Position numbers and translations under genes: made by a program. The notes under the pieces were generated by a model. It saw only the letters and a list, made by a program, of their open reading frames with translations. It searched no databases and was not told where the DNA came from. From Trichoplax sp. H2 (lineage: Eukaryota), in the NCBI GenBank assembly GCA_003344405.1, contig NOWV01000014.1:496001-560000 (forward strand): a stretch of DNA of 64,000 nucleotides. Reading direction: 5' to 3'. Shown here piece after piece: positions 1 through 64,000 of the stretch. Every line of letters begins with the position of its first letter. Within the stretch, counting starts at the first letter, position 1.

Positions 1-66
1 ACCTTATAGTTATTCATTAGGTTTCAATTGTAATAAAAATTTGGCCATGATTCTGAATATTTATAG

Positions 67-2958
67 CTAATTAAAACTCATAATATACGACGTGCTGTGG
101 TAGCGACTGGCAGTCAGACTCGGCATAGATCTATTTATAATGGTTTAACGGCGTTAAAAATGAATGGATCAGATCCTCCTGATGTCGTAAGTAGAATATT
201 GTTACAATAATTATTATTATGAATCAATTTTATTGTAAAAAAGACGTCAATTTTACTTCTATTACACGAGTACAGCAACATTCATGCACTTTACTATCAA
301 GCCATCGTATCGGCTGTAATTGGCTAGCATTTGCATTTGTACTGTATATACTTCGCTTCAGAGACTACCGTGCAATAGTTAAAATGTTTTTTGGAGATGC
401 GTGCGATTACAGATTATGGATTAAGAAGCTCATCAATTTATATATTATACACTGTACAACAATAAAGTATTTTATACAATCAGTCAAGAAAAGTAGAGGA
501 AACATGGAAATTTTCTCAAATTGGAGTACAGTGTTATAATGCAGTATCGACGCAAAGTAATACATTTATAATTTATACCGCAGGTAATCATTCACGATGC
601 TGTCCGTCCACTAGTTAACGAAGATATACTAAGAAGTGTCGCTATGGCAGCAATGATTTATGGAGTTAGTGACGAGCTATTCTAATATTCTTTTTGTAGT
701 ATTGACCGTGTGGGTATTGAGTTTGTTAGATTTAAAAATCGTTCCTTTCTTACGCCACGTATTAGGCTGCTGGCTGCACTCGGCCATTGGTGTCAACGGT
801 GATAAAGGCTAGTGAAGATAATATTTTAGATCATTCGTTGCAAAGGTACAAATTATAATTACATTTTTAAAAACAAATGAATTCAACTGTTCAATAGCAA
901 GAGTCCATATTAAGAATGTACAGAGTGATTAATGTGTTAAAATAAATGTGGTAATACATATTGTGAACTGCCTTATTGTAGATCACAGTATCGTGCTAGT
1001 GAGACGCCTCAAGCTTTCCAATATGATGTTATTAAAGAAGCGTATGATAAGGTATTAGTGGCAAAAAATTGTTCAGATTTGACTACTTGATATTTCAACT
1101 TTCTCTACCAGATCACTAAAGTATATTTACTTATGGATGAAATATAAAATAGTGTACAGATTACGATTTCGATTACGGTACTGAATGTTTGCATTTGGCG
1201 AATAAATACACGGATTCGACGGTTAAGCTAGTTGATGGTCCTCCATCGCTATGGAAGGTAATTTGACCAATATTTTAATAACGTTGCAACTAAAAATGGA
1301 TTCTGAAAAATCAACAGATCTCTAATAGTTGATAAAATTGCCAACAGATTACTTATAAGAAAGACTTGTATGCATTTGAAGGAATAATTAAAGGTTTGTA
1401 GATTAACACTACTAGTGAATTTGGTAATAGCATCATTCAGTTTTATAATTAATAATTCCCAATTGTATTATGATGATTTAAGAATACCTTTATGAAATTG
1501 GTGTAATAATTGGCGAAAAAAGTGCGGTTTCATCGATTTGTGCATCTGCAAGCTGTTTAATAAATAAAGGCTTAAAGGTCAGCGATAGTTGAATTTATTT
1601 CTTTAATTTCGCACTTTAAAAATGTACATGGTTTCTTCCGTTTGGGTGGTAGGTTGCAATTATTGCTAACGGCTGTCATGATGACATACATGCATCTCTT
1701 TCGGAAGTTAGCGACAGATACTTGTATCAAGATATGGAATTGATGACGGTATTTTAATGAGAATTAATATATTAATTTAGTGTCGATTAAAATAATTGTC
1801 TAAACTGTATTACTTACAACTTTTTTCGAATGGGTATTATAAGGAAGAAAATATTCGTCAAGCATTTCAAAGTATCGAAGATTATTTTCAAAATAGAATT
1901 GATATCACTATAAATTGTATTGTAAGAGAATACAAGGAGGTCAGCGAGCATACTTGATATTATTAGCTTTTTGATTTAGGCTGAGTTTATGGTGTGTTAG
2001 TAGCTATATTAAATTGATATATTTTGAGGCATGCTTGTAAAGTAACATTGATTCACTGTTTAGGTGACAGAAAATGCCCAGCAACTAAAGGCACATTTAG
2101 ACAGTCTTACCTTGATGTTATCTATGGTAACAAAGTGTTCTGAGCGTCAAGGGGTGATTGTAAACTCTGTTTTAATCGTTGGTAAGGATGTTTGTATCTT
2201 TGATGACTCTGGTCTCCGCTTGGAAGCCATACTCAAGGTTAATCGATAGCAGGATGATGAGTTGTAACGCTGTGTTGACTCGTATATAAAAAGGATTGCG
2301 TTATTATCTAGTTGTGAAAATAATATCGGCGTATCCATCGTACAATAACTTGATAGGCAGCAATTAGAAATCAATCGAGAATAGCAATTAAAGATAACGT
2401 TCAGGTTTTTGGAGTATTTAATAGTCCCCATTTACCACATTCAAACGATGACGATAACGTAAGTGATATCTTTCCTACATTTTGTAGCATCTACTTTATG
2501 AGATTTATTCCCATGCCAATTATGGATTAATTTCTTGCGCATTCGATCCAGCCATTTCCCTATGACATATCCAACAATGCCGCTAAAACGGCTATATATA
2601 TCTCTAAAAATGCAATTGTCCAAACATATCTGCCAATTCTTAGCAAAATCAATCAATTAGTATTTTCGTCGTAGTTCATTTCGTTAGAACTTGGCATATT
2701 TGCTTGGATAAGTAAGTATAATGAAGGTATAGTGACGCTTCATTGGCATATTTGGATATATCACAGGGAAATGTTTGGGTCTGTTGCGCATTGATGTTCT
2801 AGAGATAGTAGTAGGATATAGTCATTGTAAAGGCATTTATTATGATTGCATCAACGTATTAGGATGAAAATATTCCGCTAGAGTTGGGTAATTTGGCGAC
2901 AGACATTGCAATCGATATGAAGAATTATGCTTCTGGTCAAATGTTTTACATCGTTTAG
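67..2958 (+). CDS. CRPPA: CDP-L-ribitol pyrophosphorylase A (ISPD), 5'-partial, 12 exons in window
   Basis: Exons 67-186, 584-664, 766-845, 982-1051, 1153-1257, 1348-1393, 1483-1577, 1653-1748, 1844-1939, 2064-2237, 2357-2458, 2863-2958 join in frame with GT-AG introns. Translation includes [62 protein letters not shown], diagnostic of animal ISPD/CRPPA. The last six exons (SDR-like domain) are less certain. Confidence 0.92.
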
Positions 2959-4149
2959 TGTGGTTGAAATTCTCTCTTTTGTGACTAAAAGGTGCCATAT
3001 GCTTTATTGTTCAACTGGGCAACTAAGCTTGCAGTTGGTTTTTATAATCCTTTCGATTTTATTAAACGTATTGATAATATAATTAGAGTTGTAAATTGCA
3101 AGAATTTAAAGCTCAACTTGTGTATACCGGTAGCATACAGTAGTATGTGTATAGAGGTCAACAAGACCTAGAATTATTGATATACCCTTCTAATCGATAT
3201 AGCAGAATTGAAGAAAGATTGAATGAATGGTTTAGAAGTCTATTTATTGAAAAGCTATTACTCTTGTCATATTTATAAACATATACTTGATCCTACATAG
3301 CTAACATATATTTATCAAAATCTTTGTAGTCTATTAAAATATGATTTGTTCTGATAGTAATATATTCCATTGTTGATATTTTATTCGAGTTTATTATATG
3401 TTTATCAAGGAGGTGAAGAGTACTCTCTGGTGTGATATCATTGGAGCAGTTATTGTCTATACCCTATTCTATTAAACTTGTTGTATTGGTAGTATACTAC
3501 AGAAGGAAATGTAATTACCCTTTTCATTTAAAATTCTATTATAATTATTTATACCTGTGGATAATGGAGTACTACTGCACGAATATTCAAGTGGTGCAGC
3601 GGTTAGACGACCCATTTTATATTTCCTAATTTACCCAATTTCAATTGAGCAATATTAATAAACGACTGAAAAATGTCTTTTACTGTCTGCCATACCACGT
3701 ACACCTATTGACTACAAATCAACTACTGTATTAATGATAAAGATTGGACTTTAGGTTTGCATGACTTGGGTTTGAAAAGGAGTTACTCACGGATCGATTG
3801 ATGCATTTCATTCATTTTGTTATGACTAAAAATTTTGATTTCAATCATGTACACCACTGCAAAATCTCCTCGGTTGGACAAGGCGTTGTACTACTATAGT
3901 AATGTCTATTTTCTGGAATGTATAAAGGCTTTGATGCGACTTTCGTTTCTATCTACTGTACAAGGGTATAAAATACCAATCGGCCGAAATCAACAGATCA
4001 CTTCCCTCTATTCTACTGTATGTAAATCGACGCTATTCATCTTGATATACGACTGTGCCCCATTTGACAAAGACAGTTATTGCGAGAGACTTTTACTACA
4101 GAGAGTGGGGATCATATCGCAAATACGTTTCTACGGTCTGATATGATCC

Positions 4150-6645
4150 GAGAGTCGTCTATTGATCTGGATAGAGTCGATTTTCTACATACGCGTGTAG
4201 GGAAATGGAATCTTGATGTTGATTTCAGTAGATTGGTATTTTATCCCGTCAATGATGTCTTCTAGGAGAGTCGTACGTATACTACATTGCTATACTGTAG
4301 ATACAGTTGATTTTGGACAGAGAATACGCATCTAGACAAAGTGGAATATTGATGTTGATCTCAGTCTATATTTTCTAGCCGTCCATGATGTCGTATAGGG
4401 CAGTATACTGCGTTGCTATTGATAAAGGAGATTTTGGACAGAGAATATGCGTCTAGAGAAGTCGAATATTGATGTTGATCTCAGCAGATATTTTCTAGCC
4501 GTCCATGATGTCGTATAGGAGCAGTATACTGCATTGCTATGGATAAAGGGGATTTTGGACAGAGAATACGCGTCTACAGAAGTCGAATATTGATGTTGAT
4601 CTCTGCAGATATTTTCTACCCGTTGATGATGTCCTATAGGAGAGTTGTACGAATACTGCATTGCTATTGATAAAGGGGATTTTGGATAGAGAATACGCAT
4701 GTAGAGAAGTGGAATATTGATGTTGATCTCAGCAGATATTTCTTAGCCGTCCATGATGTCGTATAGGAACAGTATACTGCATTGCTATTGATACAGTTGA
4801 TTTTGGACAGAGAATACGCGTCTAGAGAAGTCGAATATTGATGTTGATCTCGGTAGATATTTTCTAGCCGTCCATGATGTCGTATAGGAGCAGTATACTG
4901 CATTGCTATTGATACAGTTGATTTTGGACAGAGAATACGTGTCTAGAGAAGTCGAATATTGATGTTGATCTCAGCAGATATTTTCTACCCGTTGATGATG
5001 TCCTATAGGAGAGTTGTACGAATACTGCATTGCTATTGATAAAGGGGATTTTGGATAGAGAATACGCATGTAGAGAAGTGGAATATTGATGTTGATCTCT
5101 GCAAATACTTTCTAGCCGTCCATGATGTCGTATAGGAGCAGTATACTGCATTGCTATGGATAAAGGGGATTTTGAACAGAAAATACGCGTCTACAGAAGT
5201 GGAATATTGATGTTGATCTCAGCAGATATTTTCTACCCGTTGATGATGTCCTATAGGAGAGTTGTACGAATACTGCATTGCTATTGATAAAGGGGATTTT
5301 GGACAGAGAATACGCATGTAGAGAAGTGGAATATTGATGTTGATCTCAGCAGATATTTCCTACCCGTCCATGATGCCCTATAGGAGAGTTGTACGAATAC
5401 TGCATTGCTATTGATAAAGGGGATTTTGGATAGAGAATACGCATCTAGAGCAGTGGAATATTGATGTTGATCTCAGCCGATATTTCCTACCCGTCCATGA
5501 TGTCGTATAGGAGAGTCGTACGTACAGTATACTGTATCGCTATTGATTTTCTACATACTGTAGAATACGCATATAAGGAAGTCCAATCTTGATGTTGATC
5601 TTTGTCGTATTATTTGGCAATTTTCTATCGGTTAATGATGTCCTAGAAGAGAGTTGTAGGTACAGTATACTGTATTGCTATTGATAAAGGGGATTTTGGA
5701 CATAGAATACGCGTGTAGACAAGTGGAATATTGATGTTGATCTCAGCAGATATTTTCTACCCGTTGATGATGTCCTAGAGGAGAGTTGTACGTATACTGT
5801 ATTGCTATTGATTGTCTACATAGAATACGCATATAGGGAAGTCCAATCTTGATGTTGATCTTTGTCGATGTCAGCAGATTGGTATTTTCTATCCGTTCAT
5901 ATTCATGATGTCTTATAGGAGAGTCGTACGTATACTTTCTAGCTATTGATTTTCGACACAGAATACGCATACAGTATAGGGAAATGTTGATGTTGATCTC
6001 AGTGGATATTTTCTACTCGCCCATGATGTCTTATAGGAGAGTTGCATGTCTACTCTATCGCTATTGATTTGGACATGGAATACGCGTCTAGAAACGTGGA
6101 ATATTGATGTTGATCGCAATCGATATTTTGTAGGCGTCCATGATGTCCTATAGGAGGAGTAAACTGCATTACTATAGATACAGCTGATTTTGGACAGAGA
6201 ATACGCGTTTAGACAAGTCGAATATTGATGTTGATCTCAGTCGATATTTTGTAGGCGTCCATGATGTCCTTTAGGAGGAGTAAACGGCATTACTATAGAT
6301 ACAGCTGATTTTGGACAGAGAATACGCGTGTAGACAAGTCGAATATTGATGTTGATCTCAGTCGATATTTTCTACCCGTCCATCATGTCCTTGTGATAAA
6401 GTGATCTTCAAAACAATAAATCAAGAACTACAGTTTCTTGCAAATTTCACTTTATTACAGAAGTTAGGTTCGTCTAACTACCAAGGACTATCTGACAATC
6501 TACTTATTACAGCAAAATTCACGATTTATATACGATTAGTTACAGAATGCTTTTACTGTAACAAATCTTATCTTGTCCATTAAGTCGCAATATAGGAGGA
6601 GTAAACTGCATTGCTATTGATACGATGGATTTTGCACATAGAATT
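4150..6645. repeat. Tandem minisatellite array, about 120-127 bp unit, about 18-20 copies, several subtypes
   Basis: Anchor GATGTTGATCT recurs at about 4351, 4471, 4592, 4719, 4840, 4961, 5088, 5209, 5336, 5463, 5591, 5733, 5851, 5989, 6106, 6227, 6348. The repetitive minus-strand ORFs in the track are by-products. Confidence 0.95.
6391..6590. mobile_element. 200-bp insertion interrupting a satellite unit (solo-LTR- or MITE-like)
   Basis: The unit is cut between ATGTCC (6390) and TATAGGAGGAGTAAACTGC (6591). The insert begins TTGTGA and ends TCGCAA (imperfect inverted termini, TG..CA). No clear target-site duplication. Confidence 0.5.
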
Positions 6646-6678
6646 GAGTTTCTTTGGTCATTGTAATTGAAATGAGGG

Positions 6679-6945
6679 GTGAAAGAATTGGGAATCAGCC
6701 TTGCTATTTCTGGTGAAAGAATTGGGAATCGGCCTTGCTATTTCTGGTGAAAGAATTGGAATCGGCCTTGCTATTTCTGGTGAAAGAATTGGGAATCGGA
6801 CTTGCTATTTCTGGTGAAAGAATTGGGAATCGGCCTTGCTATTTCTGGTGAAAGAATTGGAATCGGCCTTGCTATTTCTGGTGAAAGAATTGGAATCGGC
6901 CTTGCTATTTCTGGTGAAAGAATTGGGAATTGGCCTTGCTATTCC
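6679..6945. repeat. 33/34-bp tandem repeat, about 8 copies
   Basis: Unit GTGAAAGAATTGG(G)AATCGGCCTTGCTATTTCTG repeated almost perfectly. Confidence 0.95.
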
Positions 6946-7208
6946 TCTCCATCAAAGGATTTCTTTCTCTTTCTTTCTTGCCTTATTGACAGTGGGAGGA
7001 CAGTGCTTTCTTTCTTTCTTTCCACTACGCTGGCGGTTGTTGTGATCGACTGCATACTGTACCCGCGTACACTGCGGCATGCATGAGTACCTCCAGTGGT
7101 ATCCACCGCAAAGTGCTATAACAATGTCAACCTTCTAGTGGCAGCCCAGCATGCGCAGTACCATCAACTCCATTTTAGGAATTGCCATCGCAAGTGTCAA
7201 TATTGCAA

Positions 7209-7424
7209 CTACGACAAGCAAAAAACTTTTGTGCCGGCGCTTTTTTATCCCATCTTGGCCACAAGATTAACGGGTAGCCAACTTCAAAGATCGCTACGAG
7301 AAGCAAAAGACGTTTGTGTTAGCGCTTTTTACCCCATCTTGGCCACAAGATTAACGGGTAGCAGACTGCAAAGATCGCTACGACAGGCAAAAGACGTTTG
7401 TGCCAGCGCTTTTTATCCCATCTT
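7209..7424. repeat. 84-85-bp tandem repeat, about 2.6 copies, abutting the DGK start codon
   Basis: CTACGA-A-GCAAAA...GCGCTTTTTA-CCCATCTT starts at 7209, 7294 and 7378. Confidence 0.9.
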
Positions 7425-7433
7425 TTGTTGGAC

Positions 7434-10400
7434 ATGTCCAAGATAAAATCGGACAAGTTAGGCCCTGAGGAGTTACAACAACTTCAGGAACGTATTCAAT
7501 GTAAGTATTTTATCGTTCATATAGCAATCCAATATCATCACGTCGCTTTCAACACCATCCATTTGCACTTGCAGTGGGGGGGGGCTTGTCGCATTTCTTC
7601 ACTCCAATCAGGCCTCGCAGGAGAGTTAGTCTGTAGGCAAATTACAAGATGATGGAGAGTCGTCGTTAAAAGACAGCAACCAATACAAGGGAAGGCTAGC
7701 ATAAGATGATGCAGTTTTCAGTCTAGTTAGCCTATGGCAAAAGAACAAGTCCCAGTCGATGAGGAGACGTCGCAAGGGTCGATTGGGAAACGATGCTAAT
7801 CCAATGGACCATTTCAAAATGATACAAAATATGGATGGGCAAATTGCCCGTCTTAACAATCTCCCTGTCCAACCAATTCAATCTGTTGAAGGAGTCGATC
7901 ATGTCCACTCCAGGAATTACTTCAAGGAGAACAGTCGACAAGACTCGTGCAATCCATTGGATCACTGTCAGGAGAACAGGCTACGATACCATTGCAATCC
8001 ACTCCAATGTCGGCCAACACTAAAATACATCCATTCCCTTGTACAGTAGGATAGACTACTACAACTTATTTCCAATCGCTATCACTCAATATCCAAATGG
8101 AGACATACTGTACAGTAAGTGCACAGTCGGATCATCATCATCAATCTACACTTAGTAGCGAGGGAAGAGGGCCCCAAGCAACTTGGATAACGGTCAAGAC
8201 GAAATGCAATTCAACAGGATGCTCTCTCTCGCCAAGTAAATGGCCACGGCATTCCTTTTTAAATGCCGTGTAAACCCCTTGATTGATACAACAAGAAACT
8301 GACTTAGTCGACTTGGCTGTAATTGCAGTAGTTTTTTGCCAAGTGGACTAGCAACTTGTCATCGAGTGGCAAATTGGAATGTCCACATCAACTACTTTAG
8401 TCTAGTAGGAAGAGAGACTCTATTTTCCAACGATGCAGTGCGATCGCCACAGACGATTCCTCTACAGCCATGGACTGAGTCAAGAAGCCATCAGCCATGG
8501 AAAATCAGAGTCTATTTGCCACCAAATTGTCTATCCATTAAAAGGGAAAAGTAATTCATTCCATACTCCATGATGGATAGGCAAAAGTCAAACTGAGTCT
8601 ACCATACGGACGCCGATGATTCATTCCCAAAGGCAATTTCCCTTGATCGGATAAACTACAATCACCGATCGCATTTCTTGCTAACACACACTCTTGTCTT
8701 GATGATCGCCAAAAATGCAATCCTATCATGGAGTATGTCTTTTTCCCCCCCTTCCAACCACAGCCATGTTTGTAGACGGGATGTTGGATTGTATTGAACG
8801 GCTTGGTTAGCAATTCATTCCTCTTGATCTGATGATGGTTGCAAATGGGGACATTTCAAATGGATGAGGACAGTTGCGGGCTCTTTCTTTCATTTCCTCA
8901 CTGTTTTACTACCGATATGCAAATTTGCATAGGCAACCAACCTAGAGGATGGATGATGACACTGAAAACCCTTTCCTTTTTTATTTTTACTTTCTCTTTG
9001 CCTATTTTATTTTCGTTTTCGTCTGCATACAGTAGCCGATGTCAATGGACTCCGCTAGCATCCTCAATCATGCCATTGCTGCCGATAGAATGGGTTTTTT
9101 TTTTCTCCCCCCTATATGTACACCATTTTGATTTTCCATCATCATTCCGTCATCGACCGTTCACAAACGAAACAGGAACGATTACATCGATGATGCTACG
9201 CGGTGAAATGAATTTGCAATATACATTTCTTGACTTGATGTTCAACGTTGAAGAAGAAGAAGGATGATCCCCCCCAAATAATAAAAAATACAGTAGGATG
9301 GGAATAGAATGATTCATGTTGGATCATTGGCCATCATCCTACCTACTGGATACTGGGGAATGGGCACCACTCAGACATTTTCCTTTGCAACAATGGCGTC
9401 TTTGATCAGCGGTAGGTTAGCGTTTTTGCCATAGTATTGATTGAGCCGGATTGAATATCCTTCAAGAGGATCCATGAGTTAACTGCTGTCATGGCATGCA
9501 AGATGCTTTGAATAGGATTCTTTTCCACCGTACAAGGCAATCAACGATGATCGTCGATATGCAATGGGTACAGTAGAAATTTTTTTTTCCCTTTTTTTGG
9601 AGTGGGGAGAAGAAATGGACTTTTACTATCATTCCCTCATGAGACTAGACCTTCATTTGATTGTACATTGTACAATAAAATGAAGGCAATGAAAATTAGT
9701 GACAACCTGGACTGATCCGAATATCTTCATCGCGGCTAATTCAGCCACCAATGAAAACTTTGACGACTTAGTCTTGCCGCACATCAACATGAATTGAGTG
9801 TAATCCAATGCTCGCTAGACTTGGATTGTCTAGCGTAGTACTAATGGATCGTTTTCTTATACGACAAAAAGTATTTTCTTGCCCTATGTAAAAACCGAGA
9901 GGGTAAAAGGGGGATAGGAAGAGAAAAACTAGATAGGAAAATGTCTCCATTTTTCAATACAATGGTAGCCTAGCAATGCAGGAGTGTGGGTAGTAGGGTA
10001 GGCACCTTTGGCAATTTTTACGGGCCCCATCATGAAGAAGAAGTTGTAGTTGTGATCGTCAAGAGGCTGTTGGCTGTCAACGATGCCATGGAAAAGGACT
10101 ATCAATGACCATGCTAACAATCCTGTGGATGGCTTAGGAAAAAAAGGAAATGTTGTCGTTGTGACTACCCTAGACATAGGCATCATTGTTCATTGATATT
10201 TTCCTCCCGTCAAGAGATGGCTTGTCTTCATGATTTATTGTAGTCAATATTGATTCAATGGTAATCTTGGACATGCAATGGCAAAATACATCAACCAATG
10301 AATCCAACAAGGAAAATGCAACTCCAGTGATGAGTTGTATTGATCATCAAGTCGTGATGGGATTCAAAAATGGTCATGCAGATTGTTTTAGTGCCTATCG

Positions 10401-13400
10401 ACATTCTTGTCCACAATGCAAATTCAAATGGACAAGTTCATTTAGCGCTTGGTTATGTTGATTCTCATTTGATGGCAGTCAATATTGATTCAAATTGGGA
10501 TAGGCAAAATGCCTACTGGCTAGGCGCAACACTATTTACAGTCGATTCTTTCTAGTGATCGTTCCACTCCTCAATCGAAGTTTAGATTGCCTTCGATATC
10601 GATTGAAAGTGTAATCTTAGTTAGACGTGGATTAGACCAGAGTCGATTCTTTCTAGTAACCATTCCACTCCTCAATCGAAGTTTGGATTGCCTTCGATAT
10701 CGATTGAAAGTGTAATCTTAGTTAGACGTGGATTAGATCAGAGTCGATTCTTTCTAGTAACCATTCCACTCCTCAATCGAAGTTTGGATTGCCTTCGATA
10801 TCGATTAAAAGTGTAATCTTAGACGTGGATTACATTACTGTACAGTCGATTGGTTCTAGTAATCATTCCACTCCTTAATCGAAGTTTAGATTGCCTTCGA
10901 TGTCGATGGAAAGTGTAATCTTAGACGCGGATTAGATTACAACATTCACTGACTGGATAGGGAGGGCATCATGGAGAGTTGATTTAGCCATTGGTTGTAT
11001 CCATCATTCTAGTCGTCATTTTATTGCAGTCAATATTGATTCAAAATTGGAATCTTAAGCGCTATTAAAGCACAATGTTATTGCAATCAATCTTGATTCA
11101 AATTGTTGTCATGTTGGACCCAATGGAGGAGCGATTGGTTATATTGATCATTTAGTCAAGTTATTGGGCAATCCATCTTGATTGCTTGATTGCCCAATTT
11201 AGTGTCGATTGAGCGATTGGTTATGTTGATCATTGGCCGAATTGGATAGCAATCAATATCGATTGCAAGGGAGGATAATATGGCCACCATGGACAGTTCA
11301 TTTGGCGACGATTGGTTATGTTCATTGGCCGAGTTGGATAGCAATCAATATGGATTGCAAGGGAGGGTAATATGGCCACCATGGACAGTAGTTCATTTGG
11401 CGACGATTGGTTATGTTGATCATGAGCCAACTTGGATGGCAATCAATATGGATTGCAATTGTCATATTGACATGCAGTAGATTGGGGGGGAAAAAAAAAA
11501 AAAGGCATTGACCAGTAGAACATAAGCTATGCAAGATCAAGCATAAAAATCTTCAAGTCCCAGGATAAAATGCCAATTCTAATGACATTCTACGATCATT
11601 TGTCCTTGATGATGCTAATTGCTTTCTTATTGTCAGTAATGACTGGACGATAGGGTAGGGATGGATAGTGTTATTGTACTCTATGATTGCTTGAAAGCAT
11701 GGAAGGAAAAAAACAAGGAAATGAAACATGCCACAAATGGATAATCAAATTGCACTGCAATGGATCTATTGGATATCCAGAGTACCATGGATGATGATGG
11801 CTTGCCAAAGTTTTGATAGTTTTTATTTTGGGCAAACGGATTTTGAAAATTGGCGAGAGGGAGGCTCTTTTAAAGCTACAAATGAGTATGCTGTGCATCC
11901 TTTTCTGTCCTACATCAATAACAGTAGATCCAATATCAGTCTTGGATTGCACTGTTTCAAGCTCTCCCATTGGAGAAGATGGTTTTGCTTTTTGAGTAAG
12001 CAGTAAAACGATATGGAATAGCCCATTCTAGTAGATGAGCAAAATACATGCATTGAAAATGAATCCAATATTGTGAATTGGCTTCTCCCTATCAAGGCAA
12101 TGGACGATTGGATCCATATGGGTAGTCATGGAGGGATAGAGAAAAGCCAATCCAGTCGATCCTGTTTATTTGTGCATCCGATTGATTTCTTAGTCCTATC
12201 TTTGTACGCCCATTTCATTTCGTCCACCTTGTTCAAGCGTTCTTCCTTGGATATCATCATACAGTATCATGGATCAATTAGACCATATTGCTGACCGCTT
12301 TCCTGCTGTTACGATCCCAGTTTAGAGAAGCATAAAAAAAAAATTCAGCCAACATTGAAATTGGAAAAAATGCACACGCAATAATCCATTCTCTTCCATC
12401 TTACACCATGTGAACATTGTCGTTTTGAAACATGGCAATGCTTGGACATGCTTTAATAACACTACTCATAGCGTCTCCATTAGACTACATAAACCACTTT
12501 GATAGCAAGTTCAATCCAAGATGGCTGTATTCGATAGTTGACGAAGTAGGGAAAAGAAGCCAAGGTTGCCTAAACTCATTCTTCATTGGATACAGTGATA
12601 TCGATTTCACTGGCTCCATGATAGTCATAGTCCAGACAAGAGAATTACTCTATTGGAAGAATGTTGCAGAGCACTAGTGCTGCTCTACCATGCTTCTTTT
12701 GCATGGCGATATCGATTTCGTTTTATCAACCATATGGATAGGAAAGAAACGATACTTGCAATGGCTTCTTCTTCTTCTTCTTCTTCTTTTGCACTGCGAC
12801 ATTGATAGCCAGTCGTGTAAAAAGAGAGTTGTATTGGAAGAATAGTGGCGATGTTGGGGGAGTAAAGCTAGCGGCTGCCTTTTCTCATAGGGATGCTAGG
12901 ATATCGATAATGTTGATCGCTTGAATGGAAGACTATTTTGCTACTAGGGAAATGGGGCCCCATCGCTATTTTACTTTACGCTATTTTTTACTTTACGCTA
13001 TTTTTTACTTTATCGCTATTTTACTTTACGCCGCAGTCTTCATTTCCTAAAGGCTGTGGCGATATGACTAGGACTAAAACTAAACCATTTTTTTTTCTTG
13101 TCGACTCCATCCTCTCCAATGGATCCTAATATCCTATACGTCACTAGACTACATCATTCATAGAGAAGAGGACAAGAAAATACTCTATCGACTATACCGA
13201 CATTTTTTTTCCTGTGCAAAGAATCCACTCAGTGTGAAGATTTTTTTCCTCTTCCCCACATCAACTTGAAGAGGTAGCAATAGAGTAATGGTTGTCTACA
13301 CTGTTCAATTGACCATTTCTTAATGGATCATTGATCAGGATAAGATAGAGTAATGAAAAATCATCTAAAATGGCTAGAAGACAAAGAAATACATCTACAT

Positions 13401-16400
13401 GTAGTAAACTCTTCATCTTAACCAAGTCAATCGATGGCAGTTTGATATGGATGGATAGGCTTATTATTGATGTAGTAAGATGGAAAATGAACTGGAGAAT
13501 AGAAATGAATCAATCCATGGATAGTTATAGTTAGGAACATCTATTGATGCTAGTGACAATTAGATCTATTTTGATTTTTCAATCAACATTTATCCAACTA
13601 GACTAGACAAGGGGAATAGCAATGGAGATGGAGATGATATTCAAGTAGGTATCAAAAATCAATTTTATCCTTGTAATAGACAAGAGCAATGATGTCGATA
13701 CTAGTCGAGAAAGGAGAGGCAATGGATAGAGAATACCATGGATTGAATTGAGATGACTTAACGCCCAGACATTGAACATCATTAATTTATAATCAATAGG
13801 AAGACAACTCCCAAGCCTCCATATTTGATTCATGACAGTGGGCTAGTCTGGATACTATTTCACAGTAATTCTATCAATTATTCAATGGGAATAGAATGCA
13901 ACACTGTTGAAAGGTGTTCTTCAACGCCATGACTTTGTTATGTTGAATGATCTAGTCAATAAGGGAAGACAGTAGAAATTGATACATTAATTGCTTAAGG
14001 AAAATACTATAAAGGCAATGCTTGCAATGGCAATTTGACTTGTGGATACGTTGCTTATGCCAATGTCGATGCAACTTGCAAGGTTGGAAGTAATGGACAA
14101 TGTTATAAATATGAGATTCCAAAAGGGAAACAACATCCATGGATTTCTCCTTGCCAATGTTGTCACTTGCTAAAAGTAGATGCAATTTCATATTAGGATG
14201 ATATTATTCATCAATCGCTACCAATGCATTGCAAAAAGCAATTAACATCCATGAGTTTCTATTTGCCAATGTTGTCACTTGCTAGAAGTAGATGCAATTT
14301 CATATTAGGATGATATTATTCATCAATCACTACCAATACCTTGCAAAAAGCAATTAATATCCATGGGTTTCTCTTTGACGATAGCGTCCCTTGCTAGACT
14401 AGACCCAGCTTAAAATGGTCATCAACCACCACGAGTAAGTTTAAAAAGGTAATTTATATGGATAAGGAGAGACCCAGTTGACACGAATCTTTCATCAGCA
14501 TAGACTACTTGACCATCAACTACTGTAAATTAGAAAGGGAATTTAGTCATAATAGCGATAAGTTTTTCTTTGCTATCGTCGTAACTTGGTAGTGTAGACT
14601 CAGTTGGCAATGATGATCAGCTTGGACTACTTGATCATCCAAAACGATAAATTTGAACAGGAAATTGGCTAAAATAGAGCATCCGAAACGATAAATTACA
14701 AAAGGAAATTCGTTAAAATACATCATCCAAAACGATAAATTACAAAAGGAAATTCGCCAAAATAGAGCATCCAAAACGATAAATTACAAAAGGAAATTCG
14801 CCAAAATAGAGCATCCAAAACGATAATTTACAAAAGGAAATTCGCCAAAATAGAGCATCCAAAACGATAAATTACAAAAGGAAATTCGCCAAAATACATC
14901 ATCCAAAACGATAAATTACTAAAGGAAATTGGCTAAAATAGTGATCAGTAGCCAGCGCGGTAGCTTACTAGAGTGGAACTAGCTTAGAANNNNNNNNNNN
15001 NNNNNNNNNTTCATCAGCATAGACTACTTGACCATCAACTACTATAAATTAGAAAGGGAATTTAGTCATAATAGCGATAAGTTCTTCTTTGCTATCGTCG
15101 TAACTTGGTAGTGTAGACTCGGTTGGCAATGATGATCAGCTTGGACTACTTGATCATCCAAAACGATAAATTTGAACAGGAAATTCACTAAATAGAGCAT
15201 CCAAAACGATAAATTACAAAAGGAAATTGGCTAAAATACATCATCCAAAACGATAAATTACAAAAGGAAATTCGTCAAAATAGAGCATCCAAAACGATAA
15301 ATTTGAACAGGAAATTGGCTAAAATAGAGCATCCGAAACGATAAATTACAAAAGGAAATTCGCCAAAATACATCATCCAAAACGATAAATTACTAAAGGA
15401 AATTGGCTAAAATAGTGATCAGTAGCCAGCGCGGTAGCTTACTAGAGTGGAACTAGCTTAGAAGGATAATCGACATAGACTACGTAAAATGGATTAGCTA
15501 CTCCTTGCCACTGCTGTAGCTTGATCATATCGGTCAATTTGACGATGATGATAAACTTGCATTACTTGATCACTAACAATAATCGATTAGCAAGGAAAGA
15601 ATTTGCACTTCCATATTTCCATATTTGCCATCGCTGTAGCTTCGTTTCAAAGGAGTAATAATAATCAATCATCGTAGTGAGTCAATAATCGTAGGATATA
15701 GTCTTCTCTCCTTTTATTCCTGATTCAATCTTACTTGTTGTTTATGAAATTCTCCTTCTTACCCATGTTATGACTAATCATTTTGGGGTATGAATCATTT
15801 TATCATCCTTGACTGAGATCATTCTCTGATCGTTTTATCTTGGATTCTAATTCTATTTTACTACTGCTATTAGAAATTCTCTTTCTAATCGACAACGATT
15901 GAGAATCAAGTATAGCAGTTTAATACCCATTAGACTATACATTACGGATGATGAGAGGAATAATCCTTTTGCAGTCGTTTTATTCCTAATTCCAATTCCG
16001 TTTTCATCATTTGTTTGTTTGTTTATTGAATTCTCTTTCTAATCAAACGTTGTTCATAGTCATGTATTCTACATTAAATAGCCATTGGAAGGGTATACTA
16101 TTGCAATAGTCATGGGAAATAATCTCAGGATCATCTGCTATCGTTTTATTGCTGATTTAAACTCCATTTTTTGACTACATCGTGATCGATTTCCTTTTCT
16201 AATCAACGTCCAGTTTCTGATAGACCGGTATACAAAGTTCATATGCCAATTTGACTAATACTCTATTATCAAGTATCAGGGATAACTTGACGACTCAATA
16301 ATCATAATAATGATAATCTTATCCAAATTGACCATCATATACTTTCAATACTTCAAAAAAAGAACCTTGTATACAAAAAATGAGTTTTACTTCCTATACT

Positions 16401-19400
16401 ATTGACATTAGATAGACAAATGATGTTAACTCCGGATCTGAATACAATTGCTACAATATTTAAAACTACCTCTCCAATGTTTACTCCGATTTGAATGCAT
16501 TATTATCTGTCTCTAAACTATGTTGATGTATGTATAAAATAGTGTAAGAAAAATAATTTCAAATATGATGACTGCAAATGAGTCAATTCATGTATTCTAA
16601 TGGAGATAGGAAGATTCATGTAATAAAACTGGCATAACATAAAATCAATCCATCTTCCTTTGCACATGCAATAAGTGATATACAGTATTGTATGCTAGAA
16701 ATGGAGCTGCCATAATGATTTATCTTCAAAGATAGCATGGATCTATTTGGATTACTAGTGGATACTTTTATACGTATGACTATTCTACTTGATCAATCAT
16801 GGACTTGAGTAATTTATTCATTTCAATTATACTTTTACACTATTTTGTCGTTAGAATCTATTTTTTTCTCCCGCTACAGCTGTCTCAACAATAATCTACT
16901 ATTCTACTCTCTTGACTCTTTCTATGACTGGTTGAGTACTTAAAATAGAAAAATTCTCTTGTTTAATTTGACACCATCAATAGAATATAGAATCATTTTT
17001 ATTCTCCTTTTGACGTGCCTACTCTGTTTGCATGAACAATTGTATTATTTCAATAATTGACTATTTAGCCAAGAATGATCATTCTATTGATTATTTCTAG
17101 CTTAGTGGTTCACAGAAATCGTGAGTATTTTCAATCAACCTTGGTCTAAAAGTTTATCTTTTGACTTTATCCAAGGGTTTCCTATTCTTACCTATTCATT
17201 ATCAATGACTCATGATCTACTATTAATATTAGTACGACATCAAGATAGGCCAAAATCGGTGTCGCATCTTATCCAATTTGCAACTAAAAATTTCATATGG
17301 AAAGGATCCTGTAATAGACGAATAACTGCCATACGAGTAGCTTACGGTTGGATACTAGATCTTGAAATAGTGCTACTTTCGTGCTATACGTACATATAGC
17401 GTCGTATAGCTTGATAGTGGAGGATAAATTGAGCTCAATTTTTATTGCTTGCTGCTAATATTCCATCGGCTTACGATAATATAATATTAAAATTGACCAT
17501 GTGCCCCTTTATCTAAACCGACAGAGAGACTTATAGTGTTCTAGCAAGAGTTATTGATTCCTTTTTTAGTAATTGTCCAATTCCATATTTATCCTTGATT
17601 ACCTTGTTATCTAAAAGCGACAGAGAGACTTATCATGTTACAGCAAGAGTTATTGATTCCTTTTCTAATAATTTGTCAAATTCCATTTTTATCCTTGATC
17701 GTGGTATAATGTGGCATATCTTGAGCTATAGTCTAACTTACATGACTACAACACGCGTAAATACTTGTGCTTGTACTTATTATGGACAACAATTTTCCAA
17801 TATGGTTGCAATAAAATACCGCGTATGTCCTATGCAATATGTGGAAACAGGAGTATATAATTCGATTTGAACCAGTAAGAATTGACTTTCCATCTAACCA
17901 TACCAAGGTTATTTTTTGGCTGTAATGGTTGATTGCAATTGGTATTGCCTTAAATTCAACGTTTGTACCGTAGTTAGAATAATTTAGTATTCATTTATAT
18001 TGTTGGATGTTGGCAATGAGCATAAAGTATAATTTATTATGTGTAGTCATAATCGAGCGTATAGGTTAGGCTCTGGCTCAGACTACAAAATAAGCTATTT
18101 AGTTGTTACACTTGATAGAAAGACTTTCTCTATTCCTCAATTTGGCAATTGCTACCCATACTGTCTATTGTACGAGTGTTTACGATCAGTTTCTCTCTCT
18201 CTATACACTGCAATATTACAGTAATCTTGGCTATTATAATAACTGAAATGTTTTCGTATTACAAAATGACTTTCTAATCCTTTTTCATCGCTTCTTGTAC
18301 AGTTAGTTGACAATAATATAGTACGAACATCAAACAAATTTTTCAATAAAGGACAAAATAATATGGTATGCTAAGATGTCGGACAATATATTAGGATATA
18401 GTACACTGATAGAGTAACAATTACTTTTTACCACAATAAGAATTCAAGAGGTAGATGGATAATCCATTACTCGTAAAATTGCTTTTCCTAATAACATCTT
18501 AATTCAGTTATGGTTCAAGTAGAGTATACATACGCGTAAATGATGTTATATCGATTGAAATTTTATATCCTGTGACAAAAATTATTCGTTTTGAACTACC
18601 TAAAACCGTGTTGTCCTAGAACTTAATGCATAATCTGCTGTCACTGAAATGACTTGATTCTCTAATATCTTCGTTTTTGAATTGGTAACGAAAAGTGGAT
18701 TTACAAGCGAAGGAGTAAACACAATTGAAGCATTTTTAACAACAATGCGAACAGACTATGTTATACCTACTCTAAATTATCGGTTTGGTATTGGATCTTA
18801 TTAACATATTGAAACATAATTAAAACGCTTTTACAAGAGAGTGAAATAGTAGTTCATTGAAGGCATTAATTAATCTATTATTGGTATCCACAGCGGCTTA
18901 CAGTACCACATTAACGTGTAGACTAATACTTATAGAGTAAACTACCTATACCTATAAAGTGTAAAGTAATTCATGATGTTATTAGCCAAGTACGTTAACC
19001 GCTATATTGCCTACCTGAACATAAATATCTTGATAGTGATTACTTAAATAGACTCGTATAGATCGAAGAAGAATATTTCGGAACGACAATTACAATCATT
19101 TTAGGTCTTCCCTACTACATTATTACGAGTACAATTATTTTTCCTGACTTCCTGTTATTTGGATTATGTAACTATCTAATCTTTCTCACTAATATCATCT
19201 GGATTATAATTATATACAGATCATACATTTGCAATAACTTTCATGAAATTATATCTATAAAATTGTAATCACCGTTTTTAGATGCTAGGAAAAATGTTAA
19301 AGACGTTCTGCAAGATTTTAGGTCATCATCGCAAGAGGTTGCAGAACGATTGGCTCCCAATAAGGTAATGCTACACTCTGTAATGAAAAACGTCAAGTTG

Positions 19401-22400
19401 TAAATTTCATTGTGGCTTTTTAATACAATATCTTCACATTTTTGAACGATACTGCTGCTGATGTTATCGAGTAACATAGTATAGTGATATGTGACGTAAC
19501 TGAAATATTGATCTTGTAAAATATCATTGATACTAACTTTTGTAATAATCTCTTAATTTCTAGCCAATGTTATATGAAGATTTTGAAGCATTTTTAATCA
19601 CTTTTCTGGAATGTGATCTATCAACCTCCCAGTTGCCTAAGCAAATGTACTTGGCACTGCAACGCACACATAAACCTCCTCTATCTCTCAGTAGGAAAAA
19701 TTCTATCACTCCTGCCCCGTCGAATAGGTTCGATTAAGAATACAATACCGAGTATACAGTATTTATTTAAATAGTGTGATGATATAACGTATCTATATGA
19801 TACATCATACCTAATTAGTCGTATATATATTGAATTTTTATAATAAATAGTAGTTTAAAATTGATCATCTTTTAATTTCATACTATTACTATTAAGGCAA
19901 TCTCAGCTATTATCTTCTCCTTCAACGCCAAATATGGCTAATTATAATCATCGAAGAGATGACCAAAATGCTATAAATGCTTCGGTTACATCAACAGGTA
20001 GTGAAATACAATCAGCAACTTCTGGTGCAAATTCTGGGTAAGGATTCGTGTCGTTGTTTCTTGATGGGGACAAAATTATAATGTGTTACTTTGAAACATT
20101 AAAAATATAAAACACTTTATTGAGCGCAGTATCTAACATCAATCATGATATTATTATGATTACTTAACTTAATAGAACTTTGAACAATTATGAGCAATAC
20201 TCGAATAACAAGGACCTAACCAAAAGGAATAGTCATAACCAAAATGCAAGAGATACTCCAGTTTCCACTAAAAACAACTCATCTGTAAAATCCGTAACTA
20301 TCTCAGCTAAGGGCGATCGTAAAGTAAATAACTGGAAATATTGCGCATAATCATTACATCATACCTATTGGTATTTTTGTTAATATTGTATTAATTTACA
20401 TCAACCCTGGTATTATGAATATCTAGCAGTTAGAGGACGAAGCAATCTTACCTTCAGTTGCTGAAGTAATGTGCTATTTATCGTTGCTCAAGGCTGGTTC
20501 GCCTAGTGACAAGCTAGAGTGTAAGTAATGTAAATTATGCATTGAATACATGCTACCATGTAAACGTTGCAATAATACCATTGTAAAATATAAATTGCTC
20601 TAAGAAATCGCTACTAAACACTCCTCTTTTTCATGTATAGTTATGTTCCGTCTATATGATTGTGATAACAGTGACTACTTAGAAACACATGTAAGTCTGT
20701 TAAGATTCATAAATATTATAGCTTTTAATATCGTATGATTATATTGCTGCCAGTTATAACATAGTGCTATCGATTCATTTTACGTTATACATTTCGTAGG
20801 AGCTGGATAACATAGTCCAGCAAATGTTGTTAGTAGGACGATATTTAGGATGGGATGTTTCAGAACTTGAACCAGTAAGATCTATTTATTACTTATTGTT
20901 GAATCTTGTATTATTCATTATACTTTCCGAAACGCTTTGATTATTGCCGTACTACTATTCCTTTAGATACTGGAAGACATGTTACAAGAACTGGATTGCA
21001 ATAACGATAAGAAAATTTCTCTTGATGAATGGATTAAAGGCGGTAGTAATAATATCCCATTACTAGTACTACTTGGAATTGATACGGTAAATTATGTTTC
21101 CATACTGAGAAATAGCTTTTATTTCCGTATACATATGATATCATTAGCACAATTGAACACTTTTTGTCTAATTTTATTAATCTTGATATGAGAAACAATG
21201 ATTTATAATATTATCTACATATTACAGCAAGTACGGGAAAACTGTCAGCACCAGGTTAGAAGTTGATAAATATCTAGTATAATAATTGAAAAGTCCATAC
21301 GCAAATTAACTATTGTTGAACGCTTAAGAGTCTTACCTATACTATCTATATTGATTTATCTATTTTATGTTCTTGGTAGTGGCGTTGGAAGAAATTTCGA
21401 AAGCCCGCTTTTTGTAACTTCTGTTTGGGTATGTTATTAGGATTAGGAAAGCAAGGATTGACTTGTTCATGTAAGTTATACAATAAAAGTTTACCTTTTG
21501 TAAATCAATCTATTTACTTTTCAAGGAAATAATAAGATTTGTAAGAAAATTACTTATCTAAATCCATCGCTTGTATTAGCAAGGTACTATTATAATAAGT
21601 TACATTATTTTTTGCTTCTCAGTCTGTAAATTTACCGTACATGAAAGATGCGTTCAGAAAGCTCCCACTTCTTGTGTTAACACTTACGTTAAATCAAGCC
21701 GAGCAGTACATGTAAGTTCGATGTGGGAAGTAATAACTATTTTTTAAAAATTTTACAAATGCTATCATGACTATTTTTAACAAATTCTATAAATTGTTAT
21801 TGTAGCAAAAATTGGAGCATCATTGGGTAGTTGGAAATTGTCCTGGTAAATGTGATCGCTGCCAAAAGTCGATAAAAAGTTATAAAAGGCTTACAGGAGT
21901 TCGATGTGCATGGTGTCATTTAACTGTAGGCAACTTCATTAATATCTTAATAATTTCACTCACATGCAATGTATCTTTGTAGCGCAAAAATATGAATTAA
22001 ATTCTCAAGTTACGTGAAAATCTGTGACGACGTCATAAAATTTATACTTTTATAGCTGCATGATAAATGTTTAAGTGGTATTACTGTTGAATGCGATCTC
22101 GGAAAACATAAAAATTTGATTTTGCCGCCTACCGCTATTTGTCCGAAAGTTCTGGTTCGTTCTTAAATTCATCGCACTATTAAATAAGTTAACAATGTCA
22201 TTATCGTAATTATTACATTTACACACTGCATATGTATCATTTCTTGTAAAGGAAAGGCATCGTAGTGTTGGTGATTCTCCACCGCCGACTAATTCTTCTC
22301 ATATGGACGGATTAGATATGCAGGTACTCATTTTATCGGCCGATATTTTATTTTTTCATATTCTTTGAAGTAAATTTACTTGAGTTATAATATCTTTCTG

Positions 22401-24735
22401 AACGAAAATTAAATTAAAAATTTAGATTGCACCATTAGAAAATTCTGTGCCTTTAATTGTTTACGTTAACCCAAAGAGTGGCGGTCAGCAAGGAAGGAGG
22501 TAATTAATATCATTATTAATAATAGTAATTTTATATGCTTTACCAGTAGTTAAAATTGTAGTAATACAGTACTGTACTTCAAGTTATTATTTGGTGGGTG
22601 ATTTGGTTTATGGCTGCGCTTCACGGAAACATAAAATTTTTGTGTATGAAAAATTATATCTATTTTGTTACATTATCTTCTAGAACGCTACAAAAATTTC
22701 AGTATCTATTAAATCCTAGACAAGTATATAACTTGCTAGATGGTGGTCCAACGCCAGGGTATGAATTTTTTTATTGAATATCTACTGGTATACCAAATTA
22801 TTCCAGTACATAAAAGCTAATAAACTTTAGATGATGACAATAAGGTGTTAATTCTAATTCTAATTCTATATTATTTCACTTATATACTGTACTACATGTG
22901 GCATTCTTCAAATTACAAATCAAACAGCTTGAAATTTATTCGTAATGTACCCAATTTTCGCGTTCTTTGTTGTGGAGGAGATGGAACAGCTGGCTGGGTT
23001 CTAGCAACAATCGGTTAGAAAATCATCTTAAATGTGTCGCGATCCTACTAACTACGATCTTGACATGCTTTAGGAGCGTAAGAGATTAGATGATTTTAAT
23101 TGGTCTGATACATTTGGTAACATAAATTTTTTCAGATAAGATGGAGATAGATCCTCCACCGCCTATTGCAATCTTGCCATTAGGTAGGCGCTACTATGGC
23201 AATGTTTGTTTTCGATGTACATTACAATGCAACTTATTCAGCCTCATTTTAGTAGATAGATATACTACATTTTTAAGTTTAATTACTAGACGTTGAAGAT
23301 TGATATCTTTTTATAATTTAGGAACTGGAAATGATCTTGCAAGATGGTTGGATTGGGGTGGTGGTTACGACGGTGGAAATCTTTCTAAAATATTACAGCA
23401 GATTGAGCAAGCTGTTCCAGTATCTCTAGATAGGTAAGAGATTTAGGATAGTTAATACGATTTATGGCAATGCTTTGAGAATGAATGGATACATTTCAAC
23501 TTTAGTTTTATGTTTTATACAATGTTTCAACGTCTTACTTTCTTCAATAATGCCAAGGTGGAATATTGATATCTCCGCATTTGAGGGTCTTGAAGGTAGA
23601 GGCGAGCCGGTACCACTAAATGTGTTTAACAATTACTATTCGATCGGTGTAGATGCTTCTATTGCGCACAAATTTCATACCATGAGACAGAAGAATCCAG
23701 AAAAATTTAGTAGCAGGTAATAAAATATCAATCTTGGATTTCCCAACAACGCTAACCAATGTTGTACCGCTTTCTAGATAATTTACTCAATCCATTCCGT
23801 TATTTTAGGATAAAAAACAAGTGGTTTTATTTTGGATGTGGTGCTGAAGAGCGCTTATCTAGTAGCTGCAAAAGTTTAAACTCTCATATAGACGTAATTG
23901 TATGTGAAATCTGCATTGTGCAATACCTTATATTCAATGTTATTCAGTGGTAAGATAAACTAAAAATAAGCGTTTACATTTACAGTGCGACGGAAAGGCA
24001 ATCGATTTAACTGATACATCATTAGAAGGAATCGTGATTTTAAATATTCCCAGCATGTATGGTGGTACAAATATATGGGGTAATACTAGCGAAAAGAAAA
24101 AGTCAAAGAAGAAAGAAGCTCAGAAGAGCTCACATAGATTTGTGCCTCAAGGTTTAAAGCTTAATAAATGTTGTCCTTCATTATCTTATGATTCCTGAAC
24201 TTTATCTTAATTTTTTGCATCCTTAGTTCCGAATGATCGATTACTCGAAGTCGTCGGTTTAGAGAACGCTAGTCATGTTGGCCAGCTTATTACTGGCTTA
24301 CGTGAACACGGTGTGCGACTAGCTCAAGCATCAAATATAGTTATACGGTAAAAGAAGATATATAGAAGTGCTAAAGTTGAGGTTTTTTTACTCTGGACGC
24401 CATTCTTTGTACGTAAAGTTATCGAGATGATATAATATTTATACTCTATACTATTGATTACTGTAGAACCAAGAAAGAATACCCTATGCAAATTGATGGA
24501 GAACCTTGGATTCAGCCACCATCAACGGTATAATAGATTCATAATAGTTTCATATATTATAATCAATGAGGATGTCGTGAATATAAATAATTTTTCGCAT
24601 CTAATTCATTTACAGATTCGAATTACATTCCGTAATCAAATGCCAATGTTACAAAATTTTCACCGATCGCGTAAAGTAAAATTACTTCCGTTCGTAAAAA
24701 GACGTTCACGTTCATATAAGTATCCGGGAACTTAA
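7434..24735 (+). CDS. DGKB: Type I diacylglycerol kinase (DGK alpha/beta/gamma co-ortholog): RVH, 2 EF-hands, 2 C1, catalytic and accessory domains; 26 coding exons
   Basis: Exon 1 7434-7500 ([22 protein letters not shown], phase 1) joins exon 2 19282-19364 ([13 protein letters not shown]). Later exons encode [44 protein letters not shown], two C1 domains ([22 protein letters not shown]), [39 protein letters not shown]; stop ends at 24735. The symbol is the closest vertebrate paralog and is not resolved. Confidence 0.93.
10200..11465. repeat. Degenerate repeat family, about 95-bp period in its best-preserved part
   Basis: GATTGGTTAT at 11133, 11215, 11310, 11405; AGTCAATATTGATTCAA-like motif near 10242, 10477, 11028, 11085. 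Confidence 0.7.
10539..10940. repeat. 101-bp tandem repeat, 4 copies
   Basis: GTCGATT...TTCCACTCCT-AATCGAAGTTT-GATTGCCTTCGAT starts at 10541, 10642, 10743, 10845. Confidence 0.95.
12966..13030. repeat. 15-17-bp tandem repeat, 4 copies
   Basis: GCTATTTT(TT)ACTTTA(T)C repeated. Confidence 0.85.
14130..14400. repeat. 112-bp tandem duplication, about 2.4 copies
   Basis: TTGCCAATGTTGTCACTTGCTA-AAGTAGATGCAATTTCATATTAGG at 14151 and 14263, with a degenerate third start. Confidence 0.9.
14491..15463. other. Gap-flanking duplication (probably two unmerged haplotypes) around 20 N at 14990-15009
   Basis: 14491-14989 and 15010-15463 are colinear and differ by a few substitutions and about one 44-bp unit. 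Confidence 0.8.
14635..15414. repeat. 44-bp VNTR present on both sides of an assembly gap (about 7 and about 6 copies)
   Basis: Unit AAAATAGAGCATCCAAAACGATAAATTACAAAAGGAAATTCGCC; arrays at about 14635-14940 and 15154-15414. Confidence 0.93.
17509..17700. repeat. 98-bp tandem duplication
   Basis: TTATCTAAA..GACAGAGAGACTTAT...AGCAAGAGTTATTGATTCCTTTT at 17509 and 17607. Confidence 0.85.
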
Positions 24736-26140
24736 TCTCCCAAAGTTTATGTAGCGATCATCAAATCTATCAGAATGATTAATTTTCCTGGCGAAAGAGC
24801 TCATGGAAACTGTCGTAAAATTTCTGATAGTTCCATTATACATCGATACAAAAGTTTAGGGGTAAATCTCCTTTCTTTCACGATTGTTAAATCAGTTTTA
24901 CCGCACAGTAGATTTTTTTGCTTGTTTTTATATACTGTAATTGGTTAGGTTTCCAAAGTATCATACTGCAAGCTTTTAGAGAAATTGCTTTTACGTAATG
25001 CGATTTTATTTGTACGTTGGTGATAGGCAAAAGCATTTACTGTAGGTTTATATTTAATACAGTAATAATCACCTATTTGATTGCAAATTGAGTGTAGCAC
25101 GTCAGACCAAAGGTACTTATTATTTATTAAGCTTGCATGCTATAAACTTTTAAGCTTGTAGTCAAACATTAGTAACAAATGCAATTACTTTTCAATATAT
25201 TATTCTGCAATAGTTCTTATGTTAATTTTTTTGAGTATATCATTTCTTTAGCAAAACGATTTTCACCTGAAAAACAAAATGTTAAAATTTTTCGTCTGTT
25301 ATGTAAGCAATATCGAACTTAATTTTGTCATTTCCGCCGATTCAAATTATAAATAATTAAAGCTTGGGTATACATATTCTTTAAATAAACATAATTTCAC
25401 GTTATTTTGATGTATACCGAGATAATGATATAAAATTATTTAACCTATATATTGTATTTTGTCGGTATTATCACACGAAAATTGATTAATTTTTGAAAGA
25501 GAAATCTGCACCACTATGTTATCATTTAAGATTGTTTTTCTTTTCTTATTGTTCGTTTTATCCATTTCAAAATAATACGGGATTTGGAGTACCTCTACTC
25601 CAACCTAATACAAATCTATGCTTAAACAAATAATCTAATCTGCATATAAAAGTCAATTTAATATTATTTATACGCGTATATATCTTTATCGATCAAACAC
25701 ATTATCCTTTTGATAGAAATTATGATATTTATATTATCACGTTGTAAAAGAAGATTTAAGTCAAGTATTATTACTATTCTAATTGCATTGTAAGCTTTAA
25801 ATTACGAAATTAATTATTACGCTGTATTCAAACTTTACTCCTAGTATTGGAATGTTTCTCAATTTTCTTCTATATCGACTTCCATATTGCAATCACTCTG
25901 ACCACAATAATAAACATTACTAAAGTAATCAATGGTGTAAATGCAATATCGAAATGGATTGAATTAAGTAAAATGAACTTTATTTCTGACGCATTTTATT
26001 GGCAAATTAATTATAATTAATAGATGGATCATCTAACAAAGAAGACGATTTTTAAGTAAATATCAGACTATTTTACAAGTAATGCAAATAATAATATTTC
26101 AACATTAAGACGATGGTGATAAAAAATAGCATTACTGCAA

Positions 26141-29100
26141 TTACAATATTGACAGCTTTAACCTGCTGCCATCATACTGTGATGATACGATGTCTTGGAT
26201 TCGATCAAGGATCGATGTAAAAATCTGATACCACGCAGCATGAGCTACAGTTTTCCTGCATAACATGGTTATCATTTATAAATAAAACAAATCATTGTAT
26301 TAGTATGCGCAGTTTTACGCAGTGTTAGAAATTGGATAAATAAATATACTGAAAAAGTAATATTGTATGTCCTATCCGAAAAGTAAATTTCTTACCTTTT
26401 CAATAATTTGCATAGAAGCCAAACATTTTCAAGGTTTTTAGATGAAATACAACGTTCAACGTAGGACATCAAATATTCGATATCAGTTTCAGTTGGCCCA
26501 ACATCTTTAATAAGTCATTTTTTATTTAAATATTAGTCAAAATCTTACACTATTTGTTATCCATTCTTTGATTGATGAAAATTAGAGTTAGTTAGATACC
26601 ACTAACCAAGACATGCGTCTACCCATTCAGCCATAATTTTTTTCACTTCATTTATTTCAGTGGCACCGCAAAATTCAGGCTAAAATGGAGATAAAGGAAT
26701 ATCATTACGAAAATATTACTGATATTTTAGGCACAGAATGTAACCCTTTTTGATGAGACCAGTATTTACTTCGATGACGTTCGTTTGATCTGGCAATATT
26801 TTCGGTTTCCTTTCGGTCGAATCGAGTACAATAATATCACGATCGAGTTTGTCCTCTTTATTTTCTTTAGGAATAGATTGATCTGATTTATTACGACGAA
26901 ATTTGTTTTTAATATTTCTTTTTGGCTTTTTTCGTTGTTTAACATTTTTACGTGGTATTTCTTCATTATAATTTATATGACGATAAACGTCTGCAATAGC
27001 ACCAAGGTTGATAGGATCAATCTGGGTAAAATCAAAATTCAATATTTTAATAGCTTTTAAGAAAAATTATTTTGAACTCCACTTTCGAAATATTTTATTT
27101 GTCATGGAAAGGTCCAGAGCATTTTCTTACGGAAGAGTTAGTATCAATGGTAGCAGAGGTAGAAGGTTCAACTTTAATTTGTGCTCTAATTTTAGTAAAA
27201 GAAGCAATAAAAATATCAAGAATCTTCTACGATAACAGGAAACAGCCCTTGAAACAGCTTACTCTGACGACATTTTAGCGTATTTCTGTTCAATTTTTAA
27301 TCGCATTTCCTTTGGTAAAGCATCTAAAACAGAATGGTCAAGCTAGAGAAGATGCAATAAAAAATTTCTATAGTAATCCGCATTTGCCAAGAGAGAACGT
27401 ACAAATAAATCAATAATGAAGTTGTATTTGATTGCAGGAAGTAAATTGTATATCTTAACGATTGCGAAACAATGATTACCTGTGAAGGAGAAGGTAGATC
27501 GAATGATTCATCATTTTGCGCTTCTATGTGACGATTGGAATCAGTGATTTCTTCCTGCTTTACTATGCTAGTTGTCGGTATAGATTGATCATGGATAACT
27601 TCAATTTGGTCTGATGGTTCGATTTGTTCATGTGCCTTTACATTTTCTTCTACTTGAGGTACAGACTTTATAAAGTTCAGTAAACCTTGCGAACCTTTAA
27701 CATCTTCATCTATGGGTGACAATCGTTGTATTTGAATACCCATCTATAAATTTATAATGATTTGGCATACTTTATAATTCATAGTAAGAAAAAATTTAGA
27801 TTTTAATTTAAAATTGATTTAATAGCGCTGCTACTTACACCACGGACATCTTGCACATTAATACTTGCAAAGGAATAAAATAATTTCATGCATTCTTTGC
27901 TAATGATATCGCTGTCGCAAGTTGGTCGTGTTAAGGTAGTCGATTTTGCGTAGTTATCGCATTTTCCATGACCTAAATATTTCCAAGGTTTAATTGAGGC
28001 ATCTGGGCTACGATGCTTCATCTGTAGGGCGTATCAATATCAAAACCTTCATGAAAATGGAAGTTGTTCTGCGATATAACAAATTTCAAACGTATGAAAA
28101 CAATAGCTTGCCTTTAAGGTAATCGATTTTCCTTTAACACTTGCTTCTTTGAGGCGTTTTACAACTTCAACGCTTAAATTTTTTACAAATACTTCAACGT
28201 CTTTTGACTACAGAAATCAACGAAATTTAGCTTAAACTATAATCATTTGGAGCAGTAAATAATCAAATTGCAACGTATCTCGAAAATAAATCTATGTTTT
28301 TAATATTGTCGACCTCAGCAAATCGAATTCCATAATTTATTTCTGCCGATACGGATTTTCTTTCATGATCAACTTGGACTGGACGTTCGTCAATACCACG
28401 ACAGTATTGGTATAACATAAGCCCAGTCTTAGTACCAAAGTCTTTCTGTAATACAGGTAACGAAATTTTACGAAGATCTTGACAAGTTTCCACATTAAGA
28501 TCTTTTAATTTCCGATGTAATCGGTATCCTACGCCTAATGTAGATTGAAAATGATAACGAGTCCGGTTACAAATTCTATAGGTTGTAAATGACGAGTTCA
28601 TTAAAGTTATGCAATGATATCGCTTTTGCAGCTGTTATTTTAATTGATAAGTCAATTTTAATAACCAGGTAAATCCTTGAGTGATTGATTGGCGACAAAA
28701 GTTAACACATTAGCTGGATCAACATAATGTTGTCCATTAGGTTTGGCAATTCTTGTTGCCATTCTGGCAATTAAAAGGTTTGGACCTAAGATAAAACAGT
28801 ATAATGGTCACATAGGCATATAAAAATATATAACTACTTATGCTTGTAATTGGAAACTGATAGAAATGTTAACGAGTTCCATTTCGTGGCAATTATTTAC
28901 CGATTCCAGCAGAACAGGTACAACCAGTTTTACTTTCAATGTCGTGTCGAATACTTGATGCTAAATCCTGTATAGTGTAATCGTCTTGTAAGATGTCAGT
29001 TACATCGATGTATGCTTCATCGCAGCTGATTGCCATAATTTCAAAAGTGTAACTATTACCAAGGTACATATAAAAAAATTAAAAATTACATATTCCATCG

Positions 29101-31231
29101 ATTAGTAAACAAAACTATTAATTGCTTGTTAGTTAAAAGAGCTCATAACTGCTTCATTACCTGGCTAATGTATTGTAGAGTAATTTAGAGACTTCTTTAT
29201 ATTTATCAAATTCATAAGGCACAACTCTTAAATGAGGACAAAGTTGTAATGCTCTACCCATAAACATGCCATTATGAAGGCCATATCGTCTGGCAACGTA
29301 GTTACAAGAGGCAATCTCTGACGTAGAAAATTGCTCAACGCTTTCTTTATCATTAGCACTGATAAAATTATTATTTATTTTATTTGACTTAGAAGGGCTG
29401 TCATGGCTAGCCTTTTCTGCTTTAACTTTATCCTTAGAATGATAATCTTCCCAGTGAGCCATTTCTTGGATGAATTCAGCTTTTTCTTGTAGTTTATCAG
29501 CATTTTGCAGATTTGCTGGCTTAATCTTGCCTTTAGAATGTGTTACAGCTACCGGTAATCCACGTAGATCAGCTCGATCACGAATAGCTACGGATACAAA
29601 AAATGAATCCATGTCGAGATGCATAACAACACGGTTGAATAAATTTTTTCTGCCAGTATTTTGTGAATTTGGCGATTCAATTATAGCCTGGTCAGCTGAT
29701 GATTGTAAATGTTCTTCTTTAACTGTTACTTCATGATTTTCATGCTTGATCGTAGAGCTACGACTACTTTTGAGATCAATGATACGCTGACGTATCTCGT
29801 CTCGACGATTATCCAAATCAATATTTCTATCCAGAGTACTGGCATAATTTTTCCATTCCGATTTCCATGTTGCTAGATAGTGCAATCGTGATCGACTATA
29901 AAATTGCGACACAAATTCTGGATCAGCGGTATTAGCGATACCAGGAGGAAATTTCTCTTTAGCTTTTGGTGAATCGGTTTTAATATTTTGGCTCTTAACA
30001 GTAGTAGAATTGTTGCTACAGCTGGAGTTACAATTTGTATTATTATTTTTGTTTTTACCACTTGAGTTAGCCTCAGTAAATTGTATTTTCGTTTGTGATG
30101 CACTACGCCCATCCACCAGTAAGTAATTGTATATGGGCAATATTTTTCCATTTTGAATACTGCAAAAGATAACGAAATCAATTATTATGTAATCTATCCA
30201 GTTATATCATTTTAGCACGTATTTGCAGTCTAACTTACCTATCTACAATCCAGCTAGGCTTTACCACAATCTCCTTCCTACAGCAATACAGGTCATTGAT
30301 ATAATTGATATACAATACGTATTAAGAATACGAATCGATTCAAAGTAGATAATTGATGTGATCATAGTAACCATTTGCAGCGAATGTATCAATTACTTTT
30401 ATTGTAGCTTACTTTAAGTCTTTTATTTTAACATCCGGTAAGTTACTTGCTATAATATGGGTTACACGAGACTTGGAGTAGTATTGTTGAAAATTACCAC
30501 CATGAATCATGATTAACTGCTTCAATACCTCGGCAGATGGATCTACCATTAATATACAATGGTTAACAGTGATCAATCATCATAGTAGGATTCTACCATA
30601 TATTGCATTGAATTGGAGATAGAGAATTATTTTAGGAAATAAATACTGTACTCTTATGCGGTACATTACACTTGCACACTGGATGCAAAGTCACCCTATT
30701 CATCTTGGTTTGTAAATCATTTTTAGTATTGTACATATAGTATGACGTTCTCTATCTAGAATTGTCACTTATGTAGGTATTGATAATCACTTTACTAGTT
30801 CACTTTGATTCATGAATGTTTTATATTGATTTGATGCTCCAAGGCAAGGATAATAAGACAGCATAGATTAGATTTCAATGTCATAACATACTTGTGTAAC
30901 CATTAATATGGATGGAGACACCATGAAAGAGATTGGAGACTAGCCTGTAAGATGGAAAATTGGTATATGCTTGAGTCGCTATTATAAGGATCCATTATAA
31001 CATCAATTAGTTTTGCTTACGCTTTCTTTTGCTCAGCTAGATATTGATCATCTAGTTTAACCGCTTTAACATCAAAATATTCATCCTATCATTTCAATAC
31101 AGATCCATATTATAATTGGTATGACAGGGTATTGAATCATTGCTGTACAATAGATATGAATATTTGATTACCCTTGAATCCCATGCATATTCAGTGACAT
31201 TATTATGAGCTTTTCGTTTGCCAGCAGCCAT
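26141..31231 (-). CDS. REV1: DNA repair protein REV1 (Y-family deoxycytidyl transferase), about 18 exons
   Basis: ATG at 31231. BRCT (LFHGVSIHINGYT, VTHIIASNLP, VVKPSWIVDS), N-digit FYSRSRLHYLATWK, catalytic HLDMDSFFVSV and SCDE, ERKSVSAEINYGIRF, LGHGKCDN, UBM LDHSVLDALPKEMR, C-terminal domain PEFCGATEINEVKKIMAEW. Stop at 26141-26143. Confidence 0.97.
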
Positions 31232-31392
31232 GATAATCTTGATGAAGATGATGTTGGCTTGTACTGAGTTTCACTGGATAGCTAATTTTCCATTCCTGCA
31301 GGTTTCGATCTCAATCGGAGGGCAACTACCTATAATACAACCAATACCTGCAGTCCGTCAACCTACGGACCTACACTGTATTACAGTTTCTG

Positions 31393-32844
31393 ATTGAGAA
31401 TCGACATGGAGAACAGCTTAGTTTAGCATTATCATCATTACCTCTACTGTATTCATTGGATTTCAGCTTATTAGCGAGTTGGCTGCCATCTTCATTCCAT
31501 TTCTGGCTCGAAAATCCTTCAACGACGATAGATTTGATTCTATTTTACTCTCACGACTGAATCCGAATCCACTCTACCAGAATACTATTTTACTAAGCGA
31601 TGATTGGATTTCCGTTGGTTACTATGGAAATGAACAGTCTACAGTACTGAGTAGGGTAAGTTAGCAGTACAGTACAACAAATCTACAGTACATACTATGG
31701 GCTCGGGCTACTGCAGGACGGAGGGACAGGCAAACGACGGGCCAAAGCTACAACGCAAATCCAACTGTCTGCATAGTACAGTACTGTACTGTTAGTCTGT
31801 TTTTACTGTGTGTATATTGGTAAAATTGACTGCAATGGCAGCCAACAAGCTCGGATATGTTTGTAGGATTTTGTCACGAAAGGAATCTTCGTGATTGATA
31901 CTTTATTTCTATGTTACCTTCTCTATACGTTGATGCCTCAGAAATGTTTTACGGTCTCCTTAATTGTTGTAACTGCAGTGGTTAACGCTTGATATCCTTA
32001 ATTGAGGATTAGATAGACTAAAATAGTAATTGTCCACCAGTTCAACTGGATTGTATCTATCANNNNNNNNNNNNNNNNNNNNATTGAGAATCGACATGGA
32101 GAACAGCTTAGTTTAGTATTATCATCATTACCTCTACTGTATTCATTGGATTTCAGCTTATTAGCGAGTTGGCAGCCATCTTCATTCCATTTCTGGCTCG
32201 AAAATCCTTCAACGACGATAGATTTGATTCTATTTGTAAATAGTTCCTGCGCTTACGATGCAAGAGTCTTATATACTGTATATACAACTTACTTTACTCT
32301 CACGACTGAATCCGAATCCACTCTACCAGAATACTATTTTACTAAGCGATGATTGGATTTCCGTTGGTTACTATGGAAATGAACAGTCTACAGTACTGAG
32401 TAGGGTAAGTTAGCACTGTGTACAGTATTTTTGGCTTACCTGTACAGTGTACAGTACAGTACTACAAATCTACAGTACATACTATGGGCTCGGGCTACTG
32501 CAGGACGGAGGGACAGGCAAACGACGGGCCAAAGCTACAACGCAAATCCAACTGTCTGCATAGTACTGTACTGTTAGTCTGTTTTTACTGTGTGTATATT
32601 GGCAAAATTGACTGCAATGGCAGCCAACAAGCTCGGACATGTTTGTAGGATTTTGTCACGAAAGGAATCTTCGTGATGGATGCTTTATTTCTATATTTCC
32701 TTCTCTATACGTTGATGCCTCAGAAATGTTTTACGGTCTCCTTAATTGTTGTAACTGCAGTGGTTAACGCTTGATATCCTTAATTTAGAATTAGATAGAC
32801 TAAAATAGTAATTGTCCACCAGTTCAACTGGATTGTATCTATCA
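31393..32844. other. Gap-flanking duplication of the REV1 upstream region (probably two haplotypes) around 20 N at 32063-32082
   Basis: 31393-32062 versus 32083-32844; the second copy has net +59 and +38 bp insertions, lacks 5 bp and carries scattered substitutions. Confidence 0.8.
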
Positions 32845-32982
32845 TCTCCTAACTTGTTAAGGTTCAAACTTAAGTGGTTAACGCTTGATATCCTTAATTT
32901 AGGATTAGATAGACTAAAATAGTAATTGTCCACCAGTTCAACTGGATTGTATCTATCACCTCCGAAGTTGTTAAGGTTCAAA
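32759..32982. repeat. 114-bp tandem repeat, 2 copies
   Basis: GTGGTTAACGCTTGATATCCTTAATTTAG...GTTAAGGTTCAAA at 32760 and 32874. Confidence 0.9.
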
Positions 32983-34184
32983 GCATAATTCCTAAGTTTA
33001 GAGGAAATGTCTTAGTAGGATAGCTTGATATATATCTGTTAAACTGTTATTAACCATTGATTATTTTAATACTGATGCAGTAAATTTAATATCTGCCTTA
33101 TAATATAATACAATATAATATTTGCCTTAATATTGGCCTTGGGCTATCTGCCTTGGAATACCTATTGACTGGTACTCCAAATAACAGTAGTATAGGGTAG
33201 AAATGTCTCTCTCAATCCTTGTTGCAAGTTAGGGCTATTCCTAGCTCGTAGCAGATTTCTTGGCGGCCTCAGTAATATATCTTTCTACTTATAGACTGTA
33301 GACGAGAGAGATAGTTGTTTCAGAGAAGAGAACTTGATTGCCCTAAGTCAGTCAGGTACAAGGTAGAGAAAGAGAGATGCTGCTACACAGAGAAAGGATT
33401 CTGAACCGAATACGCTAATACACATATGCATACAGTATATGTAATCGATTTTGGCCTAGTACGATTCTAGTTGTACTATATTATTGTTCTGGTTCTGAGC
33501 GCATTATCATCATGATCTATGCATCTGATCATGTACACTAGTACATGATTAGAAGATAAATGGCTAATGATATTATAGCCTCTATCATTCTTGGCACCAG
33601 TGCTAGTTAATGCTTACATGTACATTTCCTATTACTCGTACTTTTAGGATCAACTTGGAAGAACGACCATCCTACTTTTATACTTTGAAAAGTAAAATAT
33701 GACAGAATGCAAAAGGGATAGATCATAATCGTTATGATATAACTAAGGAACTGCAGCATTAATAGAACACCATCAATTATTTGCAAATTTGGATCTAGTC
33801 CATACATGATGTACAATTTTTACAGGGACGTGGGGGAGTTTGGAAGCCAATTTTCGGAAGTTTCATCTTCCATTGTAAAAGCTGTTCAATTTTCACTTCA
33901 AGAATTGAACTTGAACTTTGACTATTCTACTTTGGCATCCATCCAAGAGTGATACAACATAACGGCTATTGAACTATAATAAAGTCTACTTGCACCATTC
34001 GTACACTTATTCGTACACTCGATTACTTATAAATTTTATACAGTGATATGGAAAGATTCATAGCTTGATCATTATACTTTAGCTCCGTCCAAAAGTGATA
34101 GACCATAACGGCTATCGTATAGTTATTGAACTATAATAAGCTCTACTTGCACCACTTGTACTGCGATTACTTAAATATTTTATA

Positions 34185-34453
34185 CAGTGATATGGGAAGG
34201 TTGGAAACAAGTTTTCCATAGTGATGGCTGTTCAATTTTCAACTCAAGAATTTCGCTTTAGGGTTCACTATTCATCATAAGGTACAGTATACAATTGGAT
34301 ATAATTGTGTTTGAAAACTACCTTAACTGATATCAGTAAAAGCTTCGATACTTTTCAAATATCCAATCATAAATACTAAAAGTGATACTCTTGAGATGAA
34401 AATTGAATATCGTTTATTATGGAAAATTATTTCCAAACTTTCCTGTATCACCG
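34185..34453. mobile_element. Tc1/mariner-type non-autonomous element (MITE), about 269 bp
   Basis: TA|CAGTGATATGGGAAGGTTGGAAAC...TTCAATTTTCAACTCAAGA at the left end matches the reverse complement of the right end, TA|CGGTGATACAGGAAAGTTTGGAAAT...TTCAATTTTCATCTCAAGA. About 65-70-bp imperfect TIRs with TA on both sides. Related left-end copies at 33823 and 34041. Confidence 0.7.
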
Positions 34454-35200
34454 TAAATTCTTCAATTTCTTTGATTTACTTTGAGCGATAATAATGTCCC
34501 TGGTTAAAGCTATACACGAAATCAAGGGAAGCATGATGGAAACTAATATACCGTACAAGGCATAGACCCCTGCAAAATACACTGCTCTTATTCCCATTGC
34601 ATCCTACTGTAATATTTTTATTCTCATTGAATTCCCGTTTTATTATGTCTTAGAGTGGAGATTCGAGTACAATATGGTATTTCAACATTCCCAAAGATGG
34701 CATCACTAATCACTAGCGCCTTTTAATATCTTTAATACGAAAATTGCTGTTGTCATCAGCATCACTAGAAGATACTTAACAATGGGTCAAAAGTTCGAAG
34801 AACACGCAAAAGAGTAACTGCTGCTCCACCAAAAGTTATTCGGAATTGAAGCAGTTTGTTTAGTATCCAATCTTAACATACAGTAGTTGAAGTTAAATGG
34901 CAACAAGGCCAAGTATAGGTACAATTACAGAATCGAATTGAACATTGAATCATTTTTTTAATCTTTATAGTGCTTGATCAACGATAGAGTGCCTTCAGTA
35001 TTATAATATTCCTATTCTAATGTCTATGCCTACTTTGCTGGACGCAATAGAATTAATTAACAACAACGTCAGCTCGCTATTGAAACCCAATTCTTCATTG
35101 CTTTCGATCAAATACTTGCGATATATAATTTCTTCAAAATAAATACCTGGAATTACCGAAGGTACTAAACTTAATACAAGATACGTAATTGCTCAATCGT
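34448..35200 (-). pseudogene. Possible decayed multi-pass membrane protein gene
   Basis: Colinear hydrophobic peptide fragments separated by stops and frameshifts: YLVLSLVPSVIPGIYFEEIIYRKYL, IVPILGLVAI*LQLLYVKIGY, ITFGGAAVTLLRVL, MGIRAVYFAGVYALYGILVSIMLPLISCIALT. Family not established. Confidence 0.25.
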
Positions 35201-38200
35201 TAATTTTACTTGGTACATCCTATGATTGCCAACTGTAAGATTAAGTCAGCTTCATAAATTTTGTGCTAGTCATAAGAGTATAGCAACATTAGCGATTTTA
35301 TCTATGAATGTAGAGTATTATAATATATAACTCTCCATAAGATATTATAATCATGAATGCATCATCCAATCCCAATCTCTAGTAAGATTGCCATACTATC
35401 CATGTAGAAATTCATATTAAAGTTAACAGCAATTAAGATATTGTGTCTTAATAATTTTTATTTATTTTATAGCAGATGAAGTGCCGATACGCACATTCAA
35501 TACGGTGTGATATGAAATATACACATATACTGTACTCAGATAGTATGCTATTAATAGGCAAGCGTATGCTCTCATTTATTATGACATTAAAGAATAAAGT
35601 ATAACGACGACTTGATTACAATGGAGTTCCTGCAATGTACCCTTTAGGCTACTGTTGAATGTTTTCGTGTAAAATAAATAAAAATTTACTTTCATGAGCC
35701 AAAAATACGCTCCTTTATAACCTATAAAATAAAATTAAATATAAATATATGTTTGTGTTGTAAATGGAATAATTATTGTAGTATGCGTGATCTGAAGTCG
35801 TTATTAGCGTAATCGATTATTAAATTTGGGCCATTGTCCTTTATAATAAGATGCTAAGGAATTTTTGTTTAGGGCCTTCTTGACAGTTTTATTCATACTA
35901 TCTAATATATTTACAGGCTGTTAGGTTTGCTACATTATTTTTTTATATCTTTAGTATCATTCATGATTATACTACGGTTATCTCATCCCTTTCATCGTCA
36001 AATCGCCAAAATTTACTAAAGAAAAGCAAGGCGATATAAATCCGCATGTGTTAATGTAATAGCATAAGATTAAAAAGCAAATGGACTAGTCTTAATAGTA
36101 AATAGAAAAAAAAATTTTAATCGACAGTAATTGTAAATAATATAGCAGCTAATGCGCTAGGTAATCGAAGGGTTTACTTGTATTATTTGATAAATACTAG
36201 ATTTAATTAAATTAATTACTCTAAAGTATTATTTATCTCATCAATGATTAATTTGTTCTGAGTATGAACATGATACCAACGACTTTTTTTTGTATTGGTA
36301 ACATAGGGTTCATACTTTACTTGTTATATTTGTTTGCGAATGCTTTTTTAATTTATTATATTTCAATAAAAGAAACGCTTTGAATAATAGCTACGCTTCA
36401 TAAGTAATATTAGTAGGACATAGCTATAGCTCTAAAAATAATAACTAATTTAAAATTTGGAGAATAGAATTATTTCAATGATCAAACTTTACGAAGTTTA
36501 TGACTTGTTATTACTATTTTCGCTTACTGCTGTAGTTACATGACCAAGTCATCTTAATGATCGCTCTATTACACTAATATTAGCATTAAATTCAGGAGCA
36601 GGCACTATGTAATGAGAATAACAAATTAAGCCATATCCGAATAATATTTACTCAGCACATCTACCCACATGTGTTATATTAGTGCGTGGCTGCCTATGAT
36701 TATAATATGTCAACAATGGATTTGATGTTTTAAATTAGGAAATAAATATTTACAAATTTATAAATAAGACTGACCTATAGTTAGCTAACATTTTCAATTA
36801 CTTCTCTAGCAAAGAACTTAGGATATTTTTTCAAACAGAAATTTTATCTTTTTAACAAATTTAAGAAAGTAAAGATAATGAAATTACATTACTCATTGTA
36901 TAGATAATCATAAACTGTACGGATAGTTTATCGAAACTAAAATTAAATTGCTAAGCCATTATGTTTCATAATCAATTTCGTCATCACGTCTATCTATCTT
37001 CTAGAGCGTTATCATCGAATATTTTGGAAATCAAGCGTATCTGTAAATACAATGCCTAAAGCTTTCTGTAAATACAATGCCTAAAGCTCTATCATTCTGA
37101 TGGTGTTACTGCTATATGATGGTATTGAATTTAATCTATATATGCCATTGACATTATAAGTAAATGAAAACATAATGAATAAATAAGTAAATGAAATATA
37201 AAATGAGATCATTTATATAATCATTCAATCGAATTCAAATTAGGTTTTCTTTAGGTCATGATTAGGGTAGCATAAAATTGACTTATTTTTATTGGTGTAC
37301 TTTGAGATTAAAAGGTAGTGTTTAGTCCCAGACACGCCTATTTTGATGAATATGAAAATAATAGTAATTGGCAATAGCCCAAATGTTGAAATTCTAAATC
37401 TATCTTCATTTTTTCAATTATTATTTTGACATTATAGGCATTTATATTATATATAGTATTAAAAGATATTATTAGATCGATTAATTATTGTATGCCCCAT
37501 CTATATATGCAGATATTAAAGTTAATGAAAATAATTTTCTATTATACAATAGATTTTTAACCAACGTTCGATCCTTTCCATTTCCAATAATATCTTCATG
37601 CGATTCTAGGGTTAAAGCTGAAATATATTTAGCATAACTACAATTCATGTCGCTTTGCATGATCTTACTATTACATAAACAAATATGCTAATTAAAATTT
37701 ATCATAGTATTTTGTTTAATATTGTCTAAAGATAAACAAAAATGCATACATGAAGAAGATAAACTGGCTGGCTGTAATCATATTGTAAAATTACAATTAG
37801 ATCGAATTCATAAATATCATCGCCAAAGCCGAAGAAGGATTGATGGTGTTTACTAAAAGTTCAATTTCATTTAGTATTCACTACTATTGTAATACTACTT
37901 GTTTCTTTTAAATCAACTGTTGTAGTATTTGTTATAATAAATTACTTTTTACAAACTATTACTGCTTGAGATTATTTCTTTACACATTTAATAATAAATA
38001 AGTTTACCTGTACCTACTCAATTTGAATAGTACGTTAGTAAAGACTGATCTTAATGAGAATTCTCTTTTACGAATAATTCAGTATTTTCTCTAAATCACT
38101 AAGTTGTTTCAGATACTACAACCAACCTTATTTGGTTAATTGATCTCCTATTTTCTGAATGACTACGTTATCGTGCAATACCAGCAAGGACATGTTGACA

Positions 38201-41200
38201 GTGTAAATGATTCGAAATCTATAACTTAGTAAACTATGCACCAAGATTTTGGCGATAAGACCTCGATTTATCCGATCATACTAATTAGACATAAATTACT
38301 GCAATCGTTTACTGCTCATAAGTTATTATTGATTGACAGCATCAATATCGATTGTAATATAATAGTTAAGTTCAAGGGTAATATACTATTATCATTATTA
38401 TTTATGGCTATCAATTATTATTTTTTTAATTCGTTAATGATACCATTGGCATCTTATATTATTAATAGATTTGCTCTTTCAAACCTTTTTGAATTTATAT
38501 TTACTAAAGAAAGAGTTGCTATTCTATCTTAATAAAATAGCTAAGAGATTTATTAGAATTTAAAATTTTAAATGCAAGTGGGAGGAGGCAAACGAAAAGT
38601 GAGAAAACACCTGCCGGTATTGACTAATTTTCATATTTGTTCATCCATCACGCTATCGATGGTATAAATATGTAGAATCAATTGAAAAATAAATGAACCG
38701 TACCCTTAAATATAGTTAGTATTGAATTGAATTTGATTATTGTAAAGGTATCACGAATGATGATGTTGATGGTACCTTAATGGGAATGACGGATTAAATT
38801 TAACTATGCGATGATTGATCAATTATTAAAATACGTTGCTAATTTTGCATTTTTATGATTAAACTAAGATTACTACTACTGTTATCATGAAAATGGTAGA
38901 TGAGAAAAAATATTGAAAATTCATTATTATAAAGTTATCATAACAATACATAATAACGATTACCAACTACAAAGCTAAAGTTAGGCCAGTTTTGTAATAT
39001 AATTGCCTATAGGCAATATAATTTTGAATGATAACATTAAAATCACATTAATATGAAATTTAAAATTAAAAATTACTTATAATCATCAATATAATGATAA
39101 AAAATTATTTGCTAATTATAATCAAGGATTACAGTGAAATCAATGAAAAATGGTATCTTGCAAACGATAGAAATTAGATTTATGCATTTAATTGAAAACA
39201 TCGAAATTTATCTTCTGTAATTTCTTTGTTTATATTATAAACATCAGATGAACTTAAATTTAATTAAAAAATTGATTAAATAATTAATGATTCACAAATA
39301 GTTTCACTATTGTGCAAGATTTTTCAACTGGGGACTAATAATAAATAGCAGCAACCACGGCTAAGATATTGATAGCAATAATAAAAATAAATACGAGCAA
39401 AAGTATGATCAGATTGATATTTGAGATGATAGCCCTTATTTATTAGCTTGCAATAGGATAAAGCTATCCATACAATTATATTGAGGACAGAAGCTATTTA
39501 AAATATTAGATCAAACGAGCGATGACAAAAATTATTGTACATATAATAACTTTAATCATGCATATCACGCAGTAGTCGGATCAATGCATTATTTTTGTCT
39601 TGTTCATATAATATTCATTAAATCAATCGTTATCTTCGATAGAATTTACTAGATTGATAATGTAATTCAGCACGAGAACTGGTTACTACCAAATGACAGT
39701 TACAAGTACGTTCATGATATTTTCTGTATCATGTAGTAAATTATCGTTGTAAAATTAGTTTAGAACTTATTCCTTAATTATTAAGGGTAAAATATCTGAA
39801 GACCGTGACCAGAAATGCTCGAAGTAGCTATATTGGTCAGTGAATTATACCAATAGCAATTTGTATTTTAAGATGAAAGACTAGATATAGCTAATATTGA
39901 TACCGAATTTCAAACCATACTGTACAGTTTGTGTCATTATATTCGATGATGTTAATGGCATCATAGTTAATAACATACACCAATTTTGTGATGTAAGATT
40001 TTATGACACTACCATTTACTGGAGTGACAATTGATTTGATAGGAGTAATGCGACTGTATGTTATTGACATGATTTTAATTACAAAAATAAAACTGATATT
40101 GGCTTCTTCAAATTATTTTATAAAAGATTCCATTTAATTAAGAGAAATTCTCTCACGCTTACACATTAAATACCTTTCACCATTATAAATGGAAAGAAAA
40201 TTAAAAACTCAGAACGTAAAATGTATGTCTTAGTACTGTACTTAATCAGAATTCTTAGTCATATTAAATACTTGAAATATAATCTTATGCTAAAAAAGTC
40301 TTAATTATATATTCAAATGTCTTTATGAAGGAAAAGTAATTCTATAGATAATATTAGATACTAATAAATTTAATACGGTAACTATACGACGTTAATATTT
40401 ATTTTGCTATGAATAAATATTAAGAAAAAGAGCATTAATGTCATTTTACCATTAACGTAATTTCACAACATATGCAGTGTAGATTAATATAGAAAAATTT
40501 ATTAATTTAATAGTGCAGAAGTAATTTTAAATCTAACTTTACTTTTTAAATGCAATCTAATTAGCTGATTGGAAACAGTCATCCCTTATTGTATAATTTT
40601 TATAAGTCTTTAGTTGCCTTCCAAAGAAATAGTAAATAAGCTAGCCTTTATTAGTAAAGTAGTAGATTCTGTGTTAAAGGATATGTAATTATATAGATTT
40701 TTGATTAAAGTTGAAAGATGAAGTAACGTTATATTCAGTGTTAGCTTTAGGATAGCAATAAAAATGATGTATCTAACACTTCCAATGAGTGATTGCAATG
40801 GTATAAAACTCATTTATCGTATGAAATCACGGTTAGATAAGCGTTACATAGAATTCATAACGTCATTAATGAATCTAAGCTAGATTTAACTGATATATCA
40901 TGTGAATAAATGGCGAACAACAATAAATAAATCAAGCGTTTAATTATTTCTCTAAGGATAACAATAGCTTGAATACTATGCAAATACAACAGTTAAAATG
41001 AAATCTAAACCGAAATACAGTGTAAGTAGTATTTTAATTGTATTTCCTTCGACAGTCTACTCTTTCATCTGCTATTTGCATTCAATTCAAGCTAAAATTT
41101 AAAATTTTACTGCTAGTGCCGTACGTCAATTAGATAAGCTACAAAACAATTCTGCTTTTAAAGTTGTTTAAATAAACTAAGTTTTACTTAACTTGCTATA

Positions 41201-44200
41201 AGCTGATCTTTAGTAGCAGCAGATCGAGAAAAACCAAAAGCAGGCTACGTTATTGTCAGTAGAGTATAGTATATGGAATATATGAATGTCAATGAAACGA
41301 GATAATGGACCTAAAAATTATTAAGGCGCAATCATAAAATCGTAATCTGCAATAAGCTGTTGCTTGGAAAAGCTTTCTGACTGCATTGTATAGTATATAC
41401 ATACTCTTATTTCACGTGAAAACTACCGTAGGATTAGTTGACGTACTTAGTGCACTGAATTGCATACGAATTTCTATTTTATGAATTGATTGTTACTAAT
41501 GTCTATTAATTCTAATATTAACGTTTTCTTGAATATTTTAATATTTCAAGTTAATTTACTATAAAGCTGACACATTAAATATTATTCATTACATTCATAT
41601 TAGCGTAGCTAGATATACGGGTACTTCTGGTCAAACTACTGATTCTAGCAATTTATTAACGGGTCTACTAATTTAATAATCAACTTGTATTAGCAAATTA
41701 TGCAATCATTATGCATACTATTACTGAATTAGGTGAACTTTTTGATCAACCTTTCAAAGGATGCTGTTGATAATAATTAGACGCTTTAAAAAACAACTAT
41801 TATGATAGCCAAGTTTGAGTGAGGAGATAAATGCTTACGGAATAGCTACCTTAAACGTAATACGGTTTAGAATGTATCCTAGTTATTATCTTATATTGTA
41901 CAATGATCGCATGAAATTATCAAGTTTTTGCTTATTTATGATCGCTGTAGAGTTTTAAGAATGAATAATACGCCACCGATCATATTCTCCTGAAATTAAA
42001 ATTACTACTGTAATATTTCGGTAATCACTAATTGATAATGATGATGCTTGTTATCAATTTATTACAAAAATTGTAGTACTAGTTTGCTTTATAATTGTTG
42101 CCGTATGTACCACTACAGCTGACTAGGAGACGAAAATAATGGTTGACAACGCTTAGCAAAATAAGCAATCGCCTGTATTAATCATGTCTCAATAAGACAA
42201 AAAATGCTAAATGAAGTATAATTTAATATTGAATATCATTGCATTTTTTACGTTTGTTCAACGTGATATCTGAATTGCGAGATGTGACTGCATTTTCGCT
42301 AGCCAATTCCCGTATACTCAGACCGTGCGTTGTTATTATACATTAACACAAGTCCGAGCGATGTAGGGTACTTTAAATGCCAGGAACTTAACCAAAGCAT
42401 AACGCTGTAAATAACAGTCCGTCAAATCTGCTTCCAGTTACAATGACACAACTTCTCCGACAATTGACATATAGCCTGGTAGTCATTCAATATATTATAT
42501 TTATTTACAATTAAATTACGTATGGTAATTCATCAATAACTGTTGAATTTACAAATATTATACCTACTGTATAACTAGTTGTCAACCCAGATAACTAACG
42601 AATCTTGTACGCTCATATACAATTATGACAAAACATACCAAAGATTTTTCTGTGTTTTTCTTTTATCTTGAACTACGTTATTTATCAGAGTCAGTTCTCT
42701 GTGACAATCGTAAATCTTTCTCCTGGAGTTTCCATAATAGAAATAACATAGACCGTCTCCTTATACGTAAACGATAAATTATCAAACTCTCTTTATTACT
42801 TTGTACACTAAGTTTAAATACTATTTACATGTCATTATGCAACATTACTTGAACAAACCATAGAACAACAATCGTCACATCATCGTAGGCTGAAAGTAAA
42901 TTACTCTAAAGTACAGAATCTACTATCACTACGGAGAACTAATTAATGCACATATTATATTATGAGCCTGTACTACAATATCCCTTGAATAGGAGGTATT
43001 GATTGATCTATCTCTACAATTCTGCATCACCCATGCAATCTAAATATGGTAAAACGCAAGGTTGCAGTTATTTCCAGCGTAAGTACAATAATCCATGTTT
43101 TCTATTTATAAAGAGTAGAGTACATATGCGGGTGTATAGCCCTGATAATAAGCCATCTACTGTATTAAAAGTCAATACAATAAATTGATACTTTACGGTG
43201 ATCTAACACCTTGGCGATAATATTTTGGACGTGCAATTTAGCCATTTAAGTCTAAAGAACAAACCATTCTCTATCTTTTGTTACATTCAGGTTGTTGTGT
43301 TATGTATCTCGAAATTTGAGGTGCCCATCTGCCCATCTTATTGCCGTGCAAGTCTTGTAATTGATGATTAAGAATCAGTAAATTTATTTGATGCGTATTT
43401 TCACAATCTGAGACTCAACAGAACGATAAAGTGCAGAAATAGTCATTATTAACAATGGGAATAAATGACAATGTCGAGGATAGGGATATTCCACATCGCT
43501 GATGACGAATGATTTTATTCTACAGGTATTCACTGCTTGTGCTGCCTTGACGTAGACTTTATGCAGGAAAAACTGATCAACCTGTCAATGCAGGAAAATA
43601 GAAAAGTGTAAGCAGATCAGGAGACAACAGACACTCTTAGCAATAGGTCATAAAAAGGAAATAGAAATCAACTCAGGCCCAGGAGGTAGAATAATATACT
43701 CGCATCTTTGTCGGTAGTTGTGGGGGTAAATAGTTCATACTCCATAAGGAACAGATTGAGGAGGAGAATATTACAAGAGAATGATTTCTTGAGCGCATAC
43801 CGGCACAAGATAGGATGAGAATGAAGGCGGCAGAACATATTAAATACTCACAGTAAAGTAGAAGGTAGTGCAATTTTCGATCAATACATAGGTAACCTCG
43901 CATTTTACCAACAATTTACGATGTATAACCTATGAGCATAAATCGATCAGTTTTATTTATTCTACAGTATGATGATAACTAATTTATTACGGGGAGAATT
44001 AATATTTTTTTACTTTCTATTATTTTCCCTAAAGTATATTTCCATTCGATATCTAATATACGCGTATGCGCGTGATCTACGGCATACCAAAATTCTGCGC
44101 CCCTGTACTTTACCGTTTAATCGATATACTGTAGTACAGCTAATTATAACGTGAAATCGTGATCGGACCAGTGAGTGTAAATGATTATAGCACTACAGGA

Positions 44201-44918
44201 AATCAGTTTCAACGACATTTAATTCTATTACAGATTCGTAGTAAGAAGTTGGTACGCGTATTTCACAAAGTTGTTCGCCCTGATATCACATTAAGAGTAC
44301 AGTATATTCGTACACGCATCCTGTTGTAGCGTTGCTGTGAAACCCTAACCCTAACAACATATGCGTATATCATGCATAGTCATGTTGTGGAGTTACACAG
44401 TAACATGTTGTTTCTTGTAGCTAAACGGTATAATATTCGTATCACCAGGGACTCCTTGTTTATTTTTATTTTTCCCTGCAATCGAGAAGTCCCAGATATT
44501 TCCATATTAAAAAATGATTCATGCACTGCTTCTACTCTATCTGTAAATCTGTGGATTTACCAAGGTACTGTTTATTGGCCATTCTGTAAAATGAAGGTTA
44601 TCTCTTTTTAGAGTAATCAGCTTTACCCTTAGATCATAGCGTGCGAATAAGGCATCCCATACTGTATTCTAATATATTAATTATAGTCGATAACTTACAC
44701 AGAAGCTCAGAGATAGAATTCAATACGCAACCATTTCCCCGCTGGTGATACTTTGCTTGAAATTACACTTATAAATTGATACCTATGCCACTAAACTTCA
44801 GCCTAATAAGTAAAAAGCATCTTGTACGATATTACACTTTGATATAATTGGCTGTACTTCACCGCCGCCTATTACTGTACTACACCTCGAAAATATAGTT
44901 GTCATCATTCTTGAAAGA

Positions 44919-45061
44919 GTTGCCGGCAACGGTAGCAACCCTACCGTATCTACTATCCTAGTAGATTTCTAGTTCGTTGTACTAGGCATACGCTACTTGT
45001 GATTTTTACTTTATTCATTCCCCGGAACATTAATACCGACGTGTATGTTGGAAGTTCCAAC
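44919..45061. promoter_or_regulatory. Palindrome cluster containing an RFX X-box-like site
   Basis: GTTGCCGGCAAC (44919-44930) fits GTNRCC(N0-3)RGYAAC and is followed by further adjacent inverted repeats. Confidence 0.35.
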
Positions 45062-48000
45062 TACGGTACAGCAGTTAGATGTATAATAAAAAGTGTAATA
45101 TGGCACAATATGGAAGTGTCTAGCTAACATTTTGGACATTCTGGATCCCTGGTAGATAATGTACAGTGTCATGAACTACTAGAAAGAAGAGAAAGGGAAT
45201 AGACACGATCGTTGCCGATACAGGCGATGACCAAACCGATTTTTCTGCAGGTCATTTCAAGTTTCCACCATGCTCCGAATTAGCTGCCAGATTGATTTTA
45301 TACAGTTACAGCTGTAGTGTATTGTAAAATGAATGATAAAAAAAGATCGGTCTCCTCATCTTTTGTAGCTTTCGTCTAGTCTTGGTCCTGGATGTCCCAG
45401 ATGAAAACAATAATATTGTATATTGGACTGTGCTGTACCATGAACTACTAAAATACAGCTGCATCTAGTAGTCCTTGAGTGGAATGCATTACTGTCTGCG
45501 CTATTGACATTTGATTGTTTCCACTCTATTCAATATACCGTAGATAAATGTTGCAACTAAATGGGCCAAAAGTATCGATACAATGTCGATTTCGTCAATC
45601 GAACACGAATCTAACCGAAGTCTTCCGATAGTAAATAAAATAACATAACCAGCAAAATGGCGTATACTCACTGTAGTGTGTAATAGGGTCGATGGGAGCA
45701 TGTCCGTCCGTCTCTTTTCTTTCTGGACAAGTTGCCTACAGTACTGTAGTGGATCGTTACGGTCCAAGTGTACTGCAGCGTCTAAAGTACTGTACAGTAC
45801 TGTACGTACTGTCTTAGCTACACCTGACCAGACGGACAGGACATTTTAAGAGATTTTCTTCTCTTTTAATTATTAATATGGCTTTATAACGTGCTGCTGG
45901 CTCAATGGACGGCGGTTATTGTTGCAAATCGTCAAGGGTAAATCTTGCCCTTGACAATACTTGTGAAATAATCACAATATAAATTAGCCAAAAATAAATG
46001 CTACATAACTGAACAGAACCTGTCTGGCTTACAGGCGTTTACTGAGCAGTAGTATGCAGTAAATGAAGCATAGAAAACTGGTTGATATTGGAGATGAACT
46101 CTGTGGGAAAAGGGGAGAAATCATCTCATAGCTCGACGTGAAACTTTATTGCAATTTTTTTTCTAATTACCAGATTAGAGTAAATCCACGTTTGATACAA
46201 TAGAATAGATGGCATGCCAATGTTGATCAAATCCCAACTTAGAAAGTAGTTATAGTGATCTGAAAATTCAGTATGGGATTTGTATCAAAATACTGTAGGA
46301 GCCGTCGTAGATCACGAGTTTGGGTGGGGGTTAGGATACGGTGAAACAGAGACTACTTTGGTATAAAGATGCTGCTGAAAAATTTCATTCATTCCACTTT
46401 AATTAAATATATATATATATATATCGATATAATTACTGAATTAGACAGATAGTTGATACGCTAAGGGCCCATAGGATGAAGATATTTTACTTTATCATAC
46501 AGTGAACTAGTGATACAGTACTGCCAATCATATTATTACCATTGCTTCAACTTTTGTAGGAAAAACAAGAAGCAATTCAGCGAATGGATATTTGCCCTAC
46601 TGGGGAGAGAAAACTTTTAATGTCGTAGAAATCCCTCCCTCACCACATCACACACATTTAACAATGGTCTAGAATTTATATTACCGTCTGTAGATAGTTG
46701 CATCATGCAAAGTAGTCTACAGCAAATGGACAAATAAGGACCTTTCATACAGCTATGTTTTTGATGACAGTCCTTGTTTCCTTCGGATTCGGATGCATTT
46801 AATACGTGTATTAGAAAATTGATCATGTTGTAGCTATACGCGTATACTGTAAATGTTCAATTATTTTGTAGGTATATCTATTTATCTATATTGTTGACAG
46901 AAAAGGAGACTTGAATATAATGTGCAGATGTCTTTATTTTTAATATTTTACTTCTATTATTTAGTAATTCAATAACTTTCTACGTGATGGCCATTAATAG
47001 TACAATTGCTATTACTATCAATTGGGGATGAATGGAAATGGCATGACTACTATACTATCCCTTGACTTACAGTATACATAAACTCGGTTGAAAACTTCGA
47101 TATAAAAAGATAATAATAATACTAATAACATAAAACACACCTAAATAAGAGTAAATAATAAAATGTTACTATTATCCATCTGTAATTTTGTCCTTTCCAA
47201 ATTAGAATCAAAAAAGGTTGAAAATACCACGGCTTTACCATGCCGAATAGCGATGAAAAAAAAGAAAAAAGGAAACCACCCCTGAAGATCAATTTATAAG
47301 TTCAAGTTTTATCCTGCAACGTTGAATCTTGAGATAAATTAAAAGTCTTTTGTCATAATTTAGTAGCGCTTGAACTGGCGATATACTATGCTATATACTC
47401 TATCAAGATACACTATCCCAACATTTTATATACATTAATAATATTATAATAATAAAACATAGGTTAAGTTTTGTTTCTCTATCTTTTCTATGTGTACATT
47501 TGCAACATACTATGGTGACTAACTTTTAAACCTCTTAAGACAATCACCGAATACCTCACCTAGGGTTTAGGTAGTGCCTCTCATAGGCACTTATACATTC
47601 AATCTCTAGTAAACGTTACTTAGTTGTACTATTCCATTATGATAACCCTATCTAATACTACGAAGGAGGAGAAATAAATGCTTCAAAATCGAGCAGTGCT
47701 GTTGCAAATTAAAAGTTATTTAAAAGCTACTATTCTAATTTTGCACAACTTTTGAAATAAAGTATAACGACGACGATGACGAGAATAATTAGCTGACAAA
47801 TTAAAATGTCAACTTTTTATTCATTTATCAAGCATTCTTTACTTTCACATTTGCAAAACTGCTCATTATCATTATGATGCATGCACACCTTATGTATAAT
47901 GTAGTAGAATATCTTTCTTATGCCAAATACATCGATATCAAACTGAAGAAATAGACCAATAATTAATACGCCGTCAAATAATCATTATAATAATAATGAT

Positions 48001-48848
48001 GATAATAACAACAACAACATGAAGTCGTCCACTTAAATATGGCAAGAACATCAAGCAATTATTGAGAATATGGAATCGTAGCGTTGTAATACAACTATAG
48101 ATAAGTTGGATCAAAATAAAAAAAAGATGTCATTATTTTAGTCAAATTTCATTTTATAATATTGGCATGTTATCGTCTAATTGAGCCAGTCAAGAAATTA
48201 AGGACAGAAAATGCGATATTACACCAAATATTGTTTCTTATATTGTCTCTTAGGAGCTTTTTGTCTGGATTGTAAAAGAGAAACCAATAAGATGGAATAT
48301 TAAAAATGGATCTGAATCAAGCTGTCAACAAAGATGATTATAAATCTATTGTTTGTAGGAATATTGTTTTCTTGGCCAATGCTGATGTTTTAAAATCGGT
48401 TTTGTCTCCATCCAATAATAAATTATGATGTAGATGATGATTGTCATTCTGATTTCAAGTTTTTTAGTATTGGTATGATAATACTGTATCGACTAGATTA
48501 CTATTACCTATAGCTTTCGATGAATAAACAGTCAACTTCAACGTAATATGCTTACTATATTCGGCATAATACAATTCCCAATTATACAGTATTAATGTGC
48601 AGTAGTTATTAGCTCTCTCTATCGACAACATTTTTAACTGATTCTACTGTTGGATAATAAACAATTGGCATCGTATTATGATTGATTTCAAAATCGAATG
48701 ACGATTGTGGAGTAAAGCGCGTGTTCAATTCTATCTGTGTTTATATGGTTTGGGGGAAAAAAAATCAGCCAATTGAATCGTTGATCGACTTCTCTCTTAT
48801 TCTTTCGCTCTTTATTACTTTATCAAGATAGAAAATTTCATCTTTTAG

Positions 48849-48898
48849 GTAGTCTGAGCTACCATCGAAAGCAATCTACCTTAGCGTCGGAAAATAAG
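48849..48898 (+). CDS. Candidate upstream exon of the PEA3 gene
   Basis: TCTTTTAG| ... AAG|GTAAAC. Open in the frame (SLSYHRKQSTLASENK) that splices in phase 0 to 52024. Could instead be UTR. Confidence 0.4.
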
Positions 48899-51800
48899 GT
48901 AAACTTTTGTAAATTAGATAGTTTATCTCTAATGTTCAACTTTTTTTTCCGGGATCCTATATCCAGCCAATACTATTTTTTTTTAATCGAGAGAAGCGAA
49001 AGGCTAAGTTGTTAGTGTTATAACAGTACTTCATTACGGTAGAATATTCAATTTTTTATACTTACCAATACATACTTCAATCTTCTACAGTGCTTTTTTT
49101 CTCTTGCGATTTTTTTATTTATTAAGCTATAGCATTTTATGATGCTATAAGGTCCTTATCCTTTTTTCTCCATTTACCAATCTAAATATGATCTTCCTAA
49201 ATACGATTCTATGCCATGCCATTATCCTCGCCCTAATGATACTGCTTATCATTTGAAATTTAATTCCATTCCCTTCCTTTTTAGCTTTTCGTCCGTCTTT
49301 CTATGACAATAAATGCAAATGACAATTTTATCTCACTTTAGATTTGGCCTACGATATCATCTCTACCAATACACGTTCTCCTTGCAATAAAATATTCTTC
49401 AATCTTGTAAACTGTACTGTAGTAAAATAGAAGATCTTCGCATTCTTCTACAGTATAAACCATTTTATTTTCTCTCTTTAAATTTTTCATCTGTATTCAT
49501 TTTTTACCGATTAGGTCTATCGATAATACTAGCACTACTAAGCATCATTTCTACGTACTATATTATTATGGTAGATAAAAATAATAATCAAGTCCACCCG
49601 ATCCTCATCCTTTACTTTCACAAACTGTTTCTGTCTTAACAGATTTTCTTCCATTCATTACTGTTTGCTATTATAACGTCGCTAATTTAAAGAATGCGGA
49701 CAAGAAATAGTTTACCCATCCATTCAATCTTTCTATGCGGATTTCTCAGTTTCCGTTAATATTTGTCGGCGTGTATACCACCTAAATGCAGGCGTACTGT
49801 CCAAAGTATAAGATATGTCATGGTGATTAAATTATTTAAATAACTAAAATTCCATACTACAATACATTATGACTATGGACGATTCCACTCTTATCCATTT
49901 ATAAAATAAATTTTAGAAAACTTTTCTATGATATCATTTACAGGCAGAGTTGTAGCTAATAGAAAGGGTTTAAAGGTGAGGGTTAATTTCTCCATTAAAC
50001 CATATTATAGAAGATATCAAGATTGCTGTATCAGATACTTTTCAACTGTATTGAACAGTTAATCTTCTCCTGGTTGCAATAGTATTTAATCTCATGTGCG
50101 CTATATGCACTAGCTTTAAGCTAATTTACTAATTCATTAAAAATCATTAAAATCATGACAAACTTTAGGGTAGGAAAAGTTAAAACAGAGCAAATTTTCC
50201 TTCAATAACGTCGCTACTCAATAGGGCGAAGCTAAATAGTACTGAACATCACTCGACAATATACTTCTACCTTCTAACCAATTTCTTGCTGTAATAGTTA
50301 TATTCTGTATATCTGTTAATTTAATATTTTACACAAAATTTCTTACCTAACCGTGTGATAAAACTTAGGCGTATTCATCGTGACTGAATTTTGAGGTTTT
50401 ACCCTGTTATAATTATATAGACCATCAACTCGATGTTATAAGCAAACATTACTACTGCGGTAAAATGTGCCGATAAAACTGCACGAATGCCCTTACTCTA
50501 TTCCCAATAAAAATCTGACCAATTTTATTTCTAAAGTTGAAACATTACTGGGCTTCGATTGAACAATGCCATTACAGTAGATCTTCTTTACTGGCATTTA
50601 GCATGTTCTACCATACATTAATGCAACTTTTGTTCTCTAAAGATCAAACAGTGTTTTATTGTATAATGATAGTTGGGACATTTTTTTGATCAGCAATGAA
50701 CGTCATATGTAATTCAAACTCATTCTCAACGTTCTAATGGTTAAAATTTCGTAGTTAGATTACTTGTACAAGCTAAGCTGTTATTTTATACCTTTCACAT
50801 GATAATAAAATAATGGGCACACCTAATTTTTTATCACCCATTGAAGAAATGACTGATGCTATGTAATTCCAAATCCAATGTTCTCCTTCAGTGTTAAAAA
50901 TTGGTAACTAGCCTTGAGTTAGCTTCTAATGTTACATCTTTTATTAAATTCTATCTGGTTGTTTTTCCTTACTTTAGCTACTTGCTACTAAGATTAGAAA
51001 TTAACGTTAAACGACCAGGGTTTTAAAACTTAACGACTCAAAGAAATTCATCGCCAATCAACTATTAGTACGGTAAAAAATATAGCTACCTTATTTTGAC
51101 TCTTTTGGCCTGTCTACACGTAATGTACCGAGGCGATTTGGAACTCTACGATCAAGACGTTCCATTCTATCATAATCAGGTATATTGGAATACATATCAA
51201 TTTCATCTTTCTCTTCTGTTGTATAACTCTAGTATAGGCTCATGATATCGTCTATTTTAGCATGAGTTTTTATCGTATTTCAGCTAGTTGATTATAATTC
51301 TCATATCAAAGGGCAATTTCAAAGCATTGCCACCATAGTTCATTTTGATGCAAAAATATCGACATAGATATTCAATTTTAATCGTCTTATAATGATTCAA
51401 CTTTGAACCTGATCAGTTAAGGGCAAAATAAAAGTATTCCGGATAGCTTACGATTGAACCCTCTTTTCAATTCTATCGGAATTAGTCTTTTCATCACTTA
51501 TATTGTGTAGCCGCTAACATACCACTTTCATTAAAACAAAAATGGAATGTTAGGCAGTGTTAATGATTACAATATCGATTTTTGTAATTTTATTTTATGA
51601 GAGTCAACATATCAAGAAGCGAAAGCAGGTCTTGACGGTATAGTAAGAGTGAAAATGATATCAAACAACCGTACGAAAAGTCCTTTTTAACATTAACTTG
51701 ATGAACAATTCTGAATTGATCAATAGCATAATTGATATTCTTTGATCATGCTGCAATCATAATACTTGATTGAATCCAATAAGTCATTTATGGGCATGTT

Positions 51801-52023
51801 GATCCTTTCTTTGATGGTATATTACACTCACTATCGCGATGACTGTCATGATAGGATAGAAATGTCTTGATATAATTTCTGTCCTTTGCTTAGTGCCTAA
51901 ATATTACAATCTAATCGATGGCAGAAAATTAAAAAAACATTTCCTCTATTAACTTCAATAGATACTGAATTGAAAATAAGAAACTTTCTTTTCTAAGGAG
52001 TATCTGCATTTTATCTGTCCTAG

Positions 52024-55000
52024 GTAAATCAACTCAAGGAAAATAAATATAAAACTATGGAAGAAAAAAGCAGCCAGCCCCAAAAAACTCTATCCATGGA
52101 TACTGAAGGTAAAGTGACTTGATTTAATACCGTATAATGACAGGCGACAGTTTTTTTGAACTATTAATTTGACATGTATTTAATTGATGTCTTGTACAAG
52201 CATTTGCTCCGCTAAAGCTATAGCGCTCGCTACTTTCAGCATTTGCCATAACATTAATCACTATTTCATAAGAATGTAGTACGGTATCTAAACAGATAAT
52301 ATGATACTTATTGAAAGTGTAAAAGCAAAATTTAGAGTCTATAAATGAAGTACACGATAGATATTGAAAAGGAAGTAAAATGATATCAGCTCATTGGGAA
52401 TTCATCTTGGACCCATTCTATTTTTTTATTTTACTGTTTCTATATCAATGCATTGTCAAATTGCTCAAGATGAGGAATGAAAAAAATTTTTCACCTTTAA
52501 ATCCTACTTTACGAATACTTACAGATTTAAAAACTTTACAACTATTTGACAAATTTTAATGGTATCATGTTGTACTCTATTTACCAACAGCTTGCATCTT
52601 TAGTATTGATAGAAAAAAAATGACATACGCCCTTTGATTATTCATTTCGATAGCCAATTATTTTATTACACCGAGCAATCTAGTCATTCTTGAAGCCTAC
52701 TATGTTTTTTTCTTTCCTTATTGTCACTCTATCATTGAACTTGCTACCGCTAGAATTATTTGAAGATATATCACAAATGCAAGATCAATGGATTAAACAA
52801 GGTAAGCGCCTATGTTGATGCTTGTTAGGATTTCTACTCTTGAACTGTTATTATGATATTATTTAATTTGCTCTTTACCATCACTTTTGTATGGTAATGT
52901 ATCGTCAAAAATCAATCCTTTTTGCTATCTGTCTTGGATCAATGTAACAATGAGAGCAGTTAACCTTTAAAATTCATCCATTTCTTTTCTAATATCATCT
53001 TGAAACCATCATTAACATGATCAGTTTCATTACCGTCATAATTTCAGTGACTTTTGCTTGTCAAGACAGCGTTATTATTGTTGAAAGCACAATTAAATTA
53101 CATACCTATTAGCCTCTATTTTTTACACACTTTCTTTGACGCTATCATTCAATTTAGTCCGTATAGAAAATGGCTTAGGATTTTAATTGTTAGTAATGAA
53201 TTCTTCCATTACATTATTAAAATTGGAAAGTGATTGTCCCTATAGTTGTTACCGCCTTACGCAGTCTAATTTTTTTTTTAATATTATACCAAAATTAAGT
53301 GAAATATGGGTATAAAAATCCAAAGTGATCTTTAAACAGATCATTTTAATTAGTTGAAATAAATGAATGATAATGTAAGCATACTTGCATCTTCTATATT
53401 TATTATCATTTTGGTAAAGGTAAAAAGTTCATGTCAGCAGAAATAATAAGTCGGAATAACCGTGCATAGGAGAACTTTTTAAGATACTGTACTTAGACCT
53501 GACATACACAGAATTAACTGTAGTATAATTATGGATTAAATTTGGTCATTGGCTAAGAAGAACACTTTGATTGGCTACAACTGCCCTTAAATATAGCCGT
53601 ACCTTAGATATGCAAGAGTTTTTTATGAAAGATTTCATAAAAGTAGCTTAATAAGAGCTCTCTGTAGGCCGCTCTTTTATTTGATAATCATTAGTTATGT
53701 TAGAATATGGAAATGGGTCAAAAGAACGACTATTAGCTACTACTAAAGCTTTAAGTTTATGATCGTTTCCTCGATGAGGAAGTTATAATAAGAAGAATTA
53801 GTGATCACTATATTCTAACTATTGAAGTAGAATTAAAATTATATATATGTTGTGAAGATATACGGAACCATGAAAAGTCAGATATAGTGATTATAATATG
53901 TATTAGTGCTATATAATAGATCGTTAATTTTATTTTACTAAGATACAAGTATGAATGCATTTAGTCGCAATAGCAAGAAATACAAGATACTGAAATTAAC
54001 TATCTATGTTTGAAAGAGTGGAGTTATTTTGAAATGAAGGTTCCGTCTATGTATTCTGACAATTGTTTTGACTAGATTTACGCCCATTGCTATTCACGAA
54101 TAACGTTTTATTTTATCCTTAGTGAGGTATATATGATAGTAAAACGAGAGATATTAAGCGTATATTGGTATTTCATAACGAATGAGATCACATCATGAAT
54201 GTCTGTAATGAAAATTTTGTCGCTATTGAAGAACTATAAAGTGTTTTTCTAGTACACAGAAATGAATGCTTGGCTAAACTAATAAATTTTCAAGTATTTT
54301 GTAGTATGCAAATCTATTGAATATCAATAGAACATACGAATATCGATCATTGTCAATATTTGGTAGCTATTTATGGATAGGGATGAGAATATAATCAATT
54401 GAAGCCTAATCTCCCCACTGACAACATTTTCAAAATTATCCTTTCAAATAGAGCACAAGAATTATTTGCTAAAGCCATTCCATAGAGAAAGATATTGAGA
54501 TAGTCTAAGTTTTTTTTGATAAAGTTAATCAACCTCAGTAAATTATCGAAAATATTGCCAAATTTTGCAAATTATTTAAAGTACACTAGATGAGATTTTT
54601 AATTAAAGAAGGCTTAATGATCGAGAAATACGCACATTATACTAAGGGAACATACAAAAATGATAGTTCAAATTATTGCAGATATTTTGTTCCTTTTTCT
54701 CTTCTTGCGTCTTACTTTAAAGATTAATCTTATGTTCGTGTTGACAATAATCATATCAAAAGATAATCTTCGCTTAATGTAAATAACGATATCAATCCTT
54801 TTTTTACGAAAGATATTTCTTTCCATAACTTTTCATATCAGTTTATCTTCCAAGTTTATATATAATTTACAAGTTGTAAATTGATCATTTTAAAAATCTT
54901 GGAAGACGTATTCATATTATAGTGTACTCGTATGTTATAGGCTAAAACAAGGCAAGGAGTATAAGATAGACAGCTAATACTAATATAGAAATTCTCCATA

Positions 55001-58000
55001 CCTCAAAAACACACTATTATTTCGATACTACTGTATAAATGGTTAATATAATATTATCGAAGGCAGCCAGCATTGATGTATTATATATGAATTCATTCTG
55101 ATTACTTTATAACTAATGTTGTCAAATTTTTATTGACCAGCTTCGGCACGTGAAACGAATTTAAAAAATACCTCCTATTAGATTTTGAATGATTATTATT
55201 ATTGTACTAAATTCCATCTTCTATATGTCGGCAATTTTGCCAGCGGTAATATCTAAGAAAATTGCCGCTTTTATTGAAGGATTCTGGCTCAATATTTGTA
55301 TCCCTGTGGATATGGCCAAATATCTTCGGCCAGGCTACCATTGTTCCTATTTCTCTTAGAGTATAGCATTTAAAAGGAATGAGATTATAATTTTAACTAC
55401 ATTTAGCCGTATTTAGACAATCGCATAATAGTTATATTCTATGATTGGTTCAATAATTTTATGCTAATGTTCTCATTCTCTTAGATCTATAGTGCATTAA
55501 ACAATTATAATATACATTAAAGGCTATAGATATGATCTATCGATTTGAATGAGTAATTAGAACAGTGCTCGGATATTTTCGGCTGTATTATTGCTAGCTC
55601 TATTTTGTGCAATGCCTTTTTTTATCGATTATCACGCTAATGTTTTCTCTATACAATAATTAGAGTACAATAAGATGCAAAATAAACGTATCAATGGCTC
55701 CAAAATTCATGATAATATACCAAGAGACTTGATAGTAACTGTAGATCGTAGAGAAAAATTTGTTGCAAAGTAATTTTTCAGAAGTTCATTTTATTCCTAA
55801 TGGTCTAACTAATATTTTTGTACTACATTTAAATCAGTAAGAATGTAGACTATCTGCTGTTATTTTATTTTATCCAGGATTTTTATTGCTGACTATAATT
55901 CATGCTAATAGAACCTATCATTTTCTGTCTAATCTTCATCTTTTGTTTTAAATACGTTTATTTTTGATTAAATTTTTCTATCCTAACTACCACTAAACAA
56001 GATCAATGGCTAATATTAGTGAAAGATTTATATGAAATCAATTTTTTTATTTTTACTTTCAATTCATCCATATAAAATTTATAGCTTGAAAAGAAAGTAT
56101 GAATAATACCTTTTGAGATGGTGGAATCGTTCATTCTATTAGATATTCTCCTTTCAGTTATTTTCTTAATGTGATTTTATTTGATCTACTTTCGCTAATA
56201 CTTATCGCACTTTTCTGCCAAAGACTTCATATACTATTGAGCTAGCTTATATTGTATAACGAATTCACAAAATAATCGCCAATATAGATAATGTTTTGAC
56301 TGGATTGCCATACAGTATAAGGCAACTGGTATGTATAGTAAAAGTGGTGCAGTTAACTTTAAGCGTATGTCTAGCATGATCATGTGTGATTGCTAAAAGA
56401 TACGATAATAATTTATCGAGATATCGCGTCCGAAGTACATGCAGTATCACTTTTACGCTAACAGATCATTATTAACTTTAAACTATCTTACAAGAGACGT
56501 ATATAATTTACAAGCCTACTATCGTAAGCGAGTCATGATCACTATATTCTTCACGTTGCTCTTTAACATGAGCATAGAAATGAACGCAGAAATATCATAT
56601 GTTGTTGTCATAAGTGTATTTTTCTTACGCCATTGTACCTTTTGATGATGAATCATTCTCCTTACATATGAACTCAAGTTTCTACTATGAAAAAATGTGA
56701 ACAAAATGTTTTCAAGCTTTCAGTCCTAGATAACTCACAAATAATGTGCATGAAATTATCTCTATAACAAGCAAAAATTAAATCAACTTTTAGGCCTTGT
56801 AATTTAGACAGGATTCGATAGTAGTCATACAGAATTTTTACACTAACGAACCCAACGAAATGGTATAGACACTGGGGATAGTACAGATAGGGCAAAATAA
56901 TTATACTTTTGGCTGATACTATCTTTATTCAGAATAAGAGAATTGAAATGGACCACCTTCTTGCTATTTTTGATTTGTTTCTTTGATATAATACCACCGT
57001 AAGCAATTTTATTGCAGAACTTGAGTCAAAGGAGATACAATTTAATTTTAAAATTTTAACGACCTACAAAAATATTCAACCAGAAATAAACAATTTTCGC
57101 TATTTGTGATTATTATTGATAATGTGATTGTAATAATTACTTTCAGAATACTTCAAATATGGATAATTTTATTTATTATTTCTAGCAATATTCGTGTAAT
57201 GTTGATAATAATCATTTGTCATTGATTTGATTTAGGCAATAAAGTTGGCAATTCCGATGAACAATTTGTGCCCGAAATTCGACCACCACCGCCTCAAGGT
57301 AAAAATTAATTTTTAACGAAAAGAAATAGGGGAGTTATCGATACAGTAAAACCTTTCAGTATATTAGCATTAAAATGAGTTAGATTGAGCGTTTACTGTT
57401 GCAATTATTCGGGCCAAACAGGAATATAGAGTGTTTATGACCTTTTTAAGTTACTTAACTGAGTTAATAGAGTAACAGTAAGTAAGATATAATACACTGA
57501 GTCTACTTCTTATTTTCAAAGATATGCTATTTCCGTCGAGATATTAATTTTACTCCTCTTATCATAAAAATATTAATATAGAAAAAAGAACGATTAATAG
57601 TTCTCAACCTACCGTAATATATCGCTGTGCTTTCCATCAAATTTCATGATATTCTTCACTAAATATTTCCAGTTTTACTTTGCGTTCTTTATGATTTGTT
57701 CTTCTTCTGCTAATTAATTTTTTTTTTGACTTAATACTAATTGAATGCAAAATATTATATTTTATTAGCCTATTCTTTAATGTATGACTTCTTTCTATCC
57801 CTTATCACACATATTATATAATGACCCCTATTTTAATTTTACTTTGCTGTCCCACAATTTCTTTTGTATATCAGCTATACAGGTCGATATTATTTAGTGA
57901 TTGAATTATTCAATTGCAGATAAACATTTCTTATATTGCATAAGAAGAATTGAATATTAGTAGAATTAAATTATTATTGACTCACAGTAAATCCAAATTT

Positions 58001-61000
58001 GCGCTATTGCAATCTGACAAGGATTAATAGAGAGAAAATAGTAATAGTATCATATATCGGCAAAAATTATTAAAATGAAGTTATGAATCATCATCATCAA
58101 CAGACAGGCTTAAATACTAGTCATACAAACTATTAATGCGATGAGGACAGTTTATATGATAGACAAGTTCATGATATGGTATATAAATAATCATTGCTTA
58201 TTTTGTACTACTTTAATTTGGGGAGTACACGATGACAATAAAAACAATAATCACCTTTAGAATCAGTCGCTATGACGGATACTAATTGAAATCAATTACA
58301 TGGCTTGATAGCATAGCAAGTACCAGTTTTAATGTGTAGAGTTGTTTTCCTCCTCCATTCGTGTCTTTATTTCGTACTCCTATCCAAATCATTTTTGGCT
58401 AGAATAATTGAATTTATAATTAATTTTATGGCTTAAAAATGACCCAAACACATTATATTATATTCATCCTTCGTCGGGAGTAAAATTGAACGTACACATT
58501 TCGATCTAGTTGATGATTATGATAACAACCCAAGTAGTTTTCCAATTTCATAGAATAATTTCGATGTTCTCGTAGAAACAGATCATGTATTGAACAGTTA
58601 ATTTTGAACTAAACATAAAGTTTAAATTGTTTTTGTTTTGGGTTCGGTTGATATTAATAAAATTTGCATAAAGACAGAACAATAATGAAAGCCAAACCGT
58701 ACAAAATACAAGATCATTGACTCTCGAACACACGTACAGTATAATTTATCATGCAAATCTCTTAAGTATATTTTAGTCATTGGTAAAAGAATCCAACTCT
58801 ATCATACATGCTAATAGTGCCGCTATCGTAAGATCGCTGTAGATCTATGTAGTGATAATTAGGACCTAAAGATGATAATAAATTAAATACTTATTTCCAA
58901 TCATGCCCAGAATAACGCGATTTAATGATACAATATTTTATTAGAATTGAAGAGAAACATATCGATGTCCCAAATTATAGTTTCGTTCTAGAAATGCAAA
59001 GTCTCTAGGAAGCAGCAACTACGCATAACAATTTCGTACGTTATTCAAAGACGGTCTGTAGGCTAATTAAGTAAAATTTGGATTAATTTACGCATAACAT
59101 GTAGAAGAATTAGTTGTGTATGTGCGATATATGATATGAAATCGTAGGCGAATAGAATCTACGAATAAATAAGGAAGTAAAGAGATTCGTACATAGCCAT
59201 GGTACAGCATGCAAGTTTATAACATGTGTATGATGATCCGGATTGCAACCATGTCAGCCATGCAATGCGGTAGTTCAATAGATTCTACACTAGTACCTAG
59301 AGAGCAAAGTAATCGTTGCATCGAAACTAAAACTTAGTTGGTGACGTGTAGTATATATTTTTCTATACAATATCGTCAAATGACACAGATAATAGGAAAA
59401 TTTTTTTGCTTTAGATTATCAAGTTTGTTTTCTGTACAACAGTTGGTTATACATCATACAAAAAATACGTGTGTATGATCAAGGATTGGCAAGCATACCG
59501 GCCAATTCTCATATACATGCATTATATGTGCAACACAGAGAACATGTGATATATTATGGTTCAAAGTTGATATCAGCTATTTAATAAGTGAACCATAAAG
59601 TATTAACGGACTGTATAGTTGAAAACAGCATGACAAAATATAGCGCGTTTAACAAATTTTTTATAGAAACGAATTCCTTTCATGACATAATGCATTATTT
59701 GTATCACATAGAGAGTAGACAAAAAAGGGTTAATCTTGTTTAAAATAAAATTCAAGTTCTACAGTGTGAAAAATTTAGTAATCGCCTTTAAAGATCACTT
59801 AGGATCCTGACTGATGTGATCAGCAATAAATGGATCTTATATAGTATCAACTCATAACGTTCACTGGCACGATATACTAAATCTTATTAGGCATTAGCGA
59901 ACATTTTTATCATAGGATGTTATATATCTGGTAAGGTTACATTTAAGACTCATCAAAACTCGGAAACAGTTCAATTATCAAGTAATATCGATTTTTTGTA
60001 TAACGGCATTTGATAAGGAAACCAATGCAAATTGATAAATTATACAAAGGCCAACATCTGCGTAAATTTAATGCTACCGGTAGTGATGTATTTTCTCGAT
60101 TGAACTAGATCACTTAAAAGCTTATGTCAAGGTCAAATAAGTCAACTAGCGTCGGCTTGATACTGTCTTCTGTTTAGCTAGAACTATAATTGGCATGTTT
60201 GAATACATTGCTTGAATACTTTAATTTAATACCTAATAGCTTTATGAGGGTGTACTATTGGCCGAAATGATGTAAAATAATATTTGTAAAAATGGTAACA
60301 AGATACGATTTATTTCTACTATACGTCATGCAGGTAGTGATTTATTGATAGATAGCATCGAGAATATTTTAAATATAGATTTATTAATCGATCAGTTTCT
60401 TTTCCTTTAACACTTTGATCGGAAAATGAAATAAAAATGGCCCGGGGTATATCTCTAATATAAATTATTCCGTCCACTGGTAATTATAAACTTCCGATCC
60501 GTTTGTAGCGATATAAAAATGAATTTATCTTTCTATTAAACTGTTTCCATGAGACTGATATATTTCCTTTATTAATTTTTTTGAACTCTGGGTCCGTATA
60601 AAAGCCTAAAATAAATAGTACTCTATATCTTAGTTTCGAAACTTCCATTTCTAAATAGAACTGGAAATTAAATCAATTTAGTTAAATTAGGAAGGAATGA
60701 TTAATTTCCCAACCACTGGCATTTCCCTTAATTCCGATGATAAGATATATCAGAGGAAATTAAATTTATAATGAAGTTATTGATATTAATTTTTTTAATT
60801 TTACTTTTTTATTATCAAGTCGAAATCATGAATTCATAAAAGTGTTGCCTTCCTTGAGATAATGAATTGGGTTGAACTCTATTGAAATTGCCTTAGACTT
60901 TCAATGCACAATAGTTAGAAACTAATTATATTTTAGGCTAGTTTTGGTCGGTCATTCAATCAAATATTGTAGAATAAAGTAATAATCATCATCATAATAC

Positions 61001-63904
61001 TAATGATAATAATGCTAATAATAATAATAATATTAATAATGTTAATATAGACGTATATGCATGCATATAAATGATGCATAGAATCTTCTAACTCGAAAGA
61101 TCAATAAGTGAAATATTTTTCTCCCTGTTTCATTGTTATCGGTTGCATTTGAAATTTATTTTACTTGTCAGTTTTCAACTTGATTGAAGAGTTATATTAT
61201 TTTATCTAGCGTTATCGAGAGTACTAAATTGTATACTAGATAGCGATAGGAAAATATGATAATATTGGATTTAAAAGTTCCAATTTTAATTTAACGCCTC
61301 CGATTGTATAATTAATCAATCTCATTGGTACAAGCCGTAGAGAAGGGCGGACATCTAAGATTCTGTAGTACTGTTAAAATTTTATACGATAGAATTTCCT
61401 TCTGTATTTAATTGATATGATCATTTCTTTTCATGTTAGTACCCTACTCGATTCAACACCATGAATATTAGAATTGAGGCAGAATTATTCATTTATCTTT
61501 GTAATTTTTGTTAATATTTATAAATAGATAATTTTTCTCACCATTTATTAATGTACTAGCCGTATAGACTATTTCGACCATGTTGTGAACCCTTGTGTAT
61601 CGTTAAGCTCTCAATTACGAAATAGAAATTGATTAAAATAAAATTACAAGCTGTGAATAATGATAACTTTAAATATCTTTAAAAGGTATTTAGTCATCAA
61701 GTCATGATATATTTAAAAAAATTTTAAACGATGTACTATTATGATGATATTTGACGAGAAGCTTCGAGTTACATTAGACAATCAAATAAGGTATTGTTAA
61801 CAATTTAATTGCCTTCCTAAAATACCGACTTACACGTCTATAGTTTAAAGTCTTTGACTTTTTTCCCAGCAGTCAAGCGTGACCATTGTCGATAACAATG
61901 GCTATAATTAAATTGGAGCTAGTGTGCGTATGAGGGGGAGGCAGATATCAATCGATTAATGACTGTTAGAAAATGGCACACTAAAATGGTTATCACTTGG
62001 CGTTCTACGTTATGCGTTAACACATTTGATTTACGAGATGGAGGAGTTTTTTTTCTTGTTTTATTGGTGTGTGTTTGCATGAGCGTATACATATATATAT
62101 ATATATATATATATGACAGGGTATCAATAGATTAGAGTAGAAAGATATTGCAATTATGTAGTCTATCATACAAATGAGAAAAATAGTCTAAATTGTTAAA
62201 TCAATTTATAGGCATAGATATGTATCCTAATTTTTTGTCAAGTTGTGCTGTAAACTTCATCGTATAATAGAGTAAAATAATTTTTTATCCTCATTGGGAA
62301 AGAATCTAATTTGACGCTTTCCAATAAATGAACCACGTGTTATGCAGCTATTGATTGAAGTATTCAACTCGATCATCAGATAGGAAGAGAGTCCAGTCAG
62401 GAAGTATAATTCCTATAGGATTTATAATCAACCATAAATTAGCAATCCAGGAGTGGTGGTAACCACTGCTACCTTGGACGTCATGATTTTCATTTTTTGT
62501 CTTGTCAATGATAACAATAAAAATGGACAAGCATGATGAAGATTGTTTGATAGACTCGATCTTGAATAGTTTTCATCGTATTGACTGGGATAAAATCAAT
62601 TATTTCCTATCTTTTATTTTATGAATTTTTCACTTTTCTTTCAATGTGATCGATTGGATGATTTATTTTTTCTTTATCTTGATATTGTTCTCCAACTTAT
62701 TCAATTTTACAATTATCTTCCCCACTTTCATCCTGTTGTATATATATGGATATACTTATGTGCCTATATATGTATGCAAGTGCATGTTTGTGTATGTGTG
62801 GCATCTCTTCTTTCTCTCCACCCCCATTTTTCCTCGTCTTTCTTTTTCGTTCTCTTCAATCTTTTCTTCTTTAGTGGATTTTTGTATTTTTAATTGTCAG
62901 TTGTAATCATTGGAAGGAGGGAGGAGCAGGTAATGATGAATGAACTTTGGTCGTGATGACTTTTATTATCAATCTGCACATTATTATCCACAGTTACTTG
63001 CAATTAGGCTATGAACAACGCGTGGGTGTATATTATTGTCTTATTAAATTAATAAGTCCACCTTCAAAATTGATAGTATGATAAATTGTGATATTTTAAG
63101 ACTACCCTGGGAGTTAGTCAATGATTCGTAGACTCGAAGTGTGATACGGTAGCAAAGAAGGAGAGAGAAAGAGAAAAAAAAATTCTTTTTAAAAAATTGA
63201 TTATCATTTAAACTCAATGGATGAAATTCAGTTATTACCTTGTCCTTATTTAGATACACAAGTCAGTAATTTCCCAATCGTCACCGTCAAGACTGATGGC
63301 GAAGCAGACAATGTTCATAATTGTACCACCAATGTCAGTTTTGATGCAAGTAATCAACGCTACGTGAATGAACAACATTCTCCACCAATTCATCATACGC
63401 CGCCATCACCATCCAATCAACATCCTCATCATCATCATTCACTTCATCATCACCATCCTTCTCTTCCACATCATCAACAGCAACATCCACAACAACAGCA
63501 ACAACAATCTCAACAACATCAAACTTTATTCAGAAGGTTATCCGATAGTAGCGCTTATATATCAACTTTAGCCAGTCAGGAGAAACAACAACTAATGCGT
63601 CGATCGTCAGACAGTACTTCACTGATGGCCACAACTAATGTTGATCGATTGAATGTGAGAAGATTATCCGATGGGATCGCTTTAAATAATGGCCATTTCC
63701 ATCCACCCATGTTTAATAATCAATGCCAGCAGCAACCAACTCAACAACAGCAACAACAAGCACCACCACCGCCACAACAGCAACATCAACGTTTATCACC
63801 AGCCAATAGCTTAAGTGGTACTGTCTTTTCAGGCAATCCTAATCCATTTCAGCAAGGATTTCCTAACGTTAAGCAAGAGTGTCAAGATAATTGTTATGAT
63901 GTCG
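52024..63904 (+). CDS. ETV1: PEA3-subfamily ETS transcription factor (ETV1/4/5 co-ortholog), N-terminal region; 3'-partial, ETS domain expected beyond the window
   Basis: Exons 52024-52108, 52754-52801, 57236-57298, 63254-63904 join in phase 1 to give MDTEELFEDISQMQDQWIKQGNKVGNSDEQFVPEI, matching the PEA3 acidic domain [32 protein letters not shown], and later PFQQGFPNVKQECQD, like PEA3 QGFKQEYHD. The ETS domain itself is not seen. Start codon uncertain (52057 or upstream). Confidence 0.85.
62091..62114. repeat. (AT)n microsatellite
   Basis: About 12 AT units; a shorter (AT)n lies at about 46407-46424. Confidence 0.9.
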
Positions 63905-64000
63905 GTATGTAAGCCAAATGTTAAAAATGTGGGCGAAATCAGTTTTTATATTAATCCACTGCGTTGATGTAAAGTAGTGGGCGATTGATTTCCATCGATT

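Follow-up and report, generated by a model that had tools for sequence, protein, structure and literature searches.

The question raised by this stretch of Trichoplax DNA, the whole 64 kb of which is called the window in what follows, is how a single heptamer, TACWGTA, came to be present in it in 84 copies. Dinucleotide-preserving shuffles of the window give an expectation of 11.61 sites (sd 3.2, maximum 22) and none of the 100 shuffles reached 84; the excess over a Markov background anticipated by an earlier, sequence-only reading of this DNA is present in the window at about 7-fold (84 versus 11.6). Under a dinucleotide model no other 7-mer of the window is as strongly over-represented as TACWGTA (84 versus 11.2, z = 21.8), and its two forms, TACTGTA (44 versus 5.7) and TACAGTA (40 versus 5.5), stand isolated at 7.3-7.8-fold among the 64 words of the type TA-NNN-TA, the median of which is 1.24-fold and no other of which comes near this enrichment. 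The words with a central C or G, TACSGTA, are also enriched in the window (17 versus 4.5). TACGTA (15 versus 14), TACNNGTA and TACATGTA (3 versus 2.3 for the last) are not enriched in the window, and TACTA/TAGTA, at 1.3-1.4-fold, fall within the spread of the background models. The full T...A flanks are carried by 84 of the 214 ACWGT pentamers in the window. As the sub-words of the heptamer are enriched together with it, the maximal-order Markov k-mer test is uninformative for TACWGTA, and fixed orders 1-5 were used instead; the enrichment is 4.6-fold at order 2, 2.7-fold at order 3, 2.0-fold at order 4 and 1.2-fold at order 5, the last drop being expected because the sub-words carry the signal.

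The sites form 77 loci whose flanks are unique and unrelated to each other. Self-BLAST of the 64-kb window found tandem repeats only and no dispersed ones, and the loci are not a repeat family. On the + strand the central base is A in 40 sites and T in 44, without strand bias (binomial p = 0.74). The target-site logo shows a weak depletion of T at -1 (0.15 versus 0.30) and TA adjacency is not significant (p = 0.09); these flank preferences are too weak for a transposase family to be assigned from them.

The origin of individual sites can be followed in a tandem satellite near the beginning of the window (TRF array 4189-6391: period 121, 17.6 copies, 78% matches), whose sister units are usable as empty-site controls. 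The sequence-only reading had quoted eight strings from this array, all of which were recovered by string search where it had placed them, and 5-bp differences are visible in a MAFFT alignment of 17 units. The empty string CTATAGATAC at 6172 and 6293 is paired with CTATACTGTAGATAC at 4290, CGTATACTG at 5791 with CGTACAGTATACTG at 5521 and GGTACAGTATACTG at 5659, the empty CTACATAGAA at 5816 with CTACATACTGTAGAA at 5551, and the empty CGCATATAGG at 5828 with CGCATACAGTATAGG at 5966. The claim had been that four positions of the unit each gained CAGTA or CTGTA after a TA; this holds at 4293, 5556 and 5970, and at 5521/5661 the direction is ambiguous, since the 121-bp type of unit differs from the unit with the footprint in lacking 11 bp and the 5-bp difference there could be a deletion. 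The two adjacent copies at 5523 and 5661 probably represent one event copied along with the unit. The insertion at 5970 was recognised by eye, in the alignment and by string search, the BLAST gap parser giving no 5-bp gap there. In the satellite TACTGTA also occurs at 5530, 5668 and 5795 through a C-to-T change in a native TACTGCA, with no insertion.

Together with two sites elsewhere in the window, six insertion sites could be compared between paralogues (4293, 5523/5661, 5556, 5970, 10836 and 31777; Table 1), and in all six the shorter copy has TA at the insertion point and the longer one adds CAGTA or CTGTA, so that TA flanks the added CWG on both sides. At 10836 the empty form, judging from the ends of the array, was probably ...ATTACAG.... 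At 31777 the sister copy carries a single heptamer only, which indicates that CAGTA was added beside CTGTA and is not an exact tandem copy. The two copies that contain this last site represent a young duplication or else the two haplotypes; one is distinguished from the other by indels of 59, 38 and 5 bp, and between these possibly allelic copies, in this window, there is one CAGTA indel and no filled allele. Among approximately 20 distinct well-supported paralogue indels of 2-12 bp, 5 bp is the modal class, and insertions of CWGTA at TA account for 5 of them, or 6 counting 5970, that is about a quarter to a third. The 5-bp indel class that the sequence-only reading had proposed to look for is thus found among the paralogues of the window, and it consists almost entirely of CWGTA at TA.

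Table 1. Coordinates of the satellite, insertion sites, chains and gene discussed in the text (positions in the window).
Feature	Position	Strand	Remarks
Tandem satellite	4161..6392		Units 121 and 127 bp, higher-order period 369; TRF, self-BLAST, unit alignment
TACTGTA, +5 bp at TA	4293..4299		Empty form CTATAGATAC at 6172/6293; single unit; 11 HSPs
TACAGTA, +5 bp versus CGTATACTG at 5791	5523..5529		Common to next unit; polarity ambiguous
TACTGTA by substitution, not a footprint	5530..5536		Native unit TACTGCA; unit alignment
TACTGTA, +5 bp at TA	5556..5562		Empty form CTACATAGAA at 5816; single unit; 8 HSPs
TACAGTA, adjacent-unit copy of 5523 site	5661..5667		Unit alignment, BLAST gaps
TACAGTA, +5 bp at TA	5970..5976		Empty form CGCATATAGG at 5828; single unit
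Double chain	8106..8117		Mixed centres
TACTGTA, +5 bp	10836..10842		One unit of a 101-bp tandem repeat
Double chain, DGK gene region	22565..22576		Mixed centres; no coding match there
REV1 gene	25220..31231	-	Exon 99% identical to T. adhaerens
Two 98.35%-identical copies	31390..32845		20-N gap between them; 11 mismatches in 665 aligned bases
Chain TACAGTACTGTA	31777..31788		Sister copy 32564-32570 carries TACTGTA only
Double chain TACAGTACAGTA	32450..32461		Identical centres; only pure chain
Double chain	45737..45748		Mixed centres
Triple chain TACTGTACAGTACTGTA, then partial unit	45788..45804		Mixed centres

We propose, with a probability of roughly 0.78, that the TACWGTA heptamers are footprints left by the excision of a cut-and-paste transposon of the Tc1/mariner/pogo superfamily with ends 5'-CAG...CTG-3'. 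The gain of five bases at TA, the constant CWG, the parity of A and T, the unique flanks, the avoidance of exons and the chains of mixed centres are all directly seen in the window. In this mechanism the element would insert at a TA, which would be duplicated, and on excision the transposase would cut the non-transferred strand three bases in from the end of the element, so that TA and a 3' CAG overhang would stay on each flank. End joining would then bring the two overhangs together through a C:G and a G:C pair, with an A·A mismatch between them, and repair would settle the centre as A or T, converting TA into TA-C(A/T)G-TA with the addition of five bases. Repair of an A·A mismatch is expected to give such a parity of centres as the observed 40:44. 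By extrapolation from this single window, there may be about one footprint in each kb and some 10^5 in the whole genome. The sequence-only reading had interpreted them as scars of very frequent transposition; their nature as scars is supported, the high frequency is not established, and a modest rate of hopping by a low-copy, non-replicative element over a long time would suffice.

To search for the element itself, all combinations of a TACAG and a CTGTA at a distance of 40-6000 bp were scored for 24-base terminal inverted repeats, and no TA-CAG...CTG-TA element with inverted repeats was found in the 64-kb window. Of the 1242 candidate pairs of ends, 2 reached at least 16/24, no more than the 0-6 obtained with five control end words. 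A Pfam scan of 201 of the 210 stop-to-stop ORFs of at least 55 aa in the window (9 overlapping satellite ORFs were left out) gave no transposase domain, and the only convincing matches in the window were to a diacylglycerol kinase (DGK) and REV1. Neither the transposase nor the CAG-starting terminal inverted repeats suggested as a search by the sequence-only reading are thus found within the 64-kb window, and it is from the footprints that we infer the element, its transposase and the time of its activity. Another TA-targeting cut-and-paste system is an unlikely source, be it pogo/Tigger-like, another superfamily that duplicates a 2-bp TA or a domesticated transposase with short substrates, even though the footprint reveals only a TA target, a terminal CAG and a 3-base stagger. 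The ends of pogo and Tigger begin with CAG, and ISL2EU makes 2-bp duplications. In T. adhaerens 11 fragments of the Mariner/Tc1 class have been listed, with Tc1-like and Tigger1 among the best matches and Tc1-, pogo/Tigger- and mariner-like transposase fragments represented (PMC2871265, supplement 2); three of the 11 have complete ORFs without inverted repeats (PMC2871265), and a Tigger1-like ORF and ISL2EU matches are reported in the Trichoplax genome (PMC2871265, Table 2, supplement 2). However, single-copy ORFs without inverted repeats (PMC2871265) cannot alone supply CAG ends at ~10^5 sites, and such a system is in any case a sub-case of the main explanation, from which the window offers no separation.

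A second possibility is that TACWGTA sites are minimal or decayed (ACAGT)n arrays, in which pentamers are gained and lost by replication slippage. ACAGT is the top microsatellite motif of T. adhaerens with 5624 loci, compared with 95 for ACCGT (PMC2871265, supplement 4); pentanucleotides are the commonest microsatellite class in Trichoplax and ACAGT makes up 78% of them, the cause of which was left by the authors for future study (PMC2871265). In the window there are 6 TACWGTA chains, including one pure chain, at 32450, which is a seed of an (ACAGT)n repeat, and the extra chain units number 7 where 1.06 would be expected from random re-hits (P = 0.0002), an excess of ~7-fold for which the simple excision model needs an additional assumption, be it hot spots, a return of the element to its donor site or a measure of slippage. 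Nevertheless, slippage as the source of the sites is quite unlikely. It copies the adjoining unit, yet an identical neighbour is present in 0 of the 6 paralogue insertions, five of which occurred at a plain TA and the sixth of which, at 31777, put CAGTA beside CTGTA. Furthermore, 71 of the 77 loci consist of one unit, flanked by unrelated sequence and without partial units, and A and T centres are mixed in 5 of the 6 chains; this mixture and the overall parity of the centres fit independent repair events and do not fit slippage. According to the excision mechanism, repeated hits on the TA of an old scar would give chains of the form TA(CWGTA)n, and from the pure ones among them would grow the (ACAGT)n microsatellites so dominant in the Trichoplax genome. 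The footprint reading is likely to explain this dominance, with the qualification that 5624 pure loci of at least 3 units exceed a rough estimate for iterated hits, so that slippage or hot spots must contribute.

The distribution of the sites relative to genes bears on a third alternative, in which TACWGTA or ACAGT would be a functional motif, for example one that binds a transcription factor or organises chromatin, and selection would have retained or multiplied it near promoters. The split between coding and non-coding DNA envisaged by the sequence-only reading does appear in the window as an avoidance of exons: the ~3.6 kb of aligned REV1 exons contain none of the sites (P = 0.006) and the 6-kb span of the gene contains a single one, at 30644 (P = 0.002), and 14 of the 84 sites fall in the 1.4 kb directly upstream of the REV1 5' end (31232-32600). 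The site at 22885 in the DGK region is located upstream of an intron acceptor, as checked by reading. Rfam, at gathering thresholds, and ARAGORN gave no RNA genes in the window. The crowding of sites upstream of REV1 would suit a functional motif, and so would the literature, in which most (ACAGT)n loci are found no further than 1-5 kb upstream of genes (54% and 85%; PMC2871265), with strong clustering of the loci in the first of the 53 parts of supplement 5 of the same work (PMC2871265), and in which a neural-network study of Hi-C maps reports a repeating ACAGT motif for Trichoplax (10.1101/2024.11.14.623548). However, selection does not explain the exact 5-bp birth at TA, the presence of sites in a satellite and an intron or the equal A and T centres, and beyond the chains the loci of the window are no more clustered than random TA sites (gaps <50, <100 and <200 bp, P = 0.25-0.36), which makes a functional origin very unlikely. 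Scars could have been co-opted later; this would agree with the footprint explanation and is not a true rival to it.

Finally, chance, base composition or an artefact of assembly or sequencing is hardly credible: the enrichment is just 1.2-fold at the fifth Markov order and two 20-N gaps betray an imperfect assembly, but the observed count is beyond every shuffle, the fall at order 5 is expected from the sub-words, exons are avoided by the sites, and we know of no sequencing error that makes CWGTA specifically at TA.

If the heptamers are excision footprints, a concrete mechanism is available for the ACAGT excess, open since 2010 (PMC2871265). Trichoplax transposons have been reported as scarce, at 0.13% of the genome, and inactive (PMC2871265), and are described elsewhere as not significantly shaping the genome (PMC6057997); this view that transposons did not shape Trichoplax DNA (PMC2871265; PMC6057997) would be revised by the footprint reading. 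Cut-and-paste transposition followed by end joining entails no growth in copy number, and its activity would therefore be invisible to repeat masking and yet be recorded as scars. A full-text search of the literature outside subscription-only journals and Repbase Reports found no paper tying placozoan ACAGT or TACWGTA to transposon excision. The joint reading, in which a low-copy, non-replicating Tc1/pogo-like element left ~10^5 scars, these seeded (ACAGT)n, and the footprints are its main legacy, is put forward tentatively, at somewhat less than even odds. If it is true, a genome described as almost transposon-free carries of the order of 10^5 transposon scars, because an element that moved without replicating, together with end-joining repair, left five extra bases at roughly one TA in every kilobase, with a preference for the neighbourhood of gene 5' ends; scars that were hit again seeded the same (ACAGT)n repeats that now appear as a motif linked to chromatin contacts; and footprints rather than elements are what DNA transposons mainly left in Trichoplax, as a mutational signature that can be measured and a fossil archive of where the germ-line or stem-cell genome was accessible. 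Such scars could serve to date or map past transposition and to correct indel models and, if the promoter bias holds, could report ancient chromatin accessibility. Enrichment of ACAGT near genes or in Hi-C-trained models should accordingly be read with caution, and not as function before mutational bias is accounted for.

Several known systems resemble the sites described here in part. Tc1 and Tc3 of Caenorhabditis elegans share the TA target, the CAG-type ends and the scars made by non-homologous end joining, and cut two bases inside the element, with scars that differ from TACWGTA; TACATGTA is at background level in the window. The internal eliminated sequences of ciliates have TA boundaries and an end consensus of the TAYAG type that probably derives from Tc1/mariner elements, and they are removed precisely, in a programmed manner, so that one TA is left, whereas at the Trichoplax sites five extra bases stay and there is no sign of programmed elimination. 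Strict-sense mariner elements (Mos1/Himar1-like) are not known to have ends that start with CAG. The (ACAGT)n excess of Wang et al. 2010 (PMC2871265) concerns the same pentamer, since a shift of phase turns TA(CAGTA)n into (ACAGT)n, and the minor motif ACCGT published there matches the TACSGTA words enriched in the window; that study counted only perfect runs of >12 bp and proposed a role as transcription-factor sites, and did not consider single units, the TA context, an origin by 5-bp insertion or transposon excision (PMC2871265). The closest likeness is to Sleeping Beauty, whose footprints 5'-TACAGTA-3' and 5'-TACTGTA-3', produced by non-homologous end joining after 3' overhangs, are canonical, as the sequence-only reading had stated, and agree with the window sites in the TA target, the three terminal bases kept, the central A or T and the gain of 5 bp (PMC6943129). 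The Sleeping Beauty footprints come from experimental donor sites, whereas those of Trichoplax are fixed, at a density of about one per kb and without an element in the vicinity, in the natural genome of an animal reported as almost transposon-free.

The words TACAGTA and TACTGTA (together TACWGTA) occur 84 times in the window against 11.6 expected (sd 3.2, largest value 22), a count reached by none of 100 dinucleotide-preserving shuffles, and TACWGTA is the most over-represented 7-mer of the window under a dinucleotide model (z = 21.8). Among the 64 TA-NNN-TA words, TACTGTA (44 vs 5.7) and TACAGTA (40 vs 5.5) are set apart from the rest at 7.3-7.8x, followed by the centre variants TACGGTA (9 vs 2.3) and TACCGTA (8 vs 2.2) at 3.7-3.9x, the median word being at 1.24x; TAGAGTA/TACTCTA is also enriched (30 vs 11). 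The count against a Markov background proposed by the sequence-only reading gives, at the scale of the window, an excess of 4.6x, 2.7x and 2.0x at orders 2, 3 and 4, fading to 1.2x only at order 5, for which the background is set by sub-words of the heptamer itself. Full T…A flanks are present on 84 of 214 ACWGT pentamers, and thus the heptamer, not the pentamer, is the unit. Its centre base is A in 40 and T in 44 cases (p = 0.74). The words fall into 77 loci (71 single, five double and one triple); since their flanks are mutually unrelated and self-BLAST of the window returns tandem repeats only, with no dispersed repeats, a repeat family is ruled out.

Genes, satellite array and paired longer and shorter forms of the satellite unit (window positions)
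Feature	Position	Strand	Basis or counterpart
Diacylglycerol kinase gene	~19.5-24.2 kb	+	Pfam on stop-to-stop ORFs
REV1 gene	25220-31231	-	tblastn of Trichoplax protein
Tandem array	4189-6391		period 121, 17.6 copies, 78% matches
Longer CTATA-CTGTA-GATAC	4290		shorter CTATAGATAC (6172, 6293)
Longer CGTA-CAGTA-TACTG	5521, same change at 5659		shorter CGTATACTG (5791)
Longer CTACATA-CTGTA-GAA	5551		shorter CTACATAGAA (5816)
Longer CGCATA-CAGTA-TAGG	5966		shorter CGCATATAGG (5828)

The satellite, which also shows higher-order periods of 248 and 369, offers sister units with a plain TA as empty-site controls, and all eight strings quoted from it by the sequence-only reading are found where they were placed. 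An alignment of 17 units, together with the raw sequence, shows five extra bases at four unit positions, each in one unit and once in two adjacent units. Parsing of self-BLAST gaps recovered the 5-bp insertions at 4293 (11 HSPs), 5522 (6), 5556 (8) and 5659 (6); the case at 5970 is plain by eye, but a second indel adjoins it and the parsing gave no clean 5-bp gap. The TACTGTA words at 5530, 5668 and 5795 are not insertions, and reflect a C-to-T change in the native TACTGCA of the unit. The last satellite unit is interrupted by ~198 bp (6392-6589), resuming at ~6590 with …ATATAGGAGGAGTAAACTGCATTGC…; the ends of this stretch do not read TA-CAG, and it could be an unrelated insertion.

The opposite polarity, in which the five bases were lost, has to be considered at one site. 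Two unit types, of 121 and 127 bp, are set in a 369-bp higher-order repeat at 4351-6347. The 121-bp type reads GGAG-CAGTATACTG, a perfect 10-base palindrome, and equals the footprint-bearing unit minus the 11 bases AGTCGTACGTA (127 + 5 − 11 = 121), so that the polarity at 5521/5661 is uncertain: a scarred unit may have given rise to the 121-bp type, or else the 5-bp difference is a deletion, with the scar-like unit as an intermediate. The commonest satellite unit may thus have a scarred ancestor. At the other three sites insertion is the parsimonious reading, the longer forms being singletons among 17 units.

Similar controls exist beyond the satellite. One unit of the 101-bp repeat at 10540-10940 has the sequence …ATTA-CTGTA-CAGTCG…, and the ends of that array have …TTACAGTCG… and …GATTACAAC…. 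The near-identical segments 31390-32062 and 32083-32845 show 11 substitutions over 665 aligned bases (1.65%, 98.35% identity), along with indels of 59, 38 and 5 bp. The last of these is TACTGTA (32564) versus TACAGTACTGTA (31777): CAGTA has been added next to CTGTA, so the neighbouring unit was not copied. A 20-N gap lies exactly between the two copies (32063-32082), which may be two haplotypes set in tandem by the assembler rather than a true duplication; in both cases the event at 31777 is young. The other 20-N gap (14990-15009) also separates near-identical neighbours, 14491-14989 and 15010-15463, at ~87-88% identity. The 38-bp indel (32411-32448) consists almost wholly of CAGT/ACTG pieces (TACAGTA, TACAGTG), adjoins a (CAGTA)2-3 run and may represent either a complex scar or a deletion. 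Over all paralogue alignments in the window, the change from TA to TACWGTA makes up five of ~20 distinct well-supported indels of 2-12 bp (six with 5970), and 5 bp is the modal class, the length at which the sequence-only reading anticipated a spike between haplotypes or strains.

Replication slippage, which would add copies of a neighbouring unit, does not explain these words: A and T centres are mixed in 5 of the 6 chains, that is TA(CWGTA)n with n of at least 2, and none of the six paralogue insertions duplicates an identical unit lying beside it. Chains are nevertheless ~7x commoner than predicted by random re-hits on TA (7 extra units vs 1.06, P = 0.0002, 5000 simulations), and thus hot spots, donor-site re-insertion or some slippage must be added to the simple model. 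Target-site preferences are weak, and clustering of loci other than in chains is not significant. The triple chain (45788-45815) is followed by CGTACTGTC, which resembles a further unit, partly deleted or mutated; this site seems to have taken four or more hits.

The window has a G+C of 33%, no tRNA genes were found in it and no Rfam family reaches the gathering score. Pfam matches on stop-to-stop ORFs mark two genes, the kinase and REV1; a 349-aa open frame of the latter (29157-30206, minus strand) is 99% identical to REV1 of Trichoplax adhaerens (TRIADDRAFT_53871), its second-best match being at 33%. The remainder is non-coding or unannotated with many tandem repeats. Unusually dense independent minisatellites (periods 34, 84, 101, 92, 17, 112, 44 and 99 bp) occupy 6678-17699, with no recognisable genes, and a 239-aa open frame rich in Q, H and P runs and without a Pfam match (63193-63912, plus strand) probably encodes part of a low-complexity regulatory protein, as an exon that continues past the window edge. 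The split into coding and non-coding DNA proposed by the sequence-only reading could be made for REV1: its exon alignments, ~3.6 kb in all, contain no site (P = 0.006), and the whole 6-kb gene contains one (P = 0.002), a scarcity that fits selection against a frameshifting insertion. In the kinase gene, the site at 22885 falls upstream of an exon's intron acceptor.

Given the TA target, the CWG insert, the balanced centre and the empty sites, we consider it probable (about 0.78) that TACWGTA words are excision footprints of the Sleeping Beauty/Tc1-like type, with caveats on rate, element and one polarity. The transposase would cleave the non-transferred strand a few bases within the element, leaving 3' overhangs whose non-homologous end joining would yield TACAGTA or TACTGTA. 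The element has to be inferred, since the window holds neither a transposase domain (201 of 210 ORFs scanned) nor an element bounded by TA-CAG…CTG-TA (of 1242 candidate end pairs, 2 reach 16/24 matching terminal bases, no better than control words); the search suggested earlier was thus negative within these 64 kb. T. adhaerens has 11 Mariner/Tc1-class fragments, whose best matches include Tc1-like elements of a nematode and of fishes, Tigger1 and several mariners (PMC2871265, supplement 2), and three have complete ORFs without inverted repeats according to the paper's text. Transposons make up 0.13% of that genome and were called inactive (PMC2871265), and a later comparison of two Trichoplax genomes describes them as not significantly shaping these (PMC6057997). 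Such reports do not conflict with the scars if transposition was conservative: each cut-and-paste hop repaired by end joining adds a single scar without raising copy number. The scar density is ~1.1 per kb; assuming equilibrium with mutational decay, we roughly infer that about one scar arises for every 130 substitutions. Over a long time, that input could come from a few copies that hop as often as Tc1/mariner elements ordinarily do, and thus, of the "very frequent cut-and-paste transposition" proposed earlier, the cut-and-paste scars are supported and the high rate is not required.

The excision mechanism itself is textbook. Our full-text literature search, with subscription journals and Repbase Reports outside it, found neither a genome-scale footprint signature in a placozoan nor a tie to ACAGT microsatellites; genome-wide statements here come either from the papers cited or from extrapolation of this single 64-kb window. 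The change in the window, always at TA and always adding C-A/T-G plus a second TA, is identical to the canonical scar left by Sleeping Beauty and its Tc1-like relatives, 5'-TACAGTA-3' or 5'-TACTGTA-3', attributed in the relevant section of PMC6943129 to 3' overhangs and non-homologous end joining. With the reading phase shifted, (ACAGT)n becomes TA(CAGTA)n, a pure footprint chain. Pentanucleotides are the commonest Trichoplax microsatellite class (61.8%; perfect repeats > 12 bp, supplement 1), and ACAGT alone makes up 78% of this class (5624 loci, supplement 4), a dominance that Wang et al. (PMC2871265) called unexpected and left to future study, suggesting a role as transcription-factor sites. 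Since 5624 pure arrays exceed a rough expectation from random iterated hits, the longer arrays probably owe something to slippage or to hot spots of insertion. A preprint section (10.1101/2024.11.14.623548) gives, there without explanation, a repeating ACAGT motif for Trichoplax from a network trained on Hi-C maps. On the footprint reading, the microsatellite excess, its 5' clustering and this motif would have a mutational origin. The enriched TACSGTA (S, C or G) corresponds to the fifth most frequent published pentamer, ACCGT (95 loci), and TAGAGTA/TACTCTA to the minor motif ACTCT (61 loci). Finally, the 1.4 kb directly upstream of the REV1 5' end (31232-32600) contain 14 of the 84 sites (both near-identical copies counted), in agreement with the strong clustering near gene 5' ends of ACAGT loci 15-40 bp long (PMC2871265, part 1 of 53 of supplement 5), a bias that may reflect insertion into accessible chromatin.
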